This document shows positions 1 through 64,000 of a DNA stretch of 64,000 nt, piece after piece. The position numbers and the translations under genes were made by a program. Source of the DNA: a virus (lineage: Duplodnaviria > Heunggongvirae > Uroviricota > Caudoviricetes); IMG/VR virus record IMGVR_UViG_3300009169_000014, positions 44,741 through 108,740 of that record. The stretch is one strand, 5' to 3'. The notes beneath the pieces were generated by a model, which saw only the letters and a list, made by a program, of their open reading frames with translations, was not told the origin of the DNA and ran no database searches. Position 1 is the stretch's first letter, and every line of letters starts with the position of its first letter.

Positions 1-593
1 TACTGCTTCCGCGTCGGAGCTTTGTGTCCGCAGATGGTGCAGACGTCGTACTTGATGCGGCACCCCATCGAAACAGCGGGGTACTCACCGGAAGCAATCC
101 GTTCCGCCAGATCAGGGGCGAGCTCATTCCTGAGTCCCAGGAGCAACTCAACCCGATGCATCTGCGGATTCCAGAACGACTTGAGCACGTCGCCGCAAGC
201 CTTCAGCGGGTCTTTGTTCTGGTGGTGACGGTAAATCTTGCCGTGCTCTTCGAAAGACTTGTAGTGGTTCGGAAGGATCTCAGACTGCGTCACCCACGCA
301 CCATCGGTCTGACAGCAGCCGCAGGTTGGTTTGAACCCGGTCTTGAAGGGGAACTCGTTGAATCCATCGCCGTTCCGGTTGAGGTCGTACGTCTCGTACG
401 CCCCCAGGGCGAGAACGAGAACAACGCTCATCCCAGGCTTCGGCTCAACGGCTTTGATGTAGTCCGAGGCTTCACTGGCAGTCTTGGTGAACCGTTCACG
501 CAAGGGTCGACCATTCGCGCCCCAGAGGAGCACGGGCTGAACCGTCGCTTCGCCCGTGGCGAAGTGCGTGTCGAGCTCATAGACCTTACGCAA
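1..593 (-). CDS. Partial CDS (C-terminus runs off the left edge): Cys-rich hypothetical protein, possibly virion-associated
   Basis: The reverse complement of 1-600 gives a clean ORF that is not in the supplied track because it has no stop inside the window. It reads ...GANGRPLRERFTKTASEASDYIKAVEPKPGMSVVLVLALGAYETYDLNRNGDGFNEFPFKTGFKPTCGCCQTDG...AVSMGCRIKYDVCTICGHKAPTRKQ. This is protein-like, unlike the Arg-rich + strand ORF 24..749. The start is uncertain (TTG at 593 or an internal GTG/ATG). Confidence 0.5.
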   Translation of the reverse strand, partial: MRKVYELDTHFATGEATVQPVLLWGANGRPLRERFTKTASEASDYIKAVEPKPGMSVVLVLALGAYETYDLNRNGDGFNEFPFKTGFKPTCGCCQTDGAWVTQSEILPNHYKSFEEHGKIYRHHQNKDPLKACGDVLKSFWNPQMHRVELLLGLRNELAPDLAERIASGEYPAVSMGCRIKYDVCTICGHKAPTRKQ

Positions 594-975
594 AGAGACC
601 TCGCATCAGATTTACTGCATACTCTCGTCCCAGAAGCTGGACCTTGCGAGCGGCGTCGTACTCTTCCCCGGACAATTTCTCAAGCTGCGCGGAGAGAACG
701 CCATCAACGTACTCAGCGGTGGCGAGCTTTTGAACAAAGTCCGCCGTGACCTCAGGGGAAGCTGCGAGCTTCTCCCCAGTGATGCGGTGGCTGTCTCGCA
801 TCTTGAAGATCGCAGAGAGCACCGCACCGGCCTTCTTCACCGAAGAGTACATGTCGTCGCACGCCAGAGCGAGCGCTTGCTGCGCGTCAACGGACACCGA
901 CAGATCGTCCGAGCTCGCCAGCTTTTCGAGGCGCTCCAATGCCTGGAGTTTGAACCAGAAAGTCGGGTAGTGCAT
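586..975 (-). CDS. Hypothetical protein (129 aa)
   Basis: Minus-strand ORF with balanced, non-repetitive composition. It sits in the co-oriented leftward gene block. Confidence 0.5.
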   Translation of the reverse strand: MHYPTFWFKLQALERLEKLASSDDLSVSVDAQQALALACDDMYSSVKKAGAVLSAIFKMRDSHRITGEKLAASPEVTADFVQKLATAEYVDGVLSAQLEKLSGEEYDAARKVQLLGREYAVNLMRGLFA

Positions 976-976
976 G

Positions 977-1186
977 TCAGCCCTCGAGGTCTTTCAACGC
1001 CGCCAGCCCGGAGTCGATGGCCTTCCACTCAGCCAAGCGGGTCATCAGCTTTCCGCCGATGATTTCGGAAGCAGTCTTCCCGTTGATCTCTTCCACCCCG
1101 AACATCGCGGCAGCGACCTTGTTGAAACCAAAGCGCTGTACCGCGGCACGGAGCTCAGGCGAGATGAGCTTGTCGATGTCGTTCAT
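977..1186 (-). CDS. Small hypothetical protein (69 aa)
   Basis: Minus-strand ORF tightly packed between its neighbours, with start/stop overlap at 1186. Confidence 0.4.
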   Translation of the reverse strand: MNDIDKLISPELRAAVQRFGFNKVAAAMFGVEEINGKTASEIIGGKLMTRLAEWKAIDSGLAALKDLEG

Positions 1187-2037
1187 TAGCGTTTCCCTCC
1201 GCCAAACGTCGGCTTGGACTCTGAGATGGATTTCTCGGTATCCACCAGATTCTTGATCGTGGCGTAGTTTACCCCGGATCCGCCCATCACAGCTTCACGA
1301 AGGAACGACCGTGTGGCGTTGATGTCCAGCGACAGAGTCGGAGCGAACTTGGTCATCGTGCCGTACGACTCGAGCAGCATGTTCTTGCTCTCAGGATGCC
1401 GTGTGAGAGCGTCCTTGATGACAGGGTCCGTCTTGAACAGGTTCTCGAGAAGAGCCCGGCGCTTGGGGTCGCTGGACAGGATGTTCTTGAGGTTGCTCAA
1501 AGAACCGCCAACAGTTCCCGCCAAGAGAGCGACAAGGCTTCCCGCCGCTCCGGTGGCAAGACCCTTCAGCATCTCCTGGCCAAATGAAATTGGTGCGCTG
1601 CCCGCAGCGGCCGCTTTCTTCTCAAGGAAGGTGTCCAGGCTCGCTGTGATGACCCGAGTCGGGTCGCGGTATGCGTTCATGAGTTCATCCTGGTAGCGGT
1701 GCTGTGACTGCCCAAACGCCTTCGAAAGTATAGGCGCCAGCAGAGCTGTACCAATGGCCGCCCGCGGATGCTCCATTACGAGGTTGCTGATGCCGCCAAG
1801 AGCACGGCCACCTAGGGCGCTACCGCCAGAGAGAAGCTTCTCCGCGACATTGGCACCCCCGCGAAGAATCTTCTCGCCCCCTGCTGCGGCTGCGTGCGCT
1901 CCACGCTCCAGAGCGAGACCCCGGCGGATTGGTCCCTTCAGATCGGGATTCGCATCCGCAACAGCGTAGGGGTCCTGCCCGAACGAGGTCTTCTCGAACA
2001 GTGCCTCCACCTGCGCTTTGAACACGGGGTTCTTCAC
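1186..2037 (-). CDS. Hypothetical Gly/Ala-rich protein (283 aa), possibly virion-associated
   Basis: Minus-strand ORF in the structural-like block. The opposite-strand ORFs are Arg/Pro-rich shadows. Confidence 0.5.
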   Translation of the reverse strand: MKNPVFKAQVEALFEKTSFGQDPYAVADANPDLKGPIRRGLALERGAHAAAAGGEKILRGGANVAEKLLSGGSALGGRALGGISNLVMEHPRAAIGTALLAPILSKAFGQSQHRYQDELMNAYRDPTRVITASLDTFLEKKAAAAGSAPISFGQEMLKGLATGAAGSLVALLAGTVGGSLSNLKNILSSDPKRRALLENLFKTDPVIKDALTRHPESKNMLLESYGTMTKFAPTLSLDINATRSFLREAVMGGSGVNYATIKNLVDTEKSISESKPTFGGGKR

Positions 2038-2038
2038 G

Positions 2039-2851
2039 TTACCGCCCCAGAGCAGGCATGTTCTTGTCGACCCAGGCGAGGGCGCCAGTCATCTTCTCGT
2101 AGGTCTGCCGAGCGTCGTGTGCTTCCTTCAGCAGCTTGAGCTCAGGGGTCTCCTCAACCACCAGGCGCTCCTGCAGGAAGGCCACCTTCTCGAGAGCGGG
2201 ACGGGTATGCTTGACCCGGAGCTCCTCGTAGAGGAAAGCCATCTCAGGTGACGCATCAGCGCCGAGCTCGGCCCAGGCGCACTTCTCGAAGTCCACGAAT
2301 TTGGGTCCGTAGCCCGGCGCACGCTTGAACACCTTGGCAAGGGAAGCCAGCTTCTCTTCCCACTGAGCGCCTGCGGAAATCTTGGCGATGGTGAACTCCG
2401 ACGCCAGCTTGCGGAGGTTCATCACGACGATGTCCTCACGGGCGGGCTTCTCGGAGTATTCGGCGACCTTCTCCGCCTCGGGGACGGGGTCGAACTTCTT
2501 CCCCAGACGCTTCTCCCGCATCATGTCGGGAACTTCCCCGGCGAGCTTGTCGTTGTTGATGTTCGCCGTCTGCGGCGGTTCGCTGGCAGAGGACACCATG
2601 TTTCGGATGACCGCCTCAGGGTCGCCGGTGTCGAATTCAATCATCTTGTCTCCACCGTCCTTCCTCTTGAACAGTTCCTGGAACGTCGCCACATTCGCCA
2701 GGCGCACGAGGGTCCGGATTTCCTCCGGGTTGAGCTTGTTCTCCGTGGCAAACTTCTCTGAGAGCTCATTCAAGCTCTTCTTGCTTACGAGGTGCTGCTC
2801 CGCAAGCTCTTGGGCGTACTTGATGTACTCACTCTCGTTCCAACGTGCCAT
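2039..2851 (-). CDS. Hypothetical charged/helical protein (270 aa)
   Basis: Minus-strand ORF. The K/E-rich composition resembles a scaffold or assembly-type protein. No motif was recognised. Confidence 0.5.
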   Translation of the reverse strand: MARWNESEYIKYAQELAEQHLVSKKSLNELSEKFATENKLNPEEIRTLVRLANVATFQELFKRKDGGDKMIEFDTGDPEAVIRNMVSSASEPPQTANINNDKLAGEVPDMMREKRLGKKFDPVPEAEKVAEYSEKPAREDIVVMNLRKLASEFTIAKISAGAQWEEKLASLAKVFKRAPGYGPKFVDFEKCAWAELGADASPEMAFLYEELRVKHTRPALEKVAFLQERLVVEETPELKLLKEAHDARQTYEKMTGALAWVDKNMPALGR

Positions 2852-2860
2852 GGCTATATC

Positions 2861-3556
2861 CTAGTGAAGAATGTCTGCGAGTGGCACCGGAGATTTCTCC
2901 ACCGGGGTTGTCTCATCGACGCCCTCAAGCGCGATGCGAAGTTCTTCATAGGCCTGCTTCGTAGCCTGAGGGTCCATCTTCTCCAGGATCTCAGCATTAC
3001 GGATAGCCGTCGCCCACCACTTCTGAGCTTCCTTGGCCACACCACTCGTAAGGCTGTTGCCTTTGTGCGACATGCCCCGGAAAAACGAGTCGATCATGGT
3101 GTGGCGTACAATGGCACGCGTATCAACGGAGTCCTTCCCGCCGTAGGTCCAAAGCAAGTAGTCCGCGCCCACCATGACGCCGGTCTTTAGCAGTTCCGCT
3201 GCGTAGGCGTCACCATCGTAATTCGAGGCGTAGGAGATCTTCTCCAAGCGATTCCGGAACGTGGAAGTGTCGAAGAAGAAGTACTCGTACATCAGCAGAA
3301 CGGACTCCGGGATATCGAGAACCTTTGCCACCGTAGCGCGTTCAGCCCCGGCCAAGATGAAAGCATCCAGTACGGCCCGGTGCTGGAGATCCAGATAGAG
3401 GTCGTAGGCGTAGGACACGCCAGCGTTGGGCTGGCCGGTACGTGTGATGAGCCCGTGCAACGCCAACTCCAACTCCTCCGGGGGAGGCGGAGCAGACGTC
3501 TTGACGGTCGCGAGAACAGCCTCGAACCGGTGCCGTGGCGAAACGGATTTCATCAC
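2861..3556 (-). CDS. Hypothetical protein (231 aa)
   Basis: Minus-strand ORF. Its start overlaps the stop of the 884-aa gene at 3556. Confidence 0.5.
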   Translation of the reverse strand: MMKSVSPRHRFEAVLATVKTSAPPPPEELELALHGLITRTGQPNAGVSYAYDLYLDLQHRAVLDAFILAGAERATVAKVLDIPESVLLMYEYFFFDTSTFRNRLEKISYASNYDGDAYAAELLKTGVMVGADYLLWTYGGKDSVDTRAIVRHTMIDSFFRGMSHKGNSLTSGVAKEAQKWWATAIRNAEILEKMDPQATKQAYEELRIALEGVDETTPVEKSPVPLADILH

Positions 3557-6210
3557 TACCCTTGGTAGGCGCTCGTGTCATTCTGGTCCCGGAGGATCAG
3601 AGTGTTTTGGTTGATCTTCAGAATCAGGTCACCCATACCACGGAAGGTCGAGCGAAGGTTGTCCTCGAGCGAAATGTACGCATCATCACCGATGTCACCC
3701 TTGATGCGAACCTCGTCCATCCAGAGGGTGAGCAGCACGCGGCCAAGGTTATCGAGTGACTTCTCGAGGTTCGGCAGATAACCCGCGACCATCTCCTTGA
3801 GTGATGGCGTCTGCGCCATCGACGACAGCGCCGCCGCGTCGAAAGTGCCTGCGTCGTTAAGCTGTCCCGCCTGCTCGATGAACTGCGGGTTCACCTGCTG
3901 CTGCATGGTGTCAACGGACCCGTCGTCCGACGCCATCATTGCCTGAGGCGGTTGCTGCTGCGCCTGAGCGTTGGGGTCCTGCCCCTGCTGAGCGGCGGCG
4001 TTCGGGTCCATTCCCGGCTGCGCTTGCTGCATCTGGGCGTTGGGATCCATGCCCGGCTGCGGCTGCCCCTGCGCCATCTGGGCGTTGGGATCCATGCCCG
4101 GCTGCGGCTGGCCGCCCATCCCTTGCACCGGAGCACCCGCCCCCATCATCGACGGGTCCATGGGACCGCCCATTGCGGCAGCCGCGGCAGCCGGAGCAGC
4201 GCCGGCTCCGCCGCCACTGGCGATCATGCTTGCCCGCTGCTGGATGGTCTGCACCATCTGCTGCATCTGCGTCAGCGCCTGCATCTGGCTCTGGATGCTC
4301 TGCATCTGCTCGGCGACCGCCATGTCGACGGGCGACGGACCTTGCGGCTGCTGCATCTGCGCCTGCTGCATTTGCATCATCGCCTGCTCGGCGGGATCCG
4401 GCTGCTCGGGCTGTTTCTCGGCGGCGACACTAAGCCGCGCCGCCACCTTCTCAAGCCCTGCGGGCTCGATGATCCAGAAGGAGTAGGCCCCCTGCTCCGC
4501 AGCCGTCTTCAGCGCGAACTCTGCGTCCTCGATGGTGATGACGGCTTCGGTGGCCAGCTTGCGCAGAGCCGAAACGAAGTTCGGCGTGTACTCGCCGCCG
4601 ACGTTGAAGCCGTTCTCCCCGGTGTACTTCGACACCTTCACCTTCTCGGCGCCCTCAGACAACATGGCGTCGGTGGTCCAGTTGAAGATGTCCTTCGGAG
4701 TGGTCAGGAAGTCCTTCTTGGTGAGCTCGTTCTTGGCCGGGAACCATACGAAGTTGCTCGGCATGTAGACTACGTCGCTGTTCGACGGAACCATCAGCTT
4801 GCTGCCGGGATGCTGCGCATCCGTTACCAAGGTCTTCTTGCCCCAGGCGCCCACCACCTCAATACGTCGACCCCCTTCGAAATCAGAGGTGATCGATTCG
4901 ATGGTGACAGGCGCTGTCGCGATGAAAGAAGCGCCGCGGCGCTGAACGAAGATACCCCTCTGGCCTTTGCGAGGGCCAGCAGCCGACGCCTCGCCAACGG
5001 TCTTCTTGAAGACCTCGGACCCTTCGAGTTGGCTCATCGCCACCTCTGTACCCAAGAGGTCAGTTGAGTCGATCAGGTCCCCGTCCTCGGTGACGCCGAC
5101 GTAGCGGTCGATGTGAAACTCATCTCGGCGACCGGTTTCACCAGGCACGCGGTAACGCTGGTTGTACCCGTCCAACTCGTTAGCGGGACCCGCCGACTGA
5201 TTGATGAATCGGATGTTCCGCGCCGGGATCCGCTTACCGGAGGGATCGCCAAACATGTTGATCGGATTTGCGATGACCAGCGCCACGACGGGCTTGCCAT
5301 CCTTCTTCCAGAGCTTGTAGGCCCCGGCGTTCTTGGGCTCCTTCAGGTCCAGGTACGGCTGAACCGCCAGGGCACGGTTGACCTTTTTACGGTCGTCCTT
5401 GGCGTAGTAGCCCTTCACCTTCACGCCCTGGAACGCCGCGGGAGACTGCGAGCCGAAGATGTCCTTGAACTCCGTCGAGGTAGTCTTGTCGTCGGCGACG
5501 TAAAGCGCGCCACCGTGGTTCTTGATGCCTCCGCCGTAGTCGGCGAGCTTCAGCGCGTCGACGAGCGGCTTCTCGCCGTAGAACCACACCGCCTGCTTCA
5601 GCATGGTGGGGCGTGTCTCCAGCATCTTCGCCGCTGCCTTCTTGATACGGTTCGGAGCCTTCGAGAGAAAGTCGAGGAACGCGAGCTTGGGCTCCGTTTG
5701 GCTGCGCGCTTCGTCGAAGACGCGTCCGGCCTGCTTAACGGCGCTCGACGTGTCTGAAGCGTAGCTGTACCGGCCCGTGGTGGGCGGCACGACCGTGTTT
5801 CGAATGTCGACGTCCGTCGGCATGGTCTTGGGCGGCGTGACGCCTTTCCCCATTTCTCCGAGAGACTGCTTGTCGAGCTCCTCGAGCCACTCCTTGCTCA
5901 AGGGCATGAAGGCGTTCAGATCCTTGAAGTAGAGAATGTCGAGCGGCTTGATTTGGTTGTCCGCCATCACGACCGGGACGTAGAGCGTCTGTCCGCGTCG
6001 GATGATGACGAAGGCGCCAACACCAGAACCCTCTTCGTGGTCTGTCTCCAGAACCTTGAAGGTGACGACGTCCGGCGCCACGTTGGGCAGCTTGCTCAGC
6101 AGAACATTGTAGGCCATCTGCGAGAGGCCCTGGTCGAACATGGCTTTCGCCTGATCGCTGGTCCCACCCATCTGTCCCATCGCTTGCGTCCGAGGCGAAA
6201 TTGCGGGCAT
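3556..6210 (-). CDS. Large virion-type protein (884 aa) with Q/P/M-rich low-complexity segment and triple coding tandem repeat
   Basis: Long minus-strand ORF with a globular N-terminal 600 aa. This is followed by QMQQ-rich low complexity and three copies of PQPGMDPNAQM(A/Q)QGQ, encoded by a direct nucleotide repeat at about 3960-4110. No enzymatic motif was seen. Confidence 0.6.
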   Translation of the reverse strand: MPAISPRTQAMGQMGGTSDQAKAMFDQGLSQMAYNVLLSKLPNVAPDVVTFKVLETDHEEGSGVGAFVIIRRGQTLYVPVVMADNQIKPLDILYFKDLNAFMPLSKEWLEELDKQSLGEMGKGVTPPKTMPTDVDIRNTVVPPTTGRYSYASDTSSAVKQAGRVFDEARSQTEPKLAFLDFLSKAPNRIKKAAAKMLETRPTMLKQAVWFYGEKPLVDALKLADYGGGIKNHGGALYVADDKTTSTEFKDIFGSQSPAAFQGVKVKGYYAKDDRKKVNRALAVQPYLDLKEPKNAGAYKLWKKDGKPVVALVIANPINMFGDPSGKRIPARNIRFINQSAGPANELDGYNQRYRVPGETGRRDEFHIDRYVGVTEDGDLIDSTDLLGTEVAMSQLEGSEVFKKTVGEASAAGPRKGQRGIFVQRRGASFIATAPVTIESITSDFEGGRRIEVVGAWGKKTLVTDAQHPGSKLMVPSNSDVVYMPSNFVWFPAKNELTKKDFLTTPKDIFNWTTDAMLSEGAEKVKVSKYTGENGFNVGGEYTPNFVSALRKLATEAVITIEDAEFALKTAAEQGAYSFWIIEPAGLEKVAARLSVAAEKQPEQPDPAEQAMMQMQQAQMQQPQGPSPVDMAVAEQMQSIQSQMQALTQMQQMVQTIQQRASMIASGGGAGAAPAAAAAAMGGPMDPSMMGAGAPVQGMGGQPQPGMDPNAQMAQGQPQPGMDPNAQMQQAQPGMDPNAAAQQGQDPNAQAQQQPPQAMMASDDGSVDTMQQQVNPQFIEQAGQLNDAGTFDAAALSSMAQTPSLKEMVAGYLPNLEKSLDNLGRVLLTLWMDEVRIKGDIGDDAYISLEDNLRSTFRGMGDLILKINQNTLILRDQNDTSAYQG

Positions 6211-6318
6211 GTAATTCTCCTACCGCGTGCGGTATACCACGTAAAGCGAAACGGCCGTCAGGTCCAAGTATAGGACCCAACGGCCGTTTTTGGGCCCTCT
6301 CGTTGGGGAGCCGAGGCC

Positions 6319-7677
6319 TTAGCTCGCCGAGGCTGAAGACGACGCGGCGATTTCACGGATCCGGCCGAGGAGAGCACTCTCCTTCTTCTGCTCGCCTCCA
6401 ACTTCGTCCTTGTGCTCCGGATCCTTCTTGTACTTGTCGTGCTTCGAGGCCTTCGACTCATCCGCGCCCGCGGTCTTGTGCAGGCCCGTCAAGTACTCCT
6501 GGCGCCCGTCGTGATCGAAGCCGATCATCCGGGTGATGTGTGCGACCTTCTCGTCGTCGCTCATCTTGGGAAGATACGGCCCCACGTCTTCCGCGGTCTT
6601 CTTGAAAAGAACCAGAAAGGCATCCTCTTCAGAGGTCTTCGACGCCTGGATAACCGAGTTGGTGCCCGAGGGGCTGTTCTTCGGCCCGTTGGGATGCGGC
6701 TCCTCGTGGCCGATGCGGTGGGTCTGCGGCTCAGAGAAGTTCGCGTTGCCCATGCCGACCAGGTACTTCCCCTGAGGACGGTTCTTGTTGTCCAGCTGCG
6801 CGAGGGTGTCGACCTTCGCAGCGTCGGTGAGCTTGTTCTTGTCCGTGCCGTCGTGCAGGCCGACCAGCTTGTTGGCGATCTTCTTCAGTTGCTCATCCAG
6901 GCCCGCGGCTTTGGACGCATCGCTGCTCACCGAATTAGTGCCCGACGGAGAGTTCGCGGGACCGCTGGGGTGATTGCTCAGGTCACCCAGGTGACCCTTC
7001 ATGGTCTCGAGCTCAGTCTTGCCGACACCGTGGTGGTACGCACCCTCGGGGCGCTGCTTCTTGTCGAGCGCGGCGACCTCGCCGTGCGTCGCAGCCTGCG
7101 ACGCGTCGTTGCCCTTGTCGCCGCCCTGAATCAGCGCGCCGCCTGCAGCGGCCTTCACCTCGTAGGCCGCTTTCTCCATGCACTCGACCGCGATGGCCTG
7201 TGCCAGCGACTCGTAGTCCGCCTCGGCGGCGGTCTTGGTCAGATCCATGGCAGCCTTGGCCGCCTCGGGCGACGGGGGCGGACCCTCGGGAGCCGCGCCC
7301 TCGTGTTCCATGCCCGGCGGCATTCCACCAGCGCCGGGAGCGGATGCGCCTGCCTGCTCCATCAGAGCGTGCGCGATCTCCATGAGCTTGTTCGCCACGG
7401 CGGCGAGCTCCTCAGGGGAGTGGCCGCCCTCGGGCGACATCTCCGGCATTCCTCCGGCCGCGGGAGAATCGGCGACTGCGTCAGCCGCTTCGTCCATCGC
7501 TTCCTTGGTCGGGAACGCGACAACACCCCGGCGAACGAGTTCGTGTGCTACTCCACGTGCTGCGGCGCGCTTGAAAAGGCCCATGAAAGTTTGCTCCTTC
7601 TTACGTTGGCCGGAGTGTAGGCCAGGGGTTGTGGTTTTACAATTGAGAATGTCGGCCAGCGCCGGTACCCCCAACAT
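6319..7677 (-). CDS. Hypothetical protein (452 aa) with internal duplicated HP(S/N)GP(A/K)NSPSGTNSV module
   Basis: Minus-strand ORF. Two copies of a roughly 35-aa module are present (…HPSGPANSPSGTNSVSSDASKAAG… and …HPNGPKNSPSGTNSVIQASKTSEED…). It also has a Gly/Pro/Ala-rich middle section. Confidence 0.5.
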   Translation of the reverse strand: MLGVPALADILNCKTTTPGLHSGQRKKEQTFMGLFKRAAARGVAHELVRRGVVAFPTKEAMDEAADAVADSPAAGGMPEMSPEGGHSPEELAAVANKLMEIAHALMEQAGASAPGAGGMPPGMEHEGAAPEGPPPSPEAAKAAMDLTKTAAEADYESLAQAIAVECMEKAAYEVKAAAGGALIQGGDKGNDASQAATHGEVAALDKKQRPEGAYHHGVGKTELETMKGHLGDLSNHPSGPANSPSGTNSVSSDASKAAGLDEQLKKIANKLVGLHDGTDKNKLTDAAKVDTLAQLDNKNRPQGKYLVGMGNANFSEPQTHRIGHEEPHPNGPKNSPSGTNSVIQASKTSEEDAFLVLFKKTAEDVGPYLPKMSDDEKVAHITRMIGFDHDGRQEYLTGLHKTAGADESKASKHDKYKKDPEHKDEVGGEQKKESALLGRIREIAASSSASAS

Positions 7678-7685
7678 AGGAAAAG

Positions 7686-8135
7686 TCAGCCATCATGCAC
7701 AACATCAGAACTACGTGGAGAATCAAACGCCTTTCCAACGGCGTGTCCTACTGGCGCCAAGAACATACCGCCTCCGATTTGTCCGAAGGCTCCTAGCGGA
7801 GTTCCTAGCAAAGCTCCAGTCGTGCGCCCAAGGAAATCTCCCGTGAGCTCGCCGGCCCCAATGTCCGGATTCGCTCGAGACGCCAAGAGTGCCCCCATCA
7901 GGGGCCACGCCAAGGTAGCCGCGAGCTGCCCCGGTGACTTCGGGAGAACCTGTCCTAGAAGTCCTTTGCGCGGATGAAAGAGCTGTCCCTTCTGAAACTG
8001 CTGCCAAGCTTTCTCTGGCTGCCCGATCCCCTGGCGCTTGACCTCTTCGAGGTAGTCATCCCAACTTCCAGCGACCTTCACCCCAAAGGCGGAGAGAGCG
8101 GCACGGGCACCCGCAGTTTGTGACAGACCCCGCAT
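7686..8135 (-). CDS. Hypothetical protein (149 aa)
   Basis: Minus-strand ORF immediately upstream in coordinates of the beta-prime C-terminal gene. Its start overlaps at 8135. Confidence 0.45.
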   Translation of the reverse strand: MRGLSQTAGARAALSAFGVKVAGSWDDYLEEVKRQGIGQPEKAWQQFQKGQLFHPRKGLLGQVLPKSPGQLAATLAWPLMGALLASRANPDIGAGELTGDFLGRTTGALLGTPLGAFGQIGGGMFLAPVGHAVGKAFDSPRSSDVVHDG

Positions 8136-9934
8136 TAGTATTTGCCTTCCGGTCCCATCCCGAATTCAGAACCGTAAGCGTAGGCCGGTACCGGGTGAGT
8201 GCTATGGCGATCTGACACTGCGCCGGTACGAGCTCCCTGAAGAAGACTGTCCTTCAAGAAGCGATGAGCCAGACGGGCCATCCAGTCCGGGTGGAGCAGC
8301 GGGTTTCGCGCCATCGGCCGCATCATGAACTCGACGCGCGGAAGTGAAGAGGCCACACCAACACTGGTGACCCCGTGGGTCTTGAGGGTGTTGAGGATCG
8401 AAGGAGTAAGAGGCGTACCCGCGGTGTAGTGGAGGACCTCTTTACCCAGTACGCCGCCCACGGCGTGAGCGAGTAGCGTATCCCGACTGCCCTTCTCCGC
8501 GGCGTTCCGATACGCCTCGTAGGGGACTACTTCTCCTTTGAGGAGCTCCGGATGCTCATCTGTGTGCTCGAGAACTTTGACGTGGTTGAGGTCTGCGCGG
8601 GCGACCAATTCAAAGTGCCGCTTGTCGACGTTGACGCCTTCCCGCCCATAGATGTCATGAAGTGCGTCCACGAGGTACTGTCGTCCAACGCCAAAACCTT
8701 TGTGGTGGATGAGCTCATCTGGTTTGGGGATTCCTTCTGAGAGTACATCACCAGCTTCCACTTTCTGATGGACACGCACAAGCGGCTTCAAATTCGGCCC
8801 AACGTAGTGCTGTACCTCATTGACGTAGATATGCGTACCGCCATGGGGCGCGGGTACGATCTTCGTAACGACCCCGGTACGCTCTGCCAGCGCCGCCTTA
8901 TTGATGAAGTTCTGCGGCACCTCGAGAAGCTGCCGAACCCCCGGCATTCCAGTGAGCTGAGAAGAAGACCCCTTGATGCTCTTCCCGCCGTGCTTGGCGC
9001 TCAACGCCATCTGGGTCAAAGGCTCAGAGATCGACTGCGCGGCACGGACACCGACATTGATGCCGATTGCGTGCGGACGTCCTCGCTCATCAAGACCTTG
9101 ACACTTGCGGCAGAGGCCTGGCGTGGCCTTACACGTCATCGGCGAGCGGACATAGACCGTCTTCACTTTGTTGCGGAGGCCCGACGCAACTGCCTTCGTC
9201 ACCAAGTCGTTCCGGCGGTAACCCGCCTGATCTCTGGAGAGGTACCTATCAATGATGTTCCCATCAGTGCTGGCGAGCGCTATACCGTTCGGTGTTCCAC
9301 AGTCGTCGGCGGTAACGACCATTGGATACATCGAGTTTGTCATGATCTTGAGCATGTCGCCAGGCTCAGAGATAGAGATGGCCGCCTGCACGGTGTTGTG
9401 CCGCACATCGTTTCCAGCGGCCCAGTAGTCCGCGGAGTGGAGCCCCTCTGAATAGGAGCGGTCAACTATCCAGGGCATCGCCCGCCCTTGGCTAGACGTC
9501 ACTGTGACCGGAGAGGATACGGTCTTGGCCAGCTGCTCCATGTTGCCGCGAGCTCCTGACATCGCCATCGCGGTCATCGTGCCTGGGTGCAGCTTGGTCT
9601 GCGCCAGCATCTTCACTTTTGCGTCGAGAAGAACCTTCTCCTTTGCCGCTGAAGTAGTGGCACTTTTCAGAGCCGCGGTCGTCGCCGTGATGAGCGCATT
9701 ACGCTCTTTGTACTGCGGCGTGATGTCATCGATGCCGACGGAGACCCCTTCGAGCGTGGAGATGTCATCCCCGAGACGCTTCAGGCTGCTGACGATCTCA
9801 ACGTAGGCAGAAGGGTCCTCTCGAGCGAGGTCCAGCAGCTTCTGCGTGAGCTCTTTCTTCCCCAGCGCCCCCGTCGTGTGGAGATGCTTGGGCAGCAGGT
9901 CGTTGACCAGGTATTTCCCAAGCGTCTGCGCCAT
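8135..9934 (-). CDS. DNA-directed RNA polymerase beta-prime subunit, C-terminal portion (regions F-H: bridge helix and trigger loop)
   Basis: Matches to conserved beta-prime blocks: MAMSGARGNMEQL (SGARGS..QirQL block); TADDCGTPNGI (DDCGT block); CRKCQGLDERGRPHAIGINVGVRAAQSISEPLTQMALSAKHGGKS (CxxCYG…[25 protein letters not shown] block). Confidence 0.8.
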   Translation of the reverse strand: MAQTLGKYLVNDLLPKHLHTTGALGKKELTQKLLDLAREDPSAYVEIVSSLKRLGDDISTLEGVSVGIDDITPQYKERNALITATTAALKSATTSAAKEKVLLDAKVKMLAQTKLHPGTMTAMAMSGARGNMEQLAKTVSSPVTVTSSQGRAMPWIVDRSYSEGLHSADYWAAGNDVRHNTVQAAISISEPGDMLKIMTNSMYPMVVTADDCGTPNGIALASTDGNIIDRYLSRDQAGYRRNDLVTKAVASGLRNKVKTVYVRSPMTCKATPGLCRKCQGLDERGRPHAIGINVGVRAAQSISEPLTQMALSAKHGGKSIKGSSSQLTGMPGVRQLLEVPQNFINKAALAERTGVVTKIVPAPHGGTHIYVNEVQHYVGPNLKPLVRVHQKVEAGDVLSEGIPKPDELIHHKGFGVGRQYLVDALHDIYGREGVNVDKRHFELVARADLNHVKVLEHTDEHPELLKGEVVPYEAYRNAAEKGSRDTLLAHAVGGVLGKEVLHYTAGTPLTPSILNTLKTHGVTSVGVASSLPRVEFMMRPMARNPLLHPDWMARLAHRFLKDSLLQGARTGAVSDRHSTHPVPAYAYGSEFGMGPEGKY

Positions 9935-9940
9935 GGAGCC

Positions 9941-10483
9941 TCAGTACTGATTGTTCTGGTTGCCAGAACTGGAGAAGGCATTCATCATCAGGGGGAGACC
10001 TGCCGACATGGCGAGCATCGGCGCCTGCTGCATCGCCGCCTGCCCCAATGAGTGGCCGAACGTTTTCCCTTCTTCGCCCTTCACACCCCCCATGAAGTTC
10101 TGGAAGAAGCCAGCGGGCTTTCCACCAGCAGCAGGAGCGCCAGCAGCAGGAGCGCCAGCAGCAGGAGCGCCAGCAGCAGGAGCGCCAGCAGCAGGAGCGC
10201 CAGCAGCAGGAGCACCGGCGCCAGCAGCGGGAGCAGCGACAGGCGCCGTAGGCTGCGGCTTCTTAGTCACGCCGGGACCCACCTGCTGCGGAAGCATGGG
10301 ACCGGGAGCGGCGGAGTTCGACGGCCCCTTGACCGGAGCGGCGGCGCCCATAACCGGCGCAGAGTTCGTCTGGGCTGCGACCCGCGGACCGCGGAACACC
10401 TGCGTGGGCATTGGCGCTGCCCCTTTGAAGAAGACACCCCACGCAGCGCGATACCCCTCATTGTACGCAGCTTCCTTGATCAT
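9941..10483 (-). CDS. Hypothetical protein (about 180 aa) with (PAAGA)n Ala-Gly-Pro repeat
   Basis: The track ORF 9941..10543 has an Arg-rich N-terminal artefact. The ATG at 10483 (MIKEAAYNEGYRAAW…) overlaps the upstream stop in an ATGA arrangement. A 15-bp unit gcaggagcgccagca is repeated about 6 times at 10121-10215. Confidence 0.5.
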   Translation of the reverse strand: MIKEAAYNEGYRAAWGVFFKGAAPMPTQVFRGPRVAAQTNSAPVMGAAAPVKGPSNSAAPGPMLPQQVGPGVTKKPQPTAPVAAPAAGAGAPAAGAPAAGAPAAGAPAAGAPAAGAPAAGGKPAGFFQNFMGGVKGEEGKTFGHSLGQAAMQQAPMLAMSAGLPLMMNAFSSSGNQNNQY

Positions 10484-10770
10484 ATTGCGGCTCCATCGCG
10501 GCCAATGCCGGAGTAATCGTGCGAAGAAGCGCCGACGCCCCAAGGAGACGTCGGGTTGCCCCAGCGCGTTGGGTTGCCGAACCGCTTGTGTCCCTCATCC
10601 TTCGACGGGACGACCTGGCTGTCCAGATTCGAAAGGGTCTTAGCGAGACGCTCCGCCGACACGTTCATGTCGCCGTGAGGAAGAGCGCGTTGAAAGGCAT
10701 CACCTGCGGTACGAAGACCGAAGTCCTCTTCCGCACGGGCCTTCCCTTCCTCGTAGGCGAGATTCATCAT
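10480..10770 (-). CDS. Small hypothetical protein (96 aa). Its N-terminus resembles that of the downstream 180-aa protein
   Basis: MMNLAYEEGKARAEEDFGL… compared with MIKEAAYNEGYRAAWGVFF… suggests a tandem paralogous start. The gene sits between the RNAP parts. Confidence 0.4.
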   Translation of the reverse strand: MMNLAYEEGKARAEEDFGLRTAGDAFQRALPHGDMNVSAERLAKTLSNLDSQVVPSKDEGHKRFGNPTRWGNPTSPWGVGASSHDYSGIGRDGAAI

Positions 10771-10926
10771 CGTGGGAGCGTAGGTGACTTGGCAGCGTTG
10801 GACAACCGAGCAGGGGCCTTCGACTGCTCTTTCCAGCCCACCAGCGCCTCGCGTCGTTTCACAGCGTCCTTCAACTTCTGCGCAAGTTCTTCCGCGGCCA
10901 GCTGCTGTCCTTCTTCGAACGCCTGC

Positions 10927-11535
10927 TTAAGGAATTGCTCCACCGCCGCCTCCTTCGCAGAACATCATGCGACGCAGATCGTCTGCATGCTGCTGGTCGG
11001 TGAAGACCATCTGTTCGAGCATGACCTTGAGCGACAGATTCTCCCCCGCCATGAGGGAGAGGTTTCGCAGCTCCTGGATGATCTGCTTCTCCGCCTGGAG
11101 CAGGACCATGAACATCTGGTGCAAGTCGTTGATGTCGGGGATGGTGCTCACCTTCGGAGTGGGCTCACCGCCCAACGCCGTGATCTTCATCGTCAGGTGG
11201 TAGGCGTCCTGACGCTCTTCGTCGGCGTGCTCTTTGAAGTGGTCGTAGATGACATCCCGGAAGTGCGCCCGGATCCGGTCACCGTAGTTGATGTACATCA
11301 TCATCATCGTGTACTTGAGCTTGAGCAGCTTCACGCACTGGCCGACGACCTTCTCCTGAGGAACTGCGAACAGCCCCTCCTCGGGAGACACCGCCAGCGG
11401 GTGAACGCCCTCCGAAGCGGTTGGCTGGGGGAGAGGAACAACAGCGCCAGCGGCTTCGGTGGCTTGGGCGTCAGGGGACTGCACCTGCTCTGGAGGCACC
11501 TCGATGCCGTCAACTGCGATCTTGTAACGAGACAT
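10927..11535 (-). CDS. Dps/ferritin-like protein with N-terminal extension (202 aa)
   Basis: …RIRAHFRDVIYDHFKEHADEERQDAYHLTMKITALGGEP… fits the Dps helix pair (lH..fee…iD.lAERi..LGG.P). Its start overlaps the RNAP stop at 11535. Confidence 0.5.
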   Translation of the reverse strand: MSRYKIAVDGIEVPPEQVQSPDAQATEAAGAVVPLPQPTASEGVHPLAVSPEEGLFAVPQEKVVGQCVKLLKLKYTMMMMYINYGDRIRAHFRDVIYDHFKEHADEERQDAYHLTMKITALGGEPTPKVSTIPDINDLHQMFMVLLQAEKQIIQELRNLSLMAGENLSLKVMLEQMVFTDQQHADDLRRMMFCEGGGGGAIP

Positions 11536-14500
11536 CAGCCCACCTCAACTTTGGTATGCAGCCCGATTTCGCCGCGCTTGTACGCGGCCATGGCATCGGC
11601 TTTGGTTTTGAACTTGTGCGTCTGCCCGTTTACGGACCCTTCGGCTTTCGTAGCCAGGTGCACGCCTAGCATAGCTTCCATGCGGGGAGCGACCATCAGG
11701 CTGTTTTGCTCGCGGTCCGAAAAGAGCAGGTTGGAGAGGGTCATTCCCTTCACCTCCGCGACGGCGGCGGGAAGAATAGGGACGTGGATCTGGAACGTGT
11801 CACCGTCGTAGTCCGCGTTCATGCCCTGTTCGATGAACGGATTCACACGGATGGTTTTGCCTGCGACGGGGACAGGGTTGGCTCCGACGAAGCCGTAACG
11901 GTGGAGCGTCGGCGCGCGGTTCACCATCACTGGACGTTCTTTGAGCTCCGCCATCATGGCGTCTCGAGCTGCCGGGTGCTTCTCGTCCAGCATCTCCTTG
12001 GCGCGAACAGCGTTGAAGCCTCGACGGATCAAGCGCCCGATGATGAACTTCCCGTACATGCCCCAGAGCATGTCTTCGGGGAGACCGATTTCGTCCATGC
12101 CCAGCGAACCGTCGGGGGCGATGGTTCCGCGGCCAGAGATGTCCTGCTGACGCTTCATGATCTTTTTCTGGAAAAAGCTGCTCTTGGGCGTCGTCTTGCC
12201 GGTGAGGTGCTCGAGCAGGCCCTTCACATTTCGCTTCTGGAGCTTGGGGTTGTCGGACTCGTGCGTGCCGACCGCAGCACCGACGGCGAGGAACAAGTTC
12301 TGGCGCAACTTGGAATGCTCATCAGGCGGGAGCACCGGCTTGTCGACCTGTGTCTGGAGGGACCGATTGTGCAGCATGAGGCTCTGATAGAGGTAGTTGG
12401 AGTCTCCGACCACGAGCTCTGAACCACTCTTCCCCGCGAGTATGGGCCGCATGATGGGCGGGAGAACAGGCATCTTCGACAACACGTAGGCATCACCAGG
12501 TCGGAGGTTCTGCTTGTCGAGGGCCTCGAGGAACTTGAGCTGCTTCACGGCGTCATCGAGCTTCACCCCGTTCAGACTCTTGATGGACGCCCGAACCTCT
12601 TTCAAGCGGGCCTTTACGTCGATCCCGTTGAGACGCTGCTTCAGCGCTGACCCTCCTGACTGGAATCGGTAAGCATCAAAGTCCTTTGATGCCATACCAA
12701 GCAGACGACGAGCTGGTTCAGCGAAAATGGGATTCACCATCGGCTCCGCGAGCTCAATGTGGCTCCACCGCGTCCCGTCGGGACCACCGGTAACAGCGGG
12801 GTCGAACAAGCCCCCGCGTTCCGGAGCCAGGTCCTTCGCACGGACCAGTTTCTCATTCTGCACGGCGCCGGCGGACATTCGCGTGATGTCGTTGTCCGTC
12901 AGCGGCATGAGCGTGCTGAGGCTTCCTCGAGTGTCCACCTTCACCCCAGCGCCGTGAAGCATGCCAATGAACTTGTCGTAGGCGAACGACGCCTTCAAAG
13001 GCGGGAGAGGCAAGCCCAGCTGTACGGCCTTCCAGAACTCATCATTCTTCTGGCTCTTGATCGACGCTGTCTCTTTCAACACGTTGCGAGCGTTATGCGC
13101 CACCAGCGCGTTGAACTCCATCTTGCCGACGGCCTTGGCGCCTTCGTCCCCGCCTTTGATGGGCTGCTGGTTGACGTCGTAGGCCCCGGTCCCACGAGCA
13201 GCGAAGTTGGTCTCTGTCGTCTTGAACAAGCGCAGCACGTACTGCGGTCCGACGAGGATGTTGGGAATCTTCTTCCCCGACACCGGGTCGAACAACGTCT
13301 CCTTGTCCTTGACTCCGTGCTCCTTCATCAGGTCCTTGGTCCACTGTACGTTGTCGCGACCGGAGAAGTTGGCAACGGCGATGGGCTTCCCCATCTTCTT
13401 AGCGACCTTGGCGACGCAGGTCTCAAGGATCTGCGCGGGGTTGATACGAGAGACGACGCCCGCCGAGGTATAGAGAACGTCGAGCGGCTTCCCCGCTTCG
13501 TCCTGGAGCATCTTGTGGTTCGGTACGATCAGGGACACGACGCCCTTATTCCCGTGACGCCCCGTGAGCTTGTCCCCGACGCGCATCGGTTCCTTGGTCC
13601 TGACAGTGACGACGACGCGCCTGTCGGTCACGTGGACGTCCATGACCTCACCCTCGAAGTCATGGTCCCAGGTCCGAACGAGCTCGCGATAGGGGTGAAC
13701 CAGTGTCTTCTTCAGATTCGACAAAAGCATGTCGGACGCGGAGAGTTTTCCACGCGTCACGCCCGCGATGAGCAGGTCGTGAGGCATCACCTTCGTGCCC
13801 TTGCGAACTACGCCGTTGGTGTCGAGCTTGCGATACTGGTCCGCCATGTACTTGGGCCCGTAGTACTGCCGATGAATCTCGCGCCCCAGAGTTGCATCGC
13901 GCTCAACCTCGAGGACCTCCTTGTACATGTGCTCGGAGGTGAGCTTGTCCGCGGCCCCTTCCGAGATGACGACGGCGTCGTTCGAGTTCATGCCGTAGTA
14001 GGGCACGTACCCGATGGTCATGTTCCGCCCCAGAGCAAAGGCACCGTCACGAGTGAAGTTCGAATCAGCTAGGCGCTGGTTCGCGTCAACGTGGTCGCCA
14101 GGCTTCACGAGTAGGTCGTGGTGAAGGTATGTCTTCGAAGCGAAGGGGAAGTTGTCCTCGTACGGGATGCGGAGGAGGTCCTTCTCCGCCGCCGCCTTCT
14201 CTCGACCGCGCTCTGAGAGGTAGTCGTCCTTGAACTCGTCCCAGGTGTACTCGGTCAACGAACCGTAGCCCCAGGGTGGACCGTGCTTCTCGTAGGCGTC
14301 CTTCGCGGCGTCCTTGGAGTCGAAGCCCACCATGCACTTGTCTTCGTCGTGCGAGCCGTCCTTCTTCCGCTGATGCACGATGTAGACGTTGTCGAACGTG
14401 CCCTCTTCCTTCAGGTAGATGTCGACGGTTTCGCCATCATCGCCAACGGTCTTGGGGATGTGGCCGTACGCCACGTACATCTTCTTCTCCCACTTTTCGC

Positions 14501-16346
14501 CCTTGTCGTTCGTCCCCGTGCGTACATCACCAGGCTCGAGCTCGATCTTCATGAGCAGGCCGTTGATGGTCTTCTGTCGTTTGACGGCGCCGCCACGCTT
14601 CTCGAACGAATTCTTCTCAATCCCAAAGTCTTCTGCGTGCTTCTTCCCAGTAGGGTCGATGTAGATGTACTGCCCGTCGACCTTCACAACCTTGCCTGCG
14701 ACGGGAGACGACGGGAGCTCCAGCATCGCGAGTGCCTTCTCCCAACTCGAGAAGACCTTGCCCGTCGCATCAGCGACACCCGACTGCACTAGGGGTGCTT
14801 CTCGGTGCACGAGCGGGAGCGCCTGCGTCATCGACTTGCCTCCCATGATGCCGCGGTTCCCCTGCACGGACTCCAAAAAGGGAACGAGGTTCGTGGCGGG
14901 AGAGTACAAGTCTGAAGCATCACTGATCTCGTGCGTAACCTCCGACCATGGAACGCGCTCCATCTTCCCGTACTTCATGACCGCGACGACCCCAAAGTGC
15001 TTCTGCCTCGGGAAGGCGACGACTGCCCGACTCATCCGCGCTGCGGACAGAAGCTCCGACTTACCGGTCTTGACGTCCCGCACCATGGAGTACAGGTTCC
15101 CCTTGGGGTCCCGGTGCGCGAACATCGAAGTACGGATGTCGATACCGGCGCGGAACGTCTCGGACGTTCGCACAGGATCAAGGATACCAAGGTGGCTCGA
15201 GTGAATCGCCCGAGCCTCGCCAGGGATTGCACGCTCGTTGGCGATGCCACCCTCGCCCAAGGAGGTCACCCGCACCGCGTGGTCAATGGCCTCCATCGGG
15301 TTGATGTGCGTTGGGATCGAGCTCAGCTGCGATCCTGTGAGGAAGCTTCGAATGCCCGCGGAAAAAGGAGAAGGCGGAAGAATGGTCCGGAGTTCCGTCT
15401 TGTGCGTGGCCCTCCCCTTCACCTTACTGGCGAGCGCCCGAGCATCCAGGGTGATGCGCTCTTTGATGAAGTCGTCGACCGAGTGGTACGTCTTGAACCG
15501 TAGAGCGTCTCGGTCGTCAGTGTCCTCGTTGTTCTTGTAGACGCTGAGGAGGCGCTTCGACGCCACCAAGAGAGACTGCGGAGTGACGCTGGAGAACTCG
15601 TGGCCCAGTGTCTCCTTGGTAACCTCAGGGTCCATCGCCGTAGCGGCGTAGGCTGTCCTGATGGCAGCGAGCTGCGACTCCGGGTCCTTTGCCATCCGCT
15701 TCGAAGGGTGCACCAGCTTCTCGTAGAGCTTCGACAGATTCTTGTCGTGCTTCCCTTCAAACGCAGACTCATTCTGCTTCGCAACGTCGGAGCCCCAGTG
15801 CGAAGAAATGTCCGTGTGTGGTACTCCCAGCTTCCGGAGTACTGAGTAAAGTGGAATGGACGTCGTGCCGTACTCGATGTACGGATGCCCCTGCGTCGGA
15901 TCCATCGACAGCCGGAAGTTGGACCCCTTCGACAAGTTGAAGGCGGCCTCCAGATCTTCGTTGCCGCGGCGACGGGTGTATACGCCCGGCTTCAGACGGA
16001 GTTGGTTAGAGACGTTGTACTCGTTGCCGTCCAAGATGAAGGTGTGCCGCCCCGTGAAGTAGGGCAGGTTAAGCAGAGTGAAGTTCTTTACCCGCTCGAG
16101 CTCCTTCCCGTCGGCCCCCCGGAGGATGACCGTCCCCTTCACAGGCTCAAAAAGAGACCCACCGCTGAGCAAAGCGCTCTTCTGATCGTGCGGACCGAAG
16201 TCCCTCTCGTGCACCTTGAGATCAACGACCTCGATTTTCTTGTCCCGAAGTGGAAGGGGAAAAGCTGTACGCAGCGCATCAAGCGCTTTCGAGCGGATTT
16301 GAATCCGCCGCGACTCGGGGTCGGTCATCACAGGCGTGAGCTGCAT
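11535..16346 (-). CDS. DNA-directed RNA polymerase, fused beta subunit plus beta-prime N-terminal portion (through the catalytic NADFDGD region)
   Basis: Beta motifs: MRVGDKLTGRHGNKGVVS (GDK…GRHGNKGV) and KAVGKMEFNALVAHNARNVLKE (GGQRFGEMEVWALEAYGAA). Beta-prime N-terminal motifs: WSHIELAEPMVNP (GHIELA.PV), VLPPIMRPIL…LYQSLMLHNRSL, and NADYDGD at 11797-11817, followed by 87 aa to the stop. The track ORF extends to 17171, but the first 275 aa are Arg-rich junk. The real start is proposed at the ATG at 16346 (MQLTPVMTDPESRRIQIRSK…). Confidence 0.85.
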   Translation of the reverse strand: MQLTPVMTDPESRRIQIRSKALDALRTAFPLPLRDKKIEVVDLKVHERDFGPHDQKSALLSGGSLFEPVKGTVILRGADGKELERVKNFTLLNLPYFTGRHTFILDGNEYNVSNQLRLKPGVYTRRRGNEDLEAAFNLSKGSNFRLSMDPTQGHPYIEYGTTSIPLYSVLRKLGVPHTDISSHWGSDVAKQNESAFEGKHDKNLSKLYEKLVHPSKRMAKDPESQLAAIRTAYAATAMDPEVTKETLGHEFSSVTPQSLLVASKRLLSVYKNNEDTDDRDALRFKTYHSVDDFIKERITLDARALASKVKGRATHKTELRTILPPSPFSAGIRSFLTGSQLSSIPTHINPMEAIDHAVRVTSLGEGGIANERAIPGEARAIHSSHLGILDPVRTSETFRAGIDIRTSMFAHRDPKGNLYSMVRDVKTGKSELLSAARMSRAVVAFPRQKHFGVVAVMKYGKMERVPWSEVTHEISDASDLYSPATNLVPFLESVQGNRGIMGGKSMTQALPLVHREAPLVQSGVADATGKVFSSWEKALAMLELPSSPVAGKVVKVDGQYIYIDPTGKKHAEDFGIEKNSFEKRGGAVKRQKTINGLLMKIELEPGDVRTGTNDKGEKWEKKMYVAYGHIPKTVGDDGETVDIYLKEEGTFDNVYIVHQRKKDGSHDEDKCMVGFDSKDAAKDAYEKHGPPWGYGSLTEYTWDEFKDDYLSERGREKAAAEKDLLRIPYEDNFPFASKTYLHHDLLVKPGDHVDANQRLADSNFTRDGAFALGRNMTIGYVPYYGMNSNDAVVISEGAADKLTSEHMYKEVLEVERDATLGREIHRQYYGPKYMADQYRKLDTNGVVRKGTKVMPHDLLIAGVTRGKLSASDMLLSNLKKTLVHPYRELVRTWDHDFEGEVMDVHVTDRRVVVTVRTKEPMRVGDKLTGRHGNKGVVSLIVPNHKMLQDEAGKPLDVLYTSAGVVSRINPAQILETCVAKVAKKMGKPIAVANFSGRDNVQWTKDLMKEHGVKDKETLFDPVSGKKIPNILVGPQYVLRLFKTTETNFAARGTGAYDVNQQPIKGGDEGAKAVGKMEFNALVAHNARNVLKETASIKSQKNDEFWKAVQLGLPLPPLKASFAYDKFIGMLHGAGVKVDTRGSLSTLMPLTDNDITRMSAGAVQNEKLVRAKDLAPERGGLFDPAVTGGPDGTRWSHIELAEPMVNPIFAEPARRLLGMASKDFDAYRFQSGGSALKQRLNGIDVKARLKEVRASIKSLNGVKLDDAVKQLKFLEALDKQNLRPGDAYVLSKMPVLPPIMRPILAGKSGSELVVGDSNYLYQSLMLHNRSLQTQVDKPVLPPDEHSKLRQNLFLAVGAAVGTHESDNPKLQKRNVKGLLEHLTGKTTPKSSFFQKKIMKRQQDISGRGTIAPDGSLGMDEIGLPEDMLWGMYGKFIIGRLIRRGFNAVRAKEMLDEKHPAARDAMMAELKERPVMVNRAPTLHRYGFVGANPVPVAGKTIRVNPFIEQGMNADYDGDTFQIHVPILPAAVAEVKGMTLSNLLFSDREQNSLMVAPRMEAMLGVHLATKAEGSVNGQTHKFKTKADAMAAYKRGEIGLHTKVEVG

Positions 16347-16430
16347 GTCCGTAAGTATAGCCCTGAAATTGGTATTAGTAGTTGAGCCCCACTGACGGGG
16401 CTTTGACGCAGTACCACGCGAGGGGAACAA

Positions 16431-17213
16431 ATGGCCAACAAAGTAGCGGGGAAGACGAAGAAAAAGAAGGTCGTAAAACGAGCGGCGCCTCCGATCCACA
16501 AGGAGGAGGCATCGTTCCTCATCGACGTCCGAGAGATTCCACCGGACAAAATCCTCCGCGCTTCGCTCGTCTGTGAAGTTGACGACCGAAAACGGTGGGA
16601 TGCGATGAGCGAGGGGATGGTGGCGAACCAGTTGCCGAGGATCGCCCGCATCGCAGCCACGCTGACCAACACCAAGGCGCGTTGCCACTTCTGCAACAAG
16701 CCGCAGGAACCGCTCTCCAAGGAGCGGATGTTTCATTTCAGCAGCGACTACAAGTTGTGCGAGTGCTTGATGGTTCTTCGCAAGCGCCCGTACGAGTACA
16801 TCCCGGGGTGGAGTCATCCTGAGAAGCTGAAGCAAATTCTCAGTCAAGTGGAAACCGGCGAGCTGCTTCCAGTGGCGCCGGTCTACCAAATCGTATGCCA
16901 CTGCGGAGAAGGCCCTGTCGTTGTTAACGCGGGACTGATCGCACAGAGCGTACTGAAGTTCGGAGCGCACGCGCGAAAGAGGCAATGTGATCGGTGCCAC
17001 TTGAAACACATGCGGGCGAAGGTCCGCCCCAATGCGCCGTTGCGTGCGCCCGTGTCGGAACTCATCGCTGTTCCTCAGGACGGGCCCGGTGGCAAGTTCA
17101 AGAGGAACCGCAAGAAGGGGCACCAGGGACCGCGGCAGGGGGCCGTGATCATCCCAGAGGGTAGCCTTCAACCTTTGACCGCGCTCGAGAAAGCGCCTGA
17201 GACACCTGCTTGA
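16431..17213 (+). CDS. Cys-rich (zinc-finger-like) basic protein, 260 aa
   Basis: A GAGGGGA Shine-Dalgarno lies 6 nt upstream of the ATG. The N-terminus is Lys-rich and there are multiple CxxC/CxC pairs (CHFCNK, CECLMVL, VCHCGEGP, RQCDRCHLKH). It is divergent from the RNAP gene. Confidence 0.5.
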   Translation: MANKVAGKTKKKKVVKRAAPPIHKEEASFLIDVREIPPDKILRASLVCEVDDRKRWDAMSEGMVANQLPRIARIAATLTNTKARCHFCNKPQEPLSKERMFHFSSDYKLCECLMVLRKRPYEYIPGWSHPEKLKQILSQVETGELLPVAPVYQIVCHCGEGPVVVNAGLIAQSVLKFGAHARKRQCDRCHLKHMRAKVRPNAPLRAPVSELIAVPQDGPGGKFKRNRKKGHQGPRQGAVIIPEGSLQPLTALEKAPETPA

Positions 17214-17318
17214 ACATCCGTTACGTGATCTGGATTTCGCTCGTTCGGTTCGGGCGTTAAGCCAGATCGGCTCTCCCGCGGGGATTATTTCCCGCGGGGG
17301 AGTTCGGGCGCGGAAGAC

Positions 17319-17819
17319 TCAGATAGACGGTTCCGGAACGGTGCCATCAACGCCCGGCTGCGGAGCTTTCTTTTTCTTCGACGGAATTTTTTCGTACCAA
17401 CGCAGGGAGACGAGGACGCTTCCGTCCTTCTGCGTGATCTCCTGCTCCGACCCGAACAGAAGCTTTCCGGCGAGGATGTCGTTCACCGTGGCTTCGTAAT
17501 CTTCCAGGCTCACGTGCGGGCACTCGTAGTCCCCTGTGGCGGGGATGCTTGACGCACCGGAAGCGATGTCCTGTCCACAGCGGGCGCAATCGCCCCAGGG
17601 ACGGAAGATGGTGAAGACCTTGCGGTGAATCTTGAAGTCGAACGCGGCAACGCCGGGGATGCCCTCCTGCTCGGAGTCCACCATCCGGTGGGTAGGATCC
17701 TTCTGGAAAGGAAAACCATCAGGCAGATCCTTACCATTGCTCTCGAATGCCTCAGGCACCCGCCCGGCGGAGTTCAAGATGGACGCAAAATCAGATCCAG
17801 CTTCTTGCTTCAATGGCAT
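17319..17819 (-). CDS. Hypothetical protein (166 aa)
   Basis: Minus-strand ORF between the portal-like gene and the RNAP region. The composition is protein-like and contains a CxxC…C…H element. Confidence 0.45.
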   Translation of the reverse strand: MPLKQEAGSDFASILNSAGRVPEAFESNGKDLPDGFPFQKDPTHRMVDSEQEGIPGVAAFDFKIHRKVFTIFRPWGDCARCGQDIASGASSIPATGDYECPHVSLEDYEATVNDILAGKLLFGSEQEITQKDGSVLVSLRWYEKIPSKKKKAPQPGVDGTVPEPSI

Positions 17820-17828
17820 GTGCTCTCC

Positions 17829-19559
17829 TTACATCGGGGGCTGAGCGCCCGCCTGAGCCTTCGCTTGAGCGCCCTGTTGGTTCTGCATATCCTCGAGCCG
17901 CTGGACCACGACCGCATACATGACCGCGTCTTCGGCCTGGAGGCTATGCATCTGTGACCGACGTGACCCGGGGTCCAGCCCCATGAGCTGCTGCACGAGC
18001 TGGTCGGCCTGCGCGATGACCGCCTGCTGGTCGTAGTTGAGCCCCGTCGATGCCTGCGCCTGCTGCTGGACCTGCTGCGCCAGGTTGTTCTGGAGCGCCT
18101 GTACCTCGCGCTGTACGCGTTGCTGGTGGCGGGCTTCGTCCAGCGTTTCCTGAAGCCGCTTCTCGCGCTCTTCATCGAGGTCGATGTCGAGCCGCTCACA
18201 GACGGTCGTCATGGAAACGAACTGCTGCCCCGTCTGCCCCGTCGCCATGTTGATGAGCATCTGCTTGGACTCGGTGTCGTCCACCATCTTCAGCGGAGTG
18301 AGCTTCGCTTCGATCTTCTCCCAGCCCAGGAACCGAGCCATCTGATCGGAGTACCACTGGAGCAGGTCGTTCATGTCATCTGCGTGACCCTGCGTCTGGT
18401 TCTGAATCAGGCGAAGCGTGGCTTCCATGCCCGCCTTGGTGAGGCCGCCGTACAGGAACTCCTGCGGAATGCCGAGCGCCGCCATGATGCTCTTCTCAGC
18501 CTCTTGGAGCTCGCCGATGGTGAGCATCGCACGGCCGTCGCCGCCCAGGTTGGAGACGCCCAAGGCAACAGGCGCCATCATGATGTGCAGCGGATCGCGG
18601 CGCCAACGCCGGATGTTCTGCTTCATCTCGTCCTGCCAGCGGGCGAGAGAAATCATCTGCGTGAAGTCCTGCTGGCCGTTCTGAGCCGGGTGCAGGATGC
18701 GCATAGGCACAACGTGCTCGAGCGCGATGGCCTCGTTCGCCTTGCGGAGCACCAAGGTGTAGAGGAACAGCTTGATGGTCGAGGCGAGAGGAGGGAAGCC
18801 CCACTGCTGGTCGATGCCCGACGGGCTCGCGACCTTGATGTGGAAGAGGGCGTCCTTCTCAAAGCGGAACGTCTTGTTGTCGCGGATGTTCTCGAGGAAC
18901 TCCATCGGCATGGAGTTGATGAGATGCTTCGACCCCGACTTCACCTGGTCTTTGATGTCCTGCGGGATGTTGTAGTAGTACACCGACTGCCCCGTGATCG
19001 GGTTGTAGTCGATGTCCATCAGCTTCGGGTCCCAGCGGATGATGTGGACCTTACTGGCCGCCAGGATCTTTCGGTCAACAACCGCACCCTGGACGTGCTT
19101 GCGGCACTTGAGACAGTAGTACGTGAACGACAGCTTCTTCAGGTCGAACTTGTAGTCGACGTGATTGATCGACGTAAGCTGCTGACACCCAGGGCACTTG
19201 AGGCTGCGCACGAAGGGCTTGTAGATGGAAGTGAAATGGTTCCCATAGACGTGCTTGTCGAGAGACGCCATCAACAGCGCACCTTTGATCTTTAGCGTCT
19301 TCTCAAAGAGCCGTCGGTAGTTACGACGGAGCGCTTCATTCGAGGTGCTGTACTCAATGTCGGTGACGACCAGCTCACCAAACTTCCGAAGCGCCGCGTA
19401 GACGTGCGCGCTGTTGTAGAGTAAATATTCGCACCATTTGAAGAGATCTTTGAGCTTGCGGGGAACGAATCCCGTGAGGAAGTCGAACGCCGGGTTCGGA
19501 TGCGACGCGGCCCTATCAAAGGCCGACATCGCATCAACGTTGGGGACTGAGTCAGACAT
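17829..19559 (-). CDS. Large virion protein, possibly portal (576 aa)
   Basis: It is the first gene of the leftward block, after a divergent promoter region. Its size is in the portal range and it has a Q-rich C-terminal tail. No diagnostic motif was found, so the assignment rests on position and size only. Confidence 0.3.
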   Translation of the reverse strand: MSDSVPNVDAMSAFDRAASHPNPAFDFLTGFVPRKLKDLFKWCEYLLYNSAHVYAALRKFGELVVTDIEYSTSNEALRRNYRRLFEKTLKIKGALLMASLDKHVYGNHFTSIYKPFVRSLKCPGCQQLTSINHVDYKFDLKKLSFTYYCLKCRKHVQGAVVDRKILAASKVHIIRWDPKLMDIDYNPITGQSVYYYNIPQDIKDQVKSGSKHLINSMPMEFLENIRDNKTFRFEKDALFHIKVASPSGIDQQWGFPPLASTIKLFLYTLVLRKANEAIALEHVVPMRILHPAQNGQQDFTQMISLARWQDEMKQNIRRWRRDPLHIMMAPVALGVSNLGGDGRAMLTIGELQEAEKSIMAALGIPQEFLYGGLTKAGMEATLRLIQNQTQGHADDMNDLLQWYSDQMARFLGWEKIEAKLTPLKMVDDTESKQMLINMATGQTGQQFVSMTTVCERLDIDLDEEREKRLQETLDEARHQQRVQREVQALQNNLAQQVQQQAQASTGLNYDQQAVIAQADQLVQQLMGLDPGSRRSQMHSLQAEDAVMYAVVVQRLEDMQNQQGAQAKAQAGAQPPM

Positions 19560-19612
19560 TCGAGTTCCTCGTCATACCGCGAATCTAGGCGATTCTACTA
19601 CGCAAAGAGACG

Positions 19613-19642
19613 TTGGCGGGATAAACCTACTTAGTGTAGTAT
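19613..19642 (+). promoter_or_regulatory. Candidate sigma70-type promoter (TTGGCG, 18-bp spacer, TAGTAT) driving the rightward replication block
   Basis: It lies in the relatively AT-rich 100-bp divergent gap between the portal-like and SNF2 genes. The -35/-10-like hexamers have near-consensus spacing. An AGGGAGAAAAG RBS precedes the ATG at 19662. Confidence 0.3.
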
Positions 19643-19661
19643 CGCAAGGGAGAAAAGTACC

Positions 19662-21719
19662 ATGCCTCTGATTTCACTGGAGACCATAAACGGTACCCCG
19701 GTCTTCGTCTCATCCGGGATGGTTCCCGGTTTCGAGCGGGTACACGCGGGGATGCTGGACGTAGAGAAGAAGCGTTGGATGTTCCCTGCGTACCCTCCTT
19801 TTGGGTTGCTTGCCGCCAACGATCTCAGGAAGGTACAGAAGGACACCAGCTTCACCCCAGAGGCAGAGCAGCAGATTGCGGTCCTCCAGTCCGTACCACA
19901 GCGCCTGAAAGAACGCACCCTTCCCGCGGGGTTCCAGTTCGCTACGAAACCGTTCGACCATCAAATCGACGGGCTCACGCATCTTCTGAACTACCCCAGG
20001 TTCGCCCTGTATTGGGACCCCGGAACAGGGAAGACCAAGGTAATGGTCGATCTGAAACGGAATTTCCCCGGACAAAGAATGCTCGTCCTGACGCCAAAGG
20101 TCACCGTGCCTGGATGGGTGCGAGAAGCGACACTGCACTCTGGCGGTGAGCTCAAAGCGGTGGCGCTCATAGGGTCCCCGGAGCAGAAAAGGGATATCAT
20201 ACGGAGGTACAAGGAGTACGACGTAATCGTAGCTTCCTACGGCACGGCGAGAAACCTTGGGCACCCGAGGCTATATCCATCGACGTTGTCAGCCCTGAAG
20301 GTGGCGAAGGAAGCAGGGGTTCCCCTGAGTGAGAGCGGCCTGGCGTCGCTCGTCCGGGGTATACGTTTTCTTTCGGATCCCGATAGGCAGCTCGACCTGG
20401 CCTTGGCTTGGGCGCTCGGAGCTCCCATCGCGCACGTCGCTCGCTGGGCTGAACAAGAGTCAGAGCAGAGCCCGCAGTGGTTGAAAGACATCGACTTCAA
20501 GATCATCGCCGCGGACGAGAGCCAGAACCTCAACAACATGAGCGCTGATCAAACGAAGGCGGCGCTGGCCTTGGCAAAGCAAGCTACTCGGCGATACCTG
20601 ATGTCAGGAACCCCGACGCTTGGGGACCCGCGACACCTCTACCCGCAAATGAAATTTCTTTCGCCTGCGATCATCCCGGAGGACTGGCTCAAGTTCTCTG
20701 ACATGTTCCTAACGCGGAACCCGTACAACAAGAGAATCGTCACAGGGTTCAAGAACATCAACATCCTGAACGAACGCGTGAACCGCGTCGCAATTCGAAA
20801 GACAAAAGAGGAGTGTCTCGACCTTCCTGAGCGGACGATCATCGACGTCCCAGTAGAGCTGTCCGGGGAACAGAAGAAGCTCTACAACAAGCTGGTCGAA
20901 GACATGTCGGCCGACCTGCAGGAGTACTTCAGCTCGGAGTCGACGCTCGCCGTACAGAACGCAGCCGTGCTGCTGAACAAGTTGGCGCAGGTGACCTCGG
21001 GCTTCATCATCGACAGCCAGCGTAAAGCGGGCATCTGTGACAGTTGCGAACATCTGGTGAAGTGCGTTGACGGCAACGTGCAGCCCTACACCGCACGGTG
21101 TCAGGTGGTGCAGAAGCCACCCCCTGGACTTCTGAACGTCCTGAAGGAGAACCCGAAGCTCGATGTCCTCGAAGGGCTCCTCGACGAGATCCTGGAGAAC
21201 GAGACCACCAAGGTCATCGTCTGGGGGCAGTACCACGCGGAGCTCGACGCCATCGAGGCGCTGCTCCAGAAGAAGAAGCTCGAGTTCGTCCGTGGTGGCG
21301 AAGGCAACATTCAGAAACGCATTGACACGTTCAACCTGGATCCGAAGTGTCGCGTGTATCTGAGTCACGTTGCGACGGGAGTCGGCATCACGCTGAACTC
21401 GGCTGCCTACATGATCTTCTACGCTCTTCCGTGGTCCTTGGGGCACTACCTCCAGGCCATCGACAGAAATTTTAGAGCCGGGCAGAAGATGAAGACGTTC
21501 GTGTACCGCCTCATCGCCGCGGGGACGGTCGACTTCTTCAAAGCAACGGCGCTCTCTGAGAAGAAGGACCTGAGCGCGCTGTTGACGAACAAGATCGCGT
21601 GCGCTACCTGCCACCGGCAAGAGCGCTGTCTGCGTGAAGACGTGGCGGTCTTTGACCCGGACTGCATTCACCCAAGAAGCGTCAAACGCACCGTAGCAAA
21701 AGCGAGGGTACTGACATGA
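19662..21719 (+). CDS. SNF2-family (SWI2/SNF2) DNA helicase
   Basis: Walker A GTGKT in …ALYWDPGTGKTKVMV…, a DESQ box (IAADESQNL), and the C-terminal helicase domain …LSHVATGVGITLNSA…IDRNFRAGQKMKTFVYRLIAAGTVD. Confidence 0.85.
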   Translation: MPLISLETINGTPVFVSSGMVPGFERVHAGMLDVEKKRWMFPAYPPFGLLAANDLRKVQKDTSFTPEAEQQIAVLQSVPQRLKERTLPAGFQFATKPFDHQIDGLTHLLNYPRFALYWDPGTGKTKVMVDLKRNFPGQRMLVLTPKVTVPGWVREATLHSGGELKAVALIGSPEQKRDIIRRYKEYDVIVASYGTARNLGHPRLYPSTLSALKVAKEAGVPLSESGLASLVRGIRFLSDPDRQLDLALAWALGAPIAHVARWAEQESEQSPQWLKDIDFKIIAADESQNLNNMSADQTKAALALAKQATRRYLMSGTPTLGDPRHLYPQMKFLSPAIIPEDWLKFSDMFLTRNPYNKRIVTGFKNINILNERVNRVAIRKTKEECLDLPERTIIDVPVELSGEQKKLYNKLVEDMSADLQEYFSSESTLAVQNAAVLLNKLAQVTSGFIIDSQRKAGICDSCEHLVKCVDGNVQPYTARCQVVQKPPPGLLNVLKENPKLDVLEGLLDEILENETTKVIVWGQYHAELDAIEALLQKKKLEFVRGGEGNIQKRIDTFNLDPKCRVYLSHVATGVGITLNSAAYMIFYALPWSLGHYLQAIDRNFRAGQKMKTFVYRLIAAGTVDFFKATALSEKKDLSALLTNKIACATCHRQERCLREDVAVFDPDCIHPRSVKRTVAKARVLT

Positions 21720-22156
21720 GGTTGATTCTGGAAAAGGACGAGATCGTAACCATCCTGGGCAAACACTTCGACGTGGCCCTCGACCCGGAGAGAGTCATCA
21801 TCCGGACGGATCCTCTCGAAATCGAGGTAAGCGGCATCCCGATGTCCGATGCCCCGACCAAGGAGGAAACAAACGTCGTGTCCCTCAACACGACAGCCCG
21901 GCGACAGAGCCAGGCGCGCGATGAGGAAGAGAAGGTCGCCGTACTTCGAGACGACCCTGACGCAACGACCGAACCTCCGCCGCCGGGGAAAGACGGAACA
22001 GAAGGTGAGGGGAACGCCGACGTTCACCCCGCGGCTGTCTTGGCGGCATCCAAAGCGCTCGAGAACGAGCTTGACCGTGAAAACCCCCAACTGAAGCGAC
22101 GCGCTGGCAAGTGGTCCGCTATCGCGCCGAAAGACTTCAACGACGAGATCCCATGA
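21716..22156 (+). CDS. Hypothetical acidic protein (146 aa)
   Basis: Start overlaps the SNF2 stop. Protein-like composition. Confidence 0.4.
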   Translation: MRLILEKDEIVTILGKHFDVALDPERVIIRTDPLEIEVSGIPMSDAPTKEETNVVSLNTTARRQSQARDEEEKVAVLRDDPDATTEPPPPGKDGTEGEGNADVHPAAVLAASKALENELDRENPQLKRRAGKWSAIAPKDFNDEIP

Positions 22157-23055
22157 CCAAAGGCAACGTCATCGAACACCCCGAGGCTGTCACCATGAAA
22201 GAATCCCGGACAGACGCACTGCTCCGTAAGCTGAACATCACCTCCGACTTCCTCGACCCGAAGCTCCCCAAGGGCTTCTTCTCGAACTCGCAGTACAACA
22301 GCTGGCTCATCTGCGGTAAGGCGTACGAGTTCAAGTACGTGCAGCAGATCTCCACCCCGGACTATGCATCGACGAGCCGTGGGAACGCAGTTCACGCCGG
22401 GGTCGAGCACGTCCTCAAGGCGAAGCTGGAAGGGAAGGTACCCAGCGTCGAAGAAGGGCGCGAAGTAGTGAGCCGCACCTTCGACGAAAAGGCGAAGGGT
22501 GTTCTCGACTGGGGCGAGGAAGACCCTGGAAAGACGAAGGACCTGGCACTGAACTTGTTCAAGACGTACGCCACGTACGCCCTGCCCAAGATCAACCCCG
22601 TCGCAATCGAGAAGGGGTTCGCCAAGAAGGTTGGGGACGTCCCCATGATTGGGTGGATCGACCTCATCGACGAACAGCCCAGCATCAACACGGCTGGGAT
22701 GCGCCCCGAAGACGCTGCCCTCGCGCCGAAGCGGCTCGTTACAGCGGATCTGAAGACGGGGAAGGCGAAGTGGAGTGACAAAGAAGTCGCGCTGGACCCG
22801 CAGCTGACCCTCTACTCACACGTGGAGGGGACGCCTGATGTACGCATCGACCAGCTCATCGCTCACAAGAAGGCACCCACCTTCCTGCAGGCGGAGAGCG
22901 CGCGGACCCCGCGAGACGCAGAAATCCTCATCGACCACGTGAACGAAGTTGCGGAGTACGTCCGGAAGGGTGTATTCCCTAAGACGGAGATCGACAACTG
23001 GGCCTGCAACAAGGACCACTGCTCGTTCTATCACTTGTGCCGCGGTAAGAAGTAA
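22153..23055 (+). CDS. PD-(D/E)XK nuclease, Cas4/RecB-like, with C-terminal Cys cluster
   Basis: …IGWIDLIDEQ…TADLKTGKAKW… gives the D…D-x-K core. The C-terminus carries CNKDHCSFYHLC (C-x4-C-x5-C). The ATG at 22153 overlaps the upstream stop. Confidence 0.65.
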   Translation: MTKGNVIEHPEAVTMKESRTDALLRKLNITSDFLDPKLPKGFFSNSQYNSWLICGKAYEFKYVQQISTPDYASTSRGNAVHAGVEHVLKAKLEGKVPSVEEGREVVSRTFDEKAKGVLDWGEEDPGKTKDLALNLFKTYATYALPKINPVAIEKGFAKKVGDVPMIGWIDLIDEQPSINTAGMRPEDAALAPKRLVTADLKTGKAKWSDKEVALDPQLTLYSHVEGTPDVRIDQLIAHKKAPTFLQAESARTPRDAEILIDHVNEVAEYVRKGVFPKTEIDNWACNKDHCSFYHLCRGKK

Positions 23056-23073
23056 CCCCCCAAGGAGACCAAG

Positions 23074-23418
23074 ATGGCCATCAAGATGAGCATGACGTGC
23101 ACCCGGTGCCACCGGGAAGACATCCACGAGATCGAAGACCTCGCTACGGCGCAGGCCTTCGAAGCGCTGCAGAAGCGTAAGGTCGCCACCCTGGCAAAGC
23201 TGGAGGCGTTCATCGCGACCCTCCCCGCTGACGAGCTGCCTGACTTTCTCGCGGTGCTCGGGGACAAGAAGCTTGTGCACACCTACCTGTGCGACCCCGC
23301 CGAGGCGAAGCGCTCCTGCGCCAAGCGCGTCGGAGACTTGCTCGAGGGTGTGAGCGAGCTCGGCGAGCGGAAGCCGCGGACGAAGAAGGACAAGACCGAA
23401 GCCGCCGAAAAGGCGTAA
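23074..23418 (+). CDS. Hypothetical protein (114 aa)
   Basis: Plus-strand ORF, K/E-rich, with paired Cys residues (CTRCH). Confidence 0.4.
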   Translation: MAIKMSMTCTRCHREDIHEIEDLATAQAFEALQKRKVATLAKLEAFIATLPADELPDFLAVLGDKKLVHTYLCDPAEAKRSCAKRVGDLLEGVSELGERKPRTKKDKTEAAEKA

Positions 23419-23421
23419 CGA

Positions 23422-23640
23422 ATGAACAAGGGGACCCCTGTGCCAGACATGGAAAAGTACGGCGTAGAAGAGACCGGCGAAGAGGTGAAGACCGCAGCAG
23501 ACGGGAAGTTGAAGTGCCCCGCCTGTGGCCATGCCCTTCGTCCCCCGGATGAGACAGGGGTCCTTTTGTGCACGAAGTGTGGCTCACAACCATTCGAAGC
23601 GGGAGCTCAGTCTCTCCATGACAAGCCGAAGCCCCGTTAA
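23422..23640 (+). CDS. Small zinc-ribbon protein (72 aa)
   Basis: CPACGH…CTKCG gives a four-Cys ribbon. Confidence 0.4.
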   Translation: MNKGTPVPDMEKYGVEETGEEVKTAADGKLKCPACGHALRPPDETGVLLCTKCGSQPFEAGAQSLHDKPKPR

Positions 23641-23875
23641 CAAGAACACGGCGCGAGTTCAACGCCACCTGGCGGCGCAAGAGCATCTCGTTTACAAGCT
23701 CAAAGCCGTGCGAGCTTTGTGGGTCACCGCCCACAACACACCACAAGCGGTAGAGAAGATGGAACGAGAATTCCTCTTCCTCATCGGCGAGATCGTAGAA
23801 GGTACCGCCGTTGAGAAGTTGCACATGACGAACATCAGCAAAGAAGCGTTCCTGCGCGAATTCCACGACGGGTAA
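23618..23875 (+). CDS. Small hypothetical protein (about 85 aa)
   Basis: The internal Met (MTSRSPV…) of track ORF 23525..23875 was chosen to avoid a long overlap with the zinc-ribbon ORF. Confidence 0.3.
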   Translation: MTSRSPVNKNTARVQRHLAAQEHLVYKLKAVRALWVTAHNTPQAVEKMEREFLFLIGEIVEGTAVEKLHMTNISKEAFLREFHDG

Positions 23876-23915
23876 CGCATCCCCAACAGTTCACCCCCTC
23901 ACCTGGAGGAGCCGA

Positions 23916-24872
23916 ATGGCTACCGCCGAGACACCCGTGTCATCTGAAGAGACCCCCGAAGCCGTCATCGCCGCCGTAGCACCGAAGGCGGCTTCCCCGC
24001 TGGCCACCAATCGCTTCGTGGAGCTGCCCGTCAAGGACATCGTCACCAAGGCGGGCGACAACATCCGCAGCGGGGAGCTTCCGGAAATCGAAGAGCTCGC
24101 CAAGAGCATCAAGGCTGAAGGGCTCGTGGAGCCCATCGTCGTCACCATGTCAGAGACGCCGGGGAAGTACACCGTCGTCGCCGGACACCGACGCCTCACC
24201 GCGGTACGCAGCTTGGAGTTGGCGACCATCCCCGCGATGATCGTCGACGCTGACGTGAACCGTCGCATCAAGCTGGCGCTCATCGAGAACATCCAGCGCA
24301 AGGACATGGCCCCGTTGGACAAGGCCAAGGCGTTCGCGAAGCTCATCAAGAACACCGGGCTCGAGCAGCAGCAGGTGGCGGAGGCCATCGGCATGGCGCC
24401 GGGCTACGTCTCGCAGTACCTCGCTCTGCTGGAACTGCCGGAGTCCGCTCTCAGCGCCCTGCGCGACGGAGAGCTGTCGTTCACGCAGGCACGGGCGCTG
24501 TGCCGCCTCCTGCCCAACACCAAGGCCATCGACGACCTGGTGTTCGAAGCGAGCGATCTGACGGTCGCGGCGATGGAGGCAAAGATCGCCCACATCCTCG
24601 GAACCACCGAGGCCGCGGCGGAGGAAGAAGAGGAAGAGGAGGACGGGGAGGCCAAGCCCAAGAAGAAGAAGGCGGCGAAACCCGCTCCGTCGGAGAAGGC
24701 CATCGAGTACTACGTCGACGCCGAATTCCACCCTCTCAAGAAGGATGACATCCGCGAGCTGATGGTCAGCTACAAGCGAAAAGAGGTCAACGCCGACACC
24801 GCGAAGAAGCGGGAGGAGTACCGGCTGATCCTCAAGGGGATCACCCTCGCGGCTGACCTGCGGCTGAAGTAG
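23916..24872 (+). CDS. ParB/Sulfiredoxin-like N-terminal domain protein (ParB-like nuclease or partition protein)
   Basis: …VEPIVVTMSETPGKYTVVAGHRRLTAV… carries the GxRR ParB box. The HTH-like segment is …GLEQQQVAEAIGMAPGYVSQYLALLELP. The C-terminus has an acidic Glu run and a KKKK tail. Confidence 0.7.
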   Translation: MATAETPVSSEETPEAVIAAVAPKAASPLATNRFVELPVKDIVTKAGDNIRSGELPEIEELAKSIKAEGLVEPIVVTMSETPGKYTVVAGHRRLTAVRSLELATIPAMIVDADVNRRIKLALIENIQRKDMAPLDKAKAFAKLIKNTGLEQQQVAEAIGMAPGYVSQYLALLELPESALSALRDGELSFTQARALCRLLPNTKAIDDLVFEASDLTVAAMEAKIAHILGTTEAAAEEEEEEEDGEAKPKKKKAAKPAPSEKAIEYYVDAEFHPLKKDDIRELMVSYKRKEVNADTAKKREEYRLILKGITLAADLRLK

Positions 24873-25706
24873 CTACTCCGCGAAAACGTCCCTGGTGGCT
24901 GATACGTGATTGGCCACCAGGTACATTTTCAACTGCGCCATCGTATTTTTCTTGATCTGCCGTACCCGCTCAGAGGATAGGTCCAAGCGGTTCGAAATTT
25001 GTCGGAGGTTCTTAGGATCCTCCCGTGCTCCGAAGTACGCCAGCACGATGTACTTGTCTCGCTCCCGTAGGGCGAGCTCATCCAGGGCCTGCCGCAGAAG
25101 TGTAAAGCCGTATGTGTTCACGAAGTCCCGCTCAAGGACATCGTCGCTGTGCCCAGCCGCGTCGATGGACTCCACGGTGTCCAGCGTCACATGAGGAGCT
25201 TCAACGTCCGTCCCACTACCGTGCTTTCGCTGAGCGCGCAGGGCCTTCTGCTTGTGCGCTGGGACACGAATGATCCCCTGACTGTCGAGCTCTTCCAGAA
25301 TCTTCTCTCGGACCCACCAAGCGGCGTACGTCAAAAACTTGGTGTTTCGGGAGGAGTCAAAACGATCCGCGGCGACAAGCAGTCCGATGTTACCGGCGGA
25401 GATGAGAGTAGTAAGAACGTCGTTGTCGAAGTTGGGCCCCTTCGTACGGTAGGCGTACTCTTTGGCGACCTTCACGACGAAACGAAGAGCGCCGGAGATG
25501 AGACGGTCACGGGCCTTAAAGTTGCGAGGAGCCTTGCACTTGGCGCAATGCGTGGCTGAAGACCCAAGGGCGTATGACGCACGGCACGAGGGGCAGGTAC
25601 GGTAGCTCTTGACGAGTTCCTGCTCTTCCTTCTGGGGAATGAACACGTTACCGCGTAAATCGGTGAAGTAGGCCGCGATGACACGGTCGTTATCGGTCGA
25701 GCTCAT
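24873..25706 (-). CDS. Sigma-70 family RNA polymerase sigma factor (regions 2 and 4) with zinc-ribbon insertion
   Basis: Region 2-like: VVKVAKEYAYRTKGPNFDNDVLTTLISAGNIGLLVAADRFDSSRNTKFLTYAAWWVREKI. Region 4 HTH: LSSERVRQIKKNTMAQLK. The N-terminal CPSCRA…CAKCK is a Zn-ribbon-like insertion. It is the only minus-strand gene within the + strand block. Confidence 0.7.
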   Translation of the reverse strand: MSSTDNDRVIAAYFTDLRGNVFIPQKEEQELVKSYRTCPSCRASYALGSSATHCAKCKAPRNFKARDRLISGALRFVVKVAKEYAYRTKGPNFDNDVLTTLISAGNIGLLVAADRFDSSRNTKFLTYAAWWVREKILEELDSQGIIRVPAHKQKALRAQRKHGSGTDVEAPHVTLDTVESIDAAGHSDDVLERDFVNTYGFTLLRQALDELALRERDKYIVLAYFGAREDPKNLRQISNRLDLSSERVRQIKKNTMAQLKMYLVANHVSATRDVFAE

Positions 25707-25828
25707 TCCCTAATGATCCTCGCTTTTGCACTTGAAACACGCCCTACGAAGCGGTAGGGTCGCCGCGCCAAAAACAACATCTCTTAAGCACAAAACCTAC
25801 AAACCCGCAAAAACAATGGAGTACAGCA

Positions 25829-26884
25829 ATGGCCAAGAAGCCCGACGCAACCCCTGCCACTGAAGCACCCGCAGCACCGGAAGCTGCTCCCACTGCCGCT
25901 CCCGCTGAAACCACCGCTCTCGCTACCGCCGAGAGTGTCTCTCCGGAGTTCGCGGCGCGCAAGGCCCTGGCGAACCGGCTCCCTCCCGAAGTCCGAGCGA
26001 AGGCGATGATGCTCAAGCGCCCCACTCCCATGGAGCTCATGGACATCGTCATGGCGCTCCCGGAGGCCAGCCAAGAAGCAATGATGACGCTGGTTTCCAA
26101 GACCAACCCGGAGAAGCAGGGCCTGCACTCGTCCACCAGCGGATTCGAACCTACGGAACTCAAGGTGTTCCACGGCGTCGGCAATGACCCCACCAGGCCG
26201 CGTCAGTGCCTGCCGGGGCAGTTCTACTCGAAGGACTCCCGCGTTCTCGGGGAGAAGTTCAACGCGGTCCCCCTCGCCATCTACGAGGGCCAGATCCTCT
26301 GGCCGCCGCAGACGCCGGGAAGCAACGAGAGCAAGGCGCCTCTCTGCGTCTCGATGGACCGGAGGACCGGGAGCAAGTACGGCTCCTGCGCTTCCTGCCC
26401 TCTCGCCCCGGAGCTCCGTCCGTACACCCAGGGCGGCTGCATGCGGGAGATCACCGCCTACCTGCTGGACCAGGACATGACGTCCATCTACGTCTTGAAG
26501 TTCGCCAAGACCAGCGAAGGCGCTGGCAAGGCGATGATGGGCATCCTCAAGAAGTCGAACACGCTGTGGGACCGGTGGTTCACCTTCGAGGCCAAGGAGC
26601 GCGTCGACGGGACCAAGAAGTACTACGTCCTGCAGGCCAGCCCGGTGGCTGACGCTGCGAAGGCGAACACCGACGCGAAGTTCCACCCGCTGTTCACGTC
26701 CCTGTCGAAGGTCATCGACGCCGACATCTACTACCCGGCGCTCGCTGGTGTGCACGACAGGCTGAAGAACAGCGCAGAAGCTGGCGGCGCCGCCGCAACG
26801 GGCGCGGCAGCCGTACCGTTCGACGAGAAGGCGTTCCTCAAGGGCGACACCGAGGCTGCGCCGGACTACTCCAAGGACGTCTGA
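25829..26884 (+). CDS. Hypothetical protein (351 aa) with Ala/Pro-rich N-terminus. Possible DNA-binding or annealing partner of the flanking nucleases
   Basis: ORF preceded by a purine-rich RBS. The globular core has conserved Cys residues (CLPGQ, CVSMD, CASCP, GGC). No Walker motif. The functional guess is from gene context only. Confidence 0.4.
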   Translation: MAKKPDATPATEAPAAPEAAPTAAPAETTALATAESVSPEFAARKALANRLPPEVRAKAMMLKRPTPMELMDIVMALPEASQEAMMTLVSKTNPEKQGLHSSTSGFEPTELKVFHGVGNDPTRPRQCLPGQFYSKDSRVLGEKFNAVPLAIYEGQILWPPQTPGSNESKAPLCVSMDRRTGSKYGSCASCPLAPELRPYTQGGCMREITAYLLDQDMTSIYVLKFAKTSEGAGKAMMGILKKSNTLWDRWFTFEAKERVDGTKKYYVLQASPVADAAKANTDAKFHPLFTSLSKVIDADIYYPALAGVHDRLKNSAEAGGAAATGAAAVPFDEKAFLKGDTEAAPDYSKDV

Positions 26885-26936
26885 GCCGCAATGTCGGGCT
26901 CGTACGCTCTCCGCTAGTGTCGGGGAGAGATCAGTA

Positions 26937-27797
26937 GTGCCGATGCGGGGCTCCTGCAATGTCGGGGAGCCTCCATCGGTTTACTCGTCGACCTTTGGTG
27001 ACCCCATGGATCTAGTCATCCCTGAGTATGTTCAAAAAAACGGTCCGTGGTCTTTCTCCAAGGCCGGGGTCATCTCGAAGTGCTCGCTGCAGTACGACTA
27101 CAAGTACGGCGCGCAGAAGCGGCCAGAGGAGCCTCGAGCGTCATCTGAGGACAGCCGCATCGGCGTCGCCGTGCACAAGGCGCTCGAGTTCGCGCTCGAC
27201 AACATCCCCACCAAGAAGGCGTTCCAGTTCGCCATCGACCAAGGGGAGTTGACCACGGACGAGAGTGAGAAGGTGATGAGCTTCTTCGACCAGGTGGATC
27301 GGTTCGTGAAGCGCATCGCAGCCTTCAAGGAGAAGCACGGGGTTCGCCCACAGAACGTACTCATCGAGTACAAGATCGGAATGGGCGCGGACTTCAAGAG
27401 CTGCCAGTTCTTCGACAAGACCGGGCTCTTCCGCGGCGTACTCGACTTCACCATGCTCACAGCGCGTGGGGACGCGGTCGTCATCGACCACAAGTCGGGC
27501 AAGCAGAAGGACATGAAGCACTACGAAGACCAGTGCAAGGCCTACTGCGTCCTGGCGCTGGCATTCCGTCCTGAGCTCAAAGGCGTACAGACGGCCATCA
27601 ACTTCGTTCAAACGGATCAGCTGCTGTGGAACCCCCGCGTCACGGCGGAGACAATCCGCAACGAGTACCACCCGTGGCTCGTCAAGTTTCTCGCAGACTC
27701 CTGTGCCGGTCTCCAGAAACCCCCTGAGCCCCAAGAGGGCTGGTGGTGTGACTGGTGCGGGTACAAGGGGGTCTGTCCCAAGTTCACCAACAAATAG
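26937..27797 (+). CDS. Second PD-(D/E)XK nuclease, Cas4/RecB-like, with C-terminal CxxC-x5-C
   Basis: …GVLDFTMLTARGDAVVIDHKSGKQKD… parallels the motif of the first nuclease (ID..K(S/T)GK). The C-terminus is WWCDWCGYKGVCPKF. Start may be GTG at 26937 or ATG at 27006. Confidence 0.6.
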   Translation: MPMRGSCNVGEPPSVYSSTFGDPMDLVIPEYVQKNGPWSFSKAGVISKCSLQYDYKYGAQKRPEEPRASSEDSRIGVAVHKALEFALDNIPTKKAFQFAIDQGELTTDESEKVMSFFDQVDRFVKRIAAFKEKHGVRPQNVLIEYKIGMGADFKSCQFFDKTGLFRGVLDFTMLTARGDAVVIDHKSGKQKDMKHYEDQCKAYCVLALAFRPELKGVQTAINFVQTDQLLWNPRVTAETIRNEYHPWLVKFLADSCAGLQKPPEPQEGWWCDWCGYKGVCPKFTNK

Positions 27798-27805
27798 GAG
27801 TGCTC

Positions 27806-30778
27806 ATGCCGAAGCCGCATGCGTGCTGTGCGGGGTGCCCGCGGGAAAACCCCACGAGCACGCACTCGCACGGGTACGCTGTTTCGCCCATTGCCTCTGA
27901 CGCAAACCTCATCATCATCGCAGAGAATCCCGTCTGCGACCGCTACGGAAAATTCTCCACAGCGTTCGACGATGACAGCGGAAAGATCATCAAGAAGGCT
28001 GTCGCGGAGCTGAAGAGACGTGAAGAGTACCGCGGGCTGAAAGTCGCCTACAGCTACGCAGTCCGCTGCACCTGCAACCAAGGGGATAAAGAGCCCCCGA
28101 AAGCAGTGCTGGAGAAGTGCAGGACAATTCTCCAAGAGGAGCTCACCCTCACACGACAGAAGCCCGTCCTCTTGCTCATGGGGATGACTGCGCTCCGTGC
28201 CCTCGATATCAAGGCAGCGAAGCTGAGGGACATGCAGGGGCGTTTGCTCTCCCAGCAGGTTGTGGGCAACATCTTGACCGGGGAGCAGCGCTTCGACACG
28301 GTCATCACCATCTCGACGAAGCAGTTGGTCGCCGTCCCAGGGCTCTACACAACGTTCACAGCCGACCTTCAAAGGGCCGCGGACGCTGCTCGCTCTGGGG
28401 GGCTCTCCACCGTACCTGCGCTCGACGCGCTGACGAAGAACTACCGCCTCCCGACGACAGTCGAAGAGGTCAGGGCGGTCTGCCAAGAGATCCTCAACTA
28501 CGCGGAAGGAAACGTAGCGCCAGAGAACTGGCCCATCTCAGTGGACACGGAGACCAACACCAAGTTTCCGCACAGAGACAAGCTGAAGGTGCTGGCGGTC
28601 TCTTTCGCGTGGGCAGAGGGGAAGGCGACGGCTATCCCGCTGTGGCACCCAGAGGTCCAGTACGACCCGAAGGAGGTCGTGCCGTACATCCTCGAAGTAC
28701 TGAAGAGCAAGAAGCCGAAGTTCTTCCACAACGCCAAGTTCGACCTCAAGGTGTTCATGAAGGTCGGGTGGGAGTTGGTCAACTTCATCTGGGACAGCAT
28801 GACTGGCGAGCATGCGCTCGAGGAAGACAAGAAGGGCCAGTACGGCTTGAAGCCGCTGACCCGGACCAACTTTCCGGACTTCGCTTCGTACGCAGACTCC
28901 CTGCACGAGATCCTCACAAAGGAAGAGGGGGACTCGCAGCTCCACAACCTCCGTAAGGTGCTCAAAGCCACCGTCACGGGCGGTCGGAAGAAGAAGGCGG
29001 GAACAGAGAATGATGGCGGGTTCGAAAAGATTCCGCTGGCCACACTGATGCTCTACGCGGCGGTCGACGCGGACATGACTCGAAGGCTCGTCTACCTCCA
29101 AGAAAAGAGAATCCTCGCGGAACAGAACACCGTGATTGGGACCCAAAACCGAACGGTGCGAGAGCAGGCGCTGGCTGCATCGGGAAAGCAGAAACTGGAA
29201 GAACGGGCGCGGCCCAACACAGAGGAGCTGGATGCGATGATGAAGCATCCCGTTGCTCACCCGATCCCCAAGCTCTGTGACGCTGAGCGGCCTGTTCGGC
29301 GATTGGCGCTGAAGAACATCTTCCCCGTCACTCCTTCCCTCGCGGCCATGGAGTTCAGGGGGATTCGCATCGACCGCCCCTACCTCACGACGCTACAAGC
29401 GGACCTGGGGAAGGTGGTGCAAGAAGCCACGGAACAGCTGTACGCCATGGCGGGCGGGGAGCTCAAGCTCAACAGTCCCGCGGAGATTGCGCGGGTCTTG
29501 TTCGACACGGGGTTCACGCACCCCGACACGCAGGTGCTGACGCGGTACCCGCTAGCGGGCATCTCGAAGACAAAGACGGGGCAGACACAGACTACCGAGA
29601 AGGTCATGCAGTTCCTGGTGGCACGGTACGGATGCCCCTTTGCGTCCAAGAAGCTGATCTACGCCAAAGCGTTCAAGGCGAAGAACACCTTCTGTCAGAA
29701 CGTGGCGGACCTCTCAGAGCTCGATGGGTACCTGCACACCAACTACAACCAGCACGGCACGTCTACGGGGCGGCTCTCATCCAACGATGAGAACATGCAG
29801 AACATCCCGAAGAAGCTGGCGGGCGTGAACATCAAGAAGGTGTTCATCCCAGACGACGACTCGTACCTTTTCGTCAACGCGGACGCAAAAGGCGCAGAGG
29901 TCCGAATCCTCACGGCCTACTGCAAAGACCAAGCGTTGATTGACTCACTGAACGCAGGGCAGGACACGCACTGCTTCATCGCTTCAAAGATCGTGGAGAT
30001 CGTACGCCAGAGTCCGGGCGCTGCTGACGTGCTGGCCAGCATGAACCTGGACGACCAGTACCTTCTGACGTACGACGACTTCGCCAACAGAGGGAAGATC
30101 GAGAACACGAACGCGAAGTACGGAAAGATGCTGGACAAGTTCCGAACGGCGGTGAAGCGCGTTGTGTTCGGGATCTTGTACGGCGCGGGACCTCAGAAAA
30201 TCGCGGAGACAATTGGTATCAGCTTGGGACAGGCCCAACAACTCATCGACATGCTGTTCACACTGTTCCCATCGATCAAAACGTACATGGCCCAGACGAA
30301 ATGGGAGCTGCAGACGTTTGGATTCGTGGAGACGTTCTTCGGACGCCGCCGTCGTTTTAGCGTCATCGGTGCGCCCAAGTACCTCATGGGCAAAGCCGAA
30401 CGACAGACTGTGAACTTCAAGATTCAGAGCACGAGCTCTGACATCGTCATGGGGCGCTTGGTAGCGCTCGAAGGTCCCCTTCGGGACATGGGTGGGCGGC
30501 ACCTGCTGACCGTGCACGACAGCCTCGGTTTTCAGATCCTCAAGAAGTACGCCTCGCAACTGCCGGACTTCATCTATACGCACCTCGAGAAGGGCGCGGC
30601 TGACCAACATCCCTGGCTTCCTGTCGCCTTCAAGTGGGACTACGAAGTCGGCCCGTCATACGGAGAACTCAAGTCACTCGATGCTTACCTAGAAAATATC
30701 GCGATCAAGGAGTACTCAAACGATGCCGCCGAAGCCTACACGGAGGAAGAAGTCCGGACCGCGCTTGCCGAAGTTTAA
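27806..30778 (+). CDS. Family A DNA polymerase (PolA-like) with N-terminal uracil-DNA-glycosylase-like domain
   Basis: An AGGAG RBS lies 5 nt before the ATG at 27806. N-terminus: CAGCPRE…ANLIIIAENPV (UDG family 4-like GEAPG-type motif). Pol motifs: motif A FVNADAKGAEVRILTAYCKD (DYSQIELR-like), motif B RTAVKRVVFGILYGAG (RRxxKxxNFGxxYG), motif C LLTVHDSLGFQ. A 3'-5' exo-like region lies between. Confidence 0.85.
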   Translation: MPKPHACCAGCPRENPTSTHSHGYAVSPIASDANLIIIAENPVCDRYGKFSTAFDDDSGKIIKKAVAELKRREEYRGLKVAYSYAVRCTCNQGDKEPPKAVLEKCRTILQEELTLTRQKPVLLLMGMTALRALDIKAAKLRDMQGRLLSQQVVGNILTGEQRFDTVITISTKQLVAVPGLYTTFTADLQRAADAARSGGLSTVPALDALTKNYRLPTTVEEVRAVCQEILNYAEGNVAPENWPISVDTETNTKFPHRDKLKVLAVSFAWAEGKATAIPLWHPEVQYDPKEVVPYILEVLKSKKPKFFHNAKFDLKVFMKVGWELVNFIWDSMTGEHALEEDKKGQYGLKPLTRTNFPDFASYADSLHEILTKEEGDSQLHNLRKVLKATVTGGRKKKAGTENDGGFEKIPLATLMLYAAVDADMTRRLVYLQEKRILAEQNTVIGTQNRTVREQALAASGKQKLEERARPNTEELDAMMKHPVAHPIPKLCDAERPVRRLALKNIFPVTPSLAAMEFRGIRIDRPYLTTLQADLGKVVQEATEQLYAMAGGELKLNSPAEIARVLFDTGFTHPDTQVLTRYPLAGISKTKTGQTQTTEKVMQFLVARYGCPFASKKLIYAKAFKAKNTFCQNVADLSELDGYLHTNYNQHGTSTGRLSSNDENMQNIPKKLAGVNIKKVFIPDDDSYLFVNADAKGAEVRILTAYCKDQALIDSLNAGQDTHCFIASKIVEIVRQSPGAADVLASMNLDDQYLLTYDDFANRGKIENTNAKYGKMLDKFRTAVKRVVFGILYGAGPQKIAETIGISLGQAQQLIDMLFTLFPSIKTYMAQTKWELQTFGFVETFFGRRRRFSVIGAPKYLMGKAERQTVNFKIQSTSSDIVMGRLVALEGPLRDMGGRHLLTVHDSLGFQILKKYASQLPDFIYTHLEKGAADQHPWLPVAFKWDYEVGPSYGELKSLDAYLENIAIKEYSNDAAEAYTEEEVRTALAEV

Positions 30779-31064
30779 GCCGATTCAGGACGACATCCTC
30801 GACGAATGGAAGGACACCCTCGTAAAGGTGTTCACGGTGACAGGGGGATGCTTGACGGGGCGACTCATCAAGTATGACCACAAGTCACTGATCATTTCAC
30901 CCAAAACCTGTGTGCAGCGGAAGCACATAGTCTCGCTGTACCAGGCCAACAATGCTCCCGACAAACAAGCCGCAGGACCTGCTGTTCGTGGACACCGAAA
31001 CGACGGGGCTCGACCCCACGAAACACGAGCTGCTGGAAGTCGCAGCGATTCGAACGAGTCCTGA
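30723..31064 (+). CDS. Doubtful small ORF overlapping the PolA end and the DnaQ start
   Basis: The first about 75 aa are protein-like (…DDILDEWKDTLVKVFTVTGGCLTGRLIKYDHKSLIISPKT…). The tail is Arg/Gly-rich and overlaps the DnaQ gene in another frame. Confidence 0.2.
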   Translation: MPPKPTRRKKSGPRLPKFKPIQDDILDEWKDTLVKVFTVTGGCLTGRLIKYDHKSLIISPKTCVQRKHIVSLYQANNAPDKQAAGPAVRGHRNDGARPHETRAAGSRSDSNES

Positions 31065-31524
31065 CGGGAAGACCGTCATCAAGACGTACGAAGCAAAGCT
31101 GAAGCCGCTCCACCTCGAGACTGCGGAGCCGAAAGCTCTCCAGGTCAACAACTACAAGCCTGAGGAGTGGACGGACGAGAAGTGCGTGAAGCCTGAGCTC
31201 GTTGTGGATGCGCTTCAGCAGATGGCGGGCAACACGGTGCTGGTCGGACAGAACGTCTCGTTCGACGAGGGCTTCCTCACGCCGCTCTTCACGAGGCTGA
31301 AGATGAAGGCCCCCTGGGGCTACCACAAGGTCGACACGGTGGCGCTGGCCTGGCCGCTGTTCTGCTACACGGGGCTGCCCGGACTGAGCCTCGAGAAGCT
31401 GTGTACGTTCCTCGGAGTCACTGAGATGCCGAAGCACCGAGCGATGGCCGACGCTGAGGCCTGTCGCCAGGTGTACTTGAGTATAATGGGGCGCTGGACA
31501 GCGGTAGTGGCGCCTACGAAGTAA
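30952..31524 (+). CDS. DnaQ-like DEDDh 3'-5' exonuclease
   Basis: Exo I motif LLFVDTETTGLDP at the N-terminus. Exo III-like …HRAMADAEAC… near the C-terminus. Confidence 0.8.
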   Translation: MLPTNKPQDLLFVDTETTGLDPTKHELLEVAAIRTSPDGKTVIKTYEAKLKPLHLETAEPKALQVNNYKPEEWTDEKCVKPELVVDALQQMAGNTVLVGQNVSFDEGFLTPLFTRLKMKAPWGYHKVDTVALAWPLFCYTGLPGLSLEKLCTFLGVTEMPKHRAMADAEACRQVYLSIMGRWTAVVAPTK

Positions 31525-31529
31525 ACGCT

Positions 31530-32320
31530 TCAAAAAGATCTTGCACCGGTACCTATCCGGCGTCTCCGTAGTGGAGACATTTCCCTCCCGGTGGTCTCCT
31601 ACAGCCTAGCTGAACGGAGACCAGGATGTCCTCGAGGGAGACGTCGTCGATGAGCTGAGGGTGGTTTCGTTATGCAGCGCCATCGCCGAGCTCTTCAGAC
31701 ATGTTGGAACTCAGAAGATCTGCTTTACCTTTCCTGCACCGGTACCTATCCGGCGTCTCCGTAGTGGAGACATTAACCCGTCCGGTCGGCGCGCAGCCTA
31801 GCTGCTTTGCCGACACCGAGGGTCATCATGAACGCGGCGCCGTCGTCGAGCTCCTCCTTCATCTCGAACACCCCAGTCCTGGACCAGGCTCATCGATAGA
31901 ACACAGAGGAAAAAACGTTGTGAACTCTTGCTCCGGTACCTACCCGGCGTCTCCGTAGTGGAGACAATGAGGCCGTGGGTGATACGCAGAGCCTAGCTCT
32001 CGCTACACCCAGGATGTTTTCGTACGGCCGTGCTTCGACGAGGTCCTCCTCGAAGATGTTCGCCGCGGCCGCCTCGAGCTGCTGCAGATGATAAAACAAA
32101 GAAGAGTTCTGTAGAACCTGGTGATTCGATCAGGTGCTGTACGCACCGACCGCGTAGTGCGGTCTTTTGCTCCAAAGCTACCCTCGAGATATTTCCCTGG
32201 GGTGTGAGGAAATATCATCACAGGAGTCACCACGTGCCGCAGGTTCGGATCAGAGGTGATCCTCACCTACGCGCTAAGGAGTCACCACCATCGTGCCGCG
32301 GCCTCCGGAGCCTAGCTCCT
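31530..32320. repeat. Non-coding repeat region: three roughly 193-bp-periodic modules, each with a GATCT box, a conserved 38-nt box carrying the hairpin GTCTCC-N5-GGAGAC, and a downstream AGCCTAGCT box. A second repeat family AGGAGTCACCAC…CGTGCCGC occurs 3 times
   Basis: 38-nt boxes at 31542-31579, 31735-31772 and 31931-31966 (tgcaccggtacctaYccggcgtctccgtagtggagaca). GCCTAGCT at 31604, 31795, 31991 and 32310. AGGAGTCAC at about 32222, 32277 and 32357. The region lies between the convergent DnaQ and terminase genes. Confidence 0.6.
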
Positions 32321-32367
32321 GCTTCTAGTCGGCCGCGAGCTGAAGCCAAGCTTCTTAGGAGTCACTA

Positions 32368-33984
32368 TCAGGCGTAAAACTTCAAGTCGTTGAGGACAAG
32401 CTTGTGCGCGAACCAGCCAAATAGCTGCGCGTGCAAGCAGTCATCGGGAAGCTGTGGGCTGTGGCGCCACACCTTTTTGCCGGCGAGGGTGACCTCTTCG
32501 TAGATGTTGAGGATGTCCTTGATAGGCTCCCGCATCTCTTCACGCGGGGGATAGATGACAGCGCCCCGCTTGAGGTACATGAGAAAGTTGTCGATGAGCG
32601 TAGTGCGGTCGGCGAGGTACCGGTCAAGTCCGTTGTGCTTGATCGGTTGCCCCAGCGCACCGTACTGAACCATGTGCACGCGGTGATGCCCGAGACGCTC
32701 ACGCAGTGTTGCGTTGGGCAGGGCGCCTTCACCAGCGTCACCGATGACCATGGCCACAGAGTACTGCTGGCAAATCTTGGCGATGTCCTCGACGTCCGTG
32801 ACGGCGTTGTTGCCAGGGTAGATGCGGTAGTACAGCGTCCGCAGCTTCTGCTGCCCCGGGACAAAGCCCCAGATCCACAGCACGGTGCGGCTCACCCCAG
32901 AGGTCCCCCCGCCTGACCAGTCGACGCCAGCGACGGTGAGGCTGCAGCCGTTCATGTTCGTATTGGGAGTGGGGGAGATGGACGGACCAACACAGAGGGC
33001 CTCAAGCTCCTCCAAGGAGATGAGACGACGACCGATGGCGTCAGAGACACCCAGCACCTCGTTGCGGAACTTCGCAGACGAGAACATGTCGTGGTCGCGA
33101 AGGATGTCGTTCCAACGGTCCTGGGCGTCCTTCACGGCGTTAGGCTTCTCCGGAGTGTTTTTTACGCACGACGGAATGTTCAATGGCATGATCAGCTGAG
33201 GAATGTGGAACCCCTTCACGGAATGCCGTCCCGTGTCCGGGTCCACCTTCTTCATGTCGATCCACTGCCCCGTTCGGGGGTTCAACACGTGCCCGCAGTT
33301 GAGGCAGATGGGGCCGTGCTTACCCAGGGACTTCTCTGAGACGACGAAATTGTACTTGCTGCAGCCCTCGCACTTCATCACCCACTCGCTCTGAGACGAC
33401 TTGTCCCAGAGGTACTGGATGCTGGCTTCCATCGTCTTCGGCGTGCCTGCGTAGGTCTCAAACCGGTAGTTCGAGTTCTTCATGCAGGCGTTGATGACAG
33501 GGACCACCGAGTCGTACAGCATGTCCTGAAACTCATCGTAGCTGACGCGGTCAGCGGAAAAGCCTCGAGCGCGGTCGGCGTCGTCACAGGCGTAGGTGAA
33601 CGCGTTCTCAGAGCCGTTGGTGTACGACCGGTGGAGCACGCGGTCCGCGTGTTCCGGGGACTGGAAGTACTTCTTCACGATGGGGGAGTAGGAGAGCGTT
33701 TTCCCGACGCGCGTATTAGAGAAGATCAGCGTCTGTTCTTTGGACGGAGAGACGTAGTACTCACGGAAGAACGGGATGGCCACCGACTCCGCGATGATGA
33801 AGTTCGCTAAGGAGGTGCTCTTTGCCACCTGCCGCCCACACATCAGGAGGGTGGACTTGTAGCGCCCGTTGTAGATCTGTCGGTACATCGGATAGTCGTT
33901 CAAACTGAACGGCGCGCCGTCCAACCAAAGCAACCGCTCAGCGACATCCGACAGACGTTTCGTAGCAATGTTCAGGTCCATCAA
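32368..33984 (-). CDS. Terminase large subunit
   Basis: N-terminal ATPase with Walker A (MCGRQVAKSTSLANF). C-terminal nuclease-like region (…VMKCEGCSKYNFV…, …MVIGDAGEGA…). The size of 538 aa is typical. Confidence 0.85.
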   Translation of the reverse strand: MMDLNIATKRLSDVAERLLWLDGAPFSLNDYPMYRQIYNGRYKSTLLMCGRQVAKSTSLANFIIAESVAIPFFREYYVSPSKEQTLIFSNTRVGKTLSYSPIVKKYFQSPEHADRVLHRSYTNGSENAFTYACDDADRARGFSADRVSYDEFQDMLYDSVVPVINACMKNSNYRFETYAGTPKTMEASIQYLWDKSSQSEWVMKCEGCSKYNFVVSEKSLGKHGPICLNCGHVLNPRTGQWIDMKKVDPDTGRHSVKGFHIPQLIMPLNIPSCVKNTPEKPNAVKDAQDRWNDILRDHDMFSSAKFRNEVLGVSDAIGRRLISLEELEALCVGPSISPTPNTNMNGCSLTVAGVDWSGGGTSGVSRTVLWIWGFVPGQQKLRTLYYRIYPGNNAVTDVEDIAKICQQYSVAMVIGDAGEGALPNATLRERLGHHRVHMVQYGALGQPIKHNGLDRYLADRTTLIDNFLMYLKRGAVIYPPREEMREPIKDILNIYEEVTLAGKKVWRHSPQLPDDCLHAQLFGWFAHKLVLNDLKFYA

Positions 33985-34010
33985 CCACCAACACCAGTCG
34001 AGGGGAAGTT

Positions 34011-35285
34011 ATGAGCAACGCGGCACAGGACAAAGTCGTACAGGGAGAAGCGTACTGGGATCGCTACTCGATTCCCAGGATGACGCTCCACGAGGCGATG
34101 TGGCAAATCGACCTCAGCCTCGAGCAGGAGCAGACCCGTGGCGTCTGGTGCCTCATCTCCGAAGCCGGAGAGGGGAAGTCCCAGGGGATTCACCAGCTGG
34201 CCCGGAAGCACGGAAGGCGTGTCGTCGACATTCGCACGTCGCAGTTCTCCATGATTGGCGCCGGTGTTCCGCAGCGCGCTGATGAGACGGGGCACTTCAA
34301 AATCGCCATTCCGAATGACTACCCGAAGCCGGGGGAGAAGTGTGTACTCATCTTCGATGAAATCAACCAGGGCCAGCAGCATGCGATTGCGCTCTTCTTC
34401 AAGTTTCTCGAGGACCGCGGGATCTACGACTACACCCTACCCGATGACTGCGTGATTGTCGCGCTGATGAATCCGTCGACGGCGGGATACAACGTCACGA
34501 AGATCGAGACCAACTCCGCGTTCAACCGCCGCCTGATGAAGGCATACGTGTACAACACGTTCTCCGACTGGAAGAAGCACGCGCAAACCAACGATTTCCA
34601 CTTCACGGACGGACTCGAGAAGCCGTGCCACCCGATGGTGCTGCGGCTGCTCACGGCGACTCCGGCGATGCTGTACACCGCCAAGGACCGCGACGGGAAC
34701 AAGCAGTTCGCCTGCCCTGCTACCTGGCAGACGGTGTCGCTGTCGCTCTACAACCTCGAGGCGGCCAAGGTCGACCTCACCAGCGAGAAGGCGGAGAACC
34801 GAATCGCGGCGTCCATCAACACGGTGAACGCCAGGACCCTCGCCGAGTTCATCAAGAACAACGAGATCCTCATCGGGCCGGAGGAGGTGCTCTTCAAGTA
34901 CAAGGAGAAGAGCAAGCTCCGTGAGCGCGTGCTGGCCCTCCAGAAGGAAGCAGGGGGCACCTACACCCAGCTGGTGCAGGACGTCGCCCAGCACATCTTC
35001 CGGGAGCGCCCGGATGCTGAGCTCATCGCACCTCAGCTCGTGCGGTTCTGGCATGACATGCCGGTGGAGCAGGCGCAGCCGTTCTACCAGATGCTTGACG
35101 CAGCGTGTCAGGCGCACGGAGGGATTGGGGAGCCGAAGAACCTGGCCTACATGCAGGCATTGACGATTGCAAATCGTCAATATCCGCAGTGGAAGGAGAT
35201 CAACGACCGCATCAACCGCATCCACGACGAGATGGAGAAGAAGGTCCACGGACGGGGTCAGACCAAGGATCCGATGGAGGCTTAG
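34011..35285 (+). CDS. MoxR-like AAA+ ATPase
   Basis: Walker A-like ISEAGEGKSQGIHQLARK, Walker B VLIFDEINQGQQ, and sensor region. It starts 27 bp from the divergent terminase start. A vWA partner lies downstream at 38065. Confidence 0.7.
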   Translation: MSNAAQDKVVQGEAYWDRYSIPRMTLHEAMWQIDLSLEQEQTRGVWCLISEAGEGKSQGIHQLARKHGRRVVDIRTSQFSMIGAGVPQRADETGHFKIAIPNDYPKPGEKCVLIFDEINQGQQHAIALFFKFLEDRGIYDYTLPDDCVIVALMNPSTAGYNVTKIETNSAFNRRLMKAYVYNTFSDWKKHAQTNDFHFTDGLEKPCHPMVLRLLTATPAMLYTAKDRDGNKQFACPATWQTVSLSLYNLEAAKVDLTSEKAENRIAASINTVNARTLAEFIKNNEILIGPEEVLFKYKEKSKLRERVLALQKEAGGTYTQLVQDVAQHIFRERPDAELIAPQLVRFWHDMPVEQAQPFYQMLDAACQAHGGIGEPKNLAYMQALTIANRQYPQWKEINDRINRIHDEMEKKVHGRGQTKDPMEA

Positions 35286-36007
35286 AGCTGCTCAAGCTCT
35301 CCACGCAGACGCTTCGTCTTCTCAGAGACGTACACCCAAGACGCAGCCAGCTTCTCCAACTGTGCCCCCAAGGGGGAGTCGTCGAACTTCTTCTGTTCGA
35401 GCTTCTCCTTGGGGAGCGCGGTCCATGCCTTCTCGGTCTCCCCGAGAAGGAGGGCTGCGCTCTTCGGCAGTCTTGCTTTTAGCTCGTCCGCAACGACGTG
35501 AAGGCCCGCGGGCGGGTAGACGAACCCTTCGTCGAAGAGGGCGACAGCGATGTACGCCTGCACGCAGTCATCGAACTCCGGCCTCGTACTCTCGCCGTCC
35601 GAGAGTGCGAACAGGAGCTCAGCCTCAAACGCGGCCCAAGCCATCGGTCCGGCGTCGCAGTGCGGCACCTCTTCGGGCTGCACGTGGCCGTTGCTCAGCG
35701 CGTGGACGGTGGCGCCGAAGACGCGGTAGTCCCAGTAGAAGCTCGGGGTCATCGCCAGAGCAATGGCCGCCATCAGCTTGTCGCGGTTCGAAGCGCAAGG
35801 GTCCAGCTCCAGCCACAAGGTCTCGGGTTCGTATGAAACGAAGGTCGGGCCCAGCAGGTGGCGGGCTGCCACGAAAACTGCAGTGGCGGTGGCGTCGCAA
35901 TCCTGCAGCACTGCCTTGGCGTGATCCTTCTGAGCGTGAGTGGGCGAGCGGAAAAACGCCGCATAGGCCTCCTTCACGACGAGACGCTGTTGATCGGAGA
36001 GGGTCAC
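35282..36007 (-). CDS. Hypothetical protein (241 aa)
   Basis: Minus-strand ORF. The stop of the MoxR gene overlaps its stop, giving convergent ends. Confidence 0.45.
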   Translation of the reverse strand: MTLSDQQRLVVKEAYAAFFRSPTHAQKDHAKAVLQDCDATATAVFVAARHLLGPTFVSYEPETLWLELDPCASNRDKLMAAIALAMTPSFYWDYRVFGATVHALSNGHVQPEEVPHCDAGPMAWAAFEAELLFALSDGESTRPEFDDCVQAYIAVALFDEGFVYPPAGLHVVADELKARLPKSAALLLGETEKAWTALPKEKLEQKKFDDSPLGAQLEKLAASWVYVSEKTKRLRGELEQL

Positions 36008-36618
36008 AAAGAGCCTGCGGCACGGAGGTGACGAACAGCGCGAAGACGCTTCTCATGCTGGTCCAGCGACGGCTCTCCCCCTGGAGCGATGGGGGCGATG
36101 GGCTCAGGTTTCGGACCCACAAGGTCTTTGAGGCGATCCCCGGTGAGGAGGGACTCTGGCTTGTTCGGACGCTTGAGGCCCTGGTCGTACTTCGCTTGGA
36201 CGTCTCGAGGAAGAATCGTGAACTTGTCTAGACCCCAACCCGGCGAAGGTCCAAGTACGTCGTTCACCCTCTTTTGCGCGGTGAGACGCTTGTCACGGCT
36301 GCGCTCGTTGACGTCCTTCCACGCCCCAGTAGGCATGAGAGGTTTGCTCAGTGTGGCGACTGAGAGCGGCAGCGTGAACAGATTCACCCCTAAGTTGAAC
36401 AGGCGCTCAAGGCCGTGCATCTCCTTCAGCTTGGGCGGAAGCGCCTCAGCCCTGGCCCCTTGGCGAGCAGAGAATTCCTGCGCGCTCTGCGCAGCAGCAC
36501 CGGGACCGAGACGCGTCATCCTGGAGGCAAGACCGCCTTGAAGTTTCTTGTTGATCCAGTCATAAGAGACGGCGAACTTCTCGAAGGCGTCTCGCTGTCC
36601 TAGCCCGTAGAAGTTCAT
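36004..36618 (-). CDS. Hypothetical protein (204 aa), MNFYxLGxRD-family paralogue A
   Basis: N-terminus MNFYGLGQRDAFEKFAVSYDWINKKLQ. Start/stop overlap with its neighbours. Confidence 0.5.
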   Translation of the reverse strand: MNFYGLGQRDAFEKFAVSYDWINKKLQGGLASRMTRLGPGAAAQSAQEFSARQGARAEALPPKLKEMHGLERLFNLGVNLFTLPLSVATLSKPLMPTGAWKDVNERSRDKRLTAQKRVNDVLGPSPGWGLDKFTILPRDVQAKYDQGLKRPNKPESLLTGDRLKDLVGPKPEPIAPIAPGGEPSLDQHEKRLRAVRHLRAAGSL

Positions 36619-37010
36619 CGCGCTTTGGTATTGATGAGAGAAGGAAACTCTTTGGCTACGTTCACAGCGGCACTGGTAGCCGCGGAGCGGTTCGCAGTCA
36701 TACGCTGTAGGTTCTGCAGCCGCTCGACGTCCGGGGGCTGTTGTCTCACCGCCGCCATGGTGCGCCGCAAGAGACGCATAGACGCGGGGGGCTGTCGATC
36801 AACAAAGGTTGTCACCCTTTTAGCGTTGTTCATTCCCTCTACGCCGTGTTCAAGCCCGCCTTCCAGGCCGCCACCCCCTCGGTAGGGCGCTACTGCGATG
36901 GCCTGCTGAAGGAGATTTCGAGTGGCGTCGGTCGTATGACTCTTGATCCACTCAGGGCTAACGGCGAACTTCTCCAGAACATCCCGGGTACCCAACGCGT
37001 AGAAGTTCAT
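36615..37010 (-). CDS. Hypothetical protein (131 aa), MNFYxLGxRD-family paralogue B
   Basis: N-terminus MNFYALGTRDVLEKFAVSPEWIKSH. Tandem with paralogue A. Confidence 0.5.
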   Translation of the reverse strand: MNFYALGTRDVLEKFAVSPEWIKSHTTDATRNLLQQAIAVAPYRGGGGLEGGLEHGVEGMNNAKRVTTFVDRQPPASMRLLRRTMAAVRQQPPDVERLQNLQRMTANRSAATSAAVNVAKEFPSLINTKAR

Positions 37011-37028
37011 TACTTATTCTCCAATAAG

Positions 37029-38045
37029 TTAGCGACAGTGCGCCTTCAGCTGGAGCTTCAGATCCAGAGGAAGCGTGTCCACCACGGTGGCCAACTTCGA
37101 CTGGTCAACGACTCCGCCGGGGGCGATCTCGTCACCGAGCTCCTTGCCACCGAGGTCTTCCCAGAAAGACGCAGGGAGTTGTGCAAGCTTGGCGACTGTA
37201 ACGAACGTGCCGCCCAGGTCCACAGAGTTCCCTGCAAGTTTTTCGGTGTTGAACACCGTCCGCAGTGCGTCAGGCAGCTTGCGGTCGTAGTGCTTGTCGA
37301 GGCCCGACTGTGCGTCGAGCTCACCAATGGCCGACGCCACCTTGAGCAGGCCCGCGCGCTCTGAGAGCTCTTCCGGTCCTTTCCTCATGTGTGTGGCGAG
37401 GGTCTGGTAGGCCGTCTTGAACACGTCTCCCTCGGGGAACCGCGAAGCTCGTGCATCGAGCCACTGGGCCGCCAGCTTGGTGCTGGAAACCACGAGGCCA
37501 GACAGCTGGAGCACTTCAGGGCGGAGCTCCACCTTGAGCTCGTCCGCCCGCTTCACCAGGTTGGCGCAGGCGGTGGCGCGGTTCGCGAGGTCCAGCTTGG
37601 GGAGCTCTGCGACCAGGCGGTCCTGCGCCAGCTTCACCTGAGCTTCGGTGTGGAGGGGGAGGAACTTGAACTCGGGGAGGACGTACAGGTCGTCCGACGC
37701 CACCTTCTCAGCCAGCTCAGCGAAGGTGGTCTCCGGGACCTCGTACACCTCGAGAGCCTTCACGATGTTGCTGCGGACTTCCGCGGGAAGGACAGAGGCA
37801 ACCTTGCTGTACGCGTAGGACAGAGCGGCATGCTCTGGCGTGTGGATCGGGAACTTGCGTTCCGCGGGCCATGCGAAAGCCGAATCGGGCAAGGAGCGAG
37901 CCTCCTCAGGCTCCACAGCGGCCTGCTTCACGAAGTCCTCGAGGGCGGGCATCTTATTGACCTGCCGGTAGAGGGTGCCAAAAGCAGGGTCACTGAATTG
38001 ATCGACAGTCGGCATTTTGCCACCTCGAAAAGGGTACAGAACCAC
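37029..38045 (-). CDS. Hypothetical protein (338 aa)
   Basis: Minus-strand ORF preceded by a GAGG-type RBS. Globular composition. Confidence 0.5.
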   Translation of the reverse strand: MVLYPFRGGKMPTVDQFSDPAFGTLYRQVNKMPALEDFVKQAAVEPEEARSLPDSAFAWPAERKFPIHTPEHAALSYAYSKVASVLPAEVRSNIVKALEVYEVPETTFAELAEKVASDDLYVLPEFKFLPLHTEAQVKLAQDRLVAELPKLDLANRATACANLVKRADELKVELRPEVLQLSGLVVSSTKLAAQWLDARASRFPEGDVFKTAYQTLATHMRKGPEELSERAGLLKVASAIGELDAQSGLDKHYDRKLPDALRTVFNTEKLAGNSVDLGGTFVTVAKLAQLPASFWEDLGGKELGDEIAPGGVVDQSKLATVVDTLPLDLKLQLKAHCR

Positions 38046-38064
38046 TTGAGTATAGGAGAATCAC

Positions 38065-39705
38065 TTGAGCTCTCACAACGACGAGAATGAGCTCGCGAAG
38101 TCCCTGGTTTACTGGGTATCGCGACGCGGAGCAAACAACTACTGGGCCACGCTCATCAATGGCTGCGACAAGAAGTACACCAACGAAGACGGTACGATGT
38201 CGGTCCAGCTGGCGCCGAATTGGCGCTACCTACTGACCTGCCACCTGCCGTTCTTCGAGAAGTGCTCGCCGGAAATGCGCCTGTTGGTTCTGGTGCACGA
38301 GGCGGCGCACATCGCGCTGAATCACATCCCTCGCCTGTTCAAGCTGCTGGCGAACTGCACGGACCCGTTCGTGCGCAGGGCGATTCTAGCCACCTTCAAC
38401 TGGGCCGCGGACTTTGCAGCCAACGACGCCATCGTGCGGCTCGAGCCTGGATTCGAGAAGGCGCACAAGGCGTTCATGCACGTCGGCAAAAACGGAGAGA
38501 TGGTCAATGTCACCGAGGAAGAAATCGAGAAGCTCCCTGGTGAGTTTCCGTTCCTGCTGCCCGAGGAGTGGGGCTTCCCCAAGGGTCTCTCTATGGAGGA
38601 GTACTTCATCCTCATCCTGAAGGACCTGCCGAAGTTCAAGCAGAAGGTCGAGCGGATGATGGAGGACCTCAAGCGACAGCTGGAAGAGATGGGAAAGAAC
38701 GGAGAAGGCGAGCTTCCCTCGGAAGAGGAAGGCGACGTAATGGCTTCCCCGTTTGGCCGCGGGAAGAGTGGGCTGCCCAACAGCGTTCCGGGTCTTCCGG
38801 AGTCGTTGATCGGCCACGCCATCAATTCTCCTGAAATCTTCGACATGATGCAGAAGGCCTTCGACAAGATCTCCGGAAATTCGCACAAGCAGTGGAACGA
38901 GAAGGCTGAGGGGATGACGCCTGAAGAGGCCATCTCCGCTGGGTCGAAGATGAAGAAGCACGCCCAGCAGCTGGCTCGCTCTGCGAACGAGCGCGTCCAT
39001 CGGGACCGCGGGTACATGTCGGGGAATGTTCAGCGCATCATCGACGCGCTGCTCGAGCCTGAGCAGCTCCCGTGGGACATGTTCCTGCGTGACATCATCC
39101 AAGGCGCCATCACCGCCCGCGTGATGGAGGAGATGACCTCTCCCAACTTGTCGCTCATCAACGAGGACTACCTCGAGCCCTGGCCCGGCCAGACGCTGGA
39201 GTTCGGCTTCAACATCACCTGGATGACGGACACGTCTGGGTCGATGGGTGACGACGAGTACGCCCGTGCCTGCGCCTGCATCAACTCACTGCTGGCCCAG
39301 AACAAGTCGGTCTTCGTGACCTACTGCGAGTGCGACGCGGCCATGCAGAAAGAAGTGAAGGTCACCAACGTCGAGCCTCCGACTGAGGAGTACATCAAGG
39401 AGCTCCAGAACCGCCGTGGCCATGGGGGCACGGTCTACACGCCGTTCTTCAAGCGAGTCGCCGGGGCGGACAGCCCGGGGGATTGGGTGCGCAATGCGCC
39501 CAGGCTCGAGGACAAGCACCCGAAGCCGGACCTGATGGTCATCTGCACCGACGGCGGTGTGGGCCTGATGGGCGAGTGCTTCCCGCAGTACCAGCCTGAG
39601 TGCCCCATCATCTGGCTGCTGATGCCTGGGTGTCACCCCTGCGAGGGCATGGACAACATCGCACCGAATCGGTTGATCGAGATGTTCAAGATGAAGGAGG
39701 AGTAA
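38065..39705 (+). CDS. Putative zinc metallopeptidase (HExxH) fused to a C-terminal von Willebrand factor A domain
   Basis: LVLVHEAAHIALNHIP carries HExxH. The vWA MIDAS motif is ITWMTDTSGSMGDDEY (DxSxS), with …TDGGVGLMG downstream. It pairs with the MoxR ATPase at 34011. Confidence 0.65.
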   Translation: MSSHNDENELAKSLVYWVSRRGANNYWATLINGCDKKYTNEDGTMSVQLAPNWRYLLTCHLPFFEKCSPEMRLLVLVHEAAHIALNHIPRLFKLLANCTDPFVRRAILATFNWAADFAANDAIVRLEPGFEKAHKAFMHVGKNGEMVNVTEEEIEKLPGEFPFLLPEEWGFPKGLSMEEYFILILKDLPKFKQKVERMMEDLKRQLEEMGKNGEGELPSEEEGDVMASPFGRGKSGLPNSVPGLPESLIGHAINSPEIFDMMQKAFDKISGNSHKQWNEKAEGMTPEEAISAGSKMKKHAQQLARSANERVHRDRGYMSGNVQRIIDALLEPEQLPWDMFLRDIIQGAITARVMEEMTSPNLSLINEDYLEPWPGQTLEFGFNITWMTDTSGSMGDDEYARACACINSLLAQNKSVFVTYCECDAAMQKEVKVTNVEPPTEEYIKELQNRRGHGGTVYTPFFKRVAGADSPGDWVRNAPRLEDKHPKPDLMVICTDGGVGLMGECFPQYQPECPIIWLLMPGCHPCEGMDNIAPNRLIEMFKMKEE

Positions 39706-39707
39706 CT

Positions 39708-39920
39708 ATGGAATTCTTGGATTGGCTGCTCACACAGGAAAAAGAACAAGGGGCTATCGGAGACCTGGCGAGGGACGCCGCGAGAGATCTCAAGTACGGG
39801 GAATGGAAACCCCTGACGAAGAAACCAGAGTCCTTACACCACAGGATGTGGACCACCAACGCGTGCGCAGAAGCCCACCAAGCCTTCGAAGACGCGGTGG
39901 CCGCTTGGCAGGAGGGATGA
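39708..39920 (+). CDS. Small hypothetical protein (70 aa)
   Basis: AGGAGG RBS before the ATG at 39708. Sequence MEFLDWLLTQEKEQGAIGDLARDAARDLKYGEWKP…. Confidence 0.35.
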   Translation: MEFLDWLLTQEKEQGAIGDLARDAARDLKYGEWKPLTKKPESLHHRMWTTNACAEAHQAFEDAVAAWQEG

Positions 39921-40192
39921 TGTCGAAGAAAGCAATCCGACGAGAAGACGTAGAAATCCGCTGGTTCACCGACGACAAGTTCGACGGGACCCGCATCGAC
40001 AAGAACCGCCACATCTTCCAGCGGGCAGATGGGACGGAGTACATCACCAACGGCGGGGACGTCACTCGAGACCCGGCCACCGGAAAGCTGTTCGTTGAAC
40101 GGCGCTGCAAGACGATTCAGCCGATCAACATTCACGACTGGGTCAAGAAGGTCAAGGAGTCCGGCGGGCAGATCGTCATCCTGCCTCCCTAA
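39917..40192 (+). CDS. Small hypothetical protein (91 aa)
   Basis: GGAGGG RBS, then ATGATG. Sequence MMSKKAIRREDVEIRWFTDDKFDG…. The Arg-rich N-terminus of the track ORF was discarded. Confidence 0.4.
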   Translation: MMSKKAIRREDVEIRWFTDDKFDGTRIDKNRHIFQRADGTEYITNGGDVTRDPATGKLFVERRCKTIQPINIHDWVKKVKESGGQIVILPP

Positions 40193-40195
40193 GCC

Positions 40196-40720
40196 ATGGG
40201 CTACTCCCTCGCAACGCCGATCAAGAGTGAGAAGGCCAAGAAGGAGATGATGGCCTTCCTCCGGAGGCACTACAACCACACGCTGGACCCCTACGCGCGG
40301 GGACCGATGGATCGTGACCTCTCGTACGACCACGGTCCCTGTCGCATTGGGTTCGATTTCACCGTGCAGCATGACTACCCAGTCTCGGTGTGCGCTTGGA
40401 TCGCCCTCAAGGTGGGGAAGCGAAAGACGTACCCCACCAAGCAGTGCGACAAGGTCCACGGGCCCTACAAGTACATCGTGTACGACGGTTACGAAGACTG
40501 GCCGCTGTACATCACATCGACGTGGCGGACTGGACTACCTCAGCTGGTGAAGATCAACTGGGTCGGCTGCCTGGTACCGCAGCCACAAACGTGGGACCGC
40601 CTGACAGGGCGTAAGAAGCAGCTCAAGCGCATCGAAGAAGAGCTCAAACGACTCGACGCGCTTTGGACCTCAGGAAAGTGGCGGAACATCCGAAGCGAGT
40701 TCGCTGCTCAGCGGTACTGA
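40196..40720 (+). CDS. Hypothetical protein (174 aa)
   Basis: Plus-strand ORF with protein-like composition. It is upstream of the RT module. Confidence 0.45.
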   Translation: MGYSLATPIKSEKAKKEMMAFLRRHYNHTLDPYARGPMDRDLSYDHGPCRIGFDFTVQHDYPVSVCAWIALKVGKRKTYPTKQCDKVHGPYKYIVYDGYEDWPLYITSTWRTGLPQLVKINWVGCLVPQPQTWDRLTGRKKQLKRIEEELKRLDALWTSGKWRNIRSEFAAQRY

Positions 40721-40745
40721 CCACCAACCACCACCAGGAGATCCG

Positions 40746-41372
40746 ATGGACCTGTATTGCCTCCGTGTCCGGCGGGAAACCGCCGGCAAGCAGTTCCCGT
40801 TTGACCGGGTGTACCTCGCCAAGAACGGCGAGCACGGCGTCTTCAAGAAGCTGTTCCGCTACGCCTTGGTGTTGCCCGTCGAGAGCAGCCTCAAGAACAT
40901 GCTGCTTGACTACGTGAAGATCGACGCAGGCGAGACGCACGAGCATGACCGACGTGACGACGCCCCTCCGCCCAGCGACACGGAGTGGAAGGAAGCGCTC
41001 GAGACTGGGGACTGGGTGATGTGCGTGCCCATCCTGGCGAAGTACGTGGCGTCGAACATGCCGCGGTATCTCACAGCGGCGGGGGCCTACCGAGCTCCCA
41101 CCAACGGTAAAACCAAGCGCCGACGCCGAGGGGCTTCAATCATGCCGGGGATCAAAGAACCGTTCCCCACCCTGACGTACTTACAGACGCCCGAGCAGAA
41201 CATCCGGCCTGTCTGCATCGCCTGCCCGAACTTCATCAACCACCAGAACGGTCACTGCCGCCTGGGTGAAGAGATCTGCTACACCTCTCTCTCCCTCGGG
41301 ATGCACAACCACTTCAAAGAAGGGCTGGAGGTTCCTGAACCTTCGGCGCTCCCTGCTTTCGAGGAAGACTGA
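40746..41372 (+). CDS. Hypothetical protein (208 aa), translationally coupled to the reverse transcriptase
   Basis: Its stop overlaps the RT start (TGATG at 41370-41374). A Cys/His cluster lies near the C-terminus (CIACPNFINHQNGHC). Confidence 0.5.
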   Translation: MDLYCLRVRRETAGKQFPFDRVYLAKNGEHGVFKKLFRYALVLPVESSLKNMLLDYVKIDAGETHEHDRRDDAPPPSDTEWKEALETGDWVMCVPILAKYVASNMPRYLTAAGAYRAPTNGKTKRRRRGASIMPGIKEPFPTLTYLQTPEQNIRPVCIACPNFINHQNGHCRLGEEICYTSLSLGMHNHFKEGLEVPEPSALPAFEED

Positions 41373-42568
41373 TGCCCACCTACAAGCAGAACTTCCTCGA
41401 GAAGATCGAGGTCAAACCGCTCCTGGTGAACTCGCCCGACGTACCGCTGATCGTCGATGACTGGACGCTGGCCTTCCGGCTGGGGTTCACTGGCAAGACG
41501 TTCTGGTACATCGTGGACAACCGCGCCAAGATGTACAACGAGTTCATGATCAAGAAGAAGTCTGGCGGCCTTCGCCGGACATTCGACCCGAACGGGCTCA
41601 TCCGCATCTTTCAGCAGCAGATGCGCGCTCGTATCCTGCTACCCCTGTGCTCCAAGCTCGGGGCGCATGTCTCGGCCTACCAGGTGGGGAAGAGCACGCT
41701 GGACGCCGCTCAGGCGCACCTGCGTGACTGCCCCATCTGTGTGGAGACCACCAAGCCGGGGACCAACCCGGTGAAGCACGACTGCCCGCGGCGGGGCGTG
41801 AAGTTCAAGATGGACCTCAAGGACTTCTTCTTGTCGACCCGCCGGTCATGGATCCGCCAGTACTTCCACGAGGTCGTTGGCTACAACCACTACGCCAGCA
41901 GTCTGTTGGGCCAGCTGCTCACGACCGACTACCGCGACGAGAAGAAGAGGAAGCGGACAGGCGTTCCTCCGGGAGCGCTCACCGCCGGGGACATCTGCAA
42001 CCTGGTGTGCGACTGGAAGATTGACCAGCCGCTGTTGAAGGCTCTGCCAAACGGGTGGCGCTACACCCGGTACGCAGACGACTTGTACTTCAGCAGTGAT
42101 ACGCCCCTGCCCACAGAAGAGGTGAACAAGGTCATCCAGCTGGCGACCGACATCATCAAGGGCTCAGGCTACCGAGTAAACTGGAAGAAGCTCCAGGTCC
42201 AGCACTGGCGGCGGCCTCAGCGAGTGCTGGGGATCAACATCAACCGCAAGCTGAACATCCCAGCGAACGAGTATCGCAAGCTGCACATGCTGCTGTACAA
42301 GGCCAATCAGCACGGCTTCGAGGCGCAAGTGAAGTACGCCAAGAAGGACGATGTCGTGAAGCTGCATGCGTGGATCGTCGGCAAGCTGAACTACTTCACC
42401 CGGTTCGCGCCGGAGAAGACAGAGAAGCTGCGGAAGCTCTACCAGCGGGCGAAGGAAACCCACAAGACTTCGGACATCACCATGTTCGAGTTCGTAAACG
42501 GGGAACTGACGAGCGAGCCCATCGATCTCGAGAACCAGGATCCGCCGTTCGAGGTGACAGGCACATGA
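41372..42568 (+). CDS. Reverse transcriptase (retron/DGR/Abi-like RT domain, motifs 1-7)
   Basis: Motif 1/2: IKKKSGGLRRTFDP. Motif 2a: AHVSAYQVGKSTLDAAQAH. Motif 3: FKMDLKDFFLS. Motif 4 variant: GVPPGALTAGDICNLV. Motif 5: YTRYADDLYF (YADD at 42071-42082). Motif 6/7: RVLGININ. A Cys insertion DCPICVETT…HDCPRRG lies between motifs 2 and 3. Confidence 0.8.
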   Translation: MPTYKQNFLEKIEVKPLLVNSPDVPLIVDDWTLAFRLGFTGKTFWYIVDNRAKMYNEFMIKKKSGGLRRTFDPNGLIRIFQQQMRARILLPLCSKLGAHVSAYQVGKSTLDAAQAHLRDCPICVETTKPGTNPVKHDCPRRGVKFKMDLKDFFLSTRRSWIRQYFHEVVGYNHYASSLLGQLLTTDYRDEKKRKRTGVPPGALTAGDICNLVCDWKIDQPLLKALPNGWRYTRYADDLYFSSDTPLPTEEVNKVIQLATDIIKGSGYRVNWKKLQVQHWRRPQRVLGININRKLNIPANEYRKLHMLLYKANQHGFEAQVKYAKKDDVVKLHAWIVGKLNYFTRFAPEKTEKLRKLYQRAKETHKTSDITMFEFVNGELTSEPIDLENQDPPFEVTGT

Positions 42569-43830
42569 AATACACCGTTTGTCTCGCTACCTCTCGAAGC
42601 CCAGCCCTGCTCTTTCAGACACTGGACGTCGAGAAGGTAGCTGCGCTGCCGGAGCTCGAGAAGATCTTCTCCAACGGGTACTTCGTGACTCAGGTGGGGG
42701 AGAGGAACCCCGAAGCGCGCTCCTGGTACAACAGGAACGAACGAGAGCCACCCGAGAAGAAGCTCCATGTACTGGTCTCGACGCACCTGAAGGACCAGAA
42801 CCCGGACGAAGCTCCCCTCGAGGGGGCCGATCTCCGGTTCTTCATCAACGGCAAGCCCCACGCGTTGAATCTGCGTACCAGGTACAACCAGTGCCTGTCG
42901 CTCTTCAAAGCGGTGGGCTGTTCGCACTGCCCCGACCGAGGGATGAGGTGTCTCTCGGAAGGGGTGGGGTTCGAACTGCCTCAGCGGCTCTCGCCAGCGC
43001 ACCAAGAAGAGGACCTGTGGGACCACGTGCGAGAGAACTTTCCCAAGCTGGGGGAGTTCACTCTCGTGAAGCCGGGGTCAACGCGGACAGCGGCCTTCTC
43101 GAAAGCGATTCGCTCCTACTGGGAACACGACTTCGAGGAAATGGAGAAGAACCACAAGAAGCGCTCTGAGGCGTCAACGCAAGGCGCTGAGACCAAGAAG
43201 TTCAAGAAGGAACAGTGCGGCAAGTGCCCCATCAAGAGCAGCTGCGACCGTTCTCGATGGTGCAAGGGTGCTTACCCGCCAGTCGAAGACATCGTCGAGA
43301 TGAGCGAGCGTCGTCTCACCGAGACGCTTGCGAAATCCCCCTGGCCTGAGTGGCAGCTGTGGGAAGTCGCTCGAGCCATGGGCGCGACAGCGAAGGTCTC
43401 TCGCTGGAACGTCATGCTGACAGGGCTCAAGCTGCAGGGGACTGACGGCGTCGTTGCGACGGTGCATCGGGCCAAGGGAGACATTCAGCCGTTCGGGATG
43501 CTCAAGACGTACGAGGACATCGCCAAAGCGTTCGACCTGGCGCTGACCGAAGCAGATGTGCCTGCGAAGCGTGGGCCAGTCAAGGACAAGACCACTCGAG
43601 CGCTGCTGTGGTTGACGCTCAAGACGGGGAGAGGAAACAAATCGTACGGTTGGGGCTGCCGTAGCTACATCACCGCGGTCGGCTGCGACAATCACAGTGT
43701 CAGAGTAAAATGGACTAACGGGTCCTACATCTCGGACTACTACGACGACACTCTCACGGAGATCAGCCAGGTAGCGTCCCGGCTGTCCGATGGGCAACTG
43801 GCTGACATCGACAAGGAGGAGGTTCGGTAA
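42565..43830 (+). CDS. Hypothetical protein (421 aa), translationally coupled downstream of the RT
   Basis: The ATG at 42565 overlaps the RT stop (ATGA). Cys-containing segments (CSHCPDRGMRC, CGKCPIKSSCDRSRWC). No known domain recognised. Confidence 0.5.
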   Translation: MKYTVCLATSRSPALLFQTLDVEKVAALPELEKIFSNGYFVTQVGERNPEARSWYNRNEREPPEKKLHVLVSTHLKDQNPDEAPLEGADLRFFINGKPHALNLRTRYNQCLSLFKAVGCSHCPDRGMRCLSEGVGFELPQRLSPAHQEEDLWDHVRENFPKLGEFTLVKPGSTRTAAFSKAIRSYWEHDFEEMEKNHKKRSEASTQGAETKKFKKEQCGKCPIKSSCDRSRWCKGAYPPVEDIVEMSERRLTETLAKSPWPEWQLWEVARAMGATAKVSRWNVMLTGLKLQGTDGVVATVHRAKGDIQPFGMLKTYEDIAKAFDLALTEADVPAKRGPVKDKTTRALLWLTLKTGRGNKSYGWGCRSYITAVGCDNHSVRVKWTNGSYISDYYDDTLTEISQVASRLSDGQLADIDKEEVR

Positions 43831-44012
43831 TGTTTCTCTGCTACATGACGCTGCGACGTGATGATCCGCGTTGGTCCGCCTTCGGAAACGGAGACGAGAT
43901 AGTCGTCGCACAAGCACTGACGCGCGAAGCAGCTGAAGCGGTACAACGGCTCTTCGCTCCCACGAAGTTGCAGGTGTGGGAAGCGAAGCAGCCGCGAAAC
44001 GTCTACCTCTAA
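43830..44012 (+). CDS. Small hypothetical protein (60 aa)
   Basis: Start overlaps the upstream stop. Ends convergently against the minus-strand gene at 44009. Confidence 0.3.
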   Translation: MFLCYMTLRRDDPRWSAFGNGDEIVVAQALTREAAEAVQRLFAPTKLQVWEAKQPRNVYL

Positions 44013-45142
44013 GGAACCGTGCGCTCCGCGGTGGGGCACACTTCCTGGAGTGCCAGAAACGCGGCGGTATCCGCGGCGAGGGCGGCCGCAGTAGCTTTGT
44101 CGGCCGCCTTTTTTTCGGTTGCAGCGTCCGCAGCGGTCCTGTCTGCCTCTGTCTTGGCGTCCGCGGCGATTGCAACCTCGGAGATCTTGGTAGTGCAGGC
44201 CGCCGACATGTTGGTGGCGAACGTCGTCATGACGGGCTGCCCACCAACCGCCTCCGCCTGAGAAGCCGTCGTCGCAGCGGTGATGGCGGCTTGCCACGTG
44301 GCCTTCACGCCGTTGAAGATTCCGGTCGCTGTGTCGAGGGCGGTTTCGTCCCCAGAGCCCGGGTTGTCGATGGCCCGGTACACAGCGACGGCGGCCTGGT
44401 AGGTCGTGCACGCCGAATCGAAAAGCTTCGACTGTGTCAGCAGATTGTTCATCTGCGTGCGGAATGTGTTGATCGGAGCGATACCGCTGTTGTACTGCCC
44501 CAACAGAGTGCTGCACTTCTGGCTTTCAGCGACAGCGCTCGTGGCGTTGTCGTTGGCGGCGGATGCAGTAGCTGTTGCTGCGGTCAGCGTCACCGCTGCT
44601 ACCGCGCTCGTAGCCGTTGCGTCCAGGAGCTCAGCGTGCGCCGCGTTGTACGCGTCCTGCCGTTCGGAAACGATACTGGTAGTCAGCGGAAGCGTGATGT
44701 CCGAGTACGTGTACGGCGGGCCCTCTGGTGTAGGCGCATTGAGCGGGTACAGGAACTGCTCGTTGTACGCATGCCAATCAGCGATGAGGTTATCGACCCG
44801 CTGCTGAATGAGCAGCTTCGCCTGGTTCGCTGTAGCGATGTCGTCGTAGATGACGACGAAGTTCGCCGACAGGTAAATCGTCTTCCCGGAGCTCAGCGCG
44901 GATTCACGCCCCTGGGGAAGGGTGGTCAGGTCAGCGACGTTAGCCACTCGCAGGAACGTGTCCTGCTTCGGATCCGTCGGCGCGACGATCTGATGCACGA
45001 AGACGTTTGAGGTATAAGGAGCAGGACCGTAAATTGGCAGGTCCCCCGGCAGCACCTCGTCGATGGACGACTCGATCTTGAAGCGCTGAACACTCTGTTC
45101 GTCGAGAAAGACGGTGCAGCGCTGCCCAAGAATCGTAGCCAT
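44009..45142 (-). CDS. Ala/Thr-rich hypothetical protein (377 aa), possible fibre or receptor-binding-like protein
   Basis: Minus-strand gene embedded in the + strand block. The N-terminal region is shared with the next gene (…VFVHQIVAPTDPKQDTFLRVANVADLTTLPQ…). The C-terminal half is A/T/N-rich low complexity. Confidence 0.4.
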   Translation of the reverse strand: MATILGQRCTVFLDEQSVQRFKIESSIDEVLPGDLPIYGPAPYTSNVFVHQIVAPTDPKQDTFLRVANVADLTTLPQGRESALSSGKTIYLSANFVVIYDDIATANQAKLLIQQRVDNLIADWHAYNEQFLYPLNAPTPEGPPYTYSDITLPLTTSIVSERQDAYNAAHAELLDATATSAVAAVTLTAATATASAANDNATSAVAESQKCSTLLGQYNSGIAPINTFRTQMNNLLTQSKLFDSACTTYQAAVAVYRAIDNPGSGDETALDTATGIFNGVKATWQAAITAATTASQAEAVGGQPVMTTFATNMSAACTTKISEVAIAADAKTEADRTAADAATEKKAADKATAAALAADTAAFLALQEVCPTAERTVP

Positions 45143-45151
45143 GTGGTGTCC

Positions 45152-45568
45152 TTACGGAAGGTTGACAGGGCCGGTGACGCCGACGAAGGTGCTCGCCGTG
45201 ATCTCGTACTCATTACAGAGTGACTTCATGCGAGAGATCAGCGTATCCGCGAAATCCTGTGCCACTTCCATCGTTGCGAAGTCTTTAGTGACGGACATCA
45301 GTCGGTAGTACGGCTGATTGGCGCCTTGCGCCGCGAGCAAGCTGTTCGGGAACGTCTGCATGTCCAGCACAGTGGCCACGTGGCTGAAAAGCCCGTCGGC
45401 GACCTTGTGCACGAACACGGACGCCGGAGACGTCGGGCCCGGCGACAAGCTCTCAGGGAACCCTGTCGAAGAGTTGATGACGTCCACTACGCGATACGGC
45501 GCGGAGACCGAAGCCGCGGGAGGAACGGACGCGGTACGGGTCTGAGTGTGGTTGAGCGTAGCTGCCAT
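45152..45568 (-). CDS. Hypothetical protein (138 aa), paralogous to the N-terminal region of the 377-aa neighbour
   Basis: …SVFVHKVADGLFSHVATVLDMQTFPNS… resembles the downstream gene's N-terminus. Co-oriented, with a 10-bp gap. Confidence 0.4.
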   Translation of the reverse strand: MAATLNHTQTRTASVPPAASVSAPYRVVDVINSSTGFPESLSPGPTSPASVFVHKVADGLFSHVATVLDMQTFPNSLLAAQGANQPYYRLMSVTKDFATMEVAQDFADTLISRMKSLCNEYEITASTFVGVTGPVNLP

Positions 45569-45725
45569 AGTGGCCCCAGTATAGGTGTTGCCTCAGTGGA
45601 GTAGAAGCAGTAAGAAGCTTTCCCCCTGGACGTCTATCACCGTCCACCCCAAATTCACAGAAGGCCGAAAGGCCTCCCCGCTGAGCGTGTGATAGCGCTC
45701 GCGGGGGTAGTTTGTTCGGAGCCCC

Positions 45726-45947
45726 ATGAGCGAACGAGCTCGTTGTGCGGCGTGCGACGTTGTGCGGACCCTCAAGACCTACGAAGAAAACATCCCTGGA
45801 AGCCTGAAAACCCAGCCCACGAAGTTGTGCTCGACGTGCGCCGACACCGTGAGCCTCGGGTTCCTCCGGAACGACAGCCTCGGCAAGGTGCTGCTGCAGA
45901 TCAACGCGAAGTTGGATGTACTTTCTCGACGCAAGAAGGGGGAGTGA
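45726..45947 (+). CDS. Small Cys-containing protein (73 aa)
   Basis: CAACDV…CSTCAD gives a Zn-ribbon-like pattern. It is the first of a run of tightly overlapping small + ORFs. Confidence 0.4.
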   Translation: MSERARCAACDVVRTLKTYEENIPGSLKTQPTKLCSTCADTVSLGFLRNDSLGKVLLQINAKLDVLSRRKKGE

Positions 45948-46132
45948 TGAAGCCCAAGAAAGTGAAAGCCGAAGACTGCGTCAACGGGAACTGCGAGATC
46001 TGTGAACTCGCTGAGATGCCCCTCGACCACAAGCTGATGAACGCCTTCCAAGAAGGGGGCATGGGTGCCGTAGCGAAGGAGATTCAAGCGAGGGAAGAAG
46101 AGAAGCGGAACGCTCTGGAGAAGAAGGCATGA
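45947..46132 (+). CDS. Small zinc-ribbon-like protein (61 aa)
   Basis: TGATG overlap with the previous ORF. Sequence MKPKKVKAEDCVNGNCEICE…. Confidence 0.4.
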   Translation: MKPKKVKAEDCVNGNCEICELAEMPLDHKLMNAFQEGGMGAVAKEIQAREEEKRNALEKKA

Positions 46133-46422
46133 CGCCCGATGGCTATCCGGACGACGCAGAGCTCAAGAAGATCGCCAAATGGTCTCCCTTTGACCTCGAG
46201 GGACTAATGGCGTTCGTGCGGACACTCTGGGGCGCCGCCGACATGGGCTACTGGCGCCAGCGTGGCGGGAAGTACTGGATCTCGACGGCGGGGTGGAGCG
46301 GCAACGAGTCGATCATCGGGGCGCTCGAGGAGAACTACGTCTTCTGGGCCATCTGCTGGCTCCAGTCGCGACGAGGAGGTCACTACATCTTTCAGCTACC
46401 GAAGAAAGGGAAGAAGAAATGA
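46129..46422 (+). CDS. Hypothetical protein (97 aa)
   Basis: ATGA overlap chain. Trp-rich, protein-like composition. Confidence 0.4.
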   Translation: MTPDGYPDDAELKKIAKWSPFDLEGLMAFVRTLWGAADMGYWRQRGGKYWISTAGWSGNESIIGALEENYVFWAICWLQSRRGGHYIFQLPKKGKKK

Positions 46423-46877
46423 ACCAAGAAGAACACGGCGAGAAGTGCCAACGCTGCGGTGAGGTTGGAGAAGACAGACGCACGCTGTGGATGGCGTGCT
46501 TCTACGAGATGCAGGAGCTTGGGCTGCCCTTCGAAAGGAAGTCCCTGCTGGAAGCTGACCCCGTGCACCTCAAGCTGCACAAGCCTGCGCCCACTCTCCC
46601 TCTTGGGAACGGTGTGTCGATCAACATCGGCTCGGGCGAAGTCACCACGGACCAGCCTCTTGGGGTTCGTGGCTTCTACACGCTGCGCGTCTGCAAGGAC
46701 TGCCGGTCGACCTGGATGTCGGCCATCCAACGCTGGTTCAACGAGCCACAGCGGTGGCCTGAAGTGGACTCAGGCATCTTCGTTCGGCGTAACGGAGCGA
46801 ACGTGGAGATCACCGAAGAAGAGTGGAAGCGGATGCACACCGACCGAACGCCGATTCGAGCTCCGAGGACGAAATGA
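46419..46877 (+). CDS. Hypothetical zinc-finger protein (152 aa)
   Basis: ATGA overlap. Contains CQRCGE…C and RVCKDCRSTW. Confidence 0.45.
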   Translation: MNQEEHGEKCQRCGEVGEDRRTLWMACFYEMQELGLPFERKSLLEADPVHLKLHKPAPTLPLGNGVSINIGSGEVTTDQPLGVRGFYTLRVCKDCRSTWMSAIQRWFNEPQRWPEVDSGIFVRRNGANVEITEEEWKRMHTDRTPIRAPRTK

Positions 46878-47269
46878 CCAGCAAGAACGATGACGATGTG
46901 CTGGAAGTTCTGATGGGAGTTCGAGACGCGATGCTTGCGTCAGGGCAAGGGCCCGACATGCCTGAGCTGCACAACTTCACAGGGAACCGTGACAACTGGT
47001 TCGACCCTCGACGGCCCCTCGCTACCGATGTGTGGCGCGTCCTGGCGGGGCTCCCTCGGAAGTACAAGAAGGTGGTCTTGACCGAAGTCGAAGAGCATGC
47101 AGCGCATGGGCGACGGTACTTCGGGGGCGCTCAGTGCTCCTGCCCTGTCTGCGTCAAGCACCGCCAGGAGCAGCTACCTTCAACTTGCTCTGCCTGTTGG
47201 GGCACCAAGAGAGTCCTCGAGGACCACGACGGACGAAGCGGGTATCACCCCTGCGGAGAATGCACGTGA
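46874..47269 (+). CDS. Hypothetical zinc-finger protein (131 aa)
   Basis: ATGA overlap. Contains CSCPVCVKH…CSACWG…HPCGEC. Confidence 0.45.
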   Translation: MTSKNDDDVLEVLMGVRDAMLASGQGPDMPELHNFTGNRDNWFDPRRPLATDVWRVLAGLPRKYKKVVLTEVEEHAAHGRRYFGGAQCSCPVCVKHRQEQLPSTCSACWGTKRVLEDHDGRSGYHPCGECT

Positions 47270-47535
47270 TCGAACAGATGATGTCGAAGGAGGCGATGCT
47301 CAAGGACGCGGAGTCCCTCGAGTACTTCGAAAACACGCGCTGGGCGTTCCTCGGACGCCAGAGGGAGCTGCCCGGTACAAAGCTCATCGGGGTTGGCGGG
47401 TACCCGAAACCAGGTCAAGAGAAGTACGGGCAGGAGATCTGGGAATTCTCGAAAGAGATACAGGAGAAGGCGCTTCGGTTCGCCCGGTGGGCGCAGGACG
47501 AGTACATCAAGTCGGCGAAGGCGAGGAAGAAATGA
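47260..47535 (+). CDS. Small hypothetical protein (about 90 aa)
   Basis: Sequence MHVIEQMMSKEAMLKDAESLEYFENTRW…. The exact start (ATG 47260, GTG 47266 or ATG 47278) is uncertain. Confidence 0.35.
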   Translation: MHVIEQMMSKEAMLKDAESLEYFENTRWAFLGRQRELPGTKLIGVGGYPKPGQEKYGQEIWEFSKEIQEKALRFARWAQDEYIKSAKARKK

Positions 47536-47795
47536 CTGGGAGAGAGAAGCTCCGTGAAGATCGGATCGACTGGCTCACTCGAGCCGTTCGTGGGCTCCTG
47601 AAGATGGAGTTCGACGGCACGTTCGGGAGCAAGAAGTACGAAGAGATGGCCGTGGGCCAGCAAGACGCGGCGCTCATCGAACGAGAGAAGAAGTACGCAG
47701 CGGTGGAGAAGGAGTTCGCGGACTTCATCAAGGAACCGGACCAGGCAAAGGCGGAGGAAAAGCTCCAGCAGATGCTGGGGAAGGAGAAGCCATGA
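47532..47795 (+). CDS. Small hypothetical protein (87 aa)
   Basis: ATGA overlap. K/E-rich, helical composition. Confidence 0.4.
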   Translation: MTGREKLREDRIDWLTRAVRGLLKMEFDGTFGSKKYEEMAVGQQDAALIEREKKYAAVEKEFADFIKEPDQAKAEEKLQQMLGKEKP

Positions 47796-48046
47796 AACCT
47801 CGGTACAGCGCAGCGATGACCGAAGCGAAGAAGAGAGAAGAGAAGCTGCGGGCAGATGATCCGCGGCTTCACTGTGGCGGCGTGTACCTGTCGCACGACG
47901 ATGGTTCGTCGTTCTTCTGGCAGAGCGCCTTCGTTGAACGATGGAAAGGCTACGTGATGGTCTTCACGGAGCACCACGGCTTCCACGTCTACGACAACGA
48001 CGACGTTGTCATCGTGGCCGAGACACAGAGGAACAACAGAACATGA
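47792..48046 (+). CDS. Small hypothetical protein (84 aa)
   Basis: ATGA overlap chain. Confidence 0.4.
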   Translation: MKPRYSAAMTEAKKREEKLRADDPRLHCGGVYLSHDDGSSFFWQSAFVERWKGYVMVFTEHHGFHVYDNDDVVIVAETQRNNRT

Positions 48047-48273
48047 CTCTCTTCGAGTGGATGACGATTTTCAACTCTGCGACGCTGGCACTGTGGATCA
48101 TCCTGCAAGTGCGAAAGTGGTACCTCGACCGTCTCGACCTGGACGCCAAGGTACTTGCTCTCGCGGAGAACTACCCCGCGGGCGTGAAGAAGCTGACAGC
48201 TCGCATGGGTTGGACAGATGAGCAGATGGCTGCGTTCTTGGAGAACGCGAAGAAGAGGATCAACAAGCCATGA
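48043..48273 (+). CDS. Small membrane-associated hypothetical protein (76 aa)
   Basis: MTLFEWMTIFNSATLALWIILQV gives a hydrophobic N-terminal helix. Confidence 0.4.
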   Translation: MTLFEWMTIFNSATLALWIILQVRKWYLDRLDLDAKVLALAENYPAGVKKLTARMGWTDEQMAAFLENAKKRINKP

Positions 48274-48488
48274 AGTGCCCCTACTGCCAGCACGAAATGC
48301 TTTGCGACATGGTGGATGTCGGCGTCGGGGAGATTCAAAGCGGGCCCTACGGCTGCGAGAACTGCCACGCCGTTGCAGTGTCCTGGGAAGATCGTAACTC
48401 GCCGGAGCTGGATGCCGACGAGAAGAAGTTTCAAGTCTGGAAAGGGAGGAAAGAAAATGGGTCTGAAGATCAACAGAAAGAAGCCTGA
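48270..48488 (+). CDS. Small zinc-ribbon protein (72 aa)
   Basis: MKCPYCQHE…GCENCH gives a 4-Cys ribbon. Confidence 0.4.
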   Translation: MKCPYCQHEMLCDMVDVGVGEIQSGPYGCENCHAVAVSWEDRNSPELDADEKKFQVWKGRKENGSEDQQKEA

Positions 48489-48720
48489 GTCGTTCTACGT
48501 GGAGAAGGCCCTGCGAGAGCAGAACGCCAAGCTCCGCGACATCATTCGAGAGATGCACTCTGCGTCGCGAGAGCAATCAGCGTTCGTGCACGCCGTGCTC
48601 GTGTGCGAGCTCATCGACAACCCCAGCGAGAACCGCGCGTTCGAGAAAGCGGAGATGCTTCTGGGCAACTTCGCCACGAGGATCACGAGGCTCGCCACCC
48701 AAGACGTCGTGGGGAAGTAA
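48457..48720 (+). CDS. Small hypothetical protein (87 aa)
   Basis: A GGGAGGAAAG RBS precedes the ATG at 48457. It overlaps the previous ORF end by 32 nt. Confidence 0.35.
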   Translation: MGLKINRKKPESFYVEKALREQNAKLRDIIREMHSASREQSAFVHAVLVCELIDNPSENRAFEKAEMLLGNFATRITRLATQDVVGK

Positions 48721-49739
48721 TGGGCTACGGGACCTCTGTCGCAACTGTCTACATCGAGAAGCTGCACTACCACATCTTCCCCATCCGACAGATCTTCGGA
48801 GCGGGAACAGACAATCCACGCTGCGACTGCGTGGATGAGACCTGCCCCAACGTGGGGAAGCACCCTCGTATCGCCTGGTCGAAGGAAGCTGGGACGCCTG
48901 CAATGTGGGAGAAGTGGCCCAATGATGGCTTCGGCATCGCGACGGGGAAGAGAAGCGGAATCTGGGTGCTGGACATCGACCCGAAGAACGGCGGCATCGA
49001 AACGTTGTCCGCACTGGAGCAGAAGCATGCACCGCTTCCGAAGACAATCAGCGTGGTCACCGGATCTGGAGGGCTCCATTTCTACTTCCAGTATCCGGGT
49101 CCCGACTACCGCAACACCGCGGGTGCTCTGGGTCCAGGGCTCGATACACGAGGGGATGGGGGCTACGTCGTGGGCCCCGGTTCTCTGCACCGAAGCGGAA
49201 AGCGCTACAACTGGCAGAACGGACCCGCCGACGCGCCCCTGGCTGTGGCGCCCGAGTGGCTCCTGAAGCTGGTGCAGCAGCCTGCTCGACGCTCCTCGGG
49301 GTACACCCCTGGCGAAGAGAAGCAGGGGATGCACTCTGCGCCGGCTCCCAAGTCTGAGGCGAAGTTTCTGCTGGAGGAGATGCTCTCCGAAGAAACTGCG
49401 ATGACTCAATGGATGCGGGACTACCCAGACGAAGTAGATCGAGAGACGTGGCGAGGCTTTGCCACGAACCTCGCATGCGCCTGTCTCGACTACCCGGACC
49501 TCATGGAAGAAGCGTGCAAGGCCTTCCACGAAATTTCGGCGGAGTACATAGGCTACAAGCCGATGGAGACGGAGCGTGTGTTCCGCGACTCCATCAGCGT
49601 TGCAGCAACGTACGGACCCATGTCGTTCGAGCACATGGTCCGTTCGGGTATGCCCGCGGAGTACGTCTACCCGCCTGACGCGAAGAACCTGTTGCACTCC
49701 GCGAGGTTGGAGATGTGGCGGCAAAGAACTCGACGGTAA
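48720..49739 (+). CDS. Bifunctional primase-polymerase (PrimPol, archaeo-eukaryotic primase fold) N-terminal domain protein
   Basis: …NDGFGIATGKRSGIWVLDIDPKNGG… (acidic DxD), …GGLHFYFQYPG…, …DTRGDGGYVVGPGSLH… give the Prim-Pol signature. The ATG at 48720 overlaps the previous stop. Confidence 0.7.
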   Translation: MGYGTSVATVYIEKLHYHIFPIRQIFGAGTDNPRCDCVDETCPNVGKHPRIAWSKEAGTPAMWEKWPNDGFGIATGKRSGIWVLDIDPKNGGIETLSALEQKHAPLPKTISVVTGSGGLHFYFQYPGPDYRNTAGALGPGLDTRGDGGYVVGPGSLHRSGKRYNWQNGPADAPLAVAPEWLLKLVQQPARRSSGYTPGEEKQGMHSAPAPKSEAKFLLEEMLSEETAMTQWMRDYPDEVDRETWRGFATNLACACLDYPDLMEEACKAFHEISAEYIGYKPMETERVFRDSISVAATYGPMSFEHMVRSGMPAEYVYPPDAKNLLHSARLEMWRQRTRR

Positions 49740-49815
49740 GCGGAAATCGTGCTAATGAGCGCGCCCCGCGGACAGCTGACACTGTCTACACTTCTCAACC
49801 TTCTGCCGGTCTTCG

Positions 49816-51813
49816 GTGGACCCCCGTGGTGGCATGTCAGTGCCGCCCGGGGGGTTGTCTTTCTTTTTGGGGGACGGGATGCCGGTTCCAAGCCCAGCAG
49901 AGCTCAGAGAGATGTTGGTTGGAACGACATTTCACAGCGACGCCTTCACCGTAGCAAAAGGCCAGAAGACACAGTGGATGCTGGAGACGGAAGCGGACAA
50001 GAACGCCGCGGCTGCTCTGGCGCGACAACAAGCGGGACAGCCCGCGATACCGCCAAAGACCTCCGCACCGCCGGACCCCGCTCAGCCTCCAGTACTGGAG
50101 AAACTGGCCGGGGTCCTGAAGTATTTTGTGGGTGGAGATCCCGTCCTCGATGCGGCTACGAAGATCAGATTCAAAGCAGAGTTCGCGAACGTCCTGACGC
50201 AGGGGCAGCTCGTACTCGCTCCGCTGTGTGATGGCATCTATGACGCGGCGAAACCTGAGGACGTCGAGTATCGGGTCCTGCGGAAGCTCGGCATGCATCG
50301 GGGAGGCGAGCCGCTGGGCATCGACTCCATGTGCAAATGGGTCAAGAGCAAGACGTACGGCTCCTGCATGCCCAACGGCGACATGGCAGACGACTTTGTC
50401 TGCTTGGTGACGCTGATGCGAATGGACCCGGCGCTACTCGGGGGAAAACTCGAGTGGAACATCATGGACTGCTGCGTCACCATTGATCGTAAGCGACTCC
50501 CCGACGGGGTGCTGAACGGTCGGGTGCGCATGGCCATCGGAGAGACCTACTCCGTAGCCACGCCGGGGAAGCGGGGAATGCGTCGTTTCGTGCCCAGCGA
50601 CACATACGTGCAGCAGGCCATCGAACTACTGGCCCACGAGAATGAGTACCACGAGTCTCGAGAGTACTTCGATGCGCTGCGCGGGACGTGGGACGGTAAG
50701 GACTACATGCTTGATACCCTCAAGGCGTTCGGTGGGTACATGGAGATCGAAGAAGGTGAAGAGAACAACATCATCAAGCAGAAGGTCGTCGCCAATCAGA
50801 AGAAGATCAACGACCTAGCGCTGTCGATGTGGACCAAGACGCTGATTGGCTGCGTGGCACGTACCTACGTCCCCGGCTGCCAGATGGACACCATGCTGGT
50901 GCTGAAGTCGAAGCAAGGCACCAAGAAGAGCTCGCTGTTTCGGGCCATCGCACCAGCGGGAAGGTTCTCCGACGCCCACATCGAGTTCGGCAACAAGGAC
51001 TCGTACATGTCGATGCAGCAGAACACCATCTACGAGTGCGCGGAGCTCTCAGGCATGGTGAAGAAGGAAGTACAGATCACCAAAGGCTTCATAACGACGC
51101 GTAGTGATGACTTTCGACTGCCCTACGCGAAGGCGATGACGAAGAACCCTCGCCACTGCATCCTCGTAGGAACAACGAACGACGACACGCCATTCCGAGA
51201 CCAGACGGGATCTCGCCGCTTCTGGATCATCGTCGTAGGCGACCAGACAAAGACGGACATCGTCTACATCGAAATGGTGAAGCCGCAGATGTGGGCTCAG
51301 ATCCTCGAGCTCTACTTTGCTGCGGACTCTTGCCCTGATTGCAAAGCGGCGTTGGATGGCGAGCTCCGCTGCACCAAGCACCGCTGGTGGTTGTCCCGTG
51401 ATGAGGACGAGCTTCGAGAGAAGTACAACCTCGAGTTCACGGAGCACGAGCCGTACATCACATGGCTCCAGAACTGGGTAGCCAACAACGTCACGGCGAA
51501 GAACTCGTCCAAGCAGGGAATGCACTCGGCGTACAAGAACACCGACGCGCTGACGGTCAGTGAGCTCTTGGAGGCGGCCGGTTTGCCGGCTGAGAAGTGC
51601 CATGACCTGGTGCATCAGAAGCGCATGGTGGTGGCCCTCAAGTTTTGCGGGTACATCAAGCGCCACACAGAAGCAGGTAACGTTTGGATTAGCCCTGGTA
51701 TGGCGAACCGACCGAACCTCAGCGTAGTAACGACGCCCGGACAATCAGGGTCTAGTGGAAACAACGGAACGCCTCCCAGCGGATTAACGGGCTCGGGAAC
51801 AGGTAATCCGTAG
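49816..51813 (+). CDS. Primase-associated helicase (VirE / D5-like SF3 NTPase family)
   Basis: P-loop-like VLKSKQGTKKSSLF. Walker B-like HCILVGTTNDD…RRFWII. The C-terminal region has CPDCKA. The true start may be the internal ATG at 49879. Confidence 0.6.
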   Translation: MDPRGGMSVPPGGLSFFLGDGMPVPSPAELREMLVGTTFHSDAFTVAKGQKTQWMLETEADKNAAAALARQQAGQPAIPPKTSAPPDPAQPPVLEKLAGVLKYFVGGDPVLDAATKIRFKAEFANVLTQGQLVLAPLCDGIYDAAKPEDVEYRVLRKLGMHRGGEPLGIDSMCKWVKSKTYGSCMPNGDMADDFVCLVTLMRMDPALLGGKLEWNIMDCCVTIDRKRLPDGVLNGRVRMAIGETYSVATPGKRGMRRFVPSDTYVQQAIELLAHENEYHESREYFDALRGTWDGKDYMLDTLKAFGGYMEIEEGEENNIIKQKVVANQKKINDLALSMWTKTLIGCVARTYVPGCQMDTMLVLKSKQGTKKSSLFRAIAPAGRFSDAHIEFGNKDSYMSMQQNTIYECAELSGMVKKEVQITKGFITTRSDDFRLPYAKAMTKNPRHCILVGTTNDDTPFRDQTGSRRFWIIVVGDQTKTDIVYIEMVKPQMWAQILELYFAADSCPDCKAALDGELRCTKHRWWLSRDEDELREKYNLEFTEHEPYITWLQNWVANNVTAKNSSKQGMHSAYKNTDALTVSELLEAAGLPAEKCHDLVHQKRMVVALKFCGYIKRHTEAGNVWISPGMANRPNLSVVTTPGQSGSSGNNGTPPSGLTGSGTGNP

Positions 51814-51821
51814 GTCAGTGG

Positions 51822-52130
51822 CCTCGGCTGAACCTTCGGCTGCTCGTATGGTACAGCCGAGGCCCCCGCTGTAAAGCCTTGCCGCGTTTGAGGATTTCGA
51901 CAAAAATTGGAAGCGGCTGAACCACTGAACCTGCTGAACCATATTTCGCCAAACTCTGCTGGGGGACACAGAACCGGAGGTAGTGCGGCTAAATAGCCAC
52001 ACATATGGTCATTTTGGCTGAACCTCTTAAAAGAATATAGAAATTTAGGTTCAGATGGTTCAGTGGTTCAGAAGAATAAGAGTTTTGGATACTTAGAGCT
52101 GAAGCATGCCCCTTAAAAACCTGAACCATA
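51822..52130. repeat. Candidate replication origin: cluster of at least 9 copies of the heptamer CTGAACC / GGTTCAG (both orientations) in an AT-rich intergenic stretch
   Basis: CTGAACC at about 51824, 51915, 51924, 51934, 52019 and 52118. GGTTCAG three times at 52049-52075. Local AT-rich track (aagaatatagaaatttagg). It lies directly downstream of the primase/helicase genes. Confidence 0.5.
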
Positions 52131-52328
52131 GTCCACCGACCTTCACCCACAGACTCCTACGAAAGAAGTGGTTGCTGGAGCCTTCCGGCACCATTGGGTC
52201 TGTGCCGGTTGTTGTAATCGCCTTTCTTGGCTCGGCGGAGACACCCACCCCGCGGACACGCACGCAACCCGTCGTTCATCGCTCAGGCGCCCCGCTGGGC
52301 CCGCTGGCAACGCTTTCCTGAGGTACTC

Positions 52329-52517
52329 ATGGTTGATGAGACGCTGGTCGGCGAACCGATTCCCTGGGTCACGCCGGTCTATTTGGAGAAACTGGGATTG
52401 GAGCAGTTCGCGGTGTGCAAGCACTGCAACCAGATTCGGAGAGACCACGCTGGTGAGGAAGAGAAATGCCTTTTCGACGCGAGTACCTTTGTCGTCCTCA
52501 AGAGCCTGTTGAAGTGA
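52329..52517 (+). CDS. Small Cys-containing protein (62 aa)
   Basis: A GAGG RBS precedes the ATG at 52329. Sequence MVDETLVGEPIPWVTPVYLEKLGLEQFAVCKHCNQIRRDHAG…C. Confidence 0.4.
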   Translation: MVDETLVGEPIPWVTPVYLEKLGLEQFAVCKHCNQIRRDHAGEEEKCLFDASTFVVLKSLLK

Positions 52518-52519
52518 AC

Positions 52520-52927
52520 GGTATGCCGACACGGATACACGACGAAATCATCAAAGAGTTTGTCCCGACGTGTCGTCACTGCAAGAAAACGGCGGAGGTT
52601 CATGTTGGCGGGAACATGTTCCCTCGTAAAGCCGACCCGAGGGATTTGATGTTCCCTCGGCCTTGGCCGTGTCTCTTCGATTCCACAGCCTGGGACCCAA
52701 TGTCTCAGTCCGAGTGGATGGAGTGGCGCAAGAAGCTGTGGGCGGAGCTCGGCGGAATCGGCGCTGACTTCATCCGCGACAAGCTGAAGCAGGCAGGCTT
52801 CGCTCAACGCATGGTGATGGACCTCCACGTCTACGGCAACGCCACGCTGGAAGTAGAAGACCTGGACGACGGCAAGGTGAATGTTCGTCTCTTGGACCCA
52901 CGAGACGTAGTGAGGAAAGATGACTGA
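52520..52927 (+). CDS. Hypothetical protein (135 aa)
   Basis: Contains MPTRIHDEIIKEFVPTCRHCKK…. Start overlaps the upstream stop. Confidence 0.4.
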   Translation, partial: GMPTRIHDEIIKEFVPTCRHCKKTAEVHVGGNMFPRKADPRDLMFPRPWPCLFDSTAWDPMSQSEWMEWRKKLWAELGGIGADFIRDKLKQAGFAQRMVMDLHVYGNATLEVEDLDDGKVNVRLLDPRDVVRKDD

Positions 52928-53135
52928 GCTCTCCAAGCGTGAAGTTCTCCGCCGCTATCTCTACAACGATGGCCGTAATCTCACCGACATTCATCCTGGG
53001 CGGCAAGATCTGCTGCAGCGTTGCCTTGCTGATTGTGCGCGTCATTACGTCGAGGCAATGGACTTCGGAGACGACGAACTTTTGCGAGAAGCTGAAGGGA
53101 ATCTTCGTCTCGCTGTGAAGCAGCACTGGGCCTAA
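52920..53135 (+). CDS. Small hypothetical protein (71 aa)
   Basis: Overlapping start. Helical composition. Confidence 0.35.
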   Translation: MTELSKREVLRRYLYNDGRNLTDIHPGRQDLLQRCLADCARHYVEAMDFGDDELLREAEGNLRLAVKQHWA

Positions 53136-53147
53136 GCTAGGAGTCGC

Positions 53148-53702
53148 ATGTACCTCGGAATTGACCAGTCGATGCGTAGTTCCGGGGTGGCGGTAATCTC
53201 AGAGAAGCAGACTGTACAGTTCGTTGGCACGGTGGCTCCTGGGAAGCGTACAGGAGCCCCTCGACTGGCCTGCATTCGCGACGCTCTGCGTGACGTCTTG
53301 GCCGCGGAGCCTGACATCAAGTACGCCGCCCTCGAGGGCTATGCGTACGGCGTTGGCGTTGGGCAGGTGTTCGAGCTCGGCGAGGTCGGCGCAGTGGTGA
53401 AGCTCGTTCTCCACGACGCCGCCGTTCCTTTTATCGTCGTTCCGCCTGCTTCGCTGAAGCAGTTCGTAGCAGATCATGGACAAGCTAAAAAAGAACAGAT
53501 GCGCCAAGCCGTACTCAAGAAGTGGGGGCAAGACTTCGCGCAGGACGATATCTGCGACGCATTTGGTCTCGCTCAAGTAGCGCGGTCTTTCCACCTCAAC
53601 AAGGGGACAACCCGCTCAGAGCTTGAAGTATTGAAGAAACTCCGAGACACAGACAAAAAGATCTCGCTGGTGAGTTTTACGGCGAACACCATCTCCACAT
53701 AA
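53148..53702 (+). CDS. RuvC-like Holliday junction resolvase (RNase H fold)
   Basis: N-terminal MYLGIDQSMRSSGVAVI gives the catalytic Asp in LGID. Later acidic residues are …ALEGYAYG… and …DDICDAFGLA…. Confidence 0.65.
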   Translation: MYLGIDQSMRSSGVAVISEKQTVQFVGTVAPGKRTGAPRLACIRDALRDVLAAEPDIKYAALEGYAYGVGVGQVFELGEVGAVVKLVLHDAAVPFIVVPPASLKQFVADHGQAKKEQMRQAVLKKWGQDFAQDDICDAFGLAQVARSFHLNKGTTRSELEVLKKLRDTDKKISLVSFTANTIST

Positions 53703-53714
53703 CCAAGGTGACCC

Positions 53715-56465
53715 ATGGACGTTCAAGTAATCCCCTCCCACGGCGGCGGGGCTGCGAAGGTTGCACCCGCGAAGTCCCATCTCTCGCTCGATATGTACTT
53801 CAACAAGCACGGACATCCGCTTGACTCCGTAAAGTGGACGAAGCGTGACGCGGTCATCAAGAACGCCAAGGGTGAGGTAGTCTTCGAACAGAAGGACGTC
53901 GAGGCGCCGGAGTCCTGGAGCGACAGAGCCGTCAACATTGTCGCGGAGAAGTACTTCCGCATGGTGAACGGAGTGAAGGAGAACTCCGTCAAGCAGCTCG
54001 TCACTCGTGTGGCGCACACCATCGCGAAAGCGGGCTATGAGCAGTTCCTCTTCTCCCTCGAGACCTCTCTCGTGTTCGAGCAGGAGCTCACGTACCTGCT
54101 GCTGCACCAGATGTTCGCGTTCAACTCGCCTGTGTGGTTCAACATCGGCGTTCCCAACGTGGCGCAGCAGGCGTCGGCCTGCTTCATCAACCACGTCGAA
54201 GACACGATGGAGAGCATCACTGACCTCGGCAAGACGGAGATCATGCTCTTCAAGGGCGGCTCGGGAGCAGGCAGTAATCTCTCGAATCTCCGCAGTAGCT
54301 ACGAGCGTCTCTCCGGTGGTGGAACGCCTTCAGGCCCGGTGAGCTTCATGAAGTGGCTCGACGCTGGCGCTGGTGTCACCAAATCAGGAGGCACTACGAG
54401 ACGCGCTGCGTTGATGCGTGTTCTCAACGTAGATCATCCCGACATTCTCGAGCTGGCCAACGGTGAGGCAGGCTTCATCACCTGCAAGGCTCACGCAGAG
54501 AAAGTGGCGCAGGCCCTCATCAACGGCGGGTTCAGCGCAGAGTTCAACAAGGCGGGCAACGCGTACGACCTCGTGCCGTTCCAGAACGCCAACAACTCCG
54601 TTCGCGTGACCGACGAGTTCATGCACTGCGTTGTTGCGGATAACGAGTTTTACACTCGGAGCAGGACTACGGGCGCGCGCGTCCATCTTTACAAGGCGCG
54701 GGACCTCTGGGATAAGATCGCCGAGGCGGCTTGGGCCAGCGGTGATCCGGGCATTCAGTTCGACACTTCGACTAATGCCTGGCACACGCTACCTAACACG
54801 GGGCGTATCAACGCGAGTAACCCGTGTTCCGAATTCCTCCACCTCGACAACACGAGCTGTAACCTCGGTTCGTTCAACCTGATGAAGTTCGTCTCTGAGC
54901 GCGGGTTTCACGTGGAGGAGTTCATCGCGGCTACAGAGGTCTGTATAACGGCCATGGAGATCCTGTGCGGCTACAGCGTCTACCCGTCTGAAGAAATCAC
55001 GAAGCAAACGAAGGCGAGCCGTCCGCTGGGAATTGGCTACGCCAACCTCGGCACGCTGCTGATGACGGAGGGCCTGGCCTACGACTCCGACGAGGGTCGT
55101 AACTTGGCCGCGGGCATCACGTCGCTCATGTCCGCAGTGGCGTACAGGCAGAGCGCCAAGATGGCCGCAGTCTCAGGCCCGTTCGACTACTACGAAGCGA
55201 ACAAGGCTCCGATGCTCAAGGTCATCGACAAGCACCGGCACGCTTCTGGCGGAATGGACTCCAACGACGTCTCTCGCCCGGCTCACCTCATCTGGAGTGA
55301 AGCGTTGGAGCTCGGAAAGCTTCACGGCTTCCGCAACAGCCAGGTCTCCGTGCTGGCACCGACGGGAACCATCGCGTTCATGATGGACTGCGACACCAAC
55401 GGCATCGAGCCGAATCTGGCGCTGACGCAGTACAAGAAGCTCGTCGGTGGTGGCTTCGTCAAGATTCCGACGCGGGCTGTTCCTCAGGCGCTCAACAAGC
55501 TGGGCTACAACGGGGCAGCGAAGGGGATTCTCGAGACCATCGAGAAGACGGGTTCTCTTCCGGAAGACATGGACCCGACGCACAAGAAGGTCTTCCAGAC
55601 GGCCATTGGGGACGACCAGATCTCAACTGACGGCCACCTGCTGATGATGGGCGCTGTTCAGCCCTTCCTCAGTGGTGGCATCAGCAAGACGGTGAACATG
55701 GCGTCCACGGCTACGGTGGGCGACGTGTCCAACGCTTTCATGCGTGCCTGGCAGCTGGGCTTGAAGTGCGTCACCGTGTACCGGGACGGTTGCAAGGCCA
55801 GTCAACCCGCCAGTGCGAAGCAGGAGAAGACGCTCAACGCCGAACAGTCGGATGAGCTCAAAGCGGCTTTGACGAAGACCATCATGGCCTTCGAGCAGAA
55901 CCGCGGAGAGCCCGTTCTGCTGTGGGGCGAGCGGAAGCGCCTCCCCGATGAACGCTTCAGCGTCACGCACAAGTTCAGCGTGGGCGGCCAGGACGGCTAC
56001 TTCCACGTCGGACTCAACCCCGACGGAACGCCTGGCGAGGTGTTCATCAACATCAGCAAAGCAGGATCAACGCTCCATGGTCTCGTCGACATGGCCGCTA
56101 CAGCGATGTCACTGGGGCTCCAGTACGGCGTTCCGCTCAACACGCTGCTCGAGAAGTTCAAGGGCGTGCGCTTCGAGCCGTCAGGCTTCACTGGCAACGA
56201 GAAGATTCCCCGAGCAGACTCGCTCGCGGACTACTTCGCTCGCTGGATGGAGAACCGCTTCACCTGGACTGAAGACAAGCTCACGGAGTTCGAGGAGAAG
56301 AAGAAGGAACTCACCGAATTCTTTGGGAATCAGCAACCAGTCGTTGCCAAGAAGACGGGGGTGAGCTATCACGGAGCTCCTTGCAGTTCATGCGGTAACA
56401 TCACCGTACGCGCTGGCACCTGCTGGGTGTGCAACACGTGCGGTACAACAACGGGATGCGGATGA
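53715..56465 (+). CDS. nrdJ: Ribonucleotide reductase, class II-like (adenosylcobalamin-type large protein) with C-terminal zinc ribbon
   Basis: Catalytic NPCSEF (NPCGE-type) loop at …ASNPCSEFLHLDNTSCNLGSFNL…. Also …TVYRDGCKASQP…. The length is 916 aa. The C-terminus is CSSCGNITVRAGTCWVCNTCG. Confidence 0.8.
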   Translation: MDVQVIPSHGGGAAKVAPAKSHLSLDMYFNKHGHPLDSVKWTKRDAVIKNAKGEVVFEQKDVEAPESWSDRAVNIVAEKYFRMVNGVKENSVKQLVTRVAHTIAKAGYEQFLFSLETSLVFEQELTYLLLHQMFAFNSPVWFNIGVPNVAQQASACFINHVEDTMESITDLGKTEIMLFKGGSGAGSNLSNLRSSYERLSGGGTPSGPVSFMKWLDAGAGVTKSGGTTRRAALMRVLNVDHPDILELANGEAGFITCKAHAEKVAQALINGGFSAEFNKAGNAYDLVPFQNANNSVRVTDEFMHCVVADNEFYTRSRTTGARVHLYKARDLWDKIAEAAWASGDPGIQFDTSTNAWHTLPNTGRINASNPCSEFLHLDNTSCNLGSFNLMKFVSERGFHVEEFIAATEVCITAMEILCGYSVYPSEEITKQTKASRPLGIGYANLGTLLMTEGLAYDSDEGRNLAAGITSLMSAVAYRQSAKMAAVSGPFDYYEANKAPMLKVIDKHRHASGGMDSNDVSRPAHLIWSEALELGKLHGFRNSQVSVLAPTGTIAFMMDCDTNGIEPNLALTQYKKLVGGGFVKIPTRAVPQALNKLGYNGAAKGILETIEKTGSLPEDMDPTHKKVFQTAIGDDQISTDGHLLMMGAVQPFLSGGISKTVNMASTATVGDVSNAFMRAWQLGLKCVTVYRDGCKASQPASAKQEKTLNAEQSDELKAALTKTIMAFEQNRGEPVLLWGERKRLPDERFSVTHKFSVGGQDGYFHVGLNPDGTPGEVFINISKAGSTLHGLVDMAATAMSLGLQYGVPLNTLLEKFKGVRFEPSGFTGNEKIPRADSLADYFARWMENRFTWTEDKLTEFEEKKKELTEFFGNQQPVVAKKTGVSYHGAPCSSCGNITVRAGTCWVCNTCGTTTGCG

Positions 56466-56752
56466 ACCGACGAAGCTTTCTTTCCCTCGGTGGGCTGTTC
56501 GGTGTGGGCGCTGGGCTTGCCGCCACAGTGTCCCACGCCAGCCGTCCCACAGATCCTCGAGCCATGGTTTCGTGTGAAGGAGCTCACGAGCCCGTGGCGG
56601 CCTACATCGACGGTGACCCCGCCATCTGCATCGGGACGACGGACGACCCCGCGCGAACTCTCGTACCGTGCAAGCGTTGCGGTGCGTTGTTTGCGTTGCC
56701 CTTGAAGGCGGCGCAAGCGCCGTCGATGCTCTTCAGTGGGCGTATCCGATGA
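56462..56752 (+). CDS. Small protein with twin-arginine (Tat-type) signal peptide, 96 aa
   Basis: MNRRSFLSLGGLFGVGAGLAATVSHA has an RRxFLS motif, then a hydrophobic stretch and an AxA-like site. Its start overlaps the RNR stop (ATGA). Confidence 0.35.
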   Translation: MNRRSFLSLGGLFGVGAGLAATVSHASRPTDPRAMVSCEGAHEPVAAYIDGDPAICIGTTDDPARTLVPCKRCGALFALPLKAAQAPSMLFSGRIR

Positions 56753-56952
56753 AATGCTCAAATTGTAACGCAGAGATTGTAGACCACACGAACGCCCTGC
56801 TGGTGGTTCGTGGGAATGGGAGGGCGCAGATCGCGGCGCTGTGCAAGACCTGCGAGACGGGCGTCTTGACGATGAAAGTAGTACTGTCGCGGCAAGATCC
56901 GTTGAAGGAGTTCACCTTCGAGGGGTACCTCCCAGTTTCCTCGGTAAAGTGA
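56749..56952 (+). CDS. Small zinc-ribbon protein (67 aa)
   Basis: MKCSNCNAEI…CKTCETG. ATGA overlap with the previous ORF. Confidence 0.4.
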   Translation: MKCSNCNAEIVDHTNALLVVRGNGRAQIAALCKTCETGVLTMKVVLSRQDPLKEFTFEGYLPVSSVK

Positions 56953-56959
56953 GGGCGTC

Positions 56960-57391
56960 ATGCCGATTCTGAGCGCCGCGTACAAGAGCGCGCTGGAGAA
57001 CATTGGCTTCCCTGAGACGGTCGGGGAGGCCCAGCAGAAGTGGGAAGCTGCTTGGAAGAGCTGCGTGAGTGGTTGTACGCAGGCAATTGCTACGGGACTG
57101 TCGTACACCTTGGCAGGAGCCTTTGAGCCTACGGACGACCCCACGGCGTTCTTCAAGAAGTTGGAGTCAGCGGGGAAGGCGGACATCGCCTCCTTCGTCC
57201 TGATTCCAATTTACGGCACGACGACACCCCCTACAGGGATGATCTCCCCCATCACGGGGACCTCGGACAGCATCGGGCCTCCCTTGGAGAAGCTCAGCGC
57301 ATCTGTAGCGGCCTTTGCTCAGTCCGCGGGGTACACCGGATCTCCGCTTCCCCCGCCTTCGGGGACACCACCAGGGACAAGCCTGTCGTAA
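56960..57391 (+). CDS. Hypothetical protein (143 aa)
   Basis: Plus-strand ORF. Pro/Gly-rich C-terminus. Confidence 0.4.
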   Translation: MPILSAAYKSALENIGFPETVGEAQQKWEAAWKSCVSGCTQAIATGLSYTLAGAFEPTDDPTAFFKKLESAGKADIASFVLIPIYGTTTPPTGMISPITGTSDSIGPPLEKLSASVAAFAQSAGYTGSPLPPPSGTPPGTSLS

Positions 57392-57409
57392 TCGTAGTAG
57401 GAGTAGGGC

Positions 57410-57616
57410 ATGTCTTTCGAATACGACGACGTTCCCGAGCCCGTAACTGAGCCTGGTTTCATCTTCACCGTTTCGCTGACGTTGGAGCAGCGAGCAGCGC
57501 TCGATGAGATCAAGGCTCTTCGCCAGAAGAAGACGGGAGTCCGCCCGTCTGTTCGAGACCTGATGAACGACGCAGTGAAGCAGTTCATCGCCCACGAGTT
57601 GTCTCAGCGGTTCTAG
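57410..57616 (+). CDS. Small hypothetical protein (68 aa)
   Basis: Plus-strand ORF with a good RBS (gtaggagtagggcATG). Confidence 0.4.
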   Translation: MSFEYDDVPEPVTEPGFIFTVSLTLEQRAALDEIKALRQKKTGVRPSVRDLMNDAVKQFIAHELSQRF

Positions 57617-57632
57617 CTAAGGAGCAACTGGC

Positions 57633-57989
57633 ATGACGCCCGGTGGAATCGACGCAATCATCGCAACGAGTCACCCTGTCGAGCTGATGGAGCTCGCTGT
57701 GCGGTGGCTCTTTACCCACTGGAAGCACGGGGTGGCCTGTGACGCGGAGGGAGCTCGACTCTGGTTCCCTCAGTCGTATTACCGAATTCCCTTCGGGGAG
57801 AGCACAGAGCTCTTCGTGTACCCTACGGATAAAGCGTTCGTAGCCTCGAGGGAAGACCCCACCAACATCGACCAGATCCACCTTCTCCGTACGAGTGGTG
57901 AGCTGACAGTCGTTCGGGACGTGGAGTCGCAAGTCGGGGAAGAGCTCGTAGACATGCTGAGGGCCACGAAGTTTCCTGGTGATGTGTGA
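57633..57989 (+). CDS. Hypothetical protein (118 aa)
   Basis: An AAGGAG RBS precedes the ATG. Confidence 0.45.
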   Translation: MTPGGIDAIIATSHPVELMELAVRWLFTHWKHGVACDAEGARLWFPQSYYRIPFGESTELFVYPTDKAFVASREDPTNIDQIHLLRTSGELTVVRDVESQVGEELVDMLRATKFPGDV

Positions 57990-58306
57990 CCTCCGCCACG
58001 GAGTTTCCTTTGACCCAACTATCCCCGGGCGGCTCGATGTTTCCGTCTTGGATCCCATGTACCTCTTGCAGCCAGCCGCTAAAATACCACACCGACAAGA
58101 AGTGCCCCTTTGACTCAACGGAGTTTCGTCCAGATGAAACGACGGTTGAGATGATCTTGGGTGAGATGCGTTACGCAGAGGCGACTTCGCCCAGTCGCGG
58201 AGATGACACGTGGTTGTTGGCGGTAGTTACCCGCCGCTACCTTCAGGCGTTCGAAGTCGTCGTGGACAAGCTCGCAGACCACATCAAGTTCGTGGAGGAA
58301 TCTTGA
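57986..58306 (+). CDS. Hypothetical protein (106 aa)
   Basis: ATGA overlap. Contains CTSCSQP…C. Confidence 0.4.
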   Translation: MTSATEFPLTQLSPGGSMFPSWIPCTSCSQPLKYHTDKKCPFDSTEFRPDETTVEMILGEMRYAEATSPSRGDDTWLLAVVTRRYLQAFEVVVDKLADHIKFVEES

Positions 58307-58602
58307 AGCTAAAAGAAGGCGTGAAGCACGATGCTCAGAAACGCAGATTCAGCCTCTTCCCGACGAAGGCGCTGTACGCCGTGGTCGATGTGCTCGAGTA
58401 CGGCGCGAGGAAGTACGAGGAAGACAACTGGCGCAAGGTCCCCGACTCGAGGAAGCGCTACTACGACGCCTCGATGCGGCACATCAACGACTGGTGGATG
58501 GGAGAGACGCACGACCCGGAGTCGGGTCACCATCACCTGGCCCATGCGATGTGCTGTTTGGTTTTTCTTTTGACCGTCGAACTTGAACAGGAGAGCAAAT
58601 GA
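58303..58602 (+). CDS. dATP/dGTP pyrophosphohydrolase-like phage protein (DUF-type nucleotide pyrophosphatase fold)
   Basis: KRRFSLFPTKALYAVVDVLEYGARKYEEDNWRKV…YYDASMRHINDWWMGETHDPESGHHHLAHAMCCLVFL matches the conserved phage family often annotated dATP/dGTP diphosphohydrolase. The TTG/GTG start near 58303-58321 is uncertain. Confidence 0.5.
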   Translation: MKLKEGVKHDAQKRRFSLFPTKALYAVVDVLEYGARKYEEDNWRKVPDSRKRYYDASMRHINDWWMGETHDPESGHHHLAHAMCCLVFLLTVELEQESK

Positions 58603-59081
58603 GCGACATGATCTTTAGCGTCAAAGAAGGGTTCCGTGACGTAACTCCAGAGGACAATGTTCCTCCGGCGGAGATGAAAGGATCTTGGGATGCGTGGCTT
58701 CGTGACGCGAAGTTCAAACGACTGGAGCTGTCCGCCCACGAGGATATGTCCGGTGAGCTCGCGTATGAGATGTACGAACGTGAAGAGGGTCCGTGGCGTT
58801 TTCTTGTGATGATGAACGACTCTTCCTCGAGTCAGGCTGTCTACATGAAGGAGTTCGCCGCTCTCATCGAGCTACGCTTTCGCTTGGCCGCGCAGGCGAG
58901 CGCTGAGCGAACCGCTTATCTCCTGACAGATCTTCACCGAATGGCGGACATCATGTTCAAGGTCACACACGGCCACTCCTTCGAGGCCATCTGCAGAAAG
59001 TGCGACCCTGAAGGTTACGAGAAGATGCTTGAGGCTCGGCGTCTTCGCGAAGAGAAAAAACGAACCGCAGCAAGCATGTAG
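58599..59081 (+). CDS. Hypothetical protein (160 aa)
   Basis: ATGA overlap. Protein-like composition. Confidence 0.45.
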   Translation: MSDMIFSVKEGFRDVTPEDNVPPAEMKGSWDAWLRDAKFKRLELSAHEDMSGELAYEMYEREEGPWRFLVMMNDSSSSQAVYMKEFAALIELRFRLAAQASAERTAYLLTDLHRMADIMFKVTHGHSFEAICRKCDPEGYEKMLEARRLREEKKRTAASM

Positions 59082-59103
59082 TCGGCGTAGGGTTGAGAAA
59101 CGA

Positions 59104-59826
59104 ATGCCCGGTAAGAAGTGGAAAATTGGACGCCGTCCCCCCGGGTATTGGACCGGCCCTGAGGCGCTAGAACATCTTCGGGCGGAGGCTCAAAAGTTTT
59201 CTCGCCGTGGTGATTTCATGGCAGGTAGCTTTGGGGCGTATCTCGCTGCAAAGAAATTGGGAGTCTACGAAGAGATTTGCGCGCACATGGGCCCGTCTAG
59301 ACGGCGAGCGCACAACTGGACGCGCGCCGAGATCTTGGAAGGGGCCCGAGGCGCTCTCTCAGCGTCGGATCTTTTGGCAAGAAATCCTAACGTGTACAAA
59401 GCTGCACTGAAGAAGGGGCTTCTCCAAAAACTGTTTCCTGGTTTTGAGGTTGGGGCAGCTAAATATTCCCTCTCTGAGGTGTTGGCGGCTGCACGCAAGT
59501 ACTCCTCGGTTAAGGAGTTTCGCGCGGGAGACGCCAAGATCTACAAAAGTGTTCTTAGGCTACAGCGCGACGGGACGGGACCCAAGCGTGAGTGGTTCAA
59601 GCAGGCTACCGCCCACATGGTCCCCGACACGTGGAATTGGACGTACGAAGTTTTTCTGGAGGTGACAGCTTCGTACCTTACAAAAATGGATCTCCTTGAG
59701 TGTCTTGGTTGGGGTATCTACGAGAAGTCGTTAAGGGAAGGGTGGATCGACCGTAAGTATGGCCGAGCCCCCTGCGCTAAGAACCCGCGCCCAATGTTAC
59801 GCCCTTCCAGAGCAAAAAAACGATGA
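59104..59826 (+). CDS. Hypothetical protein (240 aa) with four internal repeats of a W…E…A…Y/K module, in a lower-GC island
   Basis: MPGKKWKIGRRPPGYWTGPEALEHL… The local GC content is visibly lower than the flanks (many aaa/ttt runs). Possible mobile or homing-endonuclease-type insertion, but no nuclease motif was identified. Confidence 0.4.
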   Translation: MPGKKWKIGRRPPGYWTGPEALEHLRAEAQKFSRRGDFMAGSFGAYLAAKKLGVYEEICAHMGPSRRRAHNWTRAEILEGARGALSASDLLARNPNVYKAALKKGLLQKLFPGFEVGAAKYSLSEVLAAARKYSSVKEFRAGDAKIYKSVLRLQRDGTGPKREWFKQATAHMVPDTWNWTYEVFLEVTASYLTKMDLLECLGWGIYEKSLREGWIDRKYGRAPCAKNPRPMLRPSRAKKR

Positions 59827-60116
59827 GTAAAGAGCAACAACTGCAGGGGATCACCCCGTACGTCCTGCGCCTGGCAAGCTACTACGCTTGCTTGGGCGTG
59901 GGCACGTACAGGCCCCGCGGGTACGCTCAGTTCGACCGCATCGAGGTGAGGGTCAAGCAGCCGTGGCAGCCTGGTGAGCTGTTCACGGAGTCCTGCTTGA
60001 TCCTCGTGGTCGAATTTTTTAGCTCCGACGAGATGCTGCGCTACGTGGAGTTCGCCCTGACGCCCGCCGGGTTCAGCGGGAAGCCGGTAGTTCGGGAGGT
60101 TCCTCGTGAACAATGA
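59823..60116 (+). CDS. Hypothetical protein (97 aa)
   Basis: ATGA overlap with the upstream gene. Confidence 0.4.
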   Translation: MSKEQQLQGITPYVLRLASYYACLGVGTYRPRGYAQFDRIEVRVKQPWQPGELFTESCLILVVEFFSSDEMLRYVEFALTPAGFSGKPVVREVPREQ

Positions 60117-60291
60117 CGCCTGCAAGCATCAGGTTCTTGCGGACAAGTTCCGGAAGTACGGCTCACCTTCGGCGCTACCCTGGATTTTCTGCGACGAGTG
60201 CTCGAAGCCAGTTCACCAAGAGACGCTGAAACAGATCTACCCCAAGGACACCAATGTACGAATACCGCGCCAAGCTGCTCAAGGTCATTGA
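60106..60291 (+). CDS. Small Cys-containing protein (61 aa)
   Basis: MNNDACKHQ…CDECSKPVH. It overlaps the next gene start by 38 nt. Confidence 0.3.
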   Translation: MNNDACKHQVLADKFRKYGSPSALPWIFCDECSKPVHQETLKQIYPKDTNVRIPRQAAQGH

Positions 60292-60628
60292 CGGAGACAC
60301 CGTCGATCTCGACATCGACCTGGGCTTCGACGTTCACCTGAATCCAATGCGCTTCCGTCTCGCGGGGATCAATGCCCCTGAGAAGAACGCCAAGAACGCC
60401 TTGGAGCGCGCTGCTGCTCTCGCAGCCACCACAGCCCTCGAGGCGATGCTCAAAGATGCCCCGCTCGTGGTGAAGACGGAGAAGGACAGCCAAGAAAAGT
60501 ACGGGCGATACCTGGCGAACATCTGGGTTCGCACCATCTGCGTCAACGTCGAGATGATCCGCCTTGGTCACGCGGTGGGATACAACGGCGTTGGGCCCAT
60601 GCCTGTGTGGCCGTGGACGCCCGCGTAA
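60254..60628 (+). CDS. Staphylococcal-nuclease-like (thermonuclease, SNase fold) protein
   Basis: KVIDGDTVDLDIDLGF…RFRLAGINAPEK…YGRYLANIWV…VNVEMIRLGHA matches the SNase Ca-binding and catalytic signature (DGDT, R…GIDAPE, YGR). Confidence 0.6.
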   Translation: MYEYRAKLLKVIDGDTVDLDIDLGFDVHLNPMRFRLAGINAPEKNAKNALERAAALAATTALEAMLKDAPLVVKTEKDSQEKYGRYLANIWVRTICVNVEMIRLGHAVGYNGVGPMPVWPWTPA

Positions 60629-60641
60629 CCTAAACTGTTGC

Positions 60642-61202
60642 ATGCGCGTCGCCATCTACGACAAGAATCCGGGCACCGGTTTCAATCAGTGGTTTCTCGC
60701 ACTGACCTGGAAGATCGGTTGCTTCCTGCACAAGCTGTTCGGAAAGCTGGACGACTACCGCGCAGCGACGTCGTGGGAGGACGCCTTCGCCTGGCTCGAG
60801 CACCAGCCCAAGCCGCTGACCAGCATCCAGTACTGGGGCCACGGTAGCCCTGGGAGCGTCTGGCTGGCGCAGAAGGCCATGCCCGCTACTCGCTTTCGAG
60901 CTCTCATCCCGTACGTCACCCCCGACACCGTCATCTGGTTCCGCACCTGCTCAACGTTCCAGGGCCAGCGAGGCTACGACTTCTCGAAGTACCTCGTAGA
61001 TCTACTCCAGTGCACCGTCGCTGGCCACACCCGCATCATCGGCCTCCTGCAGGGCGGCCTTCACACCAGGAAGCCGAACGAGCTCCCCAGCTGGCCGTTG
61101 ACCGAGGGGGAGCATCCGAAGTCCTTCTGGGCGAGCTTGGGGCTCAAGGGCGGCAACCACACGATCTTCTGTCTCAGGGCTTCTATCCCGAAGGGGTGGT
61201 GA
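60642..61202 (+). CDS. Hypothetical protein (186 aa)
   Basis: Sequence MRVAIYDKNPGTGFNQWFLALTWKIGCFLHKLFGKL…. Trp-rich. No motif recognised. Confidence 0.4.
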   Translation: MRVAIYDKNPGTGFNQWFLALTWKIGCFLHKLFGKLDDYRAATSWEDAFAWLEHQPKPLTSIQYWGHGSPGSVWLAQKAMPATRFRALIPYVTPDTVIWFRTCSTFQGQRGYDFSKYLVDLLQCTVAGHTRIIGLLQGGLHTRKPNELPSWPLTEGEHPKSFWASLGLKGGNHTIFCLRASIPKGW

Positions 61203-61690
61203 TGCTCTTCGCACTCTTGTGGGCTCCCTTCTCGTTCCTCCTCCACAACGTCATCCATGAGGGCGCGCATGCGCTGGTTACCGTTGCCTACGGAGGCAAG
61301 GTCACCGCCTTCTTCCCGTTCCCCAGCAAGAGGACCGGCTACTTTACTTGGGCCCACGTAGCCACTACGACGATCCGTCAAGGAACCGCCTTGATGCTTG
61401 TTGCCCCCGTGCTGGCGGAGCTCCTGTGGCTCTCCATCTTCTTGAGCCTGTCCTTCGTGACCGACGGCGTTCTCCAGAAGATTCTCCTGGTCGAAGTCGT
61501 GAGCTCGAACGTGGACATCGTGGTGTGGCTCTTGGGTTGGTGGAACCCGAAGCCGACCCCGTACTGCGACGCCGAGAGGTTCCGTAGCCTGCTCAACTTC
61601 ACGCGGACCAAGGGGAAGCTTCTCAGCCTCGTCCTCCTGCCTGTCGCGCTGTTCAGTGGCTTCGCACTGGTGCGAGGCTACGTAGGCTAG
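61202..61690 (+). CDS. Integral membrane protein with HExxH in a transmembrane helix (site-2-protease-like motif)
   Basis: MLFALLWAPFSFLLHNVIHEGAHALVTVAYGG gives HEGAH within a hydrophobic segment. There are 3-4 further hydrophobic helices. Confidence 0.4.
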   Translation: MLFALLWAPFSFLLHNVIHEGAHALVTVAYGGKVTAFFPFPSKRTGYFTWAHVATTTIRQGTALMLVAPVLAELLWLSIFLSLSFVTDGVLQKILLVEVVSSNVDIVVWLLGWWNPKPTPYCDAERFRSLLNFTRTKGKLLSLVLLPVALFSGFALVRGYVG

Positions 61691-61694
61691 GCGG

Positions 61695-62013
61695 CTACTT
61701 CGAGCTCGCAACGGTCGGAGGCGCGGCTGCAGCAGCTTGCTGCGCTTTAATCAGATCCGTCAGAACCTTACCGCGCGTTTGGGCCACGTCGGCGTGGTGC
61801 CTCGGTGTCCCGCGGTAGGCGATGACGCTCGGAGCTTGGGGTGCCTGCGGCGCAGGCATCTGGTGCATCACTCCCGCCGTAGCGAAGGGGATCGCCAAGA
61901 GCGTGCGGCGCATGTACTTCGCCACTTCCGGTCCCAGAAAATCGAGCGCAGCTTCTTTGTCGAAGCCGAAAGCCAGCGCTGCGTCACACTGTCCGATTGC
62001 GTAGTTACTCATC
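61695..62013 (-). CDS. Hypothetical protein (about 105 aa)
   Basis: ATG at 62013 (MSNYAIGQCDAALAFGFDKEAALDFLGPEV…). The upstream extension in the track ORF is Arg-rich. Confidence 0.4.
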
Positions 62014-63021
62014 GTTCCTCGACAGGAAGTGGTGCGCCAGCGCTGCCGCGGTTGCTGTGGCCCCGAGAGCCAGCGCTGCCTTGGGAGCGACGCGCCGGAT
62101 CCCCGCAGCACGGCGGTTCTTCACGAGAGCTTGGACCGCCGCGTCGGTCGCCTTGACGCCGCCGACAGCGCCAGCAGCTCCGCCGAGAACACCGCCTGCG
62201 CCACCGCCCAAGATAACTCCAGGGATCCAGGGTGCACTTCCTTCGACCCCGCGAACGGCCCGTACCCCGGCAAGGGCACCCAGCGGCGCTCCAGCGCCTA
62301 CTCCAGCAGCCCCTCCGCTGATCCCGCCCAGGATCTTCGCAGCCAGGGGCGTCTTCATGGGAGCAACTTTCCCCCACACGTCGGCCATAGAATCAGCGTA
62401 GTCCGCTTCCTTGGTAGGCTCGTCGACCTTCGACAGGAAGTGATGCGCCAGGGCCGCAGCTGTAGCCGTAGCGCTGAGCCCCAACCCTAGACGGGTCGTC
62501 GCACGGCGTTCGCTTCGAACGGCCTGCCGTTTGATGTGGGTGGTTAGGGCAGGAATCCCGAATCGTCCAGCCACGGAGCCCGCGGCAGCCCCGCCGTAGT
62601 ACCCGATGGCGCTTCGAGCCCCCGGCGAGAGTTTCAGCTTGTCTCCGGGGCGTGCCCCGGCGGGTGCCTTTGTCTTCGGCGCGGCGGGGCGTCCGTCGTG
62701 CTTGGTCATCGCCCTTGTAGAGATGTCCTTCTCCGCCGCCGGCGGGTGCGACATCGTGTGGAGCGTAGGATCGGTCATGTCGCCGATAAGCGATCCCGCC
62801 AAGGAGCCGAGGCCTCCGCCCATCGCGCCGCCGTAGCTTTTCAGGAGACTGTGAGCTCCTGGGTCGAGGCGCGTGGGTGACGCTTTCTCCCAGCGATCCA
62901 GCAGCTTGTTCTCGAGGTCCGTGTACCCGGCGTTCTTGAAGAACGTTGCCGCAGCATCGCCCCGTCCAAGGGAGTAGAAGTCCATGGGCGAAGTATAGGC
63001 GCTACTTTGCGACGTAGACAC
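62005..63021 (-). CDS. Gly/Ala-rich hypothetical protein (338 aa). Third member of the (N/D)FYxLGxRD family, with an internal duplicated LGxxATAAALAHHFLS(K/R)xDE module
   Basis: N-terminus …MDFYSLGRGDAAATFFKNAGYTD, compared with MNFYGLGQRDAFEKF. The C-terminal repeats are …LGLSATATAAALAHHFLSKVDE… and …LGATATAAALAHHFLSRNDE. Glycine-zipper-like segments are present. Confidence 0.45.
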   Translation of the reverse strand: MSTSQSSAYTSPMDFYSLGRGDAAATFFKNAGYTDLENKLLDRWEKASPTRLDPGAHSLLKSYGGAMGGGLGSLAGSLIGDMTDPTLHTMSHPPAAEKDISTRAMTKHDGRPAAPKTKAPAGARPGDKLKLSPGARSAIGYYGGAAAGSVAGRFGIPALTTHIKRQAVRSERRATTRLGLGLSATATAAALAHHFLSKVDEPTKEADYADSMADVWGKVAPMKTPLAAKILGGISGGAAGVGAGAPLGALAGVRAVRGVEGSAPWIPGVILGGGAGGVLGGAAGAVGGVKATDAAVQALVKNRRAAGIRRVAPKAALALGATATAAALAHHFLSRNDE

Positions 63022-63436
63022 CCAGGAGAACCCCTGCGACCACGCCGACCGCGATGCCTACGCCAGCGCCGATGGCCCACGCAGGGAAGGGCCCAGGCTT
63101 CGCCTCAGCCTTGTTGGCTCGAGTCGTCTCCTTGACCAGCATCTCGTTCAGCTTGGTGTTGCTCTGCTGGAGTGTGAGCGTGGCACTCTTCTGCGCCTCG
63201 AGAGCCTCCTGCAGGCTCGTCGTCGCCTTCTTGAGATCAACGCTCATGCCCGTCGTGAGCTTCACCTGCTGAAGCAGCAGATGCAGGTCGGCGTCGAGCT
63301 CCAGAAGCTTCTTCGCTTGGTCGAAGTCGTAGCACGCTTTCTCGCCGCACATCGACCACTTGGGGATGTACCTGAGCTCGTCGGCGAGAACCGAGCTGGG
63401 GAACACCAGGAGTAGCAGGAGGGCGGTCTTCTTCAC
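63002..63436 (-). CDS. Secreted/membrane protein with N-terminal signal peptide and C-terminal TM helix (144 aa). Possible lysis or spanin-type component
   Basis: MKKTALLLLLVFPSSVLA signal peptide. Coiled-coil middle region. C-terminal AWAIGAGVGIAVGVVAGVLLGVYVAK. Confidence 0.4.
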   Translation of the reverse strand: MKKTALLLLLVFPSSVLADELRYIPKWSMCGEKACYDFDQAKKLLELDADLHLLLQQVKLTTGMSVDLKKATTSLQEALEAQKSATLTLQQSNTKLNEMLVKETTRANKAEAKPGPFPAWAIGAGVGIAVGVVAGVLLGVYVAK

Positions 63437-63831
63437 GGCGTCACCCCGGCGAGCTTGTTCAACGCGTCCCAGTCCTTGTCCTTCACTGCTTGAAGCTGTG
63501 CGATCTCTCGCTTGTGCGCTGCGTCGAGTGTCAGCAAGCTGTCCTGGCTCTTCTTTGCGTCTGCCAGCGCCGTCGTAGCGGCGGCCTCCGCCACCCGGCG
63601 CTTGTTGACGTCGGTTTCGACCTTCGCATCGACGGCAGCCTTCTCAGCGGCCAGTTTCTTCTTGTCCGCCTCGGTCTTCAGCGCCGCCAGAGCCTCGGAG
63701 CGCTTGGACAGCAGGTAGCTGATCCAGATGGCCATCACCAGGAAGATGAGCCCGCCAAGAACCTTCCACCACCACGATGGAGGGTTCTTCACCTTCTCAG
63801 CGAGGTCGAGGATGCGTTCTTGGGTGGTCAA
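63433..63831 (-). CDS. i-spanin-like protein (N-terminal TM anchor plus periplasmic coiled coil), 132 aa
   Basis: WWWKVLGGLIFLVMAIWISYLL TM helix followed by a K/A/E-rich helical region. ATGA overlap with the downstream gene. Confidence 0.45.
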   Translation of the reverse strand: MTTQERILDLAEKVKNPPSWWWKVLGGLIFLVMAIWISYLLSKRSEALAALKTEADKKKLAAEKAAVDAKVETDVNKRRVAEAAATTALADAKKSQDSLLTLDAAHKREIAQLQAVKDKDWDALNKLAGVTP

Positions 63832-63838
63832 ATGGTCA

Positions 63839-64000
63839 GTCCTCCTCGATGAGATCCGCCTGCAAGGCTAGCTTCTTTAGAATAGCGTCCTTTTGTTGTG
63901 GATTGAGGGCGGTCCACTTCTTCTTTGGGTTGTCTCGGAGTTCTTTGCGCTTGGCTTCTATTCTCGCCGCATGCGCTGGGATCACATCCTTGATTTTTCT
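63839..64000 (-). CDS. Partial CDS (N-terminus beyond the right edge), unknown function
   Basis: The reverse complement of 63839-64000 is an open frame ending …RKIKDVIPAHAARIEAKRKELRDNPKKKWTALNPQQKDAILKKLALQADLIEED, with its stop at 63839-63841. It is not in the supplied track because no start lies inside the window. Confidence 0.35.

What the first reader, a model, noticed from the sequence alone, without database searches (positions are those of the whole stretch)
40746..43830. Reverse-transcriptase three-gene module (208 aa, then RT, then 421 aa) with translational coupling. Possible DGR-like or novel phage RT system
The RT has motifs 1-7 including YADD (42071-42082). It also has an atypical motif 4 (GVPPGALTAGD instead of QGxxSP/LGxxSQ) and a Cys insertion between motifs 2 and 3. 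Both flanking genes overlap it by ATGA/TGATG, which implies an operon. Retrons usually have a non-coding msr/msd region upstream; here the upstream sequence is coding. Immediately downstream, on the opposite strand, lie two Ala/Thr/Asn-rich fibre-like paralogues (44009..45568). These could be diversification targets if this is a diversity-generating retroelement. Alternatively it is a defence-type or anti-defence RT module carried by the phage.
Basis: partly seen in the sequence, partly recalled or inferred. Interest (0 to 1): 0.8.

Follow-up and report, generated by a model that had tools for sequence, protein, structure and literature searches.

The report
Retron-type reverse transcriptase module in phage
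A large uncultivated phage carries a conserved three-gene operon built around a retron-type (not diversity-generating) reverse transcriptase and two unknown cysteine-cluster proteins; it lacks the usual retron RNA gene and partners, and its function is unknown.

Summary
Three coupled genes lie at the stated coordinates: orfA 40746-41372, RT 41372-42568 and orfC 42565-43830. They overlap by TGATG and ATGA, and the RT has an intact YADD box. All three are under purifying selection (dN/dS 0.13-0.22).

The DGR reading is rejected. The RT is retron-type: retron Ec86 scores 6e-40 against 1e-11 for group II introns, and the best PADLOC model is RT_XIII. No TR/VR pair exists.

It is not a type XIII retron either. 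SWIM_XIII and HEAT-ARM_XIII are absent, and no msr/msd-like non-coding RNA was found next to or inside the module.

orfA and orfC are orphan families defined by invariant Cys4 clusters. The RT carries its own CCHC insertion.

The trio is conserved in about 50 phage contigs of 40-196 kb, down to about 30% RT identity. It always follows a VWA/DUF2201 gene, as an opposite-strand cassette inside a p138-p377-p338 operon. A tree suggests it is ancestral and was lost in two clades.

My best reading is a domesticated retron RT complex that makes cDNA from a non-adjacent template for an accessory infection function. The biological role is unresolved.

I rate it a new variant of a known kind, of moderate to high interest.

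The parts
38065..39705 (+). VWA / DUF2201-type gene (546 aa). It is the first gene of the + strand cassette and lies immediately upstream of the RT module in all RT-bearing loci.
   Evidence: Pfam DUF2201 4.6e-07 and DUF2201_N 1.1e-06. Syntenic in all RT-anchored loci. Retained without the RT module in one clade, and absent together with it in another.
39708..40720 (+). Three lineage-specific small genes (70 aa at 39708-39920, 91 aa at 39917-40192, orfZ 174 aa at 40196-40720) between the VWA gene and orfA. They are not part of the conserved core.
   Evidence: ORFs and gene calls in L001. orfZ is found only in close relatives. Compact relatives such as L004 go straight from the VWA gene to orfA.
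40746..41372 (+). orfA, 208 aa, an orphan protein. Its C-terminal Cys4 cluster (C157, C160, C171, C178; CIACPNFINHQNGHCRLGEEIC) is at 41214-41279.
41372..42568 (+). Retron-type reverse transcriptase, 398 aa. YADD is at 42071-42082 and motif 4 at 41960-41992.
   Evidence: RVT_1 7.6e-15. PADLOC RT_XIII 1.2e-46, followed only by other retron RT models. PDB profile search: retron Ec86 6.3e-40, Ec67 3e-39, group II 1.4e-11. Catalytic Asp residues D148, D236 and D237 are conserved in the family.
41729..41785 (+). CCHC insertion in the RT (C120-x2-C123-x12-H136-x-C138) between motifs 2 and 3. It looks like a zinc finger.
   Evidence: Coordinates. It is conserved, and in many members expanded with a second CxxC pair. 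It is absent from the most distant members and from the bacterial type XIII RT P0120.
42565..43830 (+). orfC, 421 aa, an orphan protein with two Cys4 clusters: C110/C119/C122/C129 at 42892-42951 and C218/C221/C227/C233 at 43216-43263.
44009..45568 (-). Context only: p377 (44009-45142) and p138 (45152-45568). Together with p338 (37029-38045, - strand) they form an operon that the + strand cassette interrupts.
   Evidence: Syntenic in all loci. p138-p377-p338 are contiguous in phages without the cassette. Weak N-terminal paralogy, E = 0.002. No repeat links them to the RT module.

Best explanation
This is a domesticated retron-type reverse-transcriptase module of a lineage of large uncultivated phages. 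It is not a DGR and not a canonical retron.

Shown:
- A catalytically intact retron-clade RT is translationally coupled to two orphan Cys-cluster proteins, orfA and orfC.
- The three genes stay together over divergence to about 30% RT identity, even where the gene order is permuted.
- They follow a VWA/DUF2201 gene in an opposite-strand cassette inside the p138-p377-p338 operon.
- The cassette appears ancestral to the group and was lost in two clades.
- No non-coding RNA gene lies next to the module.

Inferred:
- The RT, with its own CCHC finger, orfA and orfC form a nucleic-acid-binding complex.
- During infection this complex copies a specific RNA into a small cDNA or an msDNA-like RNA-DNA product. 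The RNA would be either part of a phage mRNA or an RNA encoded elsewhere in the 187-kb genome.
- The product or the complex serves a dispensable accessory function in the phage's own infection cycle. I lean towards host takeover or counter-defence over abortive-infection-type defence, because the module is inherited vertically over long times rather than swapped like an island gene.
For: RT class:
- PADLOC's top 25 hits are all retron RTs, with RT_XIII best at 157.7 bits.
- The PDB profile search puts retron Ec86 and Ec67 at about 1e-40, against 1e-11 for group II introns.
- The nearest bacterial relatives (27-34% identity) are bona fide type XIII retrons.

Active enzyme:
- YADD and the motif A Asp are conserved.
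- dN/dS is 0.13-0.22.

The trio behaves as a unit:
- orfA, RT and orfC co-occur with overlapping or abutting genes in about 50 loci.
- A permuted RT-orfA-orfC version sits after the VWA gene in L241/L243.

Cys clusters are invariant.

No adjacent ncRNA:
- Relatives such as L004 and L008 have no intergenic space over about 50 nt inside or downstream of the module.
- The inserts seen in some relatives encode small proteins.
- There is no long stretch of synonymous-site constraint.
- No universally conserved local structure was found.

Cassette and history:
- Three locus architectures and the p338 tree give 27 RT-positive loci, one VWA-only clade and one clade with no cassette.

Phage identity: terminase, DNA polymerase, helicase, ribonucleotide reductase and RNAP-like genes are present.
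Against: - No template RNA, no cDNA product and no protein-protein contacts have been shown. The complex and its product are inference only.
- Bacterial retron RTs use an adjacent msr/msd RNA, and none was found here. My searches could miss a short or coding-embedded element, and Rfam cannot detect type XIII ncRNAs even in true retron loci.
- orfA and orfC have no recognisable fold, so nucleic-acid binding is only suggested by the Cys clusters and a weak resemblance to a transposase zinc knuckle.
- The biological role is not constrained by any direct evidence. Loss in two clades fits an accessory function but does not say which.
- One divergent lineage has YSDN instead of YADD, so polymerase activity may not be needed everywhere.
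- The NJ tree has no support values.
Confidence: 0.45

Rival explanations
1. It is a diversity-generating retroelement. The RT would copy a template repeat with adenine mutagenesis into the 3' end of p377 or p138.
For: An RT lies next to two Ala/Thr-rich genes on the opposite strand. Phages are the classic home of DGRs.
Against: - The RT is in the retron clade, not the DGR clade.
- No direct or inverted repeat of 40 nt or more links 34-50 kb to anything else in the window. The only significant repeat joins two paralogous small genes at 36.5-37.0 kb.
- The mismatches show no adenine bias.
- No Avd-like gene is present.
- p377 and p138 are conserved in phages that lack the RT.
Confidence: 0.02
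2. It is a phage-borne defence retron for superinfection exclusion or abortive infection. The RT plus an undetected ncRNA would guard one or both accessory proteins, which act as toxic effectors against competing phages or satellites.
For: - It has a retron-type RT with tightly linked accessory genes, the tripartite logic of retrons (PMC7736814).
- The nearest relatives are type XIII retrons.
- Its presence or absence among related phages fits a dispensable conflict gene.
Against: - No ncRNA was found.
- orfA and orfC match no PADLOC model and have no nuclease, protease, TIR, ATPase or transmembrane signature.
- The module sits at one fixed position and is inherited mostly vertically down to about 30% identity, unlike fast-turnover defence islands.
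- The family was not found in bacterial genomes. The one exception is a 170-kb phage-like contig binned in a MAG.
Confidence: 0.2
3. It has a life-cycle function in genome replication or processing. Examples are cDNA priming of phage DNA synthesis, maintenance of genome ends, or a virion- or assembly-linked activity helped by the neighbouring AAA+ and VWA pair.
For: - Conservation is deep and vertical, and the RT is as well conserved as the backbone genes.
- It is located among morphogenesis and packaging genes: TerL, an AAA+ ATPase, and p338 with a weak DUF6582-like motif.
- It is constantly linked to the VWA gene.
Against: - Two clades of otherwise syntenic phages lack it, so it is not essential for the shared replication strategy.
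- The phage has its own DNA polymerase, primase-helicase and helicase.
- No terminal or ori-like element is linked to it.
Confidence: 0.2
4. It makes DNA without a template or by protein priming, like AbiK, Abi-P2 or some DRT systems, so that no ncRNA is needed.
For: No template RNA was found near the module.
Against: - The RT resembles retron RTs over the whole fingers-palm-thumb region (Ec67 residues 8-332).
- Abi, UG and DRT models do not appear among its top PADLOC matches.
- The best non-retron, non-group-II PDB match reaches only 1.7e-06.
Confidence: 0.08
5. It is a selfish mobile retroelement, either group-II-like or a retron riding on a mobile island, that happens to sit in the phage.
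For: RTs in phage genomes are often parts of group II introns (PMC12350094, listed).
Against: - No intron RNA was found by Rfam.
- There is no endonuclease or maturase domain.
- The chromosomal position and neighbours are identical across about 50 divergent phages.
- There are no flanking repeats.
Confidence: 0.02

Closest known systems
Type XIII retrons (Mestre et al. 2020, PMC7736814; includes the vertically inherited myxobacterial retrons)
   Same: The RT's best PADLOC model is RT_XIII. Its nearest cellular relatives are true type XIII RTs of Myxococcota, Planctomycetota and Verrucomicrobiota. Both have a multi-gene cassette with two accessory genes, and both show largely vertical inheritance (for type XIII; here).
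   Different: - The score on RT_XIII is 158 bits, against 441-472 bits for true members.
- The RT lacks the N-terminal extension of about 100 aa: the match starts at profile position 107.
- No SWIM_XIII or HEAT-ARM_XIII partner is present. orfA and orfC are unrelated orphans.
- The RT has a CCHC insertion that type XIII lacks.
- No ncRNA was found.
- It is carried by phages, not by cells.
Structurally characterised retron RTs (Ec86/Eco1, Ec67, Ec78)
   Same: There is clear homology over fingers, palm and thumb (6e-40 to 2e-27). YADD is present, with a VTG-equivalent region (VLG) and an NAxxH-like AAQAH (that these motifs are retron-specific is my own knowledge).
   Different: There is no adjacent msr/msd RNA and no known effector (nucleoside deoxyribosyltransferase, ATPase/Toprim or PtuAB). 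The operon is compact and translationally coupled, with Cys-cluster proteins.
Retron-like RT of Staphylococcus jumbo phages (MarsHill gp206; bioRxiv 10.1101/2020.12.14.422802)
   Same: It is a retron-like RT in a large virulent phage, it is not a DGR, and its function is unknown.
   Different: [quoted passage not shown] Here there are three coupled genes and no non-coding region. tblastn found no close relative of this RT family in any isolated phage (best 28% identity).
Diversity-generating retroelements (Bordetella phage BPP-1 type)
   Same: Both are phage-borne RTs with small accessory genes.
   Different: The RT clade differs, and TR/VR, IMH and Avd are all absent.

Membership tests
Diversity-generating retroelement | RT belongs to the DGR RT clade | tested here: not met
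   PADLOC's top 25 hits are all retron RTs. The PDB profile search gives retron RTs at 1e-40, with no DGR RT above threshold.
Diversity-generating retroelement | Template repeat / variable repeat pair that differs at adenines | tested here: not met
   The repeat finder on 39.5-46.5 kb and word-7 blastn of 34-50 kb against the whole window found no pair of 40 nt or more apart from two paralogous genes. There is no adenine bias. The rest of the 187-kb genome was not available.
Diversity-generating retroelement | Avd-type accessory protein | tested here: not met
   orfA, orfC and the small neighbouring ORFs have no Pfam or PHROG match.
Retron (general) | Retron-clade RT with an intact active site | tested here: met
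Retron (general) | Adjacent msr-msd non-coding RNA flanked by a1/a2 inverted repeats | tested here: inconclusive
   - There is no non-coding space in or beside the module in the window or in compact relatives.
- There is no stretch of synonymous constraint.
- No conserved structure was found.
- The only flanking inverted repeats are short, 71-82% complementary and not significant.
- A coding-embedded or unlinked RNA cannot be excluded. Rfam has no usable model.
Retron (general) | Linked effector gene or genes | tested here: inconclusive
   Two strictly linked genes exist, but they have no recognisable effector domain.
Retron (general) | Production of msDNA (2'-5' branched RNA-DNA) | not testable with these tools
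   This needs an experiment.
Retron type XIII | RT in clade 10 (RT_XIII) | tested here: inconclusive
   RT_XIII is the best model, but only at 158 bits, against 139 bits for RT_III-A and 441-472 bits for true type XIII RTs. It looks like a sister group rather than a member. No full phylogeny was made.
Retron type XIII | WH-SWIM (cluster 114) and HEAT/ARM accessory proteins | tested here: not met
   PADLOC finds SWIM_XIII and HEAT-ARM_XIII in bacterial loci L164, L100 and L122 but nothing for orfA or orfC.
Group II intron | Intron ribozyme RNA plus a maturase/endonuclease-type RT | tested here: not met
   No Rfam hit in the window or in 12 related loci. Group II RTs score far weaker than retron RTs.
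Abi / UG / DRT reverse transcriptases | RT in the UG/Abi clade | tested here: not met
   No DRT or Abi model appears among the best 25 PADLOC matches for any of 19 family members.

The most novel reading that the evidence does not exclude
An ancient retron RT has been captured and kept for a very long time by a whole lineage of 125-196 kb phages. It would be part of a new four-component machine: a VWA protein, orfA, an RT with a CCHC finger, and orfC. This machine would reverse-transcribe phage mRNA or an unlinked RNA without a canonical msr/msd. That would be a phage-side use of reverse transcription that is neither mutagenic retrohoming nor abortive-infection defence. It could be, for example, a cDNA-based counter-defence or a replication or regulatory device.
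Probability: 0.3. Interest if true: 0.85.

Novelty: new variant of a known kind. Interest (0 to 1): 0.62.

Why it matters
Retron RTs are known as bacterial anti-phage sensors, and phage RTs are known mainly from DGRs.

Here a retron-clade RT is a long-standing, vertically inherited resident of a diverse group of large phages. Its two partner families occur nowhere else, and it has no recognisable template RNA gene.

If it is active, it would define a phage-side role for retron-type reverse transcription and a new RT-partner architecture built on Zn-cluster proteins with a link to a VWA gene. It could also yield a compact RT system of interest for ssDNA production tools.

It also gives a concrete, testable case for how retron RTs find their templates when no adjacent msr/msd exists.

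Tried and rejected
- **DGR.** Repeat searches and RT classification rule it out.
- **Rfam.** Nothing was found at gathering or E-value thresholds in the window or in related loci. Rfam also fails on genuine type XIII retron loci, so this negative is uninformative.
- **ncRNA in inserts between module genes.** The 260-nt insert in L011/L094 encodes a conserved 84-aa protein. The 176-nt spacer in L002 encodes a 60-aa zinc-ribbon-like ORF.
- **Region 43830-44009, downstream of orfC.** It is variable or absent in close relatives and only weakly structured.
- **Inverted repeat 42396-42419 / 42665-42688 across the RT-orfC junction.** The fold is not better than shuffles, z = -0.6.
- **Local structure at 42850-42999 (z = -4.4).** Only 26-42 of 53 pairs are kept in relatives.
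- **Hairpin at the 5' end of orfA.** It is strong in six lineages but not general, and it is weak in the window's clade.
- **The 530-nt structured spacer between RT and orfC in L006/L097.** It is confined to that lineage and is equally well explained as a terminator plus promoter. Its core has no match in IMG/VR.
- **Fold searches for orfA and orfC.** No informative match was found. The afdb50 library was unavailable.
- **Homology between orfA and orfC.** None.
- **Promoter and terminator scan.** Not above chance.
- **tRNA primers.** The window has no tRNA genes.
- **Literature.** No description of this family was found.
Full report
**1. The observation**

The window is phage DNA of about 60% GC. 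It encodes a large terminase, a DNA polymerase, helicases, a ribonucleotide reductase and RNAP-beta-like proteins. It has no DNA-level match to any deposited phage.

Its orfC product is identical to a protein on a 187,070-bp metagenomic contig.

The overlaps are TGATG (orfA stop / RT start) and ATGA (orfC start / RT stop). YADD lies at 42071-42082. The Cys insertion is C120-x2-C123-x12-H136-x-C138, at 41729-41785.

All three genes show the GC3 signature of coding sequence. Against relatives their dN/dS is 0.13-0.22, with dS of 0.6-1.4. So the upstream 208-aa ORF is a real gene, not a disguised msr/msd region.

**2. What kind of RT it is**

- Pfam gives only RVT_1.
- In PADLOC the best 25 matches are all retron RT models. 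RT_XIII is first (1.2e-46, 158 bits), then III-A, XI and XII. The same holds for 19 diverse family members.
- A family profile hits the solved retron RTs Ec86 (6e-40), Ec67 (3e-39), Kva2 and Ec78. Group II intron RTs follow at 1e-11.
- The 'atypical' motif 4 is a clade-specific variant of the family consensus GVPQGAPTSGD. The catalytic aspartates are conserved.
- In one genome per species of GTDB, the closest RTs (27-34% identity) come from Myxococcota, Planctomycetota and Verrucomicrobiota.
- I checked three of these loci. They are genuine type XIII retrons, scoring 441-472 bits on RT_XIII and carrying SWIM_XIII or HEAT-ARM_XIII neighbours.

The phage RT family is therefore a distinct relative of the type XIII clade. 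It lacks that clade's N-terminal extension and has gained a CCHC insertion.

**3. DGR test**

No direct or inverted repeat longer than 36 nt occurs in 39.5-46.5 kb.

A word-7 blastn of 34-50 kb against the whole window finds only the two paralogous small genes at 36.5-37.0 kb. The mismatches show no adenine bias.

There is no Avd. The supposed target genes also exist in related phages that lack the RT. The DGR reading is rejected.

**4. The module across phages**

The RT has at least 178 database relatives, many on contigs of 140-196 kb.

Gene neighbourhoods and about 50 IMG/VR and metagenome loci all show orfA-RT-orfC with overlapping or abutting genes, down to about 29% RT identity.

The wider synteny is also fixed: p338(-) | VWA/DUF2201(+) | orfA | RT | orfC | p377(-) | p138(-). 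TerL and an AAA+ ATPase lie a few kb upstream.

No isolated phage carries the family. The nearest terminases are those of Salmonella phage Arash and Vibrio phage D181, at about 29% identity.

Among bacterial genome assemblies, only a 170-kb contig binned into a Gemmatimonadaceae MAG has orfA and orfC. It looks like a phage contig.

**5. Is the module core or accessory?**

I searched in the reverse direction, anchoring on p338. Three architectures appeared:

1. The full cassette.
2. The VWA gene kept, with the RT trio replaced by a 400-aa orphan (L185, L195, L204-206, L234, L236).
3. p138-p377-p338 directly contiguous, with no VWA gene and no RT (L193, L227, L229, L238/239, L242, L249).

Thus VWA plus the RT trio is an opposite-strand cassette inside another operon.

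On a neighbour-joining tree of p338, the RT-positive state is the majority (27 of 41). It occupies the deep branches. Each RT-negative state forms one clade nested among RT-positive ones.

The simplest reading is an ancient acquisition followed by two losses. The tree has no support values, so this is indicative only.

A very divergent lineage (L241/L243) has VWA, then RT, then an orfA-like gene, then an orfC-like gene. The order is permuted and the RT has YSDN in place of YADD. This supports the view that the three proteins and the VWA gene belong together functionally.

**6. The partners**

*orfA*
- It has no family match.
- Its four C-terminal cysteines (C157, C160, C171, C178) are invariant.

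*orfC*
- The family is homogeneous: 216 representatives, all about 400-520 aa.
- Two Cys4 clusters are invariant or nearly so.
- The model is decent (pLDDT 80).
- It has no informative fold match and no PDB sequence match.
- The only hint is a weak, recurrent match of the second cluster (CxxCPxKxxC) to the N-terminal part of Pfam DDE_Tnp_1_6.

orfA and orfC are not homologous to each other. Neither resembles the type XIII partners.

**7. The missing RNA**

Canonical retrons need an adjacent msr/msd. Here the space is coding.

- Compact relatives leave no gap over about 50 nt in or after the module.
- The extra spacers in some relatives encode small proteins.
- The stretch after orfC is not conserved.
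- Synonymous-site conservation among 6-9 close relatives shows no long constrained stretch.
- Sliding-window folding flags a few segments in the window. The strongest, 42850-42999, is not conserved.
- Across 31 loci, the only recurrent dip is at the 5' end of orfA. There, six lineages have a long hairpin whose 3' arm is the conserved FPFD codons. It is not general, and it is weak in the window's clade.
- One lineage (L006/L097) has a conserved, structured 530-nt spacer between the RT and orfC. It is confined to that lineage and could simply be a terminator plus promoter.
- Rfam is blind to type XIII ncRNAs, so its negatives carry no weight.

The template is therefore unknown. It may be embedded in mRNA, unlinked in the remaining 123 kb of the genome, host-derived or absent.

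**8. Interpretation**

These points are shown:
- a retron-clade, apparently active RT;
- two co-inherited Cys-cluster partners;
- linkage to a VWA gene;
- cassette structure;
- long vertical history with two losses;
- no DGR features and no type XIII partners.

These points are inferred:
- the three proteins form a nucleic-acid-binding complex;
- the complex makes a small cDNA from a non-adjacent RNA;
- the function is a dispensable accessory one during infection.

I give this composite reading 0.45.

The rivals are a conventional defence retron (0.2), a replication, genome-processing or assembly role (0.2), template-independent synthesis (0.08), a DGR (0.02) and a selfish element (0.02).

The deep vertical conservation argues against a typical fast-turnover defence or anti-defence island gene. 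The two losses argue against an essential replication role.

**9. Novelty**

Literature searches found the retron classification (PMC7736814) and a retron-like RT in Staphylococcus jumbo phages (bioRxiv 10.1101/2020.12.14.422802). They found nothing that describes this family or its partners.

I rate it a new variant of a known kind. The RT is retron-type, but the partners, the CCHC insertion, the VWA linkage, the lack of an adjacent ncRNA and the phage-lineage residency are new.

Noticed in passing
window 31527-32110 (- strand), within the ORF-poor gap 31525-32367: There are three tandem units of about 194 nt. Each ends in the identical 22-mer GTCTCCACTACGGAGACGCCGG followed by (A/G)TAGGTACCGG, which gives two adjacent hairpins. 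Each is preceded by a CAGCTAGGCTG hairpin. They lie just downstream of the terminase gene, and the whole region folds at z = -3.6. They could be a promoter or terminator array, an origin or packaging region, or small RNAs.
   Followed up: partly
L006 7023-7551; L097 about 6978-7504: A conserved, strongly structured non-coding spacer of about 530 nt (z = -5.8 and -2.9) lies between the RT and orfC in one divergent lineage. It has a long hairpin (CCCCCTACCCCAC...GTGGGGTAGGGGG) around an AT-rich centre. It is either a candidate RT-associated RNA or a terminator plus promoter.
   Followed up: partly
5' end of orfA in L008, L013, L033, L017, L019, L049 (for example L008 5395-5450): A long hairpin has as its 3' arm the conserved FPFD codons. 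Its 5' arm lies in a variable, indel-rich part of the protein, and some bases change on both sides. It is absent or weak in most other lineages and in the window.
   Followed up: partly
L241 2062-6998; L243: A very divergent, permuted module runs VWA, then RT, then an orfA-like gene (199 aa), then an orfC-like gene (548 aa). The RT has YSDN in place of YADD.
   Followed up: partly
L185 5760-6962 (-), and homologous positions in L195, L205, L234, L236: In the clade that kept the VWA gene but lost the RT trio, a 400-aa orphan protein with no Pfam or PADLOC match occupies the same slot.
   Followed up: partly
window 36004-36618 and 36615-37010 (- strand): Two tandem paralogous small genes (204 and 131 aa) both start with MNFY(G/A)LG.RD..EKFAVS. 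They give the only significant internal DNA repeat near the module, and they are absent from relative L001.
   Followed up: no
window 11535-17171 (-) and 8135-9934 (-): An 1878-aa protein combines a region that matches minor-head, virion and endolysin-type PHROGs with RNA-polymerase-beta-like regions. A second RNAP-beta-like gene lies nearby. This suggests a phage-encoded multisubunit-type, possibly virion-associated, RNA polymerase.
   Followed up: no
L011 4744-4998; L094 about 2418-2676: An extra, protein-level-conserved 84-aa gene is inserted between orfA and the RT in two close relatives. It breaks the orfA/RT overlap there.
   Followed up: yes
L097 (CAYTFY010000008.1, 169,868 bp, labelled as a Gemmatimonadaceae MAG): This contig carries the phage-type orfA-RT-orfC module. 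It is probably a phage genome binned into a MAG, and it gives a weak hint about the host at best.
   Followed up: partly
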